Of a stretch of 53,577 nucleotides of DNA, positions 1 through 53,577 are shown piece by piece (positions within the stretch are counted from its first letter, which is position 1; the number at the start of each line of letters is the position of its first letter). The DNA comes from Phycisphaerae bacterium (GTDB lineage Bacteria > Planctomycetota > Phycisphaerae > Sedimentisphaerales > Anaerobacaceae). Made by a program: the position numbers and the translations under genes. The notes under the pieces are model-generated. The model did not search any database. It saw nothing but the letters and a program-made list of their open reading frames with translations, and was not told the origin of the DNA. The stretch is taken from positions 1-53,577 of the forward strand of contig JAABXR010000066.1 of assembly GCA_011776225.1 (NCBI GenBank). Reading direction: 5' to 3'.

Positions 1-86
1 GAGGCCTTAATAAGAAAACAGGAAAAATGAGCCCGGCTTCGAGCCTGATTCAGTTCCGCAATATCTGGATCAAAGAAATAAAATAA
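1..86 (+). CDS. 3' end of an upstream DUF1080-like (3-keto-disaccharide hydrolase family) gene, partial
   Basis: An open frame enters the window and ends ...SLIQFRNIWIKEIK-TAA (84-86). The terminal signature matches the two DUF1080 modules of the next gene (VWYRNIKIKRL, DFRYIRLKEKK). Confidence 0.4.
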   Translation, partial: GLNKKTGKMSPASSLIQFRNIWIKEIK

Positions 87-117
87 TTCACAGACAGTTT
101 CCTTTGGAGCTTCGATT

Positions 118-2184
118 ATGACGGTGAAACGATACATTGTCGTGCTAATACTGTTTATGTGTGCCGCCGCTACGCACGCTCGAACAGACAGCGAGGGATT
201 TATCCAACTTTTCAACGGAAAAGACCTTACAGGCTGGATTACAGGGCCAGACAACGCCTGGGTGGTCGAAAATGGCGTCATCACGCTCAAGCGCGAAATG
301 GACGGGAAAGAACATAATGCTGACTATCTCTGGACTAAAGATAAATACGACGATTTCATTCTCGATTTGGAATTCAAAATCCCCGAACGAGCCAACAGCG
401 GCATATTCCTCCGCACTTCAGACCTAAAGGATCCTGTCTATACAGGAATTGAAGTGCAGGTTGCGAATTCATACGGCAGAAAAACCTGGACCAAAGGAGG
501 CTGTGCAGGTGCAATCTACGACTGCCTTGCCCCAACCAAGAACACTATCAAAAAGCCGGGTGAGTGGAACCGCTTTATCATTACCTGCATGGATAATAAA
601 ATCAACGTAGTCCTCAACGGTGAGGAAATCATCGATATGGATTTGAATAAGTGGGATGAGCCTTACAAGAATCCCGGTGGCACCAAAAACAAATTTCACA
701 CAGCATTGAAAGATTTTGCGCGGACAGGTTACATCGGTCTGCAAGACCATGGCAGGGCTGTGTGGTACCGCAATATCAAGATAAAGCGTTTGAATAGCAC
801 CTTCACCTTAGTGCCAGATCCCCACGGCAGGATTCTCAAAGACCCAGAGGGTCGAACAGTGTTTCGATATATGACCAAAAAACCTGCAGAGACAAAGCTG
901 TCGGCCAACAGTGTTTGTTGCCTCTATCCATTGAATACGCCGTCGGGAGAGAGGGTTGTTGATTTTGCTCCCAGCGACCATCCTCATCATCGGGGCGTGT
1001 TCCTTGCATGGCATTCCATCTCAGCCAAAAAGGCGAGGAAGAAAGCCGATTTCTGGGGCTGGGGGGCCTGGGCCCCGACTGACGGACGGCGTATCAAAAA
1101 CAGCAGCATCCAACTTCTCCAAGCCGATTCAGAAAGTGCCCTGCTTGAAGTGTGCAATGACTGGCTTGTTGGAAACAGGAAAATGATCGACGAAATAACG
1201 TTCATTGTCGTCCGGCAGGAAGATTCGGCCTACGTGGTTGACCTGAATTATCATATAACAGCCGCGATGGACGTTACCTTAGATAAGACGGCTTTCGGGG
1301 GACTCTGTGCAAAAGCACGAAAGGACGGCATAGGCTCTTACTATAGCCCAAGCGGCCTAGTAAAACTACCTAATCCTCATCACCTGAAGCCAGAAACCGA
1401 CTGGCCTTCCGCCGATTGGTATGACTACACAATGAAGTTGGACAGCGGTAAAACGGTTGGTATTACAATACTTGACCACCCGGCCAATCCGACCACAACC
1501 TGGCACAACCTCGCACCCATTGCGATGGTCAATCCCTGCATAGTCGCGCCCGGTCCGGTCGAAATCCAAAAAGGGCAAACCCTGCAACTTCGGTACAGAC
1601 TTGTAGCGCACGACGGACCGACACCCGTTAAATTGCTCACGAAACTAACCAAAGAGTGGCGCCAGCAAACTCCCAAGGAAACCTTCCGGCCTGAACCGGG
1701 CTTTGTTCGGCTTGACAACGGCAAAGACCTTACCGGCTGGTTTGGTGCCGGATGGTCAGGCGAGAAGACCGGCGATACTACGGGATGGAGCGTCATCGAC
1801 GGCGCGATTCATGTTGATTCCGAAGCAGCGAAAAATCATCTGTTCCACGAGAAAACTTATAGCAGAAACGCCATCATCCGTTTGCAATATCGGGCCGGGC
1901 GGGCGGCTGACTCCGGCTTGTGTATTCACGGCAACCAGTTCCAAGTCCGTGATTATCCTAATACATTGCCCGATACAAAAAGATACGCACCTTTCTCCAA
2001 CCGAACAGGTGAGTGGAATGACCTAGAAATCGATATAACCGATGACATTGCAGTAATCAAGCTGAACGGTGAGGTTATCGAGAAGGCATGGAAATCAGGC
2101 ACCGACCCCTCCAGAGGACTTGGCCTGCAAAAAGAGCTTGGTGAAATGGACTTTCGATATATCAGACTGAAAGAGAAGAAATGA
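118..2184 (+). CDS. secreted three-module protein: DUF1080 + DUF6807/PmoA-like + DUF1080
   Basis: 688 aa with a signal-peptide-like N-terminus (VVLILFMCAAATHA). LFNGKDLTGW...GYIGLQDHGRAVWYRNIKIK lies at the N-terminus and LDNGKDLTGW...DFRYIRLKEKK at the C-terminus. The middle block DHPHHRGVFLAWH...DWYDYT...HDGP is typical of DUF6807. Confidence 0.75.
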   Translation: MTVKRYIVVLILFMCAAATHARTDSEGFIQLFNGKDLTGWITGPDNAWVVENGVITLKREMDGKEHNADYLWTKDKYDDFILDLEFKIPERANSGIFLRTSDLKDPVYTGIEVQVANSYGRKTWTKGGCAGAIYDCLAPTKNTIKKPGEWNRFIITCMDNKINVVLNGEEIIDMDLNKWDEPYKNPGGTKNKFHTALKDFARTGYIGLQDHGRAVWYRNIKIKRLNSTFTLVPDPHGRILKDPEGRTVFRYMTKKPAETKLSANSVCCLYPLNTPSGERVVDFAPSDHPHHRGVFLAWHSISAKKARKKADFWGWGAWAPTDGRRIKNSSIQLLQADSESALLEVCNDWLVGNRKMIDEITFIVVRQEDSAYVVDLNYHITAAMDVTLDKTAFGGLCAKARKDGIGSYYSPSGLVKLPNPHHLKPETDWPSADWYDYTMKLDSGKTVGITILDHPANPTTTWHNLAPIAMVNPCIVAPGPVEIQKGQTLQLRYRLVAHDGPTPVKLLTKLTKEWRQQTPKETFRPEPGFVRLDNGKDLTGWFGAGWSGEKTGDTTGWSVIDGAIHVDSEAAKNHLFHEKTYSRNAIIRLQYRAGRAADSGLCIHGNQFQVRDYPNTLPDTKRYAPFSNRTGEWNDLEIDITDDIAVIKLNGEVIEKAWKSGTDPSRGLGLQKELGEMDFRYIRLKEKK

Positions 2185-2303
2185 ACTGCCAGAGACATTC
2201 CAGCCTCCGGCGGTGTAGTCAAAAACTTTTGATAGCAGCTACATACTTATCTAAAAGGGAAATTTTACGAAGATAGAATTTTGAATTAACGAAAGGGCTC
2301 ACG

Positions 2304-3335
2304 ATGCGAAGGCTATATATTGTGTTGGGATTAACCGGTCTGTGTATTTTGGTGTTTACCATATCCTGTGACCAAGGTCGCGTGTCAGGAGAGAATAACA
2401 CAAAAAGGGCTTTCAAATTAGCTCAAGATCCTCACGGCATGATTTTGAAGGCTCCGGACGGGCGGACCGTGTTTCGATATATGACCAAGAAACCAGCGAA
2501 GACAAATCTTGCAGCCAACAGTACATGTTGTTTCCATCCGCTCTATACGCCGGACGGCGTAAGACTGACCGACTTAGCTCCCGGCGACCACCACCATCAC
2601 CGGGGGGTTTTTCTGGCCTGGCATACGATGGAATTTCGAGAGAAGGCCGATTTCTCAAGTTTCGGCCCTACCGGTCCAACACACGGCTGGAATATCAATC
2701 GTGGTGATTTCTGGGGCTGGGGTGAATTCGCCCCCACCAAGGGAAGAATCATCAAGAACCGTGGGATTAAACTTATTAAATCCGATTCTAAATATGCAGA
2801 GTTAGAAATTCGTAACGCCTGGATCATTAATGAAAAAACGATGATGAATGAAGTCACCTCGGTAATAGTCCGTGAGCAGAATTCAGTCTACGTTATCGAT
2901 TTGGACTATCAGCTCACTCCAGTGGCTGAGCTTGTGCTGAATCATACCGCCTTTGGGGGATTTTGCGTACGAGCACGAAATGACGGCACGTCCTATTATT
3001 CCAAGTCAGACGGTAAGATTGAGCTACCCGACCCACATTACTCAGTGCCTGAACTGAACTGGCCGGCGGCTGATTGGTACGACTACACTATTAAACTAAA
3101 GAACAACAAAACAATCGGTGTGGCTGTAATCGACCACCCTGACAATCCACCTTCAACATGGCACAACCCACGTTATGTGTGGATGGTCAATCCATGCATT
3201 GTTGCCAAAGGCCCAGTAGCGGTAAAACAATCGAAGATGCTCAGGCTTCGTTATCGCCTTGTCGTACATGACGGTCCCATGCCCGCTGGTTTGATTGAGG
3301 AACTATCCGCTAAATGGCGTAAAGGGGATATCTGA
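2304..3335 (+). CDS. DUF6807/PmoA-like family protein, tandem paralog of the middle module of 118..2184
   Basis: 343 aa with an N-terminal hydrophobic leader. DPHGMILKAPDGRTVFRYMTKKPAKT...GDHHHHRGVFLAWH is nearly colinear with aa ~235-510 of the preceding gene. Confidence 0.75.
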   Translation: MRRLYIVLGLTGLCILVFTISCDQGRVSGENNTKRAFKLAQDPHGMILKAPDGRTVFRYMTKKPAKTNLAANSTCCFHPLYTPDGVRLTDLAPGDHHHHRGVFLAWHTMEFREKADFSSFGPTGPTHGWNINRGDFWGWGEFAPTKGRIIKNRGIKLIKSDSKYAELEIRNAWIINEKTMMNEVTSVIVREQNSVYVIDLDYQLTPVAELVLNHTAFGGFCVRARNDGTSYYSKSDGKIELPDPHYSVPELNWPAADWYDYTIKLKNNKTIGVAVIDHPDNPPSTWHNPRYVWMVNPCIVAKGPVAVKQSKMLRLRYRLVVHDGPMPAGLIEELSAKWRKGDI

Positions 3336-3341
3336 TAGAAA

Positions 3342-4223
3342 TCAGAAGATTATTGCCGCATAGCCGACGCTATCGGTGCTTGTGGTACCCATCTTTTGGA
3401 GCATTACTTCGTTGCTGTTAGTGTGTGCAAGCAGCAAAGCCTGAGTCCTTCCGAGTTTCTTTGCTGCAGAGACAGTCGCAGCCGCTGCGCCGGCTCCACA
3501 AGCGTTATAATTCTCTGCGGCGCTTTCGAGCATTCTCTTCGGCTCAAGCATCAAAGCCAAATCAATAAACTCTTTATCGTTGATATCGCCGGCCCACTTT
3601 AGAGCCTCCGTGCCCGCTCCCATCGGGGTAAAGCCATATCGCGGACCATAATGCGTCAAATCTGTCGAGCCGATGCAGACTATTTTTTCGTTCTCGCCCC
3701 GGCTGATTATATCACCAATACTAGTACCCAATGCAACGGCGAGTTCAGTTGGCGGGACCAAGATGGGCAATATCTTTGCGTCAGCAAAAAGATGCTGTAT
3801 AAACGGAACCTGGACCTCGATACTATGCTCAGTTCTGTGGGCGGTAGAGTCCTTAACGGCCTCGGTACTTTCCAAAACGGCATCGGCCAATTTTTCATCA
3901 ATTGCGACTTCGCCGAGCGGCGTTATCCAGCAACCGGCATCATAAACAGCCGGCGAACTGCCATAATATCCATGGGCGGCTCCAAATATTACGAACGTAT
4001 GAACGTTATCATGTTGCTGTTTTATGGCAGAGAAGACCATAGCAGCCAGACTACCGCTGAATACCCAACCAGCGTGCGGGACAATACCAGCTACTATTGT
4101 TTCGGGCAATGTGTCATTGATTGTTCTTGCCTCAAGGCACTCGGTGATTTCGTCGACACACGCATTATGCTGAGCGGGATAAAACTGACCAGCAACAATG
4201 GGTTTTCTTGTTTGCATTTCCAT
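3342..4223 (-). CDS. MEMO1-family protein (AmmeMemoRadiSam system protein B type)
   Basis: 293 aa with motifs VAGQFYP, VPHAGWVFSG, FGAAHG and STDLTHYGPRYGF. Confidence 0.8.
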   Translation of the reverse strand: MEMQTRKPIVAGQFYPAQHNACVDEITECLEARTINDTLPETIVAGIVPHAGWVFSGSLAAMVFSAIKQQHDNVHTFVIFGAAHGYYGSSPAVYDAGCWITPLGEVAIDEKLADAVLESTEAVKDSTAHRTEHSIEVQVPFIQHLFADAKILPILVPPTELAVALGTSIGDIISRGENEKIVCIGSTDLTHYGPRYGFTPMGAGTEALKWAGDINDKEFIDLALMLEPKRMLESAAENYNACGAGAAAATVSAAKKLGRTQALLLAHTNSNEVMLQKMGTTSTDSVGYAAIIF

Positions 4224-4294
4224 TAACAGCTCGATATTATTACGGTGTAAATCAAGATCTTAGAATATTGTAACCTTTTAGAGGGAAAAAACAA

Positions 4295-4798
4295 ATGACA
4301 TCTGAAAAAAAGAGTTCCGTAGCTGTAGTGATGGGCTCTGACAGCGATATGGCGGTGATGCAAAGCTGCATCGAAATGCTTTCCAAATTTGGTATTGAGC
4401 CAGTCGTGCGAATAATATCAGCCCACCGCACGCCTCAGATAGCAGCAGAATTCGCAGATAACGCCGCGGAAAACGGGATAAAGTCGATAATCGCCGCTGC
4501 GGGTATGGCCGCTCATCTTGCAGGTTCTTTAGCGGGGCGAACTACACTTCCGGTTATCGGGGTACCTTTAGTCGCAACAGGCGGATTAGGGGGGATGGAT
4601 GCACTACTAAGTACGGTACAAATGCCGCCGGGCGTGCCAGTGGCAGCTATGGCAACGGGTAAGGCAGGAGCCAAAAACGCGGCCATCTTCGCTGTGCAAA
4701 TCCTTGCATTGTCCGACGCAACCTTAGCTAAACAACTGGAAGACTTCAAGAAATCTCAGGAACAAAAGGTGATAGAAAAGGATTCAGCTTTGCAGTAA
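4295..4798 (+). CDS. purE: 5-(carboxyamino)imidazole ribonucleotide mutase
   Basis: 167 aa. VAVVMGSDSDMAVM, SAHRTP, AAGMAAHLAG and PVIGVP are hallmark PurE blocks. Confidence 0.9.
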   Translation: MTSEKKSSVAVVMGSDSDMAVMQSCIEMLSKFGIEPVVRIISAHRTPQIAAEFADNAAENGIKSIIAAAGMAAHLAGSLAGRTTLPVIGVPLVATGGLGGMDALLSTVQMPPGVPVAAMATGKAGAKNAAIFAVQILALSDATLAKQLEDFKKSQEQKVIEKDSALQ

Positions 4799-4800
4799 AG

Positions 4801-5421
4801 CTACCGATATCGTCGAGTATTGAATCGCTTTACCAAACCTGCGCCGAGTATTAAGAAAATCACCGTGGCGGATTCGGGGGTCGTAATGACAAGCTCGAAA
4901 CTATCTAAGTTTCCGGTGTCCCACTCCCACGCATCGTAAATCTGTAGCCGCCAAATACCATAAGTTTTCTCTCCGTCAAAATCAGAAAGCTTATACGGCT
5001 CAAGAGGTCTGAAGGAGCCGGTAAAAGGGGACAGGGTATCTTTGATAGACAGTTCGGCTTCATCATCAAATACTGTTTGCGTATAATTTGCTCCCTCAAA
5101 AAACTCATGAAAGGTGTACATATTCAAACAAATTCTGGTTCCGACAGGGCCTTGCAGGAAAATTTGTAGATCGAATGCACTCGTGTGTGTAACACTGATC
5201 CTTACATCAAGGTCGGATACAGTGAAATGGTCGGTGATTTCTATGACTGCATCTTCCATCCAACCTTTGCTGATGTCCGGATCGCTTGTGTCCAGTTTGG
5301 GAATCGGCAGGTCGAAGTCGCCGCCGTAAGTAAAAACAGGGCCAGCAAAAACAGGAAAAGAAATTCCCGCCATAATGACAAGACATGTTACAATCCATCG
5401 CACTGCGCTGCGAGCTTCCAT
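4801..5421 (-). CDS. secreted proprotein-convertase P-domain protein with PEP-CTERM-like C-terminal anchor
   Basis: 206 aa with a signal peptide (VTCLVIMAGISFPVFA). The P-domain-like end is GIWRLQIYDAWEWDTGNLDSFELVIT. The C-terminus is TPES + hydrophobic stretch (VIFLILGAGLV) + basic tail (KRFNTRRYR). No peptidase domain is present. Confidence 0.6.
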   Translation of the reverse strand: MEARSAVRWIVTCLVIMAGISFPVFAGPVFTYGGDFDLPIPKLDTSDPDISKGWMEDAVIEITDHFTVSDLDVRISVTHTSAFDLQIFLQGPVGTRICLNMYTFHEFFEGANYTQTVFDDEAELSIKDTLSPFTGSFRPLEPYKLSDFDGEKTYGIWRLQIYDAWEWDTGNLDSFELVITTPESATVIFLILGAGLVKRFNTRRYR

Positions 5422-5636
5422 TCTCGACCAGCCATTTAACTTGATCTATAAGTCGGCCATCGGCCCTGCAAAGCAAACAGATGTCATCCAGTGTTGTCTA
5501 TTAGTTGGTTCTTATTATAATCCCGCCTAGTAAAATGGTGAATAAAAAAAATTTTTTTTGGATTATTCGTTCCCTTCTCGCGCTCAGTGAGCCCCATTTT
5601 AATAAGTATTACCGGCGGTGGTGCTTGAAATTGTAC

Positions 5637-6851
5637 TTATTGTACCTCAACGACCGAGTTAAATTCGCCGAATGGATTCAACTCCGTTAGCTCGTTGTAC
5701 GGGTCCTGCTGCCACTGGCCATCCACAACCAGTCGGTAGTGATATTTACCGGCAGGCAAACTCAATTTCGTTTTCCATACGCCACCGGCATCCACTTTCT
5801 TCATAGGCGTCTGCTCGGGCTGCCAATTATTAAAGTCTCCCGCTACGTTGACGCTCTCGGCGCGTGGATACAATGTGACGAACACTACAGCATCATTGAT
5901 CTGATTGACGCCATAATATTCAGAAAGCTTGATATCGATATCTTCCGTCTCCGGTTTTTCAGTCATCGGGGTCTTTTCAATCTTGATGGCGGGTTTGGCT
6001 ACCTGCAACAATTCATCAGCCGTGGCACTCATGGATTCGAGCTGATCCGTGAGGGAACTGACTATTTCCCGGCGTTGTTGTCTTGCCTCAGAGTCAATAA
6101 CTTCCTGAGCGAGCAAGCGAAAATCTCTCTGGCCCCTGCTTGCAGAATCATATTCACTGATGGGTTGGCCAAAACTGGCCGCTTCCTTGATCTTAGTATT
6201 GAAATTAACGATTGTTGCGAACATCTTGTCGGCGAAGTGCTTCCTTAATTCCGCCAAAACCTCTCTTGCCATCTTCGTTCTTATATCATACATACTAGCC
6301 AAGACCTTAACATCCACCTGCTGGCTACATCGTTCGCAGAGAATATTGAGGGTCTCGAGCTGTTTGCTAAGCCCATGCAGTGCGAAATAACCGGTCTCGA
6401 CAGGAACAATAACATCAGTAGCGGCCCTGAGAGCATTGAATGTCAACAGGCTGACGGCCGGGGGACAATCAATAATTGTATAGTCGTATTCACTTTTCAT
6501 ATCGAGGAGGATATTTTTCAAACAACTCTCGCTTTCAGTAATTCCAGTCATTTGCTGCTCGAAGGCAGACAAGTCTATGCTTGCCGGCGCCAGTTCCAAC
6601 CTGTCGCTAATCTGCCACAGGATTTCTGTCAGTTTTATAGGCTCATTCCTGCTTTTGCTTATCAGCACATCATAGATGCTTTGTTCAATCTGCTCCTCGG
6701 GCACAGCAAGACCGACTGCGCAATGTGACTGGGGGTCCATATCAACCAGCAAGGTCTTCTGTCCTGTTTCAGCAAGCGCACTCGCCAAGTTTATTGATAC
6801 CGTTGTCTTGCCACAACCACCTTTCTGATTCACAACCGCTATAGTTCTCAT
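5637..6851 (-). CDS. ParA/MinD-type deviant Walker A ATPase fused to a C-terminal CBM48 (AMPK-beta-like glycogen-binding) domain
   Basis: 404 aa. N-terminus is IAVVNQKGGCGKTT...LLVDMDPQ...IIDCPP (ParA/Soj fold). A charged linker follows. The C-terminal ~85 aa read VNVAGDFNNWQPEQ...LSLPAGKYHYRLVVDGQWQQDPYN...NSVVEV, matching the GxFNNW...Y.F.VDGQW..DP signature of CBM48/AMPK1_CBM. Confidence 0.8.
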   Translation of the reverse strand: MRTIAVVNQKGGCGKTTVSINLASALAETGQKTLLVDMDPQSHCAVGLAVPEEQIEQSIYDVLISKSRNEPIKLTEILWQISDRLELAPASIDLSAFEQQMTGITESESCLKNILLDMKSEYDYTIIDCPPAVSLLTFNALRAATDVIVPVETGYFALHGLSKQLETLNILCERCSQQVDVKVLASMYDIRTKMAREVLAELRKHFADKMFATIVNFNTKIKEAASFGQPISEYDSASRGQRDFRLLAQEVIDSEARQQRREIVSSLTDQLESMSATADELLQVAKPAIKIEKTPMTEKPETEDIDIKLSEYYGVNQINDAVVFVTLYPRAESVNVAGDFNNWQPEQTPMKKVDAGGVWKTKLSLPAGKYHYRLVVDGQWQQDPYNELTELNPFGEFNSVVEVQ

Positions 6852-7336
6852 AACATTCCTCTTTCGGCAATTGCATAAAAGTCGCCACTTTACCTATATT
6901 GCAAAATGGGATTTCAACGTAAAGATGCCCATTTCAGTACTAGAAACAGTTGACTACTTATCTATTTTATTCGGCAAAGAAATGAGTAAAACTTTATGTT
7001 TTTATGGGACGAGCCGATAAAAACCCCAAGGAATTAACAGCATGAAAAAGACATATTTTCCATCGTAATGAACTAAAAAGGTATAAAAAAGTGGTGTTGA
7101 TCCTCTGTTTTTGACACTGTTTTATACACTTTTGCTGACAAAACCGCTTATCATGCAGAGTTAGAAATATTCACCACAAAGGCCAGGAATTGTGCTTTGA
7201 GTGCAGCTATATCCTCAACGGCTGTTATTTAAAGGCATTCTGGCTGTTGTCGCTAAGCGGCACAAACCTGATACCAGCGCAAAACTGAATCCCTACCAGC
7301 CCTAATAGCACTGGAATTAGTCTTTCCGATCCAATG

Positions 7337-7377
7337 AAAAAAAGTGTGCCGCCTGGTTGATGATTACCAAGCGGCAC
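7337..7377 (-). terminator. intrinsic terminator downstream of hsp20
   Basis: On the minus strand, GUGCCGCUUGG-10 nt loop-CCAGGCGGCAC forms an 11-bp stem with one G-U pair. It is followed by AC + U7. It lies 29 nt after the hsp20 stop. Confidence 0.6.
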
Positions 7378-7405
7378 TTTTGTTAAATCGAAACGCTTAA
7401 AGTTT

Positions 7406-7849
7406 TTACCCTTTAACCTTGACCTTGACAGCTTTGGCCTTTTCAGCTTTTGGCAGGTTTATTGTCAGGACGCCGTCTTTGCACGTTGCCTCTATCTTAT
7501 CGGAAGCAATATCAGTTCCCAGATTCAGGTCGCGCCTGAAGCTGCCAAAGGACCGCTCGATATGGTAATAACCTTTCTCCTTCTTTTCCTCTTCCTGCTT
7601 CTTCTCTCCGCTTATGGTCAGGGTATTACCGTGAACGGAAATATCAATATCATCAGCTTTGCAGCCCGGGACTTCCGCTTTCACAAAAATCGCATCCTTC
7701 TCTTCGGCAATATCGATAACAGGCCAGGCCTTATACCCCACAAACGGCCTGTCCAGCCCTCTGAAGAAGCTATCAAACAAATCGTCCATCTCATTGTGAA
7801 GATTCGCCAAACTGTTTCTATGTCCTCTGTGTAAATGTACCAGTGTCAT
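7406..7849 (-). CDS. small heat-shock protein, Hsp20/alpha-crystallin family
   Basis: 147 aa with an alpha-crystallin domain (PVIDIAEEKDAIFVKAEVPG...ERSFGSFRRDLNL...KDGVLTINLPK). A strong SD (AAGGAGGTG) precedes the ATG. Confidence 0.9.
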   Translation of the reverse strand: MTLVHLHRGHRNSLANLHNEMDDLFDSFFRGLDRPFVGYKAWPVIDIAEEKDAIFVKAEVPGCKADDIDISVHGNTLTISGEKKQEEEKKEKGYYHIERSFGSFRRDLNLGTDIASDKIEATCKDGVLTINLPKAEKAKAVKVKVKG

Positions 7850-7915
7850 AATAACACCTCCTTTTATTTTTCCTGAAACGAAGTATTTTTAATTCACATA
7901 ACCATCCCAATAATT

Positions 7916-7931
7916 TGCAAATGACGTGCCA
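7916..7931 (-). promoter_or_regulatory. sigma54 (RpoN) -24/-12 promoter element upstream of hsp20
   Basis: The minus strand reads TGGCACGTCATTTGCA, an exact match to the TGGCACG-N4-TTGCW consensus with correct GG-N10-GC spacing. It lies ~70 nt upstream of the hsp20 ATG. Confidence 0.5.
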
Positions 7932-8146
7932 AAATGCCAAACTGCGAAAAGTGTTCATAAAAAGCTGTTATCGAATTTCCGGCGGCTGCCATCTGTCTGT
8001 GGGGGCTGTCAAATTGGCATTTTTAAGCCGAAAATGACCTTTCGGTGTTTACCCCTTAAGGGAATGAGCACCTGTCTGTCTTTATACAGCATACAGAAAT
8101 GAACCGAACAAAGAGGAGATATTTATCCAGACCCCACATTACAGGA

Positions 8147-10219
8147 CTAATCTACAATTATTAAGTCATGGATTTCAAGATATGGCAGCGTGAATTCAAC
8201 CTTGCCATCGGCATACTCGTACGCAATTGCCCTTCCTGCCGGTTCGATAGTTACTTTTTGCGGCTTTTTATTGCTGCGAATTTTCACCCTCAGGGGGCCA
8301 ACCTGGGGAACGTCATCAAAGACGTAAATATTTTTATCCGCATGCGGGCCAGAAGTATTAACAAGATTTACCGCCAGCTTTCCCTCAATCCGATTCACCG
8401 TCACATCGATGTAATGCGAGCCAGCTATTTCTACAACCGGAGCGGGGAACAATTGACGAACAAGAGTATTCAAAAAATCCCTAAAAACAGCAGTTCCGGC
8501 GTTGTAGTATCGCCATCCAAAATCGAAATATGTGGCTGCGATTCTTCCTTTTCCGAATGTGGTAATGGACGCGGCGGGTTGAAAATCGTCATTAACTTCA
8601 TTTGCAGAAAAAAGTTTTCCAAACATTTTAGCTTTCGTGCCGGGCTTTGCTGATTGAACTAAGGCTCTGAAGCCGGCTAAGTGACCATTGCACTCAAGCC
8701 ATTGGCTCTTTTCCTCGGGCTTACCTTCAAAAGTTACGCCTAAGTGCTCTTTAAACAAAGCCGCAGCTTTTGGGCCTATTATCAGAAGATTGCCTCCTTT
8801 TTTCACATAGGCAATGAGTTCGCTTCTAAAATCCTCAGGCAGGTAATCCCACTCAGGCAGGATAATCAGGGGGTATTCGTGCATTCTACCAGCAAGGTGA
8901 TGTTCCATAAGCACCTCAACAGAATACTGTGAATTCAATAAACCGTTCAGAACTCCTTTGAAAGGAAGTGTTAAGTCTCCCCATGACCCGAAAAGCTTAG
9001 TACTGCCTCTATAAATGGCTTTGCCTGAGTAAATGAGGGCAATTTGCGGAACCGGTTCGGCACGGTGGCAATATTTCTGACGGGCCCGGCAAAACTTCGC
9101 CAGCTCGCTCATTATATTCACCTGCCAGTCGTAAATGGAACAATCTCTCTTCTGCTTAAAATAAGCCTGATAGCCTCCTCCCAAGGCCAAAACCACCGCT
9201 GCTTCCTGCTGCAATTGCAGTGCGGACTTAGTGCTGTGAGTGGCATCCGGCGTGCGATAGAAGCTCCACGACATAAGGTCCCAAGGCTTTCCCTGGCCCC
9301 TTAGGCAGCGTGCTTCAAACCGAGCGGAATTGATGCCGTCGTTTGGGCTGAAGTCGCCCGAGAGAAAATCAACATCAACCGTCACAGGTTCGGGCATAAA
9401 AGAGCTGTATGCCCAGTTGCTGCAAATCTGAAATTCCAGGTCGTGCTTGTGCAGTTCAGTTACATAATGCTTGAAGTAACGGCGAAAACCCTGGCGACAT
9501 AACTCCGTGAATTGAGAATAACGGGGATCTGTGGCTTTTCGAGGTAGCTCTTTGATGCCTATTTTCTTTTGAAACGCCTGGCTTGTAGCTTTCGAATAGT
9601 CGTGCGCTACGGCCCAACATTCGCCGTCAACCCATACTCCATCAACATCATAATTGTCACGGAGCTCTTTTAGTTGTGGAATCAGCAATTTGTCAACATA
9701 AGGAGCAAAAACCGAAGTAAGTCTCCAATCCACGTTTCCATTCTCGTCAACACGTGCCCACTCGGGATTATGCTTCACGGCGGCACTATCCCAGACGCCT
9801 GAGTAGTGCATATACAAAGCAACACCTCTCCGAGCTGTGACATCCCGCCATATTCTTAAGGGGTCCCTGACAAATCCTGGTGCCGGGTTGCCCACTTTCG
9901 TTGGATAGCTTGATATGCCCGGGTGGCCTTTACAATCGCACTGGATGTAATCAGGTTTGACTTTCTCGATGATATTTTCGACCATTTTTCGGGTTACATT
10001 CTCGCCTATGCGATCATCTGTATCTCTTGCATGCAGGTCAAAATGCAAACCAAAGAAGCTCTCTGAGCGTCTGAGTCGCTTAGGAATCTTGTTTGGTACA
10101 GACACCCTCCTGACACGCAATGGCCCATTCGAGGCAAGACTGAGCGTTTGATGAGCCAAGGTTAGCCATAGGCACATCAAGACCACCGCCGCCAAGTTAA
10201 TCCACTTTCTCATAAGCAT
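8147..10219 (-). CDS. secreted putative glycoside hydrolase (GHL6/GH29-like TIM barrel plus GATase1-like beta-galactosidase middle-domain-like region)
   Basis: The ORF track gives 8147..10294. I prefer the ATG at 10219 (MLMRKWINLAAVVLMCLWLTLA is signal-like). Supporting motifs are FFGLHFDLHA, DYIQCDCKGHPG, DVDGVWVDGECW and later LIILPEWDYLPEDF...KKGGNLLIIG. The family call is from memory and the start is uncertain. Confidence 0.5.
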   Translation of the reverse strand: MLMRKWINLAAVVLMCLWLTLAHQTLSLASNGPLRVRRVSVPNKIPKRLRRSESFFGLHFDLHARDTDDRIGENVTRKMVENIIEKVKPDYIQCDCKGHPGISSYPTKVGNPAPGFVRDPLRIWRDVTARRGVALYMHYSGVWDSAAVKHNPEWARVDENGNVDWRLTSVFAPYVDKLLIPQLKELRDNYDVDGVWVDGECWAVAHDYSKATSQAFQKKIGIKELPRKATDPRYSQFTELCRQGFRRYFKHYVTELHKHDLEFQICSNWAYSSFMPEPVTVDVDFLSGDFSPNDGINSARFEARCLRGQGKPWDLMSWSFYRTPDATHSTKSALQLQQEAAVVLALGGGYQAYFKQKRDCSIYDWQVNIMSELAKFCRARQKYCHRAEPVPQIALIYSGKAIYRGSTKLFGSWGDLTLPFKGVLNGLLNSQYSVEVLMEHHLAGRMHEYPLIILPEWDYLPEDFRSELIAYVKKGGNLLIIGPKAAALFKEHLGVTFEGKPEEKSQWLECNGHLAGFRALVQSAKPGTKAKMFGKLFSANEVNDDFQPAASITTFGKGRIAATYFDFGWRYYNAGTAVFRDFLNTLVRQLFPAPVVEIAGSHYIDVTVNRIEGKLAVNLVNTSGPHADKNIYVFDDVPQVGPLRVKIRSNKKPQKVTIEPAGRAIAYEYADGKVEFTLPYLEIHDLIIVD

Positions 10220-13200
10220 GGGGAAACCGTTTCTTACTTTTGACATCCACAATTTGACATGGCGAATTCTTCGAAGTTGAATGGTTCCTTGCATCGTTGC
10301 TCAGCCGGCGACCATACTTTTCTTTCAACATCCCTTTTTTCTGATAGCACTGCTCGGTGAAGACTGCTATCTCTGCATCCAGGTTCGGATTGGGCGAATC
10401 ACCAAAGAAAGCGTGGATAATCGGAAACACCAAGTCTGATTTGCTTTTTCTCAGTTCTTTCGCCATTGCCTCTATTTTGGCCGTTGCAACTCCCTCTTGC
10501 ATGCATGTGAAGGGCCCGACGTGAAATATCCCCGAAATGTAAGCATCGCCCTTAGGCTTTATCAAGTCGTTCATAAAGTAATAGGTAATTCCTGTGCTTA
10601 ATGGGGATTCGCCTTCAATATTGCCGTGGAACTTGTGGTTCTTTTCCAAAGTTTCGATGATCTCCATGGGCTCAGGAAGGCAGTGCCTGCCCTTGAGAAC
10701 TTCATGAAACGGCTGAGCAATTTTGTCAGCTATGCGTGACATGTACGTTCCTTTTAGGAACGAATTGTAGAGTTTTCTGGTTTCGTTCCAAGCCACGGAC
10801 AAATCCCAGCTTTTAACAGCCAGCTTTATATCTCTTCTCGAGTTTCTTCGGTTCATCTGATTTACGTACAGCAGCCAATCGGTGATAGGATCCCTAACCA
10901 TTTCCAGTTGTTTTTCCTCCAATTTCCGAATAACGAAATTAGTATAAGGATCGTGCTGCCTCATATATATCTCGCCAATGTAAAGAACAAGTGGGAATCT
11001 GTCCTGATATCGTAGTTTTGTCTGTTTAAATCGTGATATAGTCTGTTTGCCCCACTCTATCAGATCCGCGGTGACCGCCCCATTTTCAACAACTTCACCT
11101 AATACGTGGAGCCTTTTTTCTTTTAAGTCATTAATTTCCTGTTTATCTTCAGCATAGGGCCGATATCTCAGGGTTATATCTTCCAACAGATCTGAGGCGT
11201 TAATCCCCTTGAAAAGAACCTGCTGAACCTTGAGTTTGTTCGATGCTCCCGCCTTATCGGTTACGGGTATATCGAAATAGTCGTTTTCTGAGGAAGGTCC
11301 CGCAATCGGGATTTTCTGCAGACCTTCGCGGTCCATAAATATTCGCAGTGATTCCACATATTTTCCAAATCTGCAGGGGCCGCTCGTCGTAGGCAGCATA
11401 ACGAGGTAGTTATCTTCTACGTATTTCCTGCCTTTCTTTTCAATCTGCTCACTCAAAAAGCCAAGGGCATCTCCAACAACGCCTTTCAGGGGATGGCATA
11501 CTTCGGTGTGGATATGTTTTCTGGCTATTTCATATCCTCTCTGTGTATTCGTTGGTAAGACTTTGCCATCGATTCCAAAGTGCCTGAGTGCTGAGACCGC
11601 AACGTGGGCGGCGTCCCCCATGTAAGGTATAAGCCAGATTCTCTGGTCATTATTGTCCGTGGAATATTTACCTGGCCTTAAACTCTCTATTCTTACTTTT
11701 TCTGCTTTCGTTTGGTTTACAACTCTTTCGTGGGCTTCGGTTCTTGTTATGAAGGGCGCATTATTGGTCTGGGCATCAGTTAGTAACGTAAGTAAGGGTT
11801 TTCCCGCAGTATCCTGAATCTGTTCTTCCTGGTAGACTTTTAAACTATCAGGCCCACAGGCAAAATTCATCATCCTTATAGGGAACAGATTTGGATGGCC
11901 AGCGACATATAAGTTAGCCTTCAGAATCTTGACGCTCTGCACCCAGAATTCGTTTTCAGCCACACAATCAATAGGGATATGTTCAAATCTATGTTCCAAG
12001 AAAATCTGTGGAATATAGTGCAATCCCCTAACTTGTGAAAACATGACGCCCGAGTTCGAGCTTGCTTCCGGGTCTAACAAAACATAGTCGCGCCCGATAC
12101 CCACATAGGCCTTTTCATTACCTTCTTCAATTCTTTTAAGAAACTTATCGCCTTCTCGATATAGCTGGCTTTTGAATTCCTCCTCCGCTTTGTCTGCATA
12201 TCTCAGTGCATCTCTAATCTCTCTATCCGAGAATCTGAGTTTTAGTCGCTTAAACTCTTCACGAAGAGAATGAACAAGGAGATTTTCGTCCCCAAAATGC
12301 AAAATAGGATTGATTTGTTTATCTTCGTCGAGAGAAAGAACATCATTTAAGATATAACCTTCCGATTCCGTATAAATACAATACTTCAAATCAGGAGGGT
12401 GATCCATTCTAAGCTCAATGAAACTCGGATTAAACAAGTAGTCTATCTTCGAGTTTTCATTTAATATCGCCACATGTCCCGTGACCAACTTTCTTGCTAT
12501 ACAAAAGTCTGTTCTTGAGTTGTCAACGCCTATTTTTGCTATCTCTTTGTTGCTTTTAGGTGATACTACAGGATGAAAACCGAGCTTTTTGAATAACGCG
12601 GCACTCCAAATGCCTTTCTCACCGAGCGTCGCAGTGCTTCTTTTAATGCCCACAGTTTTTATTATTTTTTTGCCTGTTTCCACAGAAAAGTTTTCCTCTA
12701 ACAAGCTCCCCTGTCTTTTGAAATGTTTCTCATATATTCTGTGATACTTTTCCACATAGTTTGTTTTTGGTTTACCTGCCGATTCAGAATCTCCTTTGGG
12801 ACAGAATCCGCCCGTGATGATTCTGTCGTCCTCGATGGAAAAAATCTCCAGTTGACAGTCCCTAACGCCGCAAGATTTTTCTTCAAACAGCTCTCGACAG
12901 GAAATTTTCTCTTTCTCAAAAGACATGTCCACTAAGCCCCAACCTCTGAAGGCAGACTCACACTTCTTCTTTTGTTTCTCCACTTGTTTTATATTCTCAA
13001 TGATATCCAATGCCTGGCCCCACGCTCCGAACATTTCTCTGTGAGGAAAAGCCTCAATTTGTTTCTCCGTTACTTGCGCAAGCGCAGCAAGAAAAGCCTT
13101 TCCTAAGGGCGGTCCGCCCTGAGCAGAGCATTTCTTCCCGACATGCTGCGAGCCGCCTACAAATTTATAATAATAGCTCTCCGCCGTTCCTCTTATTATC

Positions 13201-14891
13201 GCAGCAGCAATTTCCTCTTTACTGAAACCTTCAGCGATCAACCTGTTTTCATCCATTTCCATGAAAACGCCGCACGTTGCATCAATTACCGGTATCCGCT
13301 CAGCCTTTAAGGCATACTCCTGTAAAGAATTTTCTACATTCAAGTCTATAATATCAGCCATGTTTTCCAATGTCTGGCCAGAACCAGCCTGACAACTATA
13401 ATTCATCTTCGCCTCTTTAACCACGCCGTTGGAAGATGCGGTGAATTTCATATCCTGGCCGCCTATTTCAAAAATAGTATCTATCTCAGAATCATAGTGT
13501 TTAACGCCAAGAGCATGACATGTAATTTCATCAGTTATTCTATCTGCAAGTTCCATCCCTTTCCTAGTTATCTCTTCAGATTTTTTCTTGCTAATTAAAA
13601 TCTTCTGATACAGCTTCCTCGCAGAACCAGTAGCGCCAACTCCCCTAACAATCACGTTTTCCTTGTGTCTGCTTAAGTATTTAATAACGCGTTTTAACGA
13701 CTCTTCCGGATTGCCATGAGTTTTGATGTAGATTTTGTCATGAAGTTGACCCTTTAAATCGACTAAAGCCCCCTTTGTTGTAGTGCTTCCACCGTCTATT
13801 CCCAGTACTACTTCCGTTCCCTTTTCTATCTCTTCCGCTACATCTCTCGATTGATGGTTTACCTTATTAAGACAATCAGATAGAGGTAAGGCAAATTGTC
13901 TTTTTCCCCGACTATGCTCGGCAACTTTTCCAAGCTCCTCGAGATCAAAAGTAAAACTGTCGTTTTCTTCCATTCCCTTCAGCGCTGCCCCTATTGCGGC
14001 GATATTATGATAATGCTGGGGCCGATTTATAGCAATACCAAGTGATTCCTCCAAGTTTCTTCTGATAAGATCGTTGCTGAAAACACATCCAGTGGCTATC
14101 GCGGTTTTAGATTTATGATGACGAAAATCTCTTGTTCCAAGGACGTCGATTTTGTAATTCCTTGCCACTGTTTTGAAAAGCCCCGCCAAATTATCCTCTC
14201 TTTTTGCACCTTCGTTCTGCTTGTGAATTAAATCAGACTGAATAACAACACCGCACCTGGCCAAGAACTCGCTCGGTTCTCTTGAGCTTTCGGCCTCTTT
14301 CTCCGCGGCAGAGAAGATTTTTTCCAGCCTCTCCTGTATTTTATGTCTATTTTTTATTTTGGGATTTTGCCCTTCGACCTGATCCTTTACTACATGGATT
14401 ACTTCAGGTTCGGGGCTTGGAATTTCTCCTTCAAACAACCTTCTGCATTGTTTCTCTATTAATATCCCGGAGCCACCTCCACATTTAGTTCCAGTTCTCC
14501 ATTCCTGAATAACCTTTTTGTGGTTTATCTTCTTCACATTAAAAAAGTATGCGTCTTTTGCGCCTATGTGGAATATAAATTGTGCCTCCGGGCTAACTAA
14601 TCCTGCTCCTTTCGGAACAGTCACACTATCATATTCATAAGGCAGATCCTTCATAACGCCTGGGAAAGACTTAGCATTACTGCCGGTAAACGATATGTTT
14701 TTTATCCCGTCTTCGCTGAATCTCTGCGTTATGTCCGCCCATGCCTCTTTTATTGCTCCAATTGGATCGGCAAAGTGCATTATCGGTTTGGGCGAGTATT
14801 TTATTTTCTTGTCTTCACCAATAACCACATAATGTACAGAACTGCTGCCAACATCAAGGCCGACAAAGAGCTTCGCAGTCGATTCTTTCAT
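10197..14891 (-). CDS. giant fused acyl-CoA-dehydratase-activase-related protein (2x BcrAD/BadFG ATPase + DUF2229/HgdB-like domains)
   Basis: 1564 aa with two actin-fold ATPase starts (VGLDVGSSSVHYVV; LGIDGGSTTTKGALVD). Each is followed by a cluster-helix type motif (GTKCGGGSGILIEKQC; NYSCQAGSGQTLENMA). The C-terminal half has MNFACGPDS and HVGPFTCMQEG blocks typical of DUF2229-type domains. A GGAG SD precedes the ATG at 14891. Confidence 0.75.
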   Translation of the reverse strand: MKESTAKLFVGLDVGSSSVHYVVIGEDKKIKYSPKPIMHFADPIGAIKEAWADITQRFSEDGIKNISFTGSNAKSFPGVMKDLPYEYDSVTVPKGAGLVSPEAQFIFHIGAKDAYFFNVKKINHKKVIQEWRTGTKCGGGSGILIEKQCRRLFEGEIPSPEPEVIHVVKDQVEGQNPKIKNRHKIQERLEKIFSAAEKEAESSREPSEFLARCGVVIQSDLIHKQNEGAKREDNLAGLFKTVARNYKIDVLGTRDFRHHKSKTAIATGCVFSNDLIRRNLEESLGIAINRPQHYHNIAAIGAALKGMEENDSFTFDLEELGKVAEHSRGKRQFALPLSDCLNKVNHQSRDVAEEIEKGTEVVLGIDGGSTTTKGALVDLKGQLHDKIYIKTHGNPEESLKRVIKYLSRHKENVIVRGVGATGSARKLYQKILISKKKSEEITRKGMELADRITDEITCHALGVKHYDSEIDTIFEIGGQDMKFTASSNGVVKEAKMNYSCQAGSGQTLENMADIIDLNVENSLQEYALKAERIPVIDATCGVFMEMDENRLIAEGFSKEEIAAAIIRGTAESYYYKFVGGSQHVGKKCSAQGGPPLGKAFLAALAQVTEKQIEAFPHREMFGAWGQALDIIENIKQVEKQKKKCESAFRGWGLVDMSFEKEKISCRELFEEKSCGVRDCQLEIFSIEDDRIITGGFCPKGDSESAGKPKTNYVEKYHRIYEKHFKRQGSLLEENFSVETGKKIIKTVGIKRSTATLGEKGIWSAALFKKLGFHPVVSPKSNKEIAKIGVDNSRTDFCIARKLVTGHVAILNENSKIDYLFNPSFIELRMDHPPDLKYCIYTESEGYILNDVLSLDEDKQINPILHFGDENLLVHSLREEFKRLKLRFSDREIRDALRYADKAEEEFKSQLYREGDKFLKRIEEGNEKAYVGIGRDYVLLDPEASSNSGVMFSQVRGLHYIPQIFLEHRFEHIPIDCVAENEFWVQSVKILKANLYVAGHPNLFPIRMMNFACGPDSLKVYQEEQIQDTAGKPLLTLLTDAQTNNAPFITRTEAHERVVNQTKAEKVRIESLRPGKYSTDNNDQRIWLIPYMGDAAHVAVSALRHFGIDGKVLPTNTQRGYEIARKHIHTEVCHPLKGVVGDALGFLSEQIEKKGRKYVEDNYLVMLPTTSGPCRFGKYVESLRIFMDREGLQKIPIAGPSSENDYFDIPVTDKAGASNKLKVQQVLFKGINASDLLEDITLRYRPYAEDKQEINDLKEKRLHVLGEVVENGAVTADLIEWGKQTISRFKQTKLRYQDRFPLVLYIGEIYMRQHDPYTNFVIRKLEEKQLEMVRDPITDWLLYVNQMNRRNSRRDIKLAVKSWDLSVAWNETRKLYNSFLKGTYMSRIADKIAQPFHEVLKGRHCLPEPMEIIETLEKNHKFHGNIEGESPLSTGITYYFMNDLIKPKGDAYISGIFHVGPFTCMQEGVATAKIEAMAKELRKSKSDLVFPIIHAFFGDSPNPNLDAEIAVFTEQCYQKKGMLKEKYGRRLSNDARNHSTSKNSPCQIVDVKSKKRFPHAYEKVD

Positions 14892-15643
14892 TCTTTATAT
14901 CTCCACTTTTTTACCTGACGTCCTTTTTTCCATCAAAAGCCTGCGTTTCCACCGCGCCGATTCTTAGTACTATCGGTTCAGCTGTTTCACGCCTACAACT
15001 ACCTACCCGTAAAGGCCCGCGCGATGCCTACAAGGCAAATAATCTATGCGGTATTATCAACTAATACAACACTGACGAACCCAGCGGTACCTTTCAATAA
15101 CTGCCCACCTACCTAATATCACCTTCCTGTAGACGACCATAATTGTAGACAGCTTACCCATTAATACAGGAAAATCAAGAACTAAATCCTCATTGTTTTG
15201 TTCGCCCGTGTGACAACTCCGTGAACAAACATGTTGTTTTCCTCAACATCCGAATACAGAACCGTCACATTGTTTTACCAATCTATTCCGACCGACGGCA
15301 CTTAAAACTATCCAACCAATTTACCACGTGGAAATACAATTCTGTGTTTCTCCTAACTCATTACTGTATAATCCCTTAGGGTCTGCTCCACAAGTAATGT
15401 AACAATTTAACCACGGTTAATAATACTGATAATAGTTCCTCTTTATCACCTAAGTATTAGTTCACACAAAAAAAGTTCAAGTTTCGGATATCCGATACGC
15501 ATGATTAAGCAGAAACAGCCGATTAAGCATACCATTTTAGTCCATGGACACAAAGAAATCGCGTAGAATTTGTCGTAGAAAAAATATTGCATTTAGCTTC
15601 TGGCGGGCTATACTTAATCTATGAAAGGAATGTTTGAGTAAAG

Positions 15644-16603
15644 ATGCCAGAAAGGATTCCTCAAATAGTTGTGGTTGGTGGCACGTATGTCGATATGGCA
15701 ATAAAATGCCACCAAGTCCCGGCACCAGGACGAAGCGTCGACGGCTCTGCCCTCTCATATACGACGACCGGCCCAGGGCCCAACCAAGCCATGGAAGCGG
15801 CCTTGTGCGGTTGTGCGGTCTACCTAATCAGCAAGGTCGGCGGTGATGCTTTTGCCCAGATGGCCAAAGAGACTCTGACAGAGTTTAATGTCAATACCAA
15901 CTACGTTTATAGTGCTGAAGCCAAGAACACGGGCATCATTGTAACGCTGGTAAATTCCGAAGGAGAGAACGCCAGTTGTGTGTACACAGGTGCTAACAGT
16001 GCCTTACGTTCAAAGGAAATCGACGAAGCTGAAAAGATTATTTCAGAGGCCGATGTTTGTTTAGTTCATGGCAGGTTACCTCATAGAGCGATTGTGACGG
16101 CGATTCGCTGTGCCAAGCTGCACAACACGAAGATAATTCTCAATCCTGCGAGGCCCATTGAGCAAACGAACCAGACAAGCGGTGACTTGCCGATTGACTA
16201 TTTCTCAGCCGATATCCTTATCCCAAATCTTTACGAGGCAGCTGATATCACCGATCAATCCGATGCCGGTATCCGAACAGCCAAGCTGATTGGCAGCGAT
16301 TTAGTTGCCCGTGGGGTCAAGTATGCTGTCATCACCATGGGTAAGCGCGGCTGTATGGTTGTCGATAGGAGTAGCGCTGACCACATACCGGCTTTTGAGG
16401 TGGAGCTTGTTGATCAGACATGCAGAGGGGACGCTTTTGCCGGGGCGTTGGCTGCTTATTGTGCCGTCAAGGACGATGTGAGAGGAGCGGTTAAATTCGC
16501 TTCTGCGGCGGGCGCTTTGGCCTGTACGAAATTCGGCTCGATAGAAACTCTGCCTACGAGAGCTGAGATTATTGAACTCCTGCAGAGAGAAGAAATTGGC
16601 TGA
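15644..16603 (+). CDS. PfkB-family carbohydrate kinase (ribokinase-like)
   Basis: 319 aa: VVVGGTYVDM..., NQA, NPAR, ITMGKRGC, and VDQTCRGDAFAGALA (a variant of the DTxGAGD anion-hole motif). Confidence 0.8.
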   Translation: MPERIPQIVVVGGTYVDMAIKCHQVPAPGRSVDGSALSYTTTGPGPNQAMEAALCGCAVYLISKVGGDAFAQMAKETLTEFNVNTNYVYSAEAKNTGIIVTLVNSEGENASCVYTGANSALRSKEIDEAEKIISEADVCLVHGRLPHRAIVTAIRCAKLHNTKIILNPARPIEQTNQTSGDLPIDYFSADILIPNLYEAADITDQSDAGIRTAKLIGSDLVARGVKYAVITMGKRGCMVVDRSSADHIPAFEVELVDQTCRGDAFAGALAAYCAVKDDVRGAVKFASAAGALACTKFGSIETLPTRAEIIELLQREEIG

Positions 16604-16641
16604 TTATGTTTAACTTGCCAAGTTAGACAAAGTGGGATTAG

Positions 16642-17592
16642 CTATTCACCTTTTATGAGCAGATATTGCAGATTTTGCGAGATAGTCAGCTCGTGAACAC
16701 CATTTTTAATGACAGAAGACGCCCTTTTTTCTTCATTACCCAGAAAGTGGATGATCCTGAGTTGACCTGCTTCAAATGATAAAGCTATCTTATGTTCTTT
16801 ACCTGTTGTCCAAATTGCTATCGCCTTAGCTTTTTCTTTAGTCAGCTTGAAAGCGAAGTCTTCTTCGTTGCCCAAGTCGAGTCTTTTGTCAATAAAGAAT
16901 CCATTCAGGGCGGAGGATAAAGTCTCTGTTGCAATGTAGGCAGGCTTGGGTTTTGGATCGTGCATTACGGTTCCAAAACGGTGCTCTCTTTCGCTTGGAT
17001 TTGTGCCGTCGGTTTTCCAGTCATAACAGAAGCTGACGGGGATTTTCTGGTATGAATTGACTAAAAACTACCTAGCAAGGTATTGAGCCTGCTGCTCGTT
17101 GGAAAGGCGGGTCTTTATCCCAATTGATGTTTAAGTAACCCCATTCGCCGGAGATTATTGGGATATGTTTGCGATCGGGTGTGTAGAGTTTCATTAGCTT
17201 GCGGAGTCGGCGAAGGCGGCGAACGCCCTACATTCCTGCTGAGTACGGACGGACCTGTCTGACTCATAAAGTCGATTGCTATAATCGAGATATACAGGAT
17301 GCGTACACCTTGTTTTGAGCATCCTTATTGTCAGGTCGTAATAACCGGCTTTCTCAAAATCGTAAACCCCTTTTTCTCTCTCCACAGATTCCCATGTCTG
17401 GTCCATTTTGATGAACTTAAATCCTGTATCAGCGATTGAAACCAGGTCCCGCGGTTGGCCTCTGCAATGTGTGTTGACACCGAAGCTGTTCGACACGGCG
17501 AGTGTGGGAAGTTTAGCATCTGCCGTGCAGGTGTACACCGTCACCCCTAACATTATATAGATGGCGATGTGTGCATAATAGCGCTTAATCAT
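16642..17592 (-). pseudogene. decayed clan GH-A-type glycoside hydrolase (frameshifted and shortened)
   Basis: Three minus-strand frame segments are present. (a) 17592-17194: signal peptide + FGVNTH...MDQTWESVEREKGVYDF...LDYSNRLYE, ending at TAA. (b) ~17192-17073 in a shifted frame: KLYTPDRKHIPIISGEWGYLNINWD (nucleophile-Glu-like SGEWGY), ending at TAG. (c) ~17040-16642: FCYDWKTDG...EHRFGTV...KPKPAY plus a beta-sandwich-like tail. The total is far shorter than an intact enzyme. Confidence 0.5.
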
Positions 17593-17870
17593 TAGTTCAA
17601 ATCCCCTTTATTGCTCAGATTTTATGTTTTTTATACTTGTCGAGACTATTTGTGCGGAAAAAATTATTCGAATCATCTTCGTTGAATAAAATAGGCAGCC
17701 AGCACTATCGAGGGCAATCAGTTTAGGAGTATATTTAACCTCTGTTTATAGTATTTAACATCAATCCCATTATGTAAGGGAGACGCCCGAGTTTTGATCA
17801 AAAGCAGATATAGGATCCTTGAGAGAGTCATTTTGCGTGTTAAAATGGGTAAGAATTTTGCAAAAAATCA

Positions 17871-17885
17871 ATCAAAGGCGCACAT
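17871..17885. repeat. copy 1 of a 15-nt direct repeat ATCAAA(G/A)GCGCACAT upstream of the portal gene
   Basis: atcaaaggcgcacat matches 17984-17998 at 14 of 15 positions. Confidence 0.4.
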
Positions 17886-17983
17886 ACCTAAAGGGAAAAA
17901 CGGGAAAAAATAAAAAAATTTTTACTCCTTATTCCACATAGGTTTAGAAAGAACCGGCTATCAAAAAACACTCCAATTTTCGT

Positions 17984-17998
17984 ATCAAAAGCGCACAT
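17984..17998. repeat. copy 2 of the 15-nt direct repeat, 60 nt upstream of the portal ATG
   Basis: atcaaaagcgcacat. It overlaps a small palindrome GCACATTCGTGC (17992-18003). Confidence 0.4.
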
Positions 17999-18057
17999 TC
18001 GTGCATTTATAGAGAGACGTTGCTTTTTGGCAAGTTGTGAATTGATGGGATTTAGTT

Positions 18058-19608
18058 ATGGGATTTGACCTTAGTATCTTTGAGGATGAACAGTTCGGGG
18101 CCGATTACGTCGAGTGGCTCGTTGATGAACGCTCGATAGATATTCGAACACACTTTTCGAAGCTTTGGGAATATTACGCAAACAACATGCAGGATGTAAT
18201 CAGTGCAGGCGGCCGTAGTGAACCAATGAACGGGCGGTGCTATGCACAGGCGCAGGAGTATGGGCTGCCTCCCAGGATAACCGGATTCGTACAGTCGGCG
18301 AGCACAGGCGTTTTCGGTGGGCGGCGAGTACGCGAAGTACAGCGAAAAGAAGTGGTGATTGAAAATGATATCGCATGGCGAATCAACGCGGCGGTCGATT
18401 TTTTGTTCGGAAAACCAGTTACTTTTGTATCCAAATCGCCGATTAGCCAAAAACGAGCGAAAATAGAGTGCATATTGAAGGCGGTTTTTGAGGCTAACGG
18501 CGCTGTCGGATTTTTTCAGGATATGGCGGTGCTCGGAAGTGTTTATGGTTTCGTCGATTGTCTCGTCAGGCCCAGCGACGAGATCTTAGAAAGCATTTCC
18601 TCCTCCTCCCAACCTCCTTCATTTACAGATGTGCTGCAATTGGCACGGACAATCGACCTGGAACTGATTGAAGCACCGAGAGCACTGCCTGTTCTGGAAG
18701 AGAACGACTATAAAAAAATCAGATATTACGTGCAGCACTTTTACCAGAAGCGAAACGCCCTGAGCAGGAAAAACAACTTTCTCGCGAAACTGCTTTCACC
18801 GAGCAGAAGGGGAAGCGATAGCCGGCAAGTGGTTGCGGTGACGGAGATAACTTCGGCCTTAGCCTGGCAGAGGTATGAGGATAAACAGCTTGTTGCAGAA
18901 AGCAGATTGCCTTGGAGATTTTTGCCGGTAGTGCATATCCAAAATATTGCTCAACCGTACTACTATGAGGGCCTAAGCGATGTCGAGTCACTGATACCAC
19001 TTCAGGATGAGCTTAATACCAGATTGAGTGACAGGGCGAGCAGGATTACGTTCCAGTCGTTTAAGATGTATCTTGGCAAGGGGATAGAGGGCTTTGAGGA
19101 CAGACCGGTGTCGCCGGGCAGGATGTGGTACACCGACAATCCGGAGGCGGCTATTGAAGAATTCGGGGGAGACGCAGCTACGCCGAGCGAGGATTTGCAT
19201 ATTGCCGAGATTAGAGAGGCGATGGATAAGGCGAGTGGGGTCTCGCCGGTGGTGGCCGGTGTTTTGAAGAATAAACTTGGCAATCTTACCAGTGCGGTGG
19301 CCCTAAGACTGACGTTCATGGGGATGCTCTCGAAGAATGAACGAAAGAGATTTACTTATACCGAAGGTCTGAAAAAAATTGCACAGATGATTCTGGCAAT
19401 GCTCGACAGGGCCAACATCTACAAAACCAGCAAGGCGGACAGAGAGATCGATATTATTTTCCCCAGTCCACTACCCGAGAATATGACGGAGAAACTAAAA
19501 GAGGCGCAAATCAAAAAAGAATTAGGCGTTCCCACTGAGCAGGTGCTCAGAGAATTAGGTTACGATACCACGAATGAGAGAGGAAACTCTAATCAGGAGG
19601 TCTTATGA
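18058..19608 (+). CDS. phage portal protein
   Basis: 516 aa and first gene of the block. Portal-like core is WRFLPVVHIQN...YYYEGLSDVESLIPLQDELNTRLSDRASRITFQSF. Its stop overlaps the next start (ATGA at 19605-19608), and scaffold-like and capsid genes follow. Confidence 0.7.
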   Translation: MGFDLSIFEDEQFGADYVEWLVDERSIDIRTHFSKLWEYYANNMQDVISAGGRSEPMNGRCYAQAQEYGLPPRITGFVQSASTGVFGGRRVREVQRKEVVIENDIAWRINAAVDFLFGKPVTFVSKSPISQKRAKIECILKAVFEANGAVGFFQDMAVLGSVYGFVDCLVRPSDEILESISSSSQPPSFTDVLQLARTIDLELIEAPRALPVLEENDYKKIRYYVQHFYQKRNALSRKNNFLAKLLSPSRRGSDSRQVVAVTEITSALAWQRYEDKQLVAESRLPWRFLPVVHIQNIAQPYYYEGLSDVESLIPLQDELNTRLSDRASRITFQSFKMYLGKGIEGFEDRPVSPGRMWYTDNPEAAIEEFGGDAATPSEDLHIAEIREAMDKASGVSPVVAGVLKNKLGNLTSAVALRLTFMGMLSKNERKRFTYTEGLKKIAQMILAMLDRANIYKTSKADREIDIIFPSPLPENMTEKLKEAQIKKELGVPTEQVLRELGYDTTNERGNSNQEVL

Positions 19609-20129
19609 TTTCAAGTGAGGCGCAGGATATTGTGTCAGCAGACACAGCAGGGCACGGAGACGATGACAACTTGAAATTTGTTCCGGTGTCCGAATCCATC
19701 CGTTATCGGAAGAGGGCACAGAGTGCCGAGAAAAAAATCGAATCTCTGGCTGAGCAATTAGCCGAGGCAAAAGCAGAGGTCGAAAAGACGGCTGAACAGC
19801 TAAAAAGCATCCAAGTCGAACAGAAACTTGTGCGTGAATTAGCTGCTGCCGGGGCTGTGGATCTGGAGACAGCTGTGTTGATTGCCAGGGCCAGAGTGGA
19901 AGGAGAAGCCGAAGCGGATATTGATAATGTTATAAGGCAGTTGAAAAAGGAAAAACAATATCTGTTTGCAGGTGTCGGCAGGGCTGTGACGGCGACAAAG
20001 ACTGCGGGGGCTAAGGAGCGAACGGAAGGCAGCCATACAGTTCTTGAGAGAGCTGCAAAGAAGGCGGCAACGACCGGCAGCCGAACAGATTTACAGGAGT
20101 ATCTGAAAATGCGAAGGAATTTTATTTGA
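19605..20129 (+). CDS. phage scaffolding-like protein
   Basis: 174 aa, charged and predicted coiled coil (AQSAEKKIESLAEQLAEAKAEVEKTAEQLKSIQVEQKL). It sits between the portal and capsid genes. Confidence 0.55.
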   Translation: MISSEAQDIVSADTAGHGDDDNLKFVPVSESIRYRKRAQSAEKKIESLAEQLAEAKAEVEKTAEQLKSIQVEQKLVRELAAAGAVDLETAVLIARARVEGEAEADIDNVIRQLKKEKQYLFAGVGRAVTATKTAGAKERTEGSHTVLERAAKKAATTGSRTDLQEYLKMRRNFI

Positions 20130-20187
20130 TTGGATAGAATAAGCAGCTACTAAGCTGGTTGTAAACGAAAGGAAAGGAGAGCATTAA

Positions 20188-21342
20188 ATGGCTTTTACAG
20201 GAAAAGCAACTTATTCAGCAGGTACAACATTGCCGGAGTTGGCCGAAGACGTATCGGATTTGATCGGGATAATCTCGCCATATGAAACACCCTTGCTGGA
20301 TGCCTTGGGGGATCCGATGAGAGAGGCAACGAGCACACACCATGAATGGCTCGAAGATGAACTATTGCCTAACAGGGATGCGGTCAACGACAGCACCTTT
20401 ACTGATCCGGCTGCGGATACGGACTTTGACGTAGACAACGGCAGCAGGTTCCGTGTGGGCGACCAGATTCAGGTAGAAGGATCGGAGGAACTGATGCTTG
20501 TCACCGGTATCAACGGCGATACGCTGACTGTGGTTCGCGGTTATGCGGGTACTACGTCGGAGGATTTGGCCGATAATCAGGTGATTAACATTCTGGGAAA
20601 TGCAGCTCTTGAAGGTGACAACAAGCCCGATGTGAGGTTTACTAATCGTGTCAGATGTGGGAATTACACCCAGATATTTACCGCTGCAGTTGAAGTGAGC
20701 GGAACCGACATTGCTGCGAGCCAATTGGGTCTGGCTGATGAGTTGGATTTTCAGAAGCAGGAACGGTTGCGTGAGTTGATTCGCGATCTGGAAAATACGG
20801 TTATCAACGGTGGACAGCCGACCGGCAATCCTGAAGGCAGCAGCTCGGTAAGGAGGTCGGTGAATGGGATTATTCAGCACATTTCAACGAATGTTTTTCA
20901 TACAGGCGATAGCGGTTTTCCAAGCGGTACCGGCCTTGATGAAGCCAAGGTCAATTACGTGCTCAGGAAGATATGGGAGAATAGCAACGGGAATGTGGAC
21001 TTAATTGTAGTGGGTGGTTTTCAGAAGCGAAAGATAAATGAGTTCTGTGCCGGCAGTCGAACCTATGCGGCGAACGATACGATTTTCACTAATATGGTTA
21101 GTGTTTACGAGAGCGATTTTGGCGTCTGCAGAATTGTTACTTCAAGATGGATACCGCAGGACGGGGTTTTGTTCCTGGATTCATCGAGGCTTAGCGTGTT
21201 GCCTTTGGCGGGACGGAATTTTCATTTCAAACCATTGGCGAGCAGCGGTGACTATGAGTGCGGCGAGTTGATTGGCGAATATACCCTGGAGTTCAAGAAC
21301 GAGATGGCGCACGGACTTATTCGCGATCTAAATGTCAGCTAA
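20188..21342 (+). CDS. major capsid protein (DUF5309 / SU10-type, HK97 fold)
   Basis: 384 aa. The N-terminal LAEDVSDLIGIISPYETPLLDALG...HEWLEDEL matches the DUF5309 capsid signature as I remember it. A strong RBS (AAGGAGAGCATTA) precedes the ATG. Confidence 0.75.
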   Translation: MAFTGKATYSAGTTLPELAEDVSDLIGIISPYETPLLDALGDPMREATSTHHEWLEDELLPNRDAVNDSTFTDPAADTDFDVDNGSRFRVGDQIQVEGSEELMLVTGINGDTLTVVRGYAGTTSEDLADNQVINILGNAALEGDNKPDVRFTNRVRCGNYTQIFTAAVEVSGTDIAASQLGLADELDFQKQERLRELIRDLENTVINGGQPTGNPEGSSSVRRSVNGIIQHISTNVFHTGDSGFPSGTGLDEAKVNYVLRKIWENSNGNVDLIVVGGFQKRKINEFCAGSRTYAANDTIFTNMVSVYESDFGVCRIVTSRWIPQDGVLFLDSSRLSVLPLAGRNFHFKPLASSGDYECGELIGEYTLEFKNEMAHGLIRDLNVS

Positions 21343-21465
21343 ACGGTATGGGTCTACATCGGACGCAATCCTGGCATTTCAGAGCGTCCATTGTGGGTGC
21401 CCGGAGGAGAAACAATTCTTCGGGCACCTAACCGGCCCGGTTACATGAGAAAGGGGCTAAAGAGC

Positions 21466-22122
21466 ATGGTTAGTTTTTCAAGCGATGTGGACATTTTGAA
21501 GTACGAGCCGGTGCTGTTCGGAGAACTACACCTCTCAGGGCAGGTATCGGCGGCAGGGACAGGCGGGACGCTTAGCGGGACGACATTTACCGCAAGTGGG
21601 GCAGATTTTGTAGGTGCGCAGGTCTCAGCTGGCGGAGTTATATATATGCATACTGGAGATGGTACACTGGATGGAGCGTATGAGATTGTGTCTTTGGATT
21701 CGGCGACACAACTTAGCGTTTCGGTGATAAGGTCAGATTCAGCTGATGCTGCAATAGCACCACCGTCTGCTACGGGTATTTCCTACCGCATCAGCACGTT
21801 CTTACCACAGGCCGGAGAAATTGGCTTTCGTTTGACAGAGCACTTTGGTATTAAGCCGGGCAATCCTGCAAGCATCTATGAGGCCGGTGATGTTCTGGAT
21901 ACAGATGTATTGAGAAGGGTATCGGTCTTTGGGGTCATCTCAAATGTATATGCGATGTTAGCCAGTAAGGCCGAAGATGAGAATTTCTGGAAGAAGAGTT
22001 TTCACTATCAGAAACTTTTCGAGAGGGCAAAAGAGAGGTGTCGGCTCAATATTGACGTTGGCTCAGATCAAGTGTCTGATGTCACCAGAGTGGGAGCGTT
22101 TGTAAGGTTGGTCCGGGATTAG
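21466..22122 (+). CDS. hypothetical virion protein (position suggests head completion/adaptor)
   Basis: The track ORF 21391..22122 begins at TTG. I prefer the ATG at 21466 (MVSFSSDVDILKYEP), preceded by a purine-rich stretch. No family was recognised. Confidence 0.55.
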   Translation: MVSFSSDVDILKYEPVLFGELHLSGQVSAAGTGGTLSGTTFTASGADFVGAQVSAGGVIYMHTGDGTLDGAYEIVSLDSATQLSVSVIRSDSADAAIAPPSATGISYRISTFLPQAGEIGFRLTEHFGIKPGNPASIYEAGDVLDTDVLRRVSVFGVISNVYAMLASKAEDENFWKKSFHYQKLFERAKERCRLNIDVGSDQVSDVTRVGAFVRLVRD

Positions 22123-22140
22123 TGATCGAAAGGAAAGCAA

Positions 22141-22518
22141 ATGAGCGTCGCTTTGGACGGGCAGAGTTTGTTTGGCAGTCAGCAGTTGGAGATTGAAATG
22201 GGCAGTATTAGCCGCGATTCGATAGAGAGAGCGATGCCAGGACTGGATGGTATACTCAGTATTGATTTAGGCGGACGTGGCAAGGAGATAAAGCAGAGGG
22301 GTGTGCTACGGGCGAAAAGCCGAGCGCAAATGAACGAGAGGATCAGCGAGATTTCGGCTTTTATAGATGGAAATACACATACGCTAATCACAGACGGAGG
22401 TGAAGAGTTTAACGATTTGCGGATGGACGTTTTCAAGGTGAGCAAAGAGCGAGCGGGCGGCGGTGGTGTAGCGATCGATTATGAGATTGTTTATACGCAG
22501 TTAAAGGTGAGGCAATAA
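22141..22518 (+). CDS. hypothetical virion protein, 125 aa
   Basis: Intact ORF in the operon. Its stop overlaps the next start by 1 nt (TAATG). No family was recognised. Confidence 0.55.
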   Translation: MSVALDGQSLFGSQQLEIEMGSISRDSIERAMPGLDGILSIDLGGRGKEIKQRGVLRAKSRAQMNERISEISAFIDGNTHTLITDGGEEFNDLRMDVFKVSKERAGGGGVAIDYEIVYTQLKVRQ

Positions 22519-23294
22519 TGGCGCTTATCGGTAGCGGAATAGGAAACGTAAGGGCATTCGAGTTGCCCTGTGGCATTTGGGCTGATGGTGAGTCCGTTGG
22601 TAGTCCACGGACAGTTTTGGTAAAGTGGCGGTCGGTCTGGGAAGATAAGTTTTATCAGGTATATGTCAACGGCCAATATGGAGGAGCGACAATTGACAGT
22701 CAGCAAAGGCAAATGATTGTTCAGATGCCCACCTCTTTAGAGTCACCGGTCCGGATTGAGGTTTTTGCCGTCGAGGCCGAGCAGGCAGGGATCGATTTTA
22801 GCAGTGAGATTGGATCGCCAGTGGGACCGAGCGGCCGGGTTAGGATAAGTATGCTGCGTGGTCAGAGATTGCCGGTTGGTGCAATTGCTCAGGTTTATTT
22901 TGATAATGGTACGGGCGAAATTGACTATGACAAGGTGCTCAACGAATCTCCGATAAGAATCTGGCCTGCCCGCCAGGATAAAGCAGGTTTTGGTATGAAC
23001 TGTTTTGCTGTAGGTGATTTTGGTTATGACTCGGCGGCGGCCGTAGGTTTTGGAAGGGGCGTATTTGGCCAAGGCCAGTTTGGTCTTGATGCTGATTCAT
23101 TAGAGTGGACAAGCCCGGTGATTGGTACCGGTGTTTACAGATTTGCCGTCAAGGTCACTGATGGATTGGGCAATGAAAGCGACAGCATCGAGACGGACCA
23201 AGTCATGTTGACATCAGCAGCAAGGCCTGCTGAGAAGATGAACATATTTTCGTTCGATAAACAGACGAATCAATTAGTGTTGGGTGTCTCGTAA
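22518..23294 (+). CDS. hypothetical virion protein with Ig/FN3-like repeat(s)
   Basis: 258 aa. It contains QVYFDNGTGEIDYDKV...GVYRFAVKVTDGLGNES, a module shared with ORF 26381..27067. Confidence 0.55.
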   Translation: MALIGSGIGNVRAFELPCGIWADGESVGSPRTVLVKWRSVWEDKFYQVYVNGQYGGATIDSQQRQMIVQMPTSLESPVRIEVFAVEAEQAGIDFSSEIGSPVGPSGRVRISMLRGQRLPVGAIAQVYFDNGTGEIDYDKVLNESPIRIWPARQDKAGFGMNCFAVGDFGYDSAAAVGFGRGVFGQGQFGLDADSLEWTSPVIGTGVYRFAVKVTDGLGNESDSIETDQVMLTSAARPAEKMNIFSFDKQTNQLVLGVS

Positions 23295-23315
23295 GAGGAT
23301 AGCAAGGAGAGCATT

Positions 23316-24104
23316 ATGAGTGAAGTGTATCCATCTGATAATGAATTATTAAACATACAATCTGACAGTGAGAGCGGTGTTGAATATATTCCTACAGGCA
23401 CATCTCCATATTATCTGCAGTTTAGGAAATTACTGTATAGATTGTTGCTTGCTGTACGACGGGCTAACGATTTACGGGTTTATGATGAGGGCGGACTGGA
23501 TATTGGTGTCAAAGAGGGCAAATTCTGGCTGGGCACAGGGCTGGTAAACTATGATGGCTCATCGGGCAATACACTGGCAGATGATAAAGCAAGTATATAT
23601 GTGCATCTGGATTCGGCGGGTAGTCTTGTCACCAATGAATACAGCAGCTTCCCTGATATGACTACCACGCCTCATATTCGCCTGGCGATAGTAAGCACGT
23701 CGAGTGGAGACATCGGATCGATAACCGATTGTCGTGTGGGTCATAATTTTGTGATGCCGTATGGGGCAGGTGGTGTGAAAAAGACGATTGAGGCACACAC
23801 TGCTGATGATACACTGACAGTGGAGGAATCCGGCAGTGTTCACACGAATCTTGGTGCGACTTCTACGGTTACGCTTACGTTGCCGGCATCAGCTCCAGAG
23901 GGTACGATATTCACCTTCGCAGTCCAAGCGACGCAGGAACTTCGGGTTGACCCTGCCGCTGCGGCCATTAGGGACGACAGTGGTCAGACATCCGGCAAAT
24001 ACAAGGCAGCAGATGCGGTTGGTGAGTGTTTAACACTTGTTGCGGACTCGAACGGCGATTGGACGACTGTTACCAAGAATGGAACCTGGACAGAGGAAGT
24101 ATAA
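23316..24104 (+). CDS. hypothetical virion protein, 262 aa (likely abundant)
   Basis: It has the same 13-nt RBS context as the capsid gene (AAGGAGAGCATTA). No family was recognised. Confidence 0.55.
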   Translation: MSEVYPSDNELLNIQSDSESGVEYIPTGTSPYYLQFRKLLYRLLLAVRRANDLRVYDEGGLDIGVKEGKFWLGTGLVNYDGSSGNTLADDKASIYVHLDSAGSLVTNEYSSFPDMTTTPHIRLAIVSTSSGDIGSITDCRVGHNFVMPYGAGGVKKTIEAHTADDTLTVEESGSVHTNLGATSTVTLTLPASAPEGTIFTFAVQATQELRVDPAAAAIRDDSGQTSGKYKAADAVGECLTLVADSNGDWTTVTKNGTWTEEV

Positions 24105-24114
24105 GAGCAGAGAA

Positions 24115-24432
24115 ATGAAGAATCATCCGCTATACCAAAAGCTAAAGCTAATAGCCCTTGATGAAAACTACACCGTCGAGCAGGTGCAATCACTAAGTTT
24201 TATTGAGGTGACGACTTTGCTTGGCGAAAGACCCGGGAGCACCACTTTTCTTGAGAATATGAAAGAAGGCATCTTTGTGGTGTTACAGAATCGGGATGAT
24301 GAATGTGAACTGCAGGCCCTGCAGGATCAATTCAAGATTTATCTTGATACAAACTTTCCGGGTTGGGTGGCCGAGAGCGACAGAGAAGGAAGCAAACCAT
24401 TTATAAAACTATGGCTGAAAGGTAAACCGTGA
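24115..24432 (+). CDS. hypothetical protein, ~105 aa
   Basis: The track ORF 24037..24432 overlaps the previous gene. The first non-overlapping ATG is 24115 (MKNHPLYQKLK). Confidence 0.45.
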   Translation: MKNHPLYQKLKLIALDENYTVEQVQSLSFIEVTTLLGERPGSTTFLENMKEGIFVVLQNRDDECELQALQDQFKIYLDTNFPGWVAESDREGSKPFIKLWLKGKP

Positions 24433-24433
24433 A

Positions 24434-25924
24434 ATGGGAATGATTTGGTCGACTAATGAATCTGTTATTTTTGTCGGTGGAAGAGGCACAAAGGCCGGTG
24501 ATGCCAATGCCGGCGGCGGGTGTACCAAAGATGTATGGGGTGATTTGAAAGCTCCAAGTTTGTCTCTTTCGGATGTGATGGGGACAAATGGGGAGCCGGT
24601 TTCCGCACCGTCCGCATGGAACGGTTCTGCAACGGCTTGTACTGTTACGCAAAGTTCTGCCGGCAAACTTTTAATTACGAAAACAGGTGCTTTCACCAAC
24701 GTGATCGCAGGACTTATTGCTAATGTAAATTTTTCTGATACTTATTCGGATGGTCGATACAGGGTAAACGCAGCTCAATTGACTGCTAATACCATTGAGA
24801 TTGAATGCCCTTATACTGTGAATGATAGTTGTGATGTGAAAGTCGGAGGAGCTTTCAGCACATTACAGAATTCTTTGGATAATACAGCAGCAGACCAGGG
24901 CTCCTACAAAAGTGTTAATATCCTCACAAACAAGCCTAAGACATTTTCAGGAACAGGAGACCAGATAGATGTTGATGCTGGAGGGGGAAATGGCGATGCG
25001 GGTATATGGAAACGCATAGTAGGCATTGACGGTGATGGTGTAGAGCTTGCCGACGACTCATACATTGCGTTCGATGGGAATGGCCAATCCTGTCACGTGT
25101 TTTATATCAACAATGTAAGTAACATAGAGTTTAGGCACATCTATGCTAAGGATGCCGGTACTAATTATAACGGATTTTCAATTGAGGCTAATGTAGCATC
25201 TAAAGGATTCTCATTTATTTATTGTAAATCATCCGGCTGCAAGCATGGGATATATGCCGGCAATTGGAATGCCTACATGATATATATAAAAGGGGGATGC
25301 TACAGCTCTTCGGAGAGTTGGGCGGTTTATATTTATCAGGCTCGATATGTCACCGCAAAGAAAGTTGAATTTGTCGGCATTACAACGACCCATCTTATAA
25401 ATGCTTATTGTAGTGGTCAGTTTATACTCGACGGTTGTATACTACGTAAAACAGCTGGTTACAGTGCCGGGATCATTGGCAGTTATCCCACAACTCTTAT
25501 TCTTGTTAAAAATAGCACATTTTATAATATCGATCGGTGCGTAGAACTAAACGATGACGGGGCCAAGCTGATTCAATACAACAACATATTCGTTTTGCAT
25601 ACTTCCTCAACAGGCAAGATCATCAAGCGGACAAAAGGTTCTATTATCTACAGCGACTATAGCTGTGCCTGGGCGATTGGTGGAGCACCGGTGGCTTCAG
25701 ACCGTTGGGGTGGTACTGGTTTGCCGGAGCATAGTATTGAACAGAGTCCACAATTCGTAGATGCGGATAATGGTGATTTCAGACCTCGGAATCCAAATGT
25801 ATTGCGGGGAGGTAAACCTGATATAGCTGAAAATGAAACTGAGATGGGAGCTATTTTACAGAAATACCAGTTCCCAAGGCGGTCAAAAGCGACGAATCTT
25901 GGCAGACTGCAAATCATGAAATAG
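24434..25924 (+). CDS. right-handed parallel beta-helix protein (tailspike/depolymerase-like)
   Basis: 496 aa with periodic short beta-rung repeats (NIEFRHIYAKDAG / GFSFIYCKSSGCKHGIYAG / MIYIKGGCYSSS / VTAKKVEFVG / LILDGCILRK / LILVKNSTFYN), as in pectate-lyase-fold tailspikes. The ATG lies 1 nt after the previous stop. Confidence 0.6.
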   Translation: MGMIWSTNESVIFVGGRGTKAGDANAGGGCTKDVWGDLKAPSLSLSDVMGTNGEPVSAPSAWNGSATACTVTQSSAGKLLITKTGAFTNVIAGLIANVNFSDTYSDGRYRVNAAQLTANTIEIECPYTVNDSCDVKVGGAFSTLQNSLDNTAADQGSYKSVNILTNKPKTFSGTGDQIDVDAGGGNGDAGIWKRIVGIDGDGVELADDSYIAFDGNGQSCHVFYINNVSNIEFRHIYAKDAGTNYNGFSIEANVASKGFSFIYCKSSGCKHGIYAGNWNAYMIYIKGGCYSSSESWAVYIYQARYVTAKKVEFVGITTTHLINAYCSGQFILDGCILRKTAGYSAGIIGSYPTTLILVKNSTFYNIDRCVELNDDGAKLIQYNNIFVLHTSSTGKIIKRTKGSIIYSDYSCAWAIGGAPVASDRWGGTGLPEHSIEQSPQFVDADNGDFRPRNPNVLRGGKPDIAENETEMGAILQKYQFPRRSKATNLGRLQIMK

Positions 25925-25934
25925 GAGTTAAACA

Positions 25935-26378
25935 ATGGCAAATACGGCGATCGAAATACCTTTTTATGTTTCCAATGACGGAGAGCCACTGACTGGCTCA
26001 GCGGCCCAAATGGATTTTGAAAGCTTGAAGACATTGTCAGGTACCGACAAGTCCAGTAGTGCTCCGGCAGTGAGCGAGATTGGTGGAGGCTGGTACAAAT
26101 TTAGCGTTGCGTATGGAACGGTACCGTTTGATTCAGGCGACCTTGTTGGGGTTGTAGACGCCGACAAAAATGGAAATAACAACTTGGCTAATGCTGAGCG
26201 ATATATACCTATCGAAGTTCGGCTGGATTTTTATGCTCTGATGCGACTGGTAAATAAAATGAGTCAGAACAAGAACACGGGTGATATGGAAATCAAGGAT
26301 TCTTCCGGCAATACGATTCTGGAGTTGAACATTACCGACAGTGAAAACGCGCTGGACCGTGAACCTGGGATTGCTTGA
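25935..26378 (+). CDS. hypothetical virion protein, 147 aa
   Basis: An AGGAG SD lies 7 nt upstream. No family was recognised. Confidence 0.55.
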   Translation: MANTAIEIPFYVSNDGEPLTGSAAQMDFESLKTLSGTDKSSSAPAVSEIGGGWYKFSVAYGTVPFDSGDLVGVVDADKNGNNNLANAERYIPIEVRLDFYALMRLVNKMSQNKNTGDMEIKDSSGNTILELNITDSENALDREPGIA

Positions 26379-26380
26379 CA

Positions 26381-27067
26381 ATGGATGCTAAGTTTTTTGA
26401 TAGTTTATACGAAGGTGAGTCACAAAATGGTGTCAAGTTTGGGATGAGCTTAACTGGTGGGGATTTTTGGCCTCGTGTTGCGGGTTGTTCTATGCTTTAT
26501 CGTGGTACCAGCATGGACCTGATAGACTTTTTTAATATACTGGCCGTGTCTGAGGCAACGGCATCTGAAATTTCGCCGCCAACCTATGTTTCACACGATA
26601 ATGATTCTATTTATTTTTACGTTGTTCGTCGGGTGAATGAATGCGGTCGTGAAGAGCATACTTTATCTGCCGCGGTCAAAGTTTCAATAGATTCCAATGG
26701 AGAATTGGCGGAGCCGCTGCCCAACAATGTATTCGAGATAAGAGCCGAGCAGGTTGACGGCGATAAAATATTGCTTGTCTGGTATTATTGCCCCATCGAA
26801 CAGCAGTCACCACCTGTGTGTTTTAAGGTTTATTACGATGCTGGTACAGGACAAATAGATTATGAAGATCCGATAGCCACGATTAGCTATTGCGGTCGGA
26901 AATTTTACACTCACCTAAGTGACATGCTTGGCGAAGGCAAATATTTGTTTGCTATAAGAGCGGTAGGTGCCGATGGGACAGAAAACACTTCATTATCCCC
27001 AATGGAGGTCTATCTTGACACCACGAGTCCCGGTGTTATCAACATTCTTAACGCCCGATCGGTTTAA
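26381..27067 (+). CDS. hypothetical virion protein with Ig/FN3-like module
   Basis: The ATG at 26381 lies just after the stop of the previous gene (the track start 26375 is TTG). KVYYDAGTGQIDYEDPIA...GKYLFAIRAVGADGTENTS is paralogous to ORF 22518..23294. Confidence 0.55.
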   Translation: MDAKFFDSLYEGESQNGVKFGMSLTGGDFWPRVAGCSMLYRGTSMDLIDFFNILAVSEATASEISPPTYVSHDNDSIYFYVVRRVNECGREEHTLSAAVKVSIDSNGELAEPLPNNVFEIRAEQVDGDKILLVWYYCPIEQQSPPVCFKVYYDAGTGQIDYEDPIATISYCGRKFYTHLSDMLGEGKYLFAIRAVGADGTENTSLSPMEVYLDTTSPGVINILNARSV

Positions 27068-27155
27068 TGAGAGACATGAATGAAACTATGGTTTTAATTT
27101 GGTGACTTGGATTACTATCGGACAGTTGAAAGTCACAAAAAGCGAGAGATTATGT

Positions 27156-28994
27156 ATGTCTAACAGGATTGACTTTTTCCAATCGGCTCAAATGCAAATG
27201 GTGCTTCCAGCGTCTTCTATGTCGATTTTTGTAGACGGCAAGTTGTGCCCTTTTCTTGAGCCAGTGGAGATTGTGCGTTCCGGTTGGCCGGAATTTGGCT
27301 GGGCCAGGCTGGTTTACAATCCTGCAGCGTATGCTAACGCCGACTTGGTCGCTGTGGAAAATATTGAGGATATACTTGCTACTGGAGGACGAGTTTACAT
27401 TCGGCAAATTTATAATGGTATTCCGCCGGGAGCAGCGGCTTTTGCTCTTCCTCTCTTTGTTGGTGAAATAGAAGGCATCGATACAAAGATAGTTCGCAAC
27501 GGTGAGAGGGCTGAAATTTTAGCTAAGGATTTTAGCGCGAAACTGAAACGCATAACCGTTTACGGCCAGCGGGTGGGTAACTCAGACGGCACGAGTTTAT
27601 TTTTGGCTGGCGTTGAAACCGCATTTAATCCTGATGGCAAGGCCAATGCCGAACCGGAGCCGATACAACTTGACGGCAAGAGTTATACAACCTTTTGTGC
27701 AGAGCCATCGCAAGGCAGGCTTTGGAGCTACGCGGAAGTGATTGATTACCTTCTATGTGAATATTTGCCGGGCGGCCAATTGCAGACGCCAGGTATCGAG
27801 ATACTTAAGGAACTGGCCGAGAACCAAACAGTTCGCGACCTTGATGTGACCGGATTGAATCTGACAGAGGCTTTGCATCGTTGCTGTGGAAGGATTGGCT
27901 TAAGATTTAAATTTGTTCCCGGGCTTGTACCGACCGGCCCCGGACAGGCGATTGTGTTTTATAAGGATAGTGCCGGCAGAGCAGTCGAGTTAAATTGTCA
28001 GCGTACCGGTGAACAGTTTAGTATATCGAAGACAAATATCGTAACTATGAGCAGCAGGAAAAATTTTTGGCCGGTGACACATAAGTATGTAGGCCAAGGT
28101 GATTTTAAAGTTTATGAAGGGACCTTTGAGCTGGTGAATGCCTGGGATACTGCTGATGAGGATACCGACTATGATAAGTTTTCTCCTTCGACGAATTCTG
28201 ATTTTCACCAGGTTAAGGATGTATATCGTAAGTGGTGTCTCAATGAAGCAGGTGATTATAGCGGCGCTCCATACAACCAGGGCAGTGCGTATGACTTTAC
28301 AAAGGTTTTCGGGGGCGGAAATTTTGCATGTCGTCGCAGGCGCTTTTGGCCGGCCCTGGCCACTGACAAGCAGGGCAAGTCACTGGGCTATTATTTGCAG
28401 GTGTCGTTCGATAACGGTCTGCATTGGTGGCAGTACCTTTATGCTTTCAATAACCTGCTCGATGAATGTGGAATTTGGCTTAGCAGCGACCGGCTTGATG
28501 TTAACACCTGGATAGCAGCACTGAAGGGCGTTTTGAAGTTCAGGATAACTGCATCAGTAGTCAGTGATGAGAGATTGAATTGTGTAGTAGCGGATGGCCC
28601 TGTTGGCTCAACATCTCCTGTAGTTGAACATATAATCACACTACCTCGTCAATTCAAATATCGCAAGGTATCAGGCCATAGTATCTTTGCAAATGCCTAC
28701 GATGATACGCTGGGTGTTCCGGATGAAGTGGATGACTCTGCAGCTTTGTATGAATTCGTGCGGAACAGAGCACAGGTTGGCTCTGAGGTCATCGAGATAA
28801 TATCTGTTCAGACACCGCACCTGATCTTTGATTATAGAGTTGGTGACAAGGTGACTTCCAGCCCTGAGAGCAGAGACCTGCTGGCTTGTAAGAGTGATAA
28901 TCGGAGTACAAGCTGGATAGAGCGGGTACAGATGGATTTTGTAAATCAGTGTACAAATTTGAAAATCGTCCGTAAGAGGATACCACAGTTATGA
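27156..28994 (+). CDS. large hypothetical virion protein (tail hub/nozzle-sized), 612 aa
   Basis: The track ORF starts at TTG 27099. I prefer the ATG at 27156 (MSNRIDFFQ). It is the largest ORF of the block. No family was recognised. Confidence 0.55.
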   Translation: MSNRIDFFQSAQMQMVLPASSMSIFVDGKLCPFLEPVEIVRSGWPEFGWARLVYNPAAYANADLVAVENIEDILATGGRVYIRQIYNGIPPGAAAFALPLFVGEIEGIDTKIVRNGERAEILAKDFSAKLKRITVYGQRVGNSDGTSLFLAGVETAFNPDGKANAEPEPIQLDGKSYTTFCAEPSQGRLWSYAEVIDYLLCEYLPGGQLQTPGIEILKELAENQTVRDLDVTGLNLTEALHRCCGRIGLRFKFVPGLVPTGPGQAIVFYKDSAGRAVELNCQRTGEQFSISKTNIVTMSSRKNFWPVTHKYVGQGDFKVYEGTFELVNAWDTADEDTDYDKFSPSTNSDFHQVKDVYRKWCLNEAGDYSGAPYNQGSAYDFTKVFGGGNFACRRRRFWPALATDKQGKSLGYYLQVSFDNGLHWWQYLYAFNNLLDECGIWLSSDRLDVNTWIAALKGVLKFRITASVVSDERLNCVVADGPVGSTSPVVEHIITLPRQFKYRKVSGHSIFANAYDDTLGVPDEVDDSAALYEFVRNRAQVGSEVIEIISVQTPHLIFDYRVGDKVTSSPESRDLLACKSDNRSTSWIERVQMDFVNQCTNLKIVRKRIPQL

Positions 28995-29326
28995 GTAATG
29001 AGCAAGAGAACACAGGCAGCCGAGAGCTATTGGAAAGGTTAGCCAGAGAAGGCACTCAGGCTGAACGGGAATTATCTATTGTTACCTCACCCGGCGCCAG
29101 AGAGTCTGGTTGGGCGATTAAAGTGAAGAGCCAAAGTTCCTACAATGTATATAACGTCATTGCTGTAGAGATAGGTGATGCCGGATCGTTGCCGGTCGAA
29201 ATCGGCCAGCAGATGCAGGCGGTCAATCTTGCTGAGTCCTTTCTTCAGGAAGGATCGCTGCCTGCGGGGAAATATGCGGTAATGCTTAGGGTCGGTGATA
29301 AGAACGTTTTCTATGCAGAGCCGTGA
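28991..29326 (+). CDS. hypothetical protein, 111 aa
   Basis: Its start overlaps the previous stop (ATGA at 28991-28994). Confidence 0.5.
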   Translation: MSNEQENTGSRELLERLAREGTQAERELSIVTSPGARESGWAIKVKSQSSYNVYNVIAVEIGDAGSLPVEIGQQMQAVNLAESFLQEGSLPAGKYAVMLRVGDKNVFYAEP

Positions 29327-29327
29327 A

Positions 29328-29732
29328 ATGGAAGATGGCAGACGGGAGACAAAAGATGAGAAAAGTATTTCTGAACCTGTACCATTAGGACAGATCCTTC
29401 CGGAAGTAATGAGAAATATAGAGGAACGAGTGGAAGCCAATAGAAAGATGAATGATACTAAATTTGAGAAGTCACGAAGCTGGCAGTTTAATCGGCAGAT
29501 AAATGTATCTGTATTGGTTCAGTTGGTTTTTTTAGCGTCTTTGATTTTGGGTAGCTGGGTTAATTTGCAGAGACAGCTTGACCTGTTACAGCACGATGTA
29601 ACATTGTTGCTTCAGTGCCAGAAGAATTTTGATGTAAAACTGGAATCGCTTTCGGCAACGAGCATTTCCTACGAATATCGCCTTCGTGCGCTCGAAAAAG
29701 CTTTAACTAAAGAGCCGTCGACGGATATTTAG
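29328..29732 (+). CDS. membrane-anchored coiled-coil protein (holin/spanin-like by shape only)
   Basis: The ATG at 29328 lies 1 nt after the previous TGA. It has one TM segment (VSVLVQLVFLASLILGSWV) followed by a heptad-like C-terminus. Confidence 0.45.
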   Translation: MEDGRRETKDEKSISEPVPLGQILPEVMRNIEERVEANRKMNDTKFEKSRSWQFNRQINVSVLVQLVFLASLILGSWVNLQRQLDLLQHDVTLLLQCQKNFDVKLESLSATSISYEYRLRALEKALTKEPSTDI

Positions 29733-29733
29733 G

Positions 29734-30669
29734 GTGAAACATTTTGAATGTGGAAAATTAGACAGGATTATAGGCGGGATATTGAAAAATCTTGTATGTA
29801 AAGGATTATGTCCTGATGGTATATGGCAATTGTCTGATGCCGTGAAATCAGTATTAAGTTATCAGATATCAAGATTGCCAAGACGCGATGTTTCGGAAAC
29901 AGATACTCGCTATCCCGTTAATCCGACAAGCATGCGAGCCTTTTTAAGTGTTTTCTTTACCAGGCATTTTTTCCAATCACAGAATAGTTTAATCGAGTAT
30001 ATGACCTCTCAGGATTTTCTCAATATTGTCGATTCAGGAAACTTACGAATTCTTGATGTAGGTTCAGGGCCTGCGGTTGCTTCTTTAGCAGTCACTGATA
30101 TGCTCGCTTGTCTTCTTGAAAATCTTGAGTATGTAGAAGAATGGCCAAAAGGTAAAACAGTGAAAATAACGTATGTACTAAATGACACCTCAAACATTTG
30201 TCTTGGTACAGGTCAAGATATGTTATGCAATTATTTTCGCATGAGAACAGGACATACCAAGAGTATCATGAACAACCACATGATTAGTATTAATCATGCT
30301 TTCCCTGACAATATGAGCCAACTTCAACGTGTAAGGCTTAACTTTGGTACATACGACATAATAATCTTTTCCTATGTTATATTGCCATTAAATGAAGAAA
30401 ACGGATTTAGTGGCCTTGTTGATGGATTGTTGAATATCGAAAGGCTATGTAGTCACAGGGGAAGAGTGCTGGTTCTGCAAGATAAGTTTCAGACAACACT
30501 AGTACTACGAATGAGCAAAGCAATAGGGGTTTCAAGCGAAAAACAGGTACTAACACAGCAGGTGTATCCGAAGAGAAATGATAACGAGGTTTATACTTAT
30601 GTGTATAACCGTTGTTTGTATGCAACAGTCGTGAAAAGAAAGATAGTTAGACAGAGTTCCATTGCGTAA
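29734..30669 (+). CDS. class I SAM-dependent methyltransferase, substrate unknown
   Basis: 311 aa with a GTG start 1 nt after the previous stop. Motif I is LRILDVGSGPAVASL, with an acidic post-beta2 residue (YVLNDTS). The gene is visibly A+T-rich compared with the structural genes. Confidence 0.65.
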   Translation: MKHFECGKLDRIIGGILKNLVCKGLCPDGIWQLSDAVKSVLSYQISRLPRRDVSETDTRYPVNPTSMRAFLSVFFTRHFFQSQNSLIEYMTSQDFLNIVDSGNLRILDVGSGPAVASLAVTDMLACLLENLEYVEEWPKGKTVKITYVLNDTSNICLGTGQDMLCNYFRMRTGHTKSIMNNHMISINHAFPDNMSQLQRVRLNFGTYDIIIFSYVILPLNEENGFSGLVDGLLNIERLCSHRGRVLVLQDKFQTTLVLRMSKAIGVSSEKQVLTQQVYPKRNDNEVYTYVYNRCLYATVVKRKIVRQSSIA

Positions 30670-30672
30670 CTG

Positions 30673-31767
30673 TTACCAGACGACACAGTTGCATTTTTTG
30701 GGTTCGCAGCGTTTTTTAAAGATCTTCCAGATTTCGCGCGTTTCTCTGCAGAGGCTGATAGATACTTTTTTGTCGAAGCTGCGAATCAAATCAATGAGAA
30801 AGGAGTAGAAAATGATACGCTCTTTGAGTGGGTAACGCAGTTTACCATCGGTGGCACCTTTAACGAAGTTATGGTCAAAGAGCTCTCGAGCGGGATCGCC
30901 ATATGCATCAGAGGCAAGGTGAAAATGAGCCGGTAGAAGCCTTAACATGCCGAGTGTGATGTTTTCGGGCGTGGTTTTAGTTAATGTTTTCTCGATTAGC
31001 TCGGCGTAGCCAACCTGCCAGTTTTGATAGAGAATACCGGGATCAATACGAAATCGTATGCGCCAGCCTTTGTCCTGACAGATTTTAGCAGCTCTTATTC
31101 GCTCGCTGAGATTGGATGTACCCGATTCGTAAAGTTCAATCGGCTCTTTAGCGTTGAGGCTCCAGGAAACGACTGTATGTTCATTCGGCTCGATGGAAAG
31201 CAGATTGTCGATATTGCTGCTTTTGGTTAACAGCATCAGATAAGCATTGGAAAAACCGGAGAAAAATGGAACTAACTTACTCGCAAGAATGGTTATGTGG
31301 TCGAGTGCGAGACTATCGAGCATCTCTCCCATGTTGAAACTGATTTTGTTTGGTGTGAGGGAAATTGTCTTTCGAATTTGTTTGAACATTGTGTCGTAGT
31401 TGATATTTATCTTGATGAATGGGGAGTACTTGCGATACACGAAAGCCAGATAACAATATGTACAATAATAGGGGCAGCCATTCGAGATGGGCACCAGTTT
31501 ATAATATGGACAACAATGAAGGTTAGTTCCAAGTCGGCCGTCGAACCTTCCTATGAATGATGAGGTCTGACCTATCATCAAGGTTCTTTTTCCGGCGAGC
31601 AATGCCTGGGCGGAAGACATCTCTGGTGAAGGGGGCTTGCGTTGATGTTCTATTATTCGCACTTGGGCAGAAGGAAATAACCTCATGATTCGCTGAGCCT
31701 CAGGATTGTCTACCACTTTTTGCCACAAGAGTATAGTCTTGGGTATGAATGTTTTTGCTGTGTCCAT
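30673..31767 (-). CDS. radical SAM enzyme of the spore-photoproduct-lyase (SplB/COG1533-like) family
   Basis: 364 aa with a CX3CX2C cluster motif (GCPYYCTYCYL). The layout is colinear with SPL as I recall it: KRTLMIGQ...CxxxCxxC...GTSNLSERIRAAKICQDKGW. It is convergent with the methyltransferase, 3 nt apart. Confidence 0.6.
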   Translation of the reverse strand: MDTAKTFIPKTILLWQKVVDNPEAQRIMRLFPSAQVRIIEHQRKPPSPEMSSAQALLAGKRTLMIGQTSSFIGRFDGRLGTNLHCCPYYKLVPISNGCPYYCTYCYLAFVYRKYSPFIKININYDTMFKQIRKTISLTPNKISFNMGEMLDSLALDHITILASKLVPFFSGFSNAYLMLLTKSSNIDNLLSIEPNEHTVVSWSLNAKEPIELYESGTSNLSERIRAAKICQDKGWRIRFRIDPGILYQNWQVGYAELIEKTLTKTTPENITLGMLRLLPAHFHLASDAYGDPARELFDHNFVKGATDGKLRYPLKERIIFYSFLIDLIRSFDKKVSISLCRETREIWKIFKKRCEPKKCNCVVW

Positions 31768-31844
31768 ATGTGAATTTCCTGTATCGAACTTAGAGAAGTA
31801 TTATAACGGAATAATGTAAAATTCATCCAGAATAAAGGAGAGAA

Positions 31845-32429
31845 ATGATGAGGCGAATTTTATCGATTCTAATTGTAATGTTCTTTTTATTGACCGGTTG
31901 TAATAGTTTGCGTTTTGCGCCGGGCGAGGCCCAAAAGCAAAACGCATGGCTGCACAGTCGAACGACGGCAATCGCTGCGGCGACAGCCGAAGAGGAAGCC
32001 GCTACGGAAAAACTGCAGGCGCTGACCAAACTGTCACAGCTTCAGAGCAAGGCCATCACGTCGTATTACGGTTTGCCGAAGGAACTGCCTCAGGCAGATA
32101 CTGCCGAGCAAATACTTAGTGAGTCGAACTGGCAGCTTGGACGAATGGCTCTGGTCGAGTCGTCGGAGCGGCCCGATGCCTGGCAGGTGGCTGATAACGC
32201 TCTGGAATTGGGTATAGGTATCTGTGCTTTGCTGGGGGGAGTGTATGGCACAAGGGCGGTTCGGTTCCTTAAGCAGGCCAGGACAAAGTCGAAGGCTCTA
32301 CAGGAAATTATCGCCGGCAATGAGCTTTTCAAAAAGGACAACAATTCTTCTGTTGTTGCCTTCAAACAGGCACACCATAGTCAGTCACAACAGACTCGTC
32401 AGATTGTTGCGGAGATGAAAAGTAGTTAG
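31845..32429 (+). CDS. lipoprotein, unknown function
   Basis: 194 aa with a lipobox (FFLLTGC), Ala/Glu/Gln-rich helical regions and one internal hydrophobic segment. Confidence 0.5.
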   Translation: MMRRILSILIVMFFLLTGCNSLRFAPGEAQKQNAWLHSRTTAIAAATAEEEAATEKLQALTKLSQLQSKAITSYYGLPKELPQADTAEQILSESNWQLGRMALVESSERPDAWQVADNALELGIGICALLGGVYGTRAVRFLKQARTKSKALQEIIAGNELFKKDNNSSVVAFKQAHHSQSQQTRQIVAEMKSS

Positions 32430-32518
32430 CCCCTCGCGGTGCTATGAAGGAATGTACCGAAATCGCGAACCAGAATGTTGAATGTTTAAGTCGGCGAAGG
32501 AAACCACTGACAGATTTT

Positions 32519-32857
32519 TTAGGCCTGGGATTGGCCTGACTTTTCGGTTTTGATCAGTTTTACTACGAAACCGATGGCTAGGCATATAGCACCGATGAGA
32601 ATCAGCAGTATAGCGGGAATCATCATGGCAATCGCCAGCTTTGACGCGCTGGGCAGAATCGCTGCAAATGCGATTGCGGCGATTGCCATAAGCAGACCCA
32701 GCAGGAGCAGCTTGTTCGGCACTGAGCGAACGGCAAGGATTGTCAGAAAGCTTAGGCCTATGAAGGCCGCCGAGGAAAAGAAAAGCGCTGTCACTAACTC
32801 ACCATCTATACGTGCTACAAGTGTGGATACCATCTTTATTCTCCTAATTCGATACAA
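32519..32857 (-). CDS. small integral membrane protein (3-4 TM)
   Basis: 112 aa, almost entirely hydrophobic helices. No family was recognised. Confidence 0.45.
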   Translation of the reverse strand: MYRIRRIKMVSTLVARIDGELVTALFFSSAAFIGLSFLTILAVRSVPNKLLLLGLLMAIAAIAFAAILPSASKLAIAMMIPAILLILIGAICLAIGFVVKLIKTEKSGQSQA

Positions 32858-33065
32858 AACGGACGTCCGAGAGCGCTATTGCCCGGATCTTGTAGGATTA
32901 AAATATCAAGTCCGGCTTGAGCATGCAACGTTTTTCTGTCCTTTGTCTGCTTTGGAACGGCAGAGGAGGATTGACCTATGGGGGTGATTTTGATAATGTT
33001 GTCTCGAAGTTGACCGTCGAAGAAGTATTGAATCGGATACAAGGAAAGAGTATCAAGAGTCGAGC

Positions 33066-33350
33066 ATGATTATCGGTGTAATGAAAGCTGAGATTTACAT
33101 GCAGGGAGTTACCTCGCTGAAGGGAAAGCGAAGCATCGTTAAGTCTTTGCTCGGCCGACTGAAGAGCAGGTTCAATGTTTCCGTTTCGGAGGTTGACAAT
33201 CAGGATGAAAAGACACGCGCGGTTATTGGGATAGCATTGATCTCGAATGAAACCCGTTTTATAGACCAGCAGTTCGATACAATTATTAACTTTATGCAGA
33301 GAGACGGCCGGTTTTACCTCGGGCAAGTTGAGCGGGAAACTTTTTCCTGA
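33066..33350 (+). CDS. DUF503 (YlxP-like) protein
   Basis: 94 aa. MIIGVMKAEIYMQGVTSLKGKRSIVKSL..RLKSRFNVSVSEVDNQD is typical of DUF503. Confidence 0.7.
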   Translation: MIIGVMKAEIYMQGVTSLKGKRSIVKSLLGRLKSRFNVSVSEVDNQDEKTRAVIGIALISNETRFIDQQFDTIINFMQRDGRFYLGQVERETFS

Positions 33351-33386
33351 TGTAATGCCTTTGTGCTATGGCACCTATGTGGCCTC

Positions 33387-34421
33387 TTAGAGAATCCTGT
33401 ATGCGATAAAACTTGCGCAGAAGATGATATCAACCGAGATTGCTAAAGATAGAATAAGCCACCGCAGTGTAGTTAGTCGCAGTTTTGCACGTGCCATGAA
33501 AAATATCACGGCTGTCGTGATTGCACCGAGTATATACAGTTTTGCGGTTTGAGTCAGCAACCTTGCGTATTTTGCCCCGAGTCCTGCAAAGATGTTGTGG
33601 TATTTTGTCGCCAGGAGCAGGGTAATAATGGCAAGGGTTGCCATAATCCCTGTAGTAATCAGGATCCATTTTCTGTCGGCATAACCGGCCAGGGCAAATC
33701 CCTGTATGCCCGTACCAATCAGTATCGAGCAGCACAGAACAGGGATGGTCAGCCATAGAATCGGGCTGATATTGAAGAGGGGGCCCCAGAAAGCTAATAT
33801 TGTGCCAATAGCACAGATTGCTATTATGCCGAACCGCCGGGCTTTCAGGAGCATGGATGAGCCAAGAATCAGTGCAGCTATAGGGACATGGTAGAAGCCG
33901 ACCAGAGGCATTGTTCTCTCAAGCGCGACGAGCGGAGCCAAAAGGCCGGCTAAGTCGGCTAAATGTAACTTGGTGTGTATCGGGATTGGGAACAGGTGGT
34001 ATTGAACCGATATTTGGAAAGCAAGCCATATCACCAAAAACGGCAGGGCTGAGAGCGGCGCGCTTATCCACCACAACTTTCTTTTCGAGCAAAACGCAGC
34101 CGGACAAAGCAGCCATGGTATACTTGCTGCTAAAAGACCGACTGATGGGTGGAAGCCGGACAGCCAAAGCCCGAAGGGCCCGAAACCATAGAGGGCCCCT
34201 GCGAAAAATGAGCCGGCAAACGAAGACACCCACCGCCGACTCAGTACAAAACAGCCCAGAGCTGCCAGGCAAGCGTTTACAACCACGAGGTATTGAACAA
34301 ACTTTTTGAAATGCGGCTGAAACAGACAGAAAGCAAGGCATGCGTAGATGCCCGCTGATACAACGAACTTAGAGAACGTTATTTTGGATTTGTGACTATC
34401 GATTTTCAATCCGCAAGTCAC
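33387..34421 (-). CDS. polytopic membrane protein, unknown function
   Basis: 344 aa with ~9-10 hydrophobic helices and a GTG start. No family was recognised. Confidence 0.5.
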   Translation of the reverse strand: MTCGLKIDSHKSKITFSKFVVSAGIYACLAFCLFQPHFKKFVQYLVVVNACLAALGCFVLSRRWVSSFAGSFFAGALYGFGPFGLWLSGFHPSVGLLAASIPWLLCPAAFCSKRKLWWISAPLSALPFLVIWLAFQISVQYHLFPIPIHTKLHLADLAGLLAPLVALERTMPLVGFYHVPIAALILGSSMLLKARRFGIIAICAIGTILAFWGPLFNISPILWLTIPVLCCSILIGTGIQGFALAGYADRKWILITTGIMATLAIITLLLATKYHNIFAGLGAKYARLLTQTAKLYILGAITTAVIFFMARAKLRLTTLRWLILSLAISVDIIFCASFIAYRIL

Positions 34422-34458
34422 AGCCTTTTACATTTTAGTAATATTTTGTAAAGCCTGA

Positions 34459-35946
34459 TTAAAGTGGAATTTTCGTTTCTATTATCTTCTTTGCAGGTGC
34501 TTTCTCTACATCCACTATATCTATTACTGATTTGGGACGAGCTTGTTTTGGGCATTCACCAGTCCAACAATACAGGCAAAGCTTTTCTTTAGGCAGCCCA
34601 ATGGCCTCAACCATATCATCAACGTCTTGGTATCTAAGCGTGGAGACATCTAAATCCTTCTTGATCCATTCCACCATCCTTTTGTATTTTTCACTGTTTG
34701 TATCGATATATTTTGACACATTTTTTAGGTCATGGCCTTCCAGGCTGCGAATGGCTCTGCGGGCGGCGAGCTCATGGATAGAGCGTGTGGAAAGGTTGAA
34801 CCTGCATGGAAACATCAGAGGAGGGCAGGCGGGCCTTACGTGTACTTCTTTGGCGCCGCAATCCCAGAGTTTCTTTATGGTAAAGTTCTTAAGCTGCGTT
34901 CCCCTAACTATAGAATCTTCGCAGACAACAATGCTGTTACCCTTAATGACCTCTTTGATGGGGATGAGTTTCATCTTTGCGATAAGGTCGCGTGTCTGTT
35001 GTGAAGGTGGCGTATAACTTCTGCCGTATCCGGGCGTATATTTTACAAGAGGCCGTCTGAATGGTTTACCGGATTCCATCGCATACCCTAATCCGTGGGC
35101 AGCTCCGGAGTCAGGAACTCCCGAGACCACGTCGACGTTAATATCCTTGTCGCGTTTTGCAAGGCAGCGGCCGCATCTTTCTCTGACGATTTCTACGTTT
35201 ATTCCTTCATAGTTTGACGCGGGGAAGCCGGTGTATATCCATAGAAAGGCACAAATTTGGTTTATATTTCCTTTACTTGGCCTTCTTTGGACTATTCCAT
35301 CTTCATTGATCAGGATTATCTCTCCCGGTTCAAGATATTTTGCTATCTCAAAGTCATTATTTGGAAAAGCGCAGGTCTCGCTCGTGATCGCCCATGCGTC
35401 TTCCCGCTTACCTATTATAAGTGGCGTATATCCATATCTGTCTCTTGCGGCATATATGCCGGCCCGATGCAGCAACATCAGTGAACAGGAGCCTTCTATA
35501 ACATCAAACATTTTCTCTATGCCATCAACCAGGTCATTTCCTTGGCTGATTAGTTTTGCAATCAACTCGGTGGTATTGACCGCTTTTGTGCTTACCTCAC
35601 TGAAGGAGATTCCTTTCTTTAACAGCTTTACTGCCAATTCCTCAGTGTTTTCTATGATTCCGTTGGTAATTATACAAAACGGCCCAAATTGTGAGTTCAG
35701 ATAAATAGGCTGTTCTTCGGACGCGCTTATTACACCGATGCCCTTGTTGCCTTTCATGTACTTATAGTCGTCATAAAATTTGGACTTGAACTGGCTCTGG
35801 CTCACGTCATGTATCTGGCGCGTGAAATCCTCTCCAAGCACCGCCAAACCTCCATACTCGGTTCCGAGATGCGAATGATAATCTGTGCTGTAGAGAAGAG
35901 TTTCTGCGCAGTCACCCTTTGAGACTACTCCAAAGATGCCGCTCAT
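34459..35946 (-). CDS. amidophosphoribosyltransferase paralog lacking the N-terminal nucleophile Cys (MSGIFG)
   Basis: 495 aa with a perfect SD (AAGGAGGT) 5 nt before the ATG. The Ntn-GATase-like N-domain starts Met-Ser-Gly-Ile-Phe-Gly. The PRTase motif is VVCEDSIVRGTQ. Fe-S-type cysteines are retained (CAFLW, CPPLMFPC, CLYCWTGEC). Confidence 0.7.
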   Translation of the reverse strand: MSGIFGVVSKGDCAETLLYSTDYHSHLGTEYGGLAVLGEDFTRQIHDVSQSQFKSKFYDDYKYMKGNKGIGVISASEEQPIYLNSQFGPFCIITNGIIENTEELAVKLLKKGISFSEVSTKAVNTTELIAKLISQGNDLVDGIEKMFDVIEGSCSLMLLHRAGIYAARDRYGYTPLIIGKREDAWAITSETCAFPNNDFEIAKYLEPGEIILINEDGIVQRRPSKGNINQICAFLWIYTGFPASNYEGINVEIVRERCGRCLAKRDKDINVDVVSGVPDSGAAHGLGYAMESGKPFRRPLVKYTPGYGRSYTPPSQQTRDLIAKMKLIPIKEVIKGNSIVVCEDSIVRGTQLKNFTIKKLWDCGAKEVHVRPACPPLMFPCRFNLSTRSIHELAARRAIRSLEGHDLKNVSKYIDTNSEKYKRMVEWIKKDLDVSTLRYQDVDDMVEAIGLPKEKLCLYCWTGECPKQARPKSVIDIVDVEKAPAKKIIETKIPL

Positions 35947-36035
35947 GTTTACCTCCTTTGTGATATGCGATTTTCGTTCTGAGTGCTTAGCGACGTTGCT
36001 AAGTCATGTAATTGCCACCTTTTGTCATCCATAGG

Positions 36036-37109
36036 CTATTTAAGGATTACTTTGCCGGTTCCTGTTGTGATTCTCCCTATTCTATAAACCTTTTCGCCGT
36101 AGTGCGAGAGTTTTTTTGTTATCGAATTGGCGAAGTCCTCCGCCACTATCAACACGAATCCTATCCCCATATTAAAGACCCGGAACATCTCAGCATCTTC
36201 GACAGGTCCTGATTCTTGTAGGAATGAAAATATCTTGTGCTTCGGCCAGTTCGATTTTTTGATAACCGCATTGCAGTCTTTCGGCAGCACTCTTGGAATA
36301 TTCCCTGCAAGTCCGCCGCCCGTGATGTGTGCCATGCCGTGGACGATGCGTTTGACCTTGTACTTCGAGAGCAGTTTCACTATCGACCGAACATAAATTC
36401 GCGTCGGTTCAAGCAGGACATCGCCCAGCATGGCACCGTCGAGTTCGTCCAGTATGTCGGTGATTTTCAGAGATTTTTTCCTGAAACAAATATTGCGGGC
36501 CAGTGAATAGCCGTTACTGTGCAGTCCGCTTGAGGCAAGGCCGAGTATTACATCGCCTTTTCTGATTGTGTTGCCTGTGATGATTTTTTTCCGCTCGACT
36601 ATACCGACAGCGAATCCGGCCATATCGAAGTCACCTTTGCCGTAGGTATCCGGCATTTCAGCGGTTTCGCCTCCAATCAGGGCACAGTCAGCCAGGCGAC
36701 AGCCGGCGGCGACGCCCTTTATCATTTCGGCAATTATCTTCGGCTCCAGCTTATTAACAGCCAGATAGTCCAGGAAGAAAAGCGGTTCGGCCCCCTGAAC
36801 GAGCATATCATTGACGTTCATCGCCACCAAATCTATGCCTACGGTGTCAAACTTTTTGATTTTCCCGGCTAATTTAACTTTGCTGCCTACGCCGTCGGTG
36901 CAGGCTACCAGCACCGGGTTTTTGTAATTCCTTTTGAAGAGTCTTTCATCGTAGTCGAGACGAAACATTCCCGCAAACGCATTCTTGGATTCAATAACTC
37001 GCGGCCCGAATGTGCTGGCAACGCAGGACTGGATTTGCCGAACCATCTCGTCCCCGGCATCGATGCTCACGCCGGTTTGTTCATAGCTGATATATTTCTT
37101 GTCTTGCAT
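36036..37109 (-). CDS. purM: phosphoribosylformylglycinamidine cyclo-ligase (AIR synthetase)
   Basis: 357 aa with TDGVGSKVKLA, DLVAMNVNDMLVQGAEPLFFLDY and GLHSNGYSL. Confidence 0.9.
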   Translation of the reverse strand: MQDKKYISYEQTGVSIDAGDEMVRQIQSCVASTFGPRVIESKNAFAGMFRLDYDERLFKRNYKNPVLVACTDGVGSKVKLAGKIKKFDTVGIDLVAMNVNDMLVQGAEPLFFLDYLAVNKLEPKIIAEMIKGVAAGCRLADCALIGGETAEMPDTYGKGDFDMAGFAVGIVERKKIITGNTIRKGDVILGLASSGLHSNGYSLARNICFRKKSLKITDILDELDGAMLGDVLLEPTRIYVRSIVKLLSKYKVKRIVHGMAHITGGGLAGNIPRVLPKDCNAVIKKSNWPKHKIFSFLQESGPVEDAEMFRVFNMGIGFVLIVAEDFANSITKKLSHYGEKVYRIGRITTGTGKVILK

Positions 37110-37127
37110 TTCAGTTTAAAATTTGGG

Positions 37128-38594
37128 CTACGCGCTGTCCTCATCAAACATATACATCTGATTGTGTTCCATAGAGAACTTGTTAAACGCAATATCTATG
37201 GGAATTTTATATTTGCCGGTCCAACAGGCGGTACAATAGTGGTCTTTCGGCAGTGCTGCACAAGATAGCAAACCCTCCAGTGATTGGTAACCGATACTGT
37301 CCACTTCGAGAAATTCTTTGATTTGCTTCAGATTGCGGTTATTTGCCAGCAGCTCTTCAGTGGTCGGGAAATCTATGCCGTAGAAGCAGGGATATCTTAT
37401 CGGCGGGCAGCTCACACGCATATGGATTTCCTTCGCGCCCGCCTGTCGCAGGGCTCTGATCTTGCCCCTTGTGGTTGTGCCGCGGACGATTGAATCGTCT
37501 ACTACTGCTACGCGCTTTCCACGGACGACCTCTTTCACCATAGCCAGTTTGAGCCCGACTTCCAGCTCTCTTAATTTTTGGTCCGGCGAGATAAATGTCC
37601 TGCCTATGTAATGGCTTCTGACCATTCCCATATCGAAAGGCAGCTTGCTTTGTTCTGCGTATCCTATTGCCGCCGATGTTCCTGAGTCCGGCACGGGTAT
37701 TACTACATCTGCATCGGCCGGGTGGTCTATTGCCAGTTGCCTTCCGAGTTTTTTTCTAAACTCGTGGACATTTTCACCAAAAATTGTACTGTTTTGTTTG
37801 GCAAAATAGATATGTTCAAAGATACAATGGGCGGGTGTGATGGTGCCGGGTTTGACAAAGAATCTGCCGGAAAGACCGTTCTTATCGAGACGGACGATTT
37901 CACCGGGTTCCACTTCGCGAATGAACTTTGCCTCTATTGCATCGAGAGCGCAGGTTTCGCTGGCAACTGCAAAGCTTCCTTTTTCGGTTTGGCCGATGCA
38001 TAAAGGTCTGATGCCATAAGGGTCACGAGCTGCTTCAATCCGGTCGGCAAACAAAAACAGCAGGCTGTACGCTCCCTGAAGGTGATTCAGTACATGTCCC
38101 AAAGGATCGGGTTTGGTCACATGAGTGGGTTTTGCAAGCAAATGGATGATTATTTCAGTATCGCATGTTGATTTGAATATACTGCCGTATGCCTCGTACT
38201 CATCTCGAAGCAGCGAAGCGTTTACGAGATTGCCGTTATGGGCCACTGCCACCTGCCCGTCGGAGTACCCGGCCAGAAGCGGCTGACTGTTAACGGCCTT
38301 GCTGGCGCCTGTCGTTGAATACCGCACATGGCCGATTGCTATAGGATTAGCCAGTTTCTCCAATAGTCCAGAACCACCGCGGAAAACCCTTCTTATCATA
38401 CCCATGCCAGTATGACACCGGATTAAGTTGGAATTGCTTGAGGCGATTCCTGCTGATTCCTGACCCCGGTGCTGAAGACTATGTAGACCAATATAGGTCT
38501 TTTGTACGGCTTCCTCATCACCAAATATACCGAATAAACCGCAGCTTTCCTTTTTTTCGGACACGACCCGGAACCTATTGGTTTCTGAAATCAT
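37128..38594 (-). CDS. purF: amidophosphoribosyltransferase (glutamine PRPP amidotransferase), Fe-S type with propeptide
   Basis: The canonical nucleophile context CGLFGIFG...LQHRGQESAGI is preceded by a short propeptide. Other motifs are HVRYSTTG, VAVVDDSIVRGTT, CPPIRYPCFYG and CTACWTG. The start is uncertain (ATG 38594 versus TTG 38636). Confidence 0.85.
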   Translation of the reverse strand: MISETNRFRVVSEKKESCGLFGIFGDEEAVQKTYIGLHSLQHRGQESAGIASSNSNLIRCHTGMGMIRRVFRGGSGLLEKLANPIAIGHVRYSTTGASKAVNSQPLLAGYSDGQVAVAHNGNLVNASLLRDEYEAYGSIFKSTCDTEIIIHLLAKPTHVTKPDPLGHVLNHLQGAYSLLFLFADRIEAARDPYGIRPLCIGQTEKGSFAVASETCALDAIEAKFIREVEPGEIVRLDKNGLSGRFFVKPGTITPAHCIFEHIYFAKQNSTIFGENVHEFRKKLGRQLAIDHPADADVVIPVPDSGTSAAIGYAEQSKLPFDMGMVRSHYIGRTFISPDQKLRELEVGLKLAMVKEVVRGKRVAVVDDSIVRGTTTRGKIRALRQAGAKEIHMRVSCPPIRYPCFYGIDFPTTEELLANNRNLKQIKEFLEVDSIGYQSLEGLLSCAALPKDHYCTACWTGKYKIPIDIAFNKFSMEHNQMYMFDEDSA

Positions 38595-38715
38595 TTTTCG
38601 TATTGTGATTGTTGCGATTGATGATTCAATTAGCAAGTCACGAATCGGTATTTTAATAGATTAGGCACTCAAGTCAACTAATTCTCGGATTATGCCCGAG
38701 TTGAAGCATAAAATG

Positions 38716-38743
38716 TTGACAGATTCGTTTTTGACGGGATAAT
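38716..38743 (+). promoter_or_regulatory. sigma70-like promoter candidate for the PPIase gene
   Basis: TTGACA (38716-38721), a 16-nt spacer, then GATAAT (38738-38743), ~58 nt upstream of the ATG at 38802. Confidence 0.35.
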
Positions 38744-38801
38744 CGTCTTTTTTGCTGATGAGGTTGTTGAGGCTTTTGAATGTGTGAAGAAAGGTAAAAT
38801 T

Positions 38802-39845
38802 ATGAAAAGATATCTGGCAATTTCAGCCTGTCTGGTAATATTAGTTGCTGCCTTTAGTTGTCGACAGAAGCCCTCTGCCGAGACCGAGAAGGAGGTTGTT
38901 GAGCCGAAACAGAAAGCGGCGGCTAATGAGATTGCGGTTACTGTTAATGGCCGGGTTGTTACAGAAGGCCAGGTTGAAGCGGAGATTGAAAAGGTGGCTC
39001 CGCTGTTGCAGCCGGATTTTCTTGAGAAGAACAGGGACAGGGTCAGAAAACAAGCCCTGGACAGAGTGATTATATTGAAGCTGCTGGAGGAAGAGATTGA
39101 GAAGGCAAAAATAGTGGCTACTGAGGAAGAGGTGCTTGAGAAGATAAGGGAATTTGCCGCTCAGCAGAATTTATCACTGGATGAGTTCAGGGAAACGTTG
39201 AAGGCTGGTGGAATGAATTTTGATGAATGGAAACAGCAGATGCGGATCGAATTGGGGATCCAATATCAGAAACTTATAGAAGCCAAAATAGGTGACAAAC
39301 TAAAGGTGACGGAAGCCGATGCAAACAACTTTTATTCTGCGAATATAGAACAGTTTCAAGAGATTGAGCAGGTTAAAGCCAGTCATATTCTTGTAAGACC
39401 CGATCCTAACACCGACCCAAATGAGGCGAAAGCAAAAGCGCTGGCGAAGTCTCGGACTCTGCTCAAACAAATCAAAGAGGGCGCCGATTTTGCTGAATTA
39501 GCCAAATCTACCGGAGGTTATCCTTCGGCACCAAGAGGCGGTGACTTGGGTTTTAGGCCCAGAGGTTATTGGGATCCGCCCTTTGAAAAGGTCGCTTTCG
39601 AATTAAAAATCGGGCAGATAAGCGACATCGTGGAAACCCAGTTTGGATATCACATAATAAAGGTTACCGACCGCAAAGAAGCCGGCGTTAAACCATTTGA
39701 ACAGGCCAAAGGCGATATAATAAAGATGCTGAAACAACAGAAACAAGGCCCGTTTATTACAAAGTATATCGAGTCTCTCAAGGCCGGGGCGAAAATCGTA
39801 TATCCACCCGGCAAAGAGCCGCCGTTGATACCTGACGACCCGTAA
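38802..39845 (+). CDS. secreted SurA/PrsA-like parvulin-type peptidyl-prolyl isomerase
   Basis: The ATG at 38802 (MKRYLAISACLVILVAAFSC) gives a signal peptide. The parvulin core is ASHILV...GGDLGF...FGYHIIKV. Confidence 0.8.
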   Translation: MKRYLAISACLVILVAAFSCRQKPSAETEKEVVEPKQKAAANEIAVTVNGRVVTEGQVEAEIEKVAPLLQPDFLEKNRDRVRKQALDRVIILKLLEEEIEKAKIVATEEEVLEKIREFAAQQNLSLDEFRETLKAGGMNFDEWKQQMRIELGIQYQKLIEAKIGDKLKVTEADANNFYSANIEQFQEIEQVKASHILVRPDPNTDPNEAKAKALAKSRTLLKQIKEGADFAELAKSTGGYPSAPRGGDLGFRPRGYWDPPFEKVAFELKIGQISDIVETQFGYHIIKVTDRKEAGVKPFEQAKGDIIKMLKQQKQGPFITKYIESLKAGAKIVYPPGKEPPLIPDDP

Positions 39846-39867
39846 TCGGATGTTCACCTGAAAAATC

Positions 39868-40671
39868 TCAACCTAAAAGAGTGGCCGGATCGAGATTTGC
39901 CGATTCAATATCTTTGAAGTATTTTGCAGTGCCTACCTTGAGCTCGGCGGTCGCCTCTTCATCGCAGACGATAATACCTTTCGCATGCATTTGCAGGGCG
40001 CTAATCGTCCACATGTGATTTACACCCTCTTCGACGGCGTGCTGCAATGCGCGGGCCTTATTATGACCGTTGACGATAATCAGGACTTCCTCAGCGTCAA
40101 GTACGGTTCCTACGCCCACGGTCAGAGCGGTTTTGGGGACTTTGTTAATGTCGTTGTCAAAGAACCGCGAATTGGCCACGATTGTATCGTAAGTTAGTGT
40201 TTTAATCCTCGTCCTCGACGATATTGATGAGCCGGGTTCGTTAAACGCTATATGGCCGTCAGGACCTATGCCGCCGACAAAAAGCTTTACGCCGCCTGCT
40301 TTTTTGATTTTTTCTTCGTAGCTCGCACATTCGGCTTCAAGATCCGGGGCATTACCATTGAGAATGTTGACATTCTCTTTTGGAATGTCTATATGGCTGA
40401 AAAGATATTTATCCATAAATGAATGATAGCTTTCAGGATGGTCCTCCGGAAGATTCACATATTCGTCCATATTAAAGGTAACGACATCCTTGAATGAAAC
40501 CACCCCCGACTTGTAAAGCTCTACAAGTTTGTTGTACACACCTATCGGTGAAGAGCCTGTGGGAAGACCCAGCACAAAAGGTTTTGAACTGGATTCATTG
40601 ATCTTTTTGGCGACATAGTTGGCGGCCCATTTGGCTGCTAATTCATAATTCGGCTCAATAATAACTCTCAT
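39868..40671 (-). CDS. nagB: glucosamine-6-phosphate deaminase
   Basis: 267 aa with [16 protein letters not shown] and [15 protein letters not shown]. Confidence 0.9.
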
Positions 40672-42692
40672 ACATTTCTCCTTGTTAGATCTGGTTGTTG
40701 TTGACGCAATTTCGCAACTCGGTTGATAAGTTCATCGCCGAGAGCTGTTTTGCTGGTTATGTGATATTCGATTTCGGAAACGAAACTGTCTTCTTCAAAT
40801 ATTCCTCTCACCGCCGCGAAGTCGCTGTGTCTGGTTTTTTCATCACCGTCGAGACCGTATCCGATTTGAGCGGTGGCGGCAAATTCTTTTTTGGCATCGG
40901 CACGAAGGGCGTTATCGAGTTCTACGACGGCCTTTTTCCATCTTGTCGTTAGTTCAATAATATCGTCTGCGGTTATGTTATCAATCATTTTTGACAGACG
41001 TTGCTGTAAAACGTTTGCAACCCAGGCCCACTCATACACATCATATCTGTTGTGTATTGAGCGGAAAGTCTCCGTCAAATCGTCCAGCGTGCGAATAGAT
41101 TCGTTTTCAATGTCGGAGAGTAACTTTTGAACGGCCCTTTCCGGGGCGAACAACCCGGCCATGTCGACCCACTTGCCTGGTCCTAAGTTAGCTTCTGGCC
41201 GGAGCGCCGCTCGAAGTTCGTCAACGCTTTCTATTTGTCTGTTTTCCAGCTTTTTAATAAGACAGTTACCAAGGAATTTATCGATGCTCATCTTGTAGAA
41301 TTTTATGCCCCTCTCCAGTGAGGAATTCTTAATTCTGACATTGTTGTAGGTATAGTATTCTGTGTTTTTGCCGGATGTTGTTTTGAGCTTTTCAAGCAGC
41401 AGGCAGCCATTGAGCATTTTCTGGATAGTATATGGGCTTAAAAGCCTGAAATTTATAAAGTCGAGCTTTTGAGGACTTTTCCGCCTGTCGCGTCTCGGCC
41501 ATTTTCGGGCGTCCCGAATAGTGCCGACGCTGCGCAAATTCACACCGGGGACAAGGATGCTTTCATCTTCGTGCTCAATCAGATATGAAAAAGGCAAGTC
41601 TGAAGTGTCTGAGTTTCTATAGTGTCTACCCATGACAACTGTAAAAGGCCCAACCTTTGCCGGCCAGAGCATATATGAGTCACTGGCGGTCTTGGATCCA
41701 CGTTCGACTACACCTTGATGGGTCGGTCCCAGTTTGTACATGTGGTTGCTTTGGTTGGTGCCGCTGCCGGCATTCAAAAAGGAAAACAATCCGGCAATAA
41801 GCAATGTGGATTTGTGATGCGTAACGGTGTAGGGCCCCCCAAATACCGCACACGCTTCACCGTGGAAACCACCGCAGTTGGCAAAGAACACCGAATTTTC
41901 CGCCGAATACTGCTTGGCTAATTCAGTGCCCTGCCCTACGAAGCATTTGCTTATTATTGTGCCGTCGGTAATCTTCGAGCCGCTGCAGCAGATAAAATCT
42001 TCTGCAAAAACGCCGGGACCGATATAGACAGGATCTTCAGGACAGCTATTGATTGAGCCATTCTCAAGTCTGTTTACCCCCTCGATAATGCTTAAGGGGC
42101 CCACTTTCACGTTTTTGATAATTCGGCAGTTTATAAGCTTTGAACCTTTTGCCACAAGACCGACAGAGGAGGTGACGGAAGCAGTGTAGTGAAAGATCAT
42201 TCTTTGCAGGTTTTCGATTACGTATGGGCGATGACGATAAAAGGCTATTATATAAGCTGTGTGGGCTGATAAGTTGTCATAAATCGGTATTTCTCTGCCG
42301 CCGGCCTCGTTGACAACGGCAACCTCCGTGCCATTGCCGAATGAGCTTTTGCCTTCTACTGCGAGCAGGTCAATGTTATCTATAACCACATCATCCTCGA
42401 TGATATAGTTGGCCATGTAGTTTCTTACCTGATTGATATATACATTATCGCCGATTGTGCAGTTGTGGATCGTTGCGTTGCTGATCCCTGCCGGCTTCGT
42501 AACACCTCCAAAAAAGGATACCTCCTTCTCAAACACACCAAGCTTTATGTTACCACAAAAATGTGTAGATTTTACTTTTGCCGGGTCAAAACCTGCTGCA
42601 ACCTCGACCTTCGACCAATCGTCGCAACTGCAGCCTTGCTCAGTGAGCTTGGCAATTTCCTCGTAGGATATAGGACGAAATTCTGTTGCCAT
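40668..42692 (-). CDS. DUF4954 family protein (left-handed beta-helix region)
   Basis: 674 aa. The N-terminus ([27 protein letters not shown]...[11 protein letters not shown]) matches my recollection of DUF4954. Its stop overlaps the nagB start (ATGA). Confidence 0.6.
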
Positions 42693-42931
42693 TTGTATCT
42701 CCAGCTTTTAGCTAAGTAACACCGGCAGTTCACAAACTCGATTTATCGGATTTCTACGGGGCTCTTTCCCACTTGAGGTTTCCGGTAATATGATAATCTT
42801 TGGTTTTCTAATGAGCCAAATTTGAAATACGGTTTTATCGCAGAATAAGTGTGTTTAGTCAAGTGTTTTCCCGAAAGGAATCCCCCCGGTAATGACCATG
42901 CTATGGTTATTGAAACGCCCGATAATCTTGC

Positions 42932-45112
42932 TCAAAACAAGCCCGGTTGGTAGCAAAACCTGACTTGGTGCCGGCCCGGCTCCAGATGAACCGATTTGAA
43001 AGTGCCAAAAAGTAGTTCTATATCTGTTTCTTTCCCGTCCACGAAAACCTTCCAGTTCCGATCCCAGTTGTCGATAAAACTCAGATAGCCCGCAGTAGAC
43101 GCGCTGATTTCCCAAGTAAGTTCATCACCGGTATAGGACAGTAGTTGGCCGGGGCGCTGGTAGCGGGATGCATCTTGAAGGAAGGCACCAACAGTGGAAT
43201 GCTTTAGCGATTGGGAAAAGAAAATTTTGCTCCCATCCTGTATACCCAACAATACTCTTCTTGCCTCCAATTCACCTTCGGTTTCTTTAAGAAATTTGTT
43301 ATATCGGCCGAAATACCAGTTTGGCAGGACACCAACACTGAAGTTCGGAAGGGATATGGTGTCGTTGCGGTCGGATCGACGTAGGTTAAACGAAGCCTCA
43401 TTCACCTTCACAACATCGAAGGTATTTCGTTCCCTATCTACTTGCCTTTGGTATGTCCAGACGCGGGCGCCGACATGCCGCATCTCAACGGTCGCAACAA
43501 GTACGAGGACAGCAAGAACCACTGTCAGGGCCCTGTTGGATTTGAAGCTAATCCGTTTGCTGAGAAGTAAAATCGATAAAATTGCAGCAAATGCTGCCAC
43601 ACCGTAAACGATGAAGTATAGACGTTGTGGTGACAAGTTCTTGAAATATATGTTCCAGAGCCTGTCGTTAATATTATTATGGTAGAAGTAGATTTGAACA
43701 CAAAGAATGCATGCATAAACTGCTGCGAGCACAACAATAGGTGAGAGTAAATACGAGAGCTTCTTGGGGACCGGGATCTTTTTGACCGAGAGCGTTGATT
43801 CAAACGATGCGTAAGCAATCGACAGCAGCCAGGCGAGAATCGGTACAAGAATGATATTTAACCTTCCCCAGACGCGAAGACTGGAAAATCCGGGCATGTA
43901 GTTCCAAAGCAGCTTAAAAAGATACGAATGTCTTCCATAGCTAATGTAGGTGATAATACAAATCCAGATGATAAAAAACAGTTTGAGCCAGAGGTCGCCC
44001 AGCCTCTGTGGTGTCAGGTTCTCTTTTCCCCTATCTTTTCCTTCACCCTCACGATTGACTGTTCTCCGGCAAAACATGTACAGCAGGATTACCAAAAGCC
44101 CGGCAATGCCGAAGAAATACCACCCTTCTGTTGACGAGGCAGGTGGAAACATAAGCGAGCCTAAAGTGTCTTCAAAATTGAATACATGGGCCGTAGAATA
44201 AGAAAAATCTTTGCCGGCACGGTCAATTGTCTCTGACATGAGGCGTTTAATACCGAGGACATAAGGGGCGCAGACCAATAGCGTCACAATACCTGATGCT
44301 GCCAGTGTAGTGATCGCGCGCCTCCAGCGGATTGACCGGGGCCCTAATATTCGAAGATGTAGTGGCTTGAACAGGAAAACGAGCATATAAGGTGCAAGAA
44401 GAAACAGGGAATAGTAAACATAATAGGGATAACCACCGGTAAGGTGGCATATCAGAAACAGAGTCAGCAGGAATCCGTTGATCATGGCGTCTTTCGATGA
44501 CTTACTTCGCATAATTCTGGTCAGTGCGTAAAGAATCCAGGGATACCACGCGGCGGTATGGACAGCGTTGGGGAATCTTATTAATTCCGTGACCTTGAAA
44601 CTCACTGACATTATGAGTACGCTGAAAACCACGGACCTGAGGTTGGTGTTTATCTGGCGCAGCCACATGAAAAGCCCTAAGGCGAATATCGAAATGCCGA
44701 GAACAGTATAAACCTGATAATCCAGAGGATTGTACCCTCCTAAGATTTTGTACCAGAGGACCAGCAGGAGGTTGAGAGGATAGAAGGCCTGCGTGAACGG
44801 ATTGGTGTAAAATGGGTATCCCGCGCCTTCAGCTGGCGACCAGAGCGGGAAATGAAAGTCAGAAAGACAGGCCAGCAGGTACAGTTTATATTTATAGTAT
44901 AGAAGAATAAAATCGTTACCTATGGCGGCATATTGGCCGTTTATGGCCAGAACGTGGCGGAACAGATAAAGAAAAGGCCAGCAGAAGATTGCTGCCGGCA
45001 GACCAAATCTTGACCAAAGGTGCCGGGGTTGTCGCGAGGTCGATGCTTTATCCTTTGCGGCAGATGCTACTCTGCGTCGTGTTCGGTGTTTGCTCGGCTT
45101 TTTTGCGCTCAC
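42932..45112 (-). CDS. large polytopic membrane protein (YfhO-like / glycan-polymer glycosyltransferase-like)
   Basis: 726 aa with >12 TM helices followed by a soluble C-terminal domain. It starts 5 nt downstream of the GT2 fusion gene. The family call is tentative. Confidence 0.45.
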   Translation of the reverse strand: MSAKKPSKHRTRRRVASAAKDKASTSRQPRHLWSRFGLPAAIFCWPFLYLFRHVLAINGQYAAIGNDFILLYYKYKLYLLACLSDFHFPLWSPAEGAGYPFYTNPFTQAFYPLNLLLVLWYKILGGYNPLDYQVYTVLGISIFALGLFMWLRQINTNLRSVVFSVLIMSVSFKVTELIRFPNAVHTAAWYPWILYALTRIMRSKSSKDAMINGFLLTLFLICHLTGGYPYYVYYSLFLLAPYMLVFLFKPLHLRILGPRSIRWRRAITTLAASGIVTLLVCAPYVLGIKRLMSETIDRAGKDFSYSTAHVFNFEDTLGSLMFPPASSTEGWYFFGIAGLLVILLYMFCRRTVNREGEGKDRGKENLTPQRLGDLWLKLFFIIWICIITYISYGRHSYLFKLLWNYMPGFSSLRVWGRLNIILVPILAWLLSIAYASFESTLSVKKIPVPKKLSYLLSPIVVLAAVYACILCVQIYFYHNNINDRLWNIYFKNLSPQRLYFIVYGVAAFAAILSILLLSKRISFKSNRALTVVLAVLVLVATVEMRHVGARVWTYQRQVDRERNTFDVVKVNEASFNLRRSDRNDTISLPNFSVGVLPNWYFGRYNKFLKETEGELEARRVLLGIQDGSKIFFSQSLKHSTVGAFLQDASRYQRPGQLLSYTGDELTWEISASTAGYLSFIDNWDRNWKVFVDGKETDIELLFGTFKSVHLEPGRHQVRFCYQPGLF

Positions 45113-45117
45113 TCTGT

Positions 45118-46677
45118 TCAGCCCTTCGGCAAAGTCGGATCACTGAGTTTCTGTTCCTTCGCTTCGTGCGCATCTTTCAACAGGTGCTCCAGGGTCGGAA
45201 GGGGTCTGGCGGTAACGGCGATCTGGTAAGAAAAAAGGCTCTTAGAAAAGAAGATGAAAAAGCGATTTATCTGAAGCAGAAACCGCGCCAGCCAGCCGTC
45301 ACCTATGGCCAAAGGAAACGGTGCTGGTATACCTTTTTTCGAGAGGAGTTCATAACCGCATAACTCTAATGTACGACGAAGCGTTGAAAAAGTGAATAGA
45401 CGACTGTGGTCCATGTCCAGAATACCTCGACGACCATAGTTAAAGCTGCCAAATAGTAAACCGGAACGGATGATAAAGAAACCGATGTTGGCTGTGGTAA
45501 TAATAAACTCCGGAGATGAGCGGCTGTAACGGTCTCGAAGAATACGCAGAAAACGCTCTGGAGATTTCAGATGCTCTATAATGTCCAGTAATAAAATATA
45601 ATCCACATCGCCAAAATCATCGGAGAAATCGTATTGCTCCACGTCCACTTCCAGCCATTTGAGGGAAGCCTGCCGTGCCTTTTCTGATACCTCTTTATCT
45701 ATTGATATGGTCTTTACATCCTTATTTGCCAGATGCTCTGCCATCAAACCGGACCCACACCCCACATCCAATACTGTTGCACTGGGTGTTACTCTACTCA
45801 GCGCAAACTGATGGGAACTGGGATATCCCAATTTAGCCTGATATGTAGATATTGGGGTGAGTTGGTAGTCAAACTTCGGATGATAGTAGATTCCAAGCCT
45901 TATTACTCTGGATAAAATGCAGGAGCAGATGATACGGATCGCATATTTTATACCATTGACTCGACAAATCTCATTGCCATAGTAGGTAGGAATAGGGATT
46001 TCTTTAATACGTTTCTTGGTGTCTAACAACTGGATAATGATATCGGTATCAAAGTCGAAGTAGTTGGAATTGTGCTCGAATGGAATTGATGCGAGGGTTT
46101 TTGTGTTATAGGCCCTGTAACCGCTATGAAATTCAGACAGACGGGATTTCATTATCCTGTTCTGGGTCCAGGTAATCAATTGGTTGCCTATCCACTTATA
46201 AAGCGGCATACGTCCTTTCAATGCATCCAGCCGGTGAATCATTCGGGACCCGAACACGGCATCGGCTTCCTCATCAAGGATTGGCTGTATCATCTGGCCA
46301 AGGTACTCGGGTGCATATTGCCCGTCTCCGTGCAGCAGCACAACTGCGTCAAAGCCTTTCCTGAGGGCGTAGCAATAGCCGATTTTCTGGTTGCCGCCGT
46401 AGCCCTGGTTTTTGGGATTATATAAAACGTTAATTTTGATTTCAGGTCGGCGTCGGGCATAATCCTCGGCTGCATAAAAAGTGCGGTCTGGTGATTGGTC
46501 GTCAATGACGAGAATCTCGGTGGAAAAATTCTTGTTTTCCAGTACGTCGTTTGGAATGCGGTCAAGAACCGACTCGATCCATTTTTCGGCGTTATAGCAA
46601 ACAACAAAGATTAGCACCTTCTTCTTGTCATCTGCGTCCGGTAAAGATTCATTTTTGTTAATATCCGTTTCCTGCAT
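45118..46677 (-). CDS. GT2 glycosyltransferase fused to a class I SAM methyltransferase
   Basis: 519 aa. The N-terminus is VLIFVVCYNAEKWI...VIDDQSPDRT...LLHGDGQY (GT-A, Dpm1-like). The C-terminus is VLDVGCGSGLMAEHL...YILLLDIIEHL. Confidence 0.8.
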   Translation of the reverse strand: MQETDINKNESLPDADDKKKVLIFVVCYNAEKWIESVLDRIPNDVLENKNFSTEILVIDDQSPDRTFYAAEDYARRRPEIKINVLYNPKNQGYGGNQKIGYCYALRKGFDAVVLLHGDGQYAPEYLGQMIQPILDEEADAVFGSRMIHRLDALKGRMPLYKWIGNQLITWTQNRIMKSRLSEFHSGYRAYNTKTLASIPFEHNSNYFDFDTDIIIQLLDTKKRIKEIPIPTYYGNEICRVNGIKYAIRIICSCILSRVIRLGIYYHPKFDYQLTPISTYQAKLGYPSSHQFALSRVTPSATVLDVGCGSGLMAEHLANKDVKTISIDKEVSEKARQASLKWLEVDVEQYDFSDDFGDVDYILLLDIIEHLKSPERFLRILRDRYSRSSPEFIITTANIGFFIIRSGLLFGSFNYGRRGILDMDHSRLFTFSTLRRTLELCGYELLSKKGIPAPFPLAIGDGWLARFLLQINRFFIFFSKSLFSYQIAVTARPLPTLEHLLKDAHEAKEQKLSDPTLPKG

Positions 46678-47163
46678 ATTGGCCCACCGCAGCTGCGATA
46701 CACACTATTCTTGACTACTTATCAATTGTTACGACGTTTTACGGTCTTTTATTTAGAAATAGTTGGCCGGCCTTGGATAATTTGGCATCCGCTTTGTATC
46801 AGAGCGTGGTCATTTAGTCAAGATTTTATGGTTGTCCGGGAACTTCGATGGTTCAGGCTAATGTCGTGACTACATGGGGGCGCTTTATCATGTTTGTAGA
46901 TGGAGCCATTTTGTCTTCGCTGGAAGTTGTACATACACGGGTCCGAATTTTTATGAGGTGCTGAGTTGGCTGGCTTTTGGGATTAAATTGCAAAAATTTT
47001 TACGAAATTTGGAGTATTCTATTGACAAGTGTCGATAATGGTATAGAAAATGATGACTGCTGTGTGTAGTCACATGCAGGTGTTTTGAGTTGTTTTCGGG
47101 ATCCGTTTTGTTCGCCCTTAGTTTGCTGTAGGCCGAATATGGAAGCCCGCCAGGGATGGGACA

Positions 47164-47715
47164 ATGTCAAATCAGCCAAGGGTGGCGAAAGTTTTGGCAG
47201 CACTGCTGGTGTCAATGACAGTCGGTGCAGTGGTTTTAATGGCACTGGGTAATAATCCCCCCTCAGAAGGTGTGTTTTCTCTTTCAACCTATTATCTTAA
47301 AAATCTTGACTCTGTCGAAGAGGCCGTTCGCTCCAGTGCCTATCAGTCCGCCGGACGTTGGGACCGCGTTGAAATCTACTATAGCGGCACCAAAGGCGGC
47401 AATATTAAACAGTTAACATCTCTCAGTGGCTTGGCCGGTACAGAAGATATCAACTGCCATTTTGTCATCTGTAACGGCCTTGGCGCCGGCGACGGACAAA
47501 TACAGTCGACCGAGAAATGGAAGAGACAGTGGTCGATGATATCGGGCCGAACCTGGTACGGCAGCGGCAAAACTATAAGAATTTGTGTTATAGCTGACGG
47601 AAAAAGCGCTCTTCCGACTGATTCCCAGAGACAAATGACACGGGAACTCGTAAAAGAGCTTCGAAGAAGGTTTGAGATTCAGACCGATTCTGTCTATTAC
47701 CCCAACAATTGGTAA
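47164..47715 (+). CDS. membrane-anchored Amidase_2/PGRP-like domain protein, probably catalytically degenerate
   Basis: 183 aa with an N-terminal TM (VLAALLVSMTVGAVVLMAL). The core CHFVICNGLGAGDGQIQSTEKWKRQ...IRICVIADG...PTDSQ resembles planctomycete Amidase_2 proteins. IYYSG and VYYPNNW occupy the positions where I expect IHHS and V.GH. Confidence 0.5.
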   Translation: MSNQPRVAKVLAALLVSMTVGAVVLMALGNNPPSEGVFSLSTYYLKNLDSVEEAVRSSAYQSAGRWDRVEIYYSGTKGGNIKQLTSLSGLAGTEDINCHFVICNGLGAGDGQIQSTEKWKRQWSMISGRTWYGSGKTIRICVIADGKSALPTDSQRQMTRELVKELRRRFEIQTDSVYYPNNW

Positions 47716-47800
47716 TAATATTTCCGCTAATTCCAACTATGGAATAGGTAGTCATCTTCTCCGGTTTTTCTCAAAAAATCACAGAGATTGCGGCTTACGT

Positions 47801-48286
47801 TTATTTGTTATGCTTTATCACGCCCTCGATATCCAGCAGGCCGAAGTGTTCTTTCTCTGTTAGGACCACCCATGCCCGCCAATCTGTTTTGTGGATTCGC
47901 ACAGGCTCAATCGCCCTTACGTCATTCAGCCAGACCAAAAAACCAAACTTGCAGTCCCCCTTTTGTTGCCAGTATTCGTCACCACCCCCGATAAGATGGT
48001 TGTATTGCTGTTTTATTTCGATCATTTGTTCTGGTGTTAGGTTCTCAAAGTTTTTGACCGCCTCTACTGTGGCAATCCCACAAACCGGCCCGCTGCTTAT
48101 CTTCAGGAATAATTTGTCCCCGGGCGTGACCCCAACTAACGTATAAAACTTTGACTTGCTGAACCGCGATTCAACACGTTTTCGACCGTCCAGGATTGCA
48201 TCCAGATAAGGCTTTTTCAGGATAACAAGATGATACTTCACTCTGGCTTTTTCGTTAGAAAGAGGTTTATTTTCTTTTTTATCCAT
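47801..48286 (-). CDS. ASCH domain protein
   Basis: 161 aa. ILKKPYLDAILDGRKRVESRFSK is typical of the ASCH/PUA-like fold. Confidence 0.7.
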   Translation of the reverse strand: MDKKENKPLSNEKARVKYHLVILKKPYLDAILDGRKRVESRFSKSKFYTLVGVTPGDKLFLKISSGPVCGIATVEAVKNFENLTPEQMIEIKQQYNHLIGGGDEYWQQKGDCKFGFLVWLNDVRAIEPVRIHKTDWRAWVVLTEKEHFGLLDIEGVIKHNK

Positions 48287-48306
48287 CTAAACGTAGCAGT
48301 CCGCTT

Positions 48307-49107
48307 TTAGGATGGTAAATGTTCTACTTCATATTCGCCGTAGGAGTCAAGGATCTCGAATCCCAGTTTTTCATAACATCTGATCGCGCTCGTATTGTCT
48401 GTTTTGACGTTAAGTCCCACGTGGTCTATTTCGCGCAGTAACGACTTGCAGACTCCGGCGGTTACAGCCGTGCCGTATCCTTTACCTCTGTATTCCGGAT
48501 GTGTCGTGATGTTGCCCAGCGCTGCAACTCGGTACCGGCGGGAATACACGTGTACGCCTGCCACACTTATCAACTTGCTCGATTCACGAATGCCGTAGTA
48601 TTGATTTGTATCTAATAACCTTGGATCAAACCAGTTTTCGGGATAGGCCGCTTCAAACAAACTGACTATCTCGTCAAGGTCGGATATTGAAAGAGCGATT
48701 ACCTCGGAAGTATCGACGCGGCTTAGCAGATATTTCTTGGTCAGAGCCATTTTGTAGTGTTCGCCGTGCGATTTTAAAGAGTAATGCTTTCCCAGCGCCC
48801 CCTCCAGCCCTAAGCTCAAATGCGCATAAAAACGCTCGGGAAAGATGGGAATCAAAGATTGCAGAAGCTCTTCCATGTAATGTATATTTTCGCTTTCGGT
48901 AAGAGCATGGAGACAGGGCAGACTACCACTCATATAGACCAAAACAATGGCTTTAATCCCCTCTGTGTTGGTCAATGCGTACCAGTTTGTGTATGGCCGG
49001 AAGAAATCGTCAAGGTCTCCAAGGCTGTAGATGTTTAGAAATACATTCTTGCGAAGAAATGCTTCAATTTGGTTTTTATCATCTATATGGACCGTCTTCG
49101 TAGTCAT
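48307..49107 (-). CDS. GNAT family N-acetyltransferase
   Basis: 266 aa with an acetyl-CoA motif (VAALGNITTHPEYRGKGYGTAV) and C-terminal NTSAIRCYEKLGF. Confidence 0.8.
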   Translation of the reverse strand: MTTKTVHIDDKNQIEAFLRKNVFLNIYSLGDLDDFFRPYTNWYALTNTEGIKAIVLVYMSGSLPCLHALTESENIHYMEELLQSLIPIFPERFYAHLSLGLEGALGKHYSLKSHGEHYKMALTKKYLLSRVDTSEVIALSISDLDEIVSLFEAAYPENWFDPRLLDTNQYYGIRESSKLISVAGVHVYSRRYRVAALGNITTHPEYRGKGYGTAVTAGVCKSLLREIDHVGLNVKTDNTSAIRCYEKLGFEILDSYGEYEVEHLPS

Positions 49108-49976
49108 TTATTTTCCATCAGGTTGGCAACCGCGCGAATATGCTCGGGAGTTGTCCCGCAACAGCCGCCAACAAGGCTTGCGCCGGCATCCAGGCATTCG
49201 GCGATACCGGTCGCAAAATCTGCCGGTTCCATCTCGAATACAGTTTTATCACCGACTAATTTTGGTTTACCTGCGTTGGGTTGGGCCAGAATCGTTTTGT
49301 TCGTAGCTGATTTAAGTATCGCTACTACAACGGCCATCTGGGCCGGGTCGAGGTCGCCGCAATTGGCGCCGATTACATCTGCACCGGCATCAGTAAGACT
49401 TTTCGCGCAGTCCTCAGCCGAATTGCCCATAATTGTCCTGCCTCCTTTGGTTTCGGTCGCAAATGATATCGAGGCCATCACAGGAAGTGGGAAGTTGTCC
49501 TTGCAAGCGCAAACGGCACAAACGGCTTCGCGCAGGTCGAAGATGGTTTCGGCGAGAAATCCATCCACACCTGCTTCTGCCAGAACCTGGGCCTGTTCTT
49601 TGAATGCATCGTAAAATTGGGACTCGGTGTAATCACCGTATGGCTCCAGTAATTGACCTGTAGAGCTGATATTCCCCAGCACATATTGTTTGTTATCGGC
49701 TGCCTGTCTTGCCAACTTTGCGCCTGCCCTGTTTATTGCCCGTAAATCTATATCTAAATTGTGTGTCTCGATGTAGATACGGTTCATCGTCAGGGTGTTT
49801 GTGGTCAAAGCATCACAGCCGCTCTGTGCGTATTCTCGCTGGATTTCAAGAACAACCTTCGGGCTGTCAAGGTTATTGCTGGCCCGACCCATAAGGCCGC
49901 GCTTGTCCAGCTCGGTTCCTATTGCCCCATCGAGCACAATTTTCTTTTGACTTTCTAAGAACGATGAAAAATCCAT
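49104..49976 (-). CDS. homocysteine S-methyltransferase domain protein
   Basis: 290 aa with LDGAIGTEL, NTL and GGCCGTTPEHI (zinc-site Cys pair). It overlaps the GNAT start by 4 nt. Confidence 0.85.
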   Translation of the reverse strand: MDFSSFLESQKKIVLDGAIGTELDKRGLMGRASNNLDSPKVVLEIQREYAQSGCDALTTNTLTMNRIYIETHNLDIDLRAINRAGAKLARQAADNKQYVLGNISSTGQLLEPYGDYTESQFYDAFKEQAQVLAEAGVDGFLAETIFDLREAVCAVCACKDNFPLPVMASISFATETKGGRTIMGNSAEDCAKSLTDAGADVIGANCGDLDPAQMAVVVAILKSATNKTILAQPNAGKPKLVGDKTVFEMEPADFATGIAECLDAGASLVGGCCGTTPEHIRAVANLMENK

Positions 49977-50023
49977 AATAAATCCTTCGAAAAGGCTGTT
50001 TCTGCAGCTCTCCGGTTTTGTTT

Positions 50024-50632
50024 TTAAGCTATTTTGACACCAAGCCGGTTTAATTCATCGTTGACCTGTTCAATATTTTCAAAGAAGACCGTATTTATCC
50101 CGACTTCTTTTGCGCCATTTATGTACTCCGGATTATCATCTATAAGGATGGATTGCCTGGGTTGCGAGCCGAGTTTCTCCAAGGTTAGTTCATAGATTCT
50201 CCTGTCGGGTTTTTGTATACCCTCTGCGCAGGAAAAGACGAGCACATCAAACATATCGTATTGCTGCTGATGAAAATACTGCATAGCAGGCACTTCGGTA
50301 TTAGACAAGACTGCCGTCCTGTAGCCGTTTTCCTGTAGCGATGAAGCCATTGAAAACATACCATTTCTCGGCACATAAGCAGCTTCGAAGGCCTCAGCCC
50401 ACAACGAGGGAATATTCGGCTTCGGCGCATTTAGTTCGCTGCATACATTATCCCAGAATTCATCCTCGCAAACCGCTCCTTTTTGGAAGCCATTTGCGAA
50501 TTTGCTGTGTGCTTCAATGTAGGTTTCCCTGCCTACACGCAGTGCTGTGGCGCAGTACTGCATCAGGCCCGGATTAGGGTCATCTATCAGCACACCTCCC
50601 CAATCGAATATAATGGATTTTATTGTTTCCAT
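50024..50632 (-). CDS. HAD-superfamily hydrolase (subfamily IA)
   Basis: 202 aa with IIFDWGGVLID (motif I), LSNT (motif II) and IDDNPEY (motif IV). Confidence 0.8.
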   Translation of the reverse strand: METIKSIIFDWGGVLIDDPNPGLMQYCATALRVGRETYIEAHSKFANGFQKGAVCEDEFWDNVCSELNAPKPNIPSLWAEAFEAAYVPRNGMFSMASSLQENGYRTAVLSNTEVPAMQYFHQQQYDMFDVLVFSCAEGIQKPDRRIYELTLEKLGSQPRQSILIDDNPEYINGAKEVGINTVFFENIEQVNDELNRLGVKIA

Positions 50633-50919
50633 CGCAAATAGCTCTAACAGAGCCGTGTTTTTTATGTTGTTTCAAAACGATACAAAGCCTCAATCCGTAT
50701 ATCAAGGTTTATTTAAATTTGCTCAGTAATTGCTGTCGGTCTTTGACGAGCTATCCGGTAAAACATATAATCAAAATGGTTCGTCAAGGCCGCAGTAAAT
50801 ACTCGATTTGGTTGCGACAGAACTTCCCGGCTTAAATTAATAATCGGAAGCAATAAGATAAATCGAAACCGAGGTCGAACATTAAGAATAATTACACAAG
50901 AAGGCAGCTTCTAAAGGCG

Positions 50920-52389
50920 ATGGGCCTGGGAGCGGCAGCTATGGCGGTACCTTCATGCACAGGCTCAGCAAAGTCTATTTTTCACTCAGCATCAAAGAGA
51001 AAGCCCAACTTCATCATATTCTTCACCGATGATCAGGGCTATAATGACGTAGGCTGCTTCGGCTCGCCGCTTATCAAGACGCCCCGATTCGACCGAATGG
51101 CGTCCGAGGGCATGAAATTTACGAGTTTTTATGCCCAGCCCGTCTGCGGACCATCGCGAGCGGCACTGATGACCGGCTGCTATCCGATTCGCCTGGCCGA
51201 ACCTGGAAACAGAAAGAATCCTCATACGATTGTGCACCCGAAAGAGATTACCATCGCCGAAATACTAAAGGAAGCAGGCTACGCCACCGGCATTGTAGGC
51301 AAATGGCATCTCGCCGGGGGCCGCAAAAATAATTACAATCCGGATTTAATGCCGAACTCCCAGGGCTTCGACTATTTCTATGGTACACCTCTGCACAATG
51401 GATTCACACGTACGGTCAATCCCAGGAGCTTCAAGACACAGATTATGCGCAACAACAAAATCCTCGACGATTTCCTCAGCCAGGATGAGATGGACATGCT
51501 CACGCAGAATTACACGAAGGAGGCAATTAATTTCATCCGAGCGAACAGGGATAAGCCGTTCTTTCTTTACCTCTCCCATACGATGCCCCATGTTCCTTTA
51601 GGCGCATCTGAGAAATTCAGGGGTAAATCTGCTCGCGGGCTGTATGGTGATGTGATCCAGGAACTGGACTTCAGCCTTGGTCAAATCCTCGATACCCTCA
51701 AAGAATTGGAACTGGATGAGAATACGCTGGTAGTATTTACTTCGGACAATGGGCCCTGGATCGAGGATCATATTGGCGATTACGGAGGCAGCGCCGCTCC
51801 GCTTCGAGGCGCTAAGATGATGACCTGGGAGGGTGGCCTGCGAGAGCCTTGTATTATGCGCTGGCCCGGCACGATACCAACGGGACGTACCTGTGATGAG
51901 ATTGCAACGACTATGGATCTGCTGCCGACCTTTGCCAAACTGGCCGGGGCGAAGTTGCCCCGGGACCACAAGATAGATGGTTTTAATATCCTGCCGCTGA
52001 TGAAGGCCCGGCCTGGTGCCAAAAGCCAATATGAAGCGTTCTATTATTATGGATATACATACCTTCAGGCGGTCAGAAGCGGTAAATGGAAGCTTGTCCT
52101 TCGCCGACCCGCCAAACCGCCCTGGACTTCATGGTATGGCCGGATGATAGATGCGGTCGAGAAGACACAGTTGTATGATCTCGATGCGGATATCGAGGAG
52201 AAGCACGATGTTGCAGCCCAGTACCCGGACATCGTGGCCGGATTAATGAAATTAGTGGAAAAGGGACGCGAAGACCTCGGCGATTATGACAGGATAGGCA
52301 AAGGCGCTCGCTTTTTTGACGATGGCCCGAAAAGACCTGACACAAAAAAATGGATTAAAGCAAAGAAGCCGGTGGCCGTCAAAAAATAA
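50920..52389 (+). CDS. formylglycine-dependent sulfatase (arylsulfatase A family); true start probably upstream, near 50881
   Basis: FFTDDQGYNDVGCFG, CGPSRAALMTGC (CxPxR), GKWHLAG and FTSDNGP. The in-frame codons just upstream of the first ATG encode TRRQLLKA, a Tat motif. Confidence 0.85.
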   Translation: MGLGAAAMAVPSCTGSAKSIFHSASKRKPNFIIFFTDDQGYNDVGCFGSPLIKTPRFDRMASEGMKFTSFYAQPVCGPSRAALMTGCYPIRLAEPGNRKNPHTIVHPKEITIAEILKEAGYATGIVGKWHLAGGRKNNYNPDLMPNSQGFDYFYGTPLHNGFTRTVNPRSFKTQIMRNNKILDDFLSQDEMDMLTQNYTKEAINFIRANRDKPFFLYLSHTMPHVPLGASEKFRGKSARGLYGDVIQELDFSLGQILDTLKELELDENTLVVFTSDNGPWIEDHIGDYGGSAAPLRGAKMMTWEGGLREPCIMRWPGTIPTGRTCDEIATTMDLLPTFAKLAGAKLPRDHKIDGFNILPLMKARPGAKSQYEAFYYYGYTYLQAVRSGKWKLVLRRPAKPPWTSWYGRMIDAVEKTQLYDLDADIEEKHDVAAQYPDIVAGLMKLVEKGREDLGDYDRIGKGARFFDDGPKRPDTKKWIKAKKPVAVKK

Positions 52390-52494
52390 CACCTGCCGGC
52401 CTGTTTCATCACATGAATTTATCGGCAAGGCTGGAAACTTTGACGTCGGGGGCAGGAATGCTTATAATCAGCGGAGTTTTTGAGGATAAAAAAC

Positions 52495-53523
52495 ATGCAG
52501 ACAATCTTAGTTGCTTTTGGGGCCATTCTGGTCTTGTCCGTATTGGGACTGCTCGTCTGGCTGATAATAACCAGTTTCGCCGCCAGAAAGGAAGTTGCAG
52601 GCCAGAGCGCTGGTATCAACCTTCTCCAGCAGCAGCTCGAAGCGATAAAAGCCGCTCAGGATAAAACCTCCGAAAATCTCACAAAATCCCTGCAAACCGG
52701 CCAAAGCACGCTCACTCAGAGCCTGCAATCCAGCCAGAAGGTGCTTGGTGAGCTATACACCCAAATCGGCAATTTACAGGGCACGAACAAACAAATGCTC
52801 CAGGTTGGAACAGAAGTCAGGCGGCTCCAGGATATTCTCAGCTCTCCCAAAATACGCGGCCAAATGGGAGAGTGGTCGCTGGAGAACCTGCTCCGCCAGA
52901 TTTTGCCTAAAGATAGCTTCCAGCTACAGTACGCCTTCAAAGACGGCAAAATGGTCGATGCCTTGATAAAATTGGCTGAATACTCGGTGCCTGTAGATGC
53001 CAAGTTCCCGCTGCCCAGCTTTGAAAAAGTCGTAAAAGCTGAGACCGACGAGGAAAAAGGCAGACTTCGCAAGCAATTCCTCAAAGACGTGACCATCCAT
53101 ATAGATAAGATTGCCTCAAGCTATATCAGGCCCGCAGAGGGCACACTGGATTTTGCTCTCTGTTATATTCCCGCCGAGAACGTCTATTATGAAACCGTTG
53201 TCAAATACGCCGGTGAAACCCAGGACATATTACAGTATTCGCTCGACAAAAAGGTGATACCTGTATCACCGAATCTTTTATATGTATATCTAATGACGGT
53301 AGTCATGGGCCTTCACGGCCTGCAGATAGAAAAGCAGGCTGCCGAAATCCGACAGAACCTCAAAAAGCTCAATGCTTCTTTCGGTGACTTCGGCACACAT
53401 TGGGAAGTCCTCGGTAAACACTTGCGAAATGCGTATGGCCAGTACGAAGACGGCCAGAAAAAGCTTGACCGATTCGGCCTCCAACTTGACCAAATCCAGG
53501 GCGGAACGGAAGAAAGAACATAA
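52495..53523 (+). CDS. rmuC: DNA recombination protein RmuC
   Basis: The ATG at 52495 lies 8 nt after a GAGGA SD. The protein has an N-terminal TM, a long coiled coil, and the nuclease-like core DALIKL...VDAKFP...DFALCYIPAENVYYE. Confidence 0.8.
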   Translation: MQTILVAFGAILVLSVLGLLVWLIITSFAARKEVAGQSAGINLLQQQLEAIKAAQDKTSENLTKSLQTGQSTLTQSLQSSQKVLGELYTQIGNLQGTNKQMLQVGTEVRRLQDILSSPKIRGQMGEWSLENLLRQILPKDSFQLQYAFKDGKMVDALIKLAEYSVPVDAKFPLPSFEKVVKAETDEEKGRLRKQFLKDVTIHIDKIASSYIRPAEGTLDFALCYIPAENVYYETVVKYAGETQDILQYSLDKKVIPVSPNLLYVYLMTVVMGLHGLQIEKQAAEIRQNLKKLNASFGDFGTHWEVLGKHLRNAYGQYEDGQKKLDRFGLQLDQIQGGTEERT

Positions 53524-53577
53524 CAGGAAGTATAGAGCGAAATCCGAACTGTGAACAGGAAAATTGGTTGTGATCCA

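What the first reader, a model, noticed from the sequence alone, without database searches (positions are those of the whole stretch)
17593..30669. Intact phage-type head/tail operon with no terminase, integrase, replication or endolysin gene in reach
Fifteen same-strand ORFs (18058-30669) are packed with minimal gaps and four stop/start overlaps or abutments (19605, 22518, 26376-26383, 28991). The order is portal, coiled-coil scaffold, DUF5309/HK97-type capsid, then about ten unknowns. The unknowns include a 496-aa beta-helix (tailspike-like) protein and a 612-aa protein. This reads as a podovirus-like virion module, with no gene of sheath, tube or tape-measure size. The missing genes are the notable part. 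A large terminase usually sits directly upstream of the portal, but here there is only a 465-bp A+T-rich ORF-free spacer and a decayed host glycosidase gene. At the other end, where T7-like genomes place their terminase, the block runs into lower-GC cargo and then housekeeping genes. Every structural ORF looks intact. This fits either a recently truncated prophage or a retained, host-controlled particle locus (GTA- or tailocin-like domestication). I am not aware of the second option being described for this capsid type or lineage.
Basis: partly seen in the sequence, partly recalled or inferred. Interest (0 to 1): 0.7.

Follow-up and report, generated by a model that had tools for sequence, protein, structure and literature searches.

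The report
Domesticated phage particle locus, Sedimentisphaerales
This block is the head-and-tail operon of an old, chromosomally fixed, phage-derived particle system found at the same locus in hundreds of Sedimentisphaerales (Planctomycetota) species; its "missing" terminase is encoded in a separate conserved operon, which makes the system a likely new gene-transfer-agent-like family.

Summary
Window 18058-30669 carries 15 same-strand ORFs. Portal (PF05133), scaffold and SU10-type capsid (PF17236) are confirmed. The window has no terminase, integrase, replication or lysis gene.

It is not a recently truncated prophage. The same block sits at the same locus, just downstream of a pfkB kinase gene, in all 80 species-representative genomes examined, out of at least 591 with the capsid gene. 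Its genes are intact (39 of 46 whole loci have all 10 core genes). dN/dS is 0.05-0.3. The block co-diverges with the neighbouring host gene (Mantel p=0.001). There are no att repeats.

The lineage does have a terminase. A conserved operon (HTH regulator, ABC-type ATPase, ParB-like protein, TerS, TerL) lies divergently upstream in 20 of 45 related loci and elsewhere in the rest, including the window's clade. Its TerL has dN/dS 0.11 and an intact Walker A motif.

Other features:
- a hypervariable cassette of probable receptor-binding genes (52 ORF families)
- a hub-like 612-aa tail protein
- a conserved pair of 15-nt operator-like repeats upstream of the portal gene

Best reading: a GTA-like domesticated particle system, apparently undescribed for Planctomycetota. 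Particle production and DNA transfer are untested.

The parts
17593..18057 (+). A+T-rich (34.8% GC) regulatory spacer upstream of the portal gene. It holds direct copies of a conserved 15-nt motif (consensus ATCAAAAGCGCAGGT) at 17871-17885 and 17984-17998, 113 bp apart, plus a degenerate third copy at 17797-17811. A conserved TTATAGAGAGAC box follows the last copy.
   Evidence: Alignment of the spacer from 8 loci. A PWM scan of 2.26 Mb of related loci on both strands gave 150 hits; 101 are on the + strand within 500 bp upstream of a portal gene, and 8 more are at the same place in L094, L095, L097 and the window. GC.
18058..19608 (+). Portal protein (516 aa)
   Evidence: PF05133 56.5 bits and phrog_64 4e-25. 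64-92% identical in 75 related loci. dN/dS 0.10-0.12.
19605..20129 (+). Scaffolding protein (174 aa, coiled coil)
   Evidence: Weak PF06810 and phrog_194 hits, plus its position between portal and capsid genes. Conserved in 85 loci. dN/dS 0.13-0.22.
20188..21342 (+). Major capsid protein, SU10/DUF5309 type (384 aa)
   Evidence: PF17236 at 1e-84 and phrog_1328 at 2e-76. Exactly 384 aa with no internal stop in 88 loci. 80-95% identical. dN/dS about 0.05.
21466..22122 (+). g4, conserved 218-aa protein. Its position and helical C-terminus suggest a head-tail adaptor or connector (inference).
   Evidence: No family hit. 218 aa in 84 loci at 56-89% identity. dN/dS 0.11-0.16.
22141..22518 (+). g5, conserved 125-aa protein, function unknown
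   Evidence: Present in 80 loci. dN/dS 0.10-0.22.
22518..23294 (+). g6, conserved 258-aa protein with an FN3/Ig-like C-terminal segment (my reading of the sequence)
   Evidence: Present in 77 loci. dN/dS 0.15-0.25.
23316..24104 (+). g7, 262-aa protein and the second most conserved in the block (71-91% identity). Probably the fibre or fibre-anchor protein that precedes the variable cassette (inference).
   Evidence: Alignment A3 has mean column identity 86%. dN/dS about 0.09. Residues 167-261 are 37% identical to the C-terminus of a 480-aa structural-module protein of phage contig L179. In some loci only the first ~60% of g7 aligns. The single-sequence AF2 model failed.
24115..26378 (+). Hypervariable cassette. 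In this window it holds g8 (105 aa, 24115-24432), g9 (496-aa beta-helix, tailspike-like, 24434-25924) and g10 (147 aa, 25935-26378). The g10 family is present in nearly all loci.
   Evidence: The region between g7 and g11 is 1.1-3.9 kb long and holds 52 ORF families across about 65 loci. Family F0 (= g10) has 60 members across those loci. g9 has weak DUF5123 and Beta_helix hits. g8 and g9 dN is 0.2-0.65 against close relatives, compared with 0.03-0.1 for core genes.
26375..27067 (+). g11, conserved 230-aa protein with an FN3/Ig-like C-terminus
   Evidence: Present in 65 loci at 36-79% identity. dN/dS 0.15-0.32.
27156..28994 (+). g12, 612-aa protein, probably a tail/baseplate hub (gp27, gpD, Mu gp44, VgrG-like N-terminal region)
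   Evidence: 1084 homologs, none with a Pfam domain. 889 clusters at 50% identity. The AF2 model is poor (pLDDT 46), but Foldseek hits are consistently hub or spike proteins in PDB (PhiTE, Bas63 and Mu baseplates, Pvc8, Afp8, CIS spikes) and in BFVD (gpP, gpD, tail lysin, T6SS component). The best PDB sequence-profile hits are Pvc8 (E=0.13) and Afp8 (E=0.53), neither significant. dN/dS 0.11-0.17.
28991..29326 (+). g13, conserved 111-aa protein, function unknown
   Evidence: Present in 54 loci. dN/dS 0.05-0.15.
29295..29732 (+). g14, small single-pass membrane protein with a C-terminal coiled coil. The conserved core is the last ~95 aa. Holin- or spanin-like topology (inference only).
   Evidence: The C-terminal 55-60% is conserved in 53 loci and the N-terminus varies. 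Called as 91-139 aa in relatives. The transmembrane segment is read from the sequence.
29734..30669 (+). g15, optional 311-aa low-GC (37.5%) ORF with a SAM-methyltransferase-like motif (VLDVGSGPA). Accessory gene, not core.
   Evidence: Absent in L001 and L002, present in L003 and L007; tblastn found it in only 14 loci. No family hit. GC.

Best explanation
The block is the structural (head plus tail) operon of an anciently domesticated, vertically inherited, phage-derived particle system of Sedimentisphaerales (class Phycisphaerae, Planctomycetota). It most likely works like a gene transfer agent. The operon is transcribed from a regulated promoter in the A+T-rich spacer, which carries two conserved 15-nt operator-like repeats. 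It makes procapsids (portal, scaffold, SU10-type capsid protein), connector proteins, a short tail with a hub-like 612-aa protein, and fibres or spikes whose specificity comes from a rapidly swapping cassette (g8-g10 here). DNA would be packaged by TerS/TerL from a second conserved operon: HTH regulator, ABC-type ATPase, a phrog_886-like protein, a ParB-like protein, TerS, TerL. That operon lies divergently upstream of pfkB in many relatives and has been moved elsewhere in the window's clade. Shown here: gene identities for portal, capsid and TerL; fixed locus; intactness; purifying selection; co-divergence with the host; the separate terminase operon; the variable cassette; the cis motif. Inferred: particle assembly, packaging of host DNA, release and transfer, the tail type, and that the window's own genome still carries the terminase operon.
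For: Gene identity: portal and capsid pass Pfam cutoffs.

Fixed locus: pfkB-(GH5 cellulase)-portal...g14-(SPL or a 194-aa protein) recurs in every long contig looked up and in the 80 best of at least 591 GTDB species-representative genomes, including four complete MAG chromosomes.

Intactness: the capsid protein is 384 aa with no stop in 88 of 88 loci, and 39 of 46 whole-block loci have all 10 core genes. The neighbouring GH5 gene in this same window has decayed.

Selection: dN/dS is 0.05-0.3 for every block gene. The capsid gene is at 0.05, like host pfkB at 0.05-0.09.

Vertical descent: pairwise distances of portal, capsid, g4, g6, g7 and g12 correlate with those of pfkB (r 0.70-0.88, Mantel p=0.001). 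Block GC is 47.2%, flanks 45.8-47.0%. There are no att repeats, tRNA or integrase (precomputed Pfam).

Terminase: a TerL family (PF17289; phrog_2 at 3e-16; PDB TerL 5oe8 at E=1e-3; Walker A in 72 of 72; dN/dS 0.11) has 1997 database homologs at E<=1e-10, the best 120 at 72-100% identity. It sits on the same contigs as the block in L017, L043, L051, L094, L095 and L097. It is preceded by TerS (phrog_24579 at 5e-6), a ParB-like protein, an ATPase and an HTH gene. That operon is directly upstream in 20 of 45 block loci.

Host genes are interspersed between the modules: pfkB, cellulase, a pseudouridine synthase, an FAD oxidoreductase and a sulfatase.

Target recognition: a hypervariable cassette of 52 ORF families and hub-like g12.

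Dedicated control: the 15-nt motif is almost exclusive to the portal upstream region.
Against: There is no evidence of expression, particles or packaged DNA. No TerL is on the window's contig, and I could not search the rest of that genome, so the window's clade could have lost it. No endolysin or holin was identified; g14 is only topologically suggestive. The TerS candidate keeps an N-terminal HTH-like region, whereas the TerS of known GTAs are reported to lack a DNA-binding domain (PMC11841831). Nine of the core structural proteins have no recognisable family, and both AF2 models were poor. In one complete MAG chromosome (L038, CP070830) the 5' half of the portal gene is missing, so loss does occur. 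Synonymous divergence of block genes (dS 0.4-0.5 to the closest relatives) is lower than that of pfkB (0.8-1.2). This could reflect recombination between lineages or codon constraint rather than strict vertical descent. All relatives are MAGs or metagenome contigs. Only the best 80 of at least 591 genome matches were inspected.
Confidence: 0.68

Rival explanations
1. Recently truncated or defective prophage: a temperate phage integrated here and lost its terminase, integrase, replication and lysis genes by deletion. The structural genes look intact only because too little time has passed for decay.
For: The window alone fits this: an isolated structural module next to a decayed gene and lower-GC cargo. 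IMG/VR classifies one such contig (L090) as viral.
Against: The same truncated form is at the same locus in all 80 species-level genomes examined, with capsid identity 80-95% and host pfkB identity 66-89%. dN/dS is 0.05-0.3. The block co-diverges with pfkB. Its GC matches the host and there are no att repeats. An adjacent host gene decayed while all 15 ORFs stayed open.
Confidence: 0.03
2. A domesticated particle with a function other than gene transfer. Examples: a bacteriocin-like killing particle, a delivery device for a specific DNA or protein cargo, or lateral-transduction-like packaging from a fixed pac site recognised by the HTH-bearing TerS.
For: The hypervariable receptor-binding cassette resembles the specificity swapping seen in tailocins and phages. 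The TerS candidate keeps an HTH, unlike known GTA TerS. A ParB-like protein and an ATPase accompany the terminase. The terminase operon is unlinked or unconfirmed in the window's clade.
Against: Conserved portal, scaffold, capsid and an intact TerL ATPase/nuclease point to DNA-filled heads. Tailocins lack capsid genes. No toxin or effector gene is recognisable in the block.
Confidence: 0.22
3. An active temperate phage or phage satellite (for example a capsid-forming PICI-like element) with a strongly preferred integration site next to pfkB, acquired horizontally many times.
For: Block genes have lower dS than pfkB between close relatives, which could indicate exchange. One real phage (L089/L179) carries a 63%-identical copy of the capsid gene.
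Against: No integrase, repressor, replication gene or att repeat was found in the window or within 10 kb in the annotated relatives. Host genes lie between and within the modules. Distance matrices agree with the host gene. Capsid identity to any isolated phage is at most 30%, and g12 has no match in 50,697 phage records. IMG/VR yielded one contig carrying the block (L090) and one phage with a lone capsid-gene copy.
Confidence: 0.05

Closest known systems
RcGTA-type gene transfer agents of Alphaproteobacteria (Rhodobacter capsulatus, Caulobacter crescentus)
   Same: A phage-derived head-tail cluster fixed in the chromosome. It is inherited vertically across a large clade, is under purifying selection, lacks integration and replication genes, has components spread over more than one locus, and appears to have dedicated transcriptional control.
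   Different: No detectable sequence relationship. The capsid is PF17236 (SU10 type) and the portal PF05133; by my recollection RcGTA uses HK97-type PF05065 and PF04860. In RcGTA TerS/TerL head the structural cluster; here they sit in a separate, divergent or unlinked operon with ParB-like and ABC-ATPase genes. There is no tape-measure gene, and RcGTA is siphovirus-like. The TerS candidate keeps an HTH. A hypervariable receptor-binding cassette is present. Function is untested.
Other experimentally known GTAs: BaGTA (Bartonella), VSH-1 (Brachyspira), Dd1 (Desulfovibrio), VTA (Methanococcus voltae), as listed in PMC11841831
   Same: Independent domestications of tailed phages into host-encoded particles. 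The present locus would be one more independent case.
   Different: Different phylum (Planctomycetota, PVC group) and no shared gene families were detected. Those GTAs were found by transfer activity, whereas this one is inferred from comparative genomics only.
Phage SU10 / Kuravirus-type capsid family (PF17236) and SPP1-type portals
   Same: The capsid and portal proteins belong to these families at the profile level.
   Different: At most 30% capsid identity to any isolated phage. The tail genes are unrelated to anything in PHROGs or in the phage collection. The element is chromosomal and non-mobile.
Tailocins (R- and F-type pyocins) and extracellular contractile injection systems (PVC, Afp)
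   Same: Domesticated phage-tail machinery with swappable specificity modules. g12 resembles their hub or spike proteins (Pvc8, Afp8) at low confidence.
   Different: Those systems have no capsid, portal or terminase. This locus has all three in its lineage, and it has no sheath, tube or tape-measure gene that could be recognised.

Membership tests
Gene transfer agent (functional class) | Phage-derived structural gene cluster encoded in the host chromosome with no integration, replication or lysogeny genes | tested here: met
   Pfam and PHROG scans of the window, precomputed Pfam for six distinct related loci, and no att repeats or tRNA.
Gene transfer agent (functional class) | Vertical inheritance across a host clade, with conserved position and purifying selection | tested here: met
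   Same locus in 80 of 80 inspected species genomes. dN/dS 0.05-0.3. Mantel r 0.70-0.88, p=0.001 against pfkB.
Gene transfer agent (functional class) | A terminase (TerL, TerS) available to fill the heads | tested here: inconclusive
   Absent from the window. Present as a conserved operon in the lineage, on the same contig as the block in L017, L043, L051, L094, L095 and L097. The rest of the window's genome could not be searched.
Gene transfer agent (functional class) | TerS without a sequence-specific DNA-binding domain (reported for known GTAs, PMC11841831) | tested here: inconclusive
   The TerS candidate (L017 2911-3387) matches TerS PHROGs over residues 1-77 and weakly matches an HTH Pfam family. 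An N-terminal HTH therefore seems retained, but the hits are weak.
Gene transfer agent (functional class) | Particles package essentially random host DNA in pieces too small to carry the whole system, and transfer it to recipients | not testable with these tools
   Needs particle purification, sequencing of DNase-protected DNA and transfer assays.
RcGTA-like family (homology-defined) | Homology to the RcGTA head-tail genes (HK97-type capsid PF05065, portal PF04860, TerL at the head of the cluster) | tested here: not met
   The capsid protein matches only PF17236 and the portal only PF05133. TerL is not in the cluster. The RcGTA family assignments are from my own knowledge, not from a tool.
SU10-type major capsid protein (PF17236) | Score above the Pfam gathering threshold over the full domain | tested here: met
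   284.6 bits against a cutoff of 24.1, covering profile positions 11-291 of 292.
Intact temperate prophage | Integrase and att sites, repressor/replication module, terminase next to the portal gene, lysis cassette | tested here: not met
   None found in the window or within 10 kb in relatives.
Tailocin / contractile injection system | Tail-only particle (sheath and/or tube, baseplate) with no capsid, portal or terminase | tested here: not met
   Capsid, portal and scaffold genes are conserved and intact. No sheath or tube family was detected.
Phage satellite (PICI / cf-PICI) | Mobile island with integrase, att sites and helper-dependent induction, patchily distributed | tested here: not met
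   No integrase or att sites. Fixed position and co-divergence with the host.

The most novel reading that the evidence does not exclude
Sedimentisphaerales, an abundant order of anaerobic sediment Planctomycetota, universally maintain a functional, host-controlled virus-derived particle system that arose independently of all known GTAs. It would be the first in the PVC superphylum. It would be built from a split genome (structural operon plus an unlinked TerS/TerL-ParB-ATPase operon), carry lineage-specific targeting through a hypervariable receptor-binding cassette, and possibly package from defined sites via an HTH-bearing TerS. It could be a major route of DNA exchange in anoxic sediments.
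Probability: 0.45. Interest if true: 0.85.

Novelty: new member of a known kind. Interest (0 to 1): 0.74.

Why it matters
Only a handful of GTA families are known, all found by chance in cultured organisms. A recent review of the field asks how prevalent GTAs really are and whether distant ones are outliers or clade-wide (PMC11841831).

This locus gives a concrete, order-wide candidate in a phylum with no described GTA. The capsid gene is in at least 591 species-level genomes. The candidate comes with defined components: structural operon, terminase operon, candidate regulator and operator motif, and variable targeting cassette.

It makes several things directly testable: particle production in Sedimentisphaerales cultures or enrichments, the origin of host DNA in sediment viromes, and how a domesticated virus is broken up and controlled by its host.

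It also matters in practice. Virus-detection pipelines label these contigs as proviruses (one is in IMG/VR), and annotation pipelines call the TerL and most structural genes 'hypothetical'.

Tried and rejected
- **Family searches on the unknown ORFs.** Pfam, PHROGs and NCBIfam found nothing for the 12 unknown block ORFs.
- **Profile searches of PDB sequences.** Profiles for g12, g7 and g4 gave nothing significant.
- **Structure prediction.** AF2 of g12 with a 43-sequence alignment gave pLDDT 46. I used it only for the consistency of hub-type hits. AF2 of g7 from a single sequence failed (pLDDT 36).
- **RNA and tRNA scans of the window.** Rfam and tRNA scans were empty.
- **Promoter and terminator scans.** Sigma-70 promoter and intrinsic terminator scans did not exceed the shuffled-sequence expectation.
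- **First terminase search.** TerL from distantly related phages (L089, L092) found nothing in the window and gave one marginal hit, in L043. Following up that marginal hit led to the lineage's TerL family.
- **Linking TerL to the window's clade.** I compared contig lengths between the capsid and TerL hit lists. No contig appeared in both top-120 lists, so this stays open.
- **The motif at the packaging operon.** The 15-nt motif was not found upstream of that operon, apart from one site in L016.
- **Rejected readings.** Truncated prophage, active phage or satellite, and tailocin. Reasons are given under the rival explanations and membership tests.
- **Literature.** Searches for any description of a Planctomycetota, Phycisphaerae or DUF5309-type GTA or domesticated capsid found nothing.

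Full report
**1. What is in the window.**
ORF listing shows 15 tightly packed + strand ORFs from 18058 to 30669. Four pairs have stop/start overlaps.
- portal, PF05133, 56.5 bits against a cutoff of 25.5, and phrog_64 at 4e-25
- a coiled-coil scaffold, with weak PF06810 and phrog_194 hits
- an SU10/DUF5309-type major capsid protein, PF17236, 1e-84

The other twelve ORFs match nothing in Pfam, PHROGs or NCBIfam. The one exception is a weak beta-helix hit for the 496-aa ORF.

The flanks are ordinary cellular genes: purE, purM, two purF-like genes, pfkB, Hsp20, SurA, a BcrAD/BadFG-type activase, glycosidases and an SPL-like radical-SAM enzyme. The ORFs I could not scan read as ASCH, GNAT, homocysteine methyltransferase, HAD, sulfatase and RmuC. 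That is my reading of the sequences.

The 53.6-kb window has no terminase, integrase, replication or clear lysis gene. It has no tRNA, no Rfam match and no att-like repeat. The 465-bp spacer is 34.8% GC. The gene upstream is a GH5 cellulase pseudogene with a deletion, a frameshift and a stop.

**2. The block is a fixed chromosomal locus across a large clade.**
The capsid protein has thousands of database homologs. The best 120 are all about 384 aa, 84-100% identical, and come from Phycisphaerae, Sedimentisphaerales or Planctomycetota MAGs.

Context look-ups for five of them gave the same arrangement every time, on contigs up to 512 kb: pfkB, usually a GH5 cellulase on the opposite strand, then portal-scaffold-capsid-218-125-258-262-[variable]-~230-~612-111-~95 aa, then an SPL-like gene or a 194-aa protein.

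The best 80 carry capsid proteins 80-95% identical and include four complete MAG chromosomes. tblastn of the window's proteins against these loci shows the same gene order throughout.

The capsid protein is exactly 384 aa with no stop in 88 of 88 loci. Of 46 loci that span the whole block, 39 have all ten core genes. Most exceptions are divergent small genes. One complete chromosome (L038, CP070830) has lost the 5' half of the portal gene.

**3. Selection and descent.**
Against seven close relatives, dN/dS is 0.05-0.3 for every block gene. The capsid gene is at about 0.05, the same as host pfkB.

Pairwise distances of portal, capsid, g4, g6, g7 and g12 track those of pfkB across 23 genomes (Pearson r 0.70-0.88, Mantel p=0.001).

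GC content of the block (47.2%) equals that of the flanks.

A recent truncation cannot explain an identical truncated form that has co-diverged with its host over divergences of 11-34% in a housekeeping protein.

One oddity remains. Block genes have lower dS than pfkB between the closest genomes (0.4-0.5 against 0.8-1.2). I cannot decide between codon constraint and recombination among lineages.

**4. The terminase exists, in a second operon.**
TerL from distant phages found nothing except one marginal hit at the edge of locus L043. That protein turned out to belong to a large, conserved family.
- A metagenome scan found 357 relatives, the best 80 at 76-100% identity.
- The protein database holds 1997 homologs at E<=1e-10. 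The best 120 are about 500 aa, 72-100% identical, and wherever a source names them they are called 'hypothetical protein', from Planctomycetes or Sedimentisphaerales MAGs.

It is a TerL by several tests:
- PF17289 above its cutoff
- phrog_2 at 3e-16, plus six other TerL PHROGs
- a PDB TerL (5oe8) at E=1e-3
- a Walker A motif in 72 of 72 full-length copies
- dN/dS of 0.11

It lies on the same contig as the block in L017, L043, L051, L094, L095 and L097.

In L017 the gene order on the strand opposite to pfkB and portal is:
- an HTH protein with weak Q-antiterminator or late-activator similarity
- an ABC-type ATPase (phrog_293, 1e-29)
- a phrog_886-like protein
- a ParB-like protein (PF02195; phrog_723, 4e-17)
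- TerS (phrog_24579, 5e-6)
- a host pseudouridine synthase gene on the other strand
- TerL

At least the first genes of this operon lie directly upstream of pfkB in 20 of the 45 block loci that have 6 kb or more of upstream sequence.

Elsewhere TerL sits among host genes: aspartyl-tRNA synthetase, a PALP enzyme and an FAD oxidoreductase. A sulfatase and the oxidoreductase are sometimes inserted between TerS and TerL.

In the window's clade (L001, L002, L003, L009, L012) a BcrAD-type gene lies upstream of pfkB, and the packaging operon is not within reach. Whether the window's genome carries it elsewhere could not be tested.

**5. Tail and targeting genes.**
There is no tape-measure, sheath or recognisable tube gene. 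The 612-aa protein has 1084 close homologs and 889 clusters at 50% identity, none with a Pfam domain.

Its AF2 model is poor (pLDDT 46). Even so, Foldseek returns almost only tail or baseplate hub and spike proteins:
- PDB: PhiTE, Bas63 and Mu baseplates, Mu gp44, gpD-like tail proteins, Pvc8, Afp8 and CIS spikes
- BFVD: Mu gpP, protein D, tail lysins and a T6SS component

The best hits of a broad sequence profile are Pvc8 and Afp8, neither significant. I therefore call it hub-like, with low confidence. The 'podovirus-like' label stays open.

Between g7 and g11 lies a 1.1-3.9 kb region holding 52 ORF families across about 65 loci. Only the g10 family is near-universal. In the window this region encodes a small protein, the 496-aa beta-helix protein and g10. 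The first two are by far the most divergent genes in the block. This is the pattern expected of receptor-binding modules.

**6. Regulation.**
The spacer upstream of the portal gene contains direct copies of a 15-nt motif, consensus ATCAAAAGCGCAGGT. In the window they are at 17871 and 17984, with a weaker copy at 17797. The spacing of 112-113 bp recurs in L094, L095 and L097.

Across 2.26 Mb of related loci, scanned on both strands, 109 of 150 PWM hits lie just upstream of a portal gene. This indicates a dedicated regulator. Candidates are the HTH protein that heads the packaging operon and the XRE-M78 (ImmA/IrrE-type) protein that follows TerL in 25 of 80 loci. Both candidates are inference.

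**7. Interpretation.**
The comparative evidence fits an ancient domestication of a tailed phage into a host-encoded, host-regulated particle system. Its genome has been split and interleaved with host genes. The closest functional analogy is a gene transfer agent.

It is not a member of the RcGTA family: the capsid and portal families differ and TerL is not in the cluster. It differs from known GTAs in four ways:
- a separate packaging operon with ParB-like and ATPase genes
- a TerS candidate that appears to keep an HTH
- no tape-measure gene
- a hypervariable targeting cassette

Rivals are rated in the Rival explanations section. A truncated prophage and an active phage or satellite are essentially excluded. 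A domesticated particle with a function other than generalised gene transfer remains possible.

**8. Novelty and caveats.**
The literature library holds no description of a GTA or domesticated capsid in Planctomycetota, Phycisphaerae or for DUF5309-type capsids. A 2024 review lists only alphaproteobacterial GTAs, BaGTA, VSH-1, Dd1 and VTA.

Isolated phages share at most 30% capsid identity, and none has a g12 homolog.

Caveats:
- Everything rests on MAGs and metagenome contigs. Some bins carry doubtful names ('Pirellulales', 'Aegiribacteria').
- Only the best 80 genome matches were inspected.
- Function is untested.
- The terminase was not shown for the window's own genome.

Noticed in passing
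L089 7023-8183 and L179 (IMGVR_UViG_3300033145_000895): A genuine phage contig (RecT, PD-(D/E)XK nuclease, two DNA methylases, TerL, then a 601-aa and a 373-aa structural-module ORF) carries an extra copy of the Sedimentisphaerales-type capsid gene. The copy is 63% identical and 386 aa, and it sits among the phage's early genes. A 480-aa protein in its structural module shares a C-terminal domain with g7 (37% identity). This may be capture of a host particle gene by a phage, for example as an interfering or decoy subunit.
   Followed up: partly
L094 9010-10600; 25 of 80 TerL loci (families 3 and 4): An XRE-HTH/M78 (ImmA/IrrE-type) fusion protein and a 180-aa protein that I read as PIN-like (no family hit) lie immediately downstream of TerL in many genomes. 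They could be a stress-responsive switch for the system, or an unrelated toxin-antitoxin-like pair.
   Followed up: no
window 16645-17592 (- strand): The GH5 cellulase gene is intact in relatives (395-457 aa). Here it is a pseudogene, with residues ~123-237 deleted, one frameshift and one in-frame stop. It lies right next to the fully intact block.
   Followed up: yes
L038 8650-9393 (CP070830.1, complete MAG chromosome): Only the C-terminal ~200 residues of the portal protein align. A sulfatase-like gene on the opposite strand abuts the remnant, while all downstream structural genes look intact. This is either a lineage in which the system is being lost or an assembly problem.
   Followed up: partly
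window 18058-29732 compared with 15644-16603: Synonymous divergence to the closest relatives is about half as large for the block genes (dS 0.35-0.65) as for the adjacent pfkB gene (0.8-1.2). Possible causes are codon-usage constraint, as reported for GTA genes, or recombination of the block between lineages.
   Followed up: no
window 29734-30669 and 30673-31767: An optional low-GC (37.5%) ORF with a SAM-methyltransferase-like motif and a convergent spore-photoproduct-lyase-like radical-SAM gene (PF20903, 2e-32) form a variable junction at the 3' end of the block. In some genomes a conserved 194-aa protein follows the block directly.
   Followed up: partly
window 47164-47715: A 183-aa protein with an N-terminal transmembrane segment and a sub-threshold Amidase_2 (N-acetylmuramoyl-L-alanine amidase) hit lies 16.5 kb downstream of the block. 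It is the only lysis-like candidate in the window. No link to the block was shown.
   Followed up: no
L029 (JAIVYN010000011.1) and many 'uncultured Pirellulales' records: Contigs carrying this Sedimentisphaerales-type locus are filed under 'Candidatus Aegiribacteria' and 'Pirellulales'. This is probably bin contamination or automatic mislabelling.
   Followed up: no
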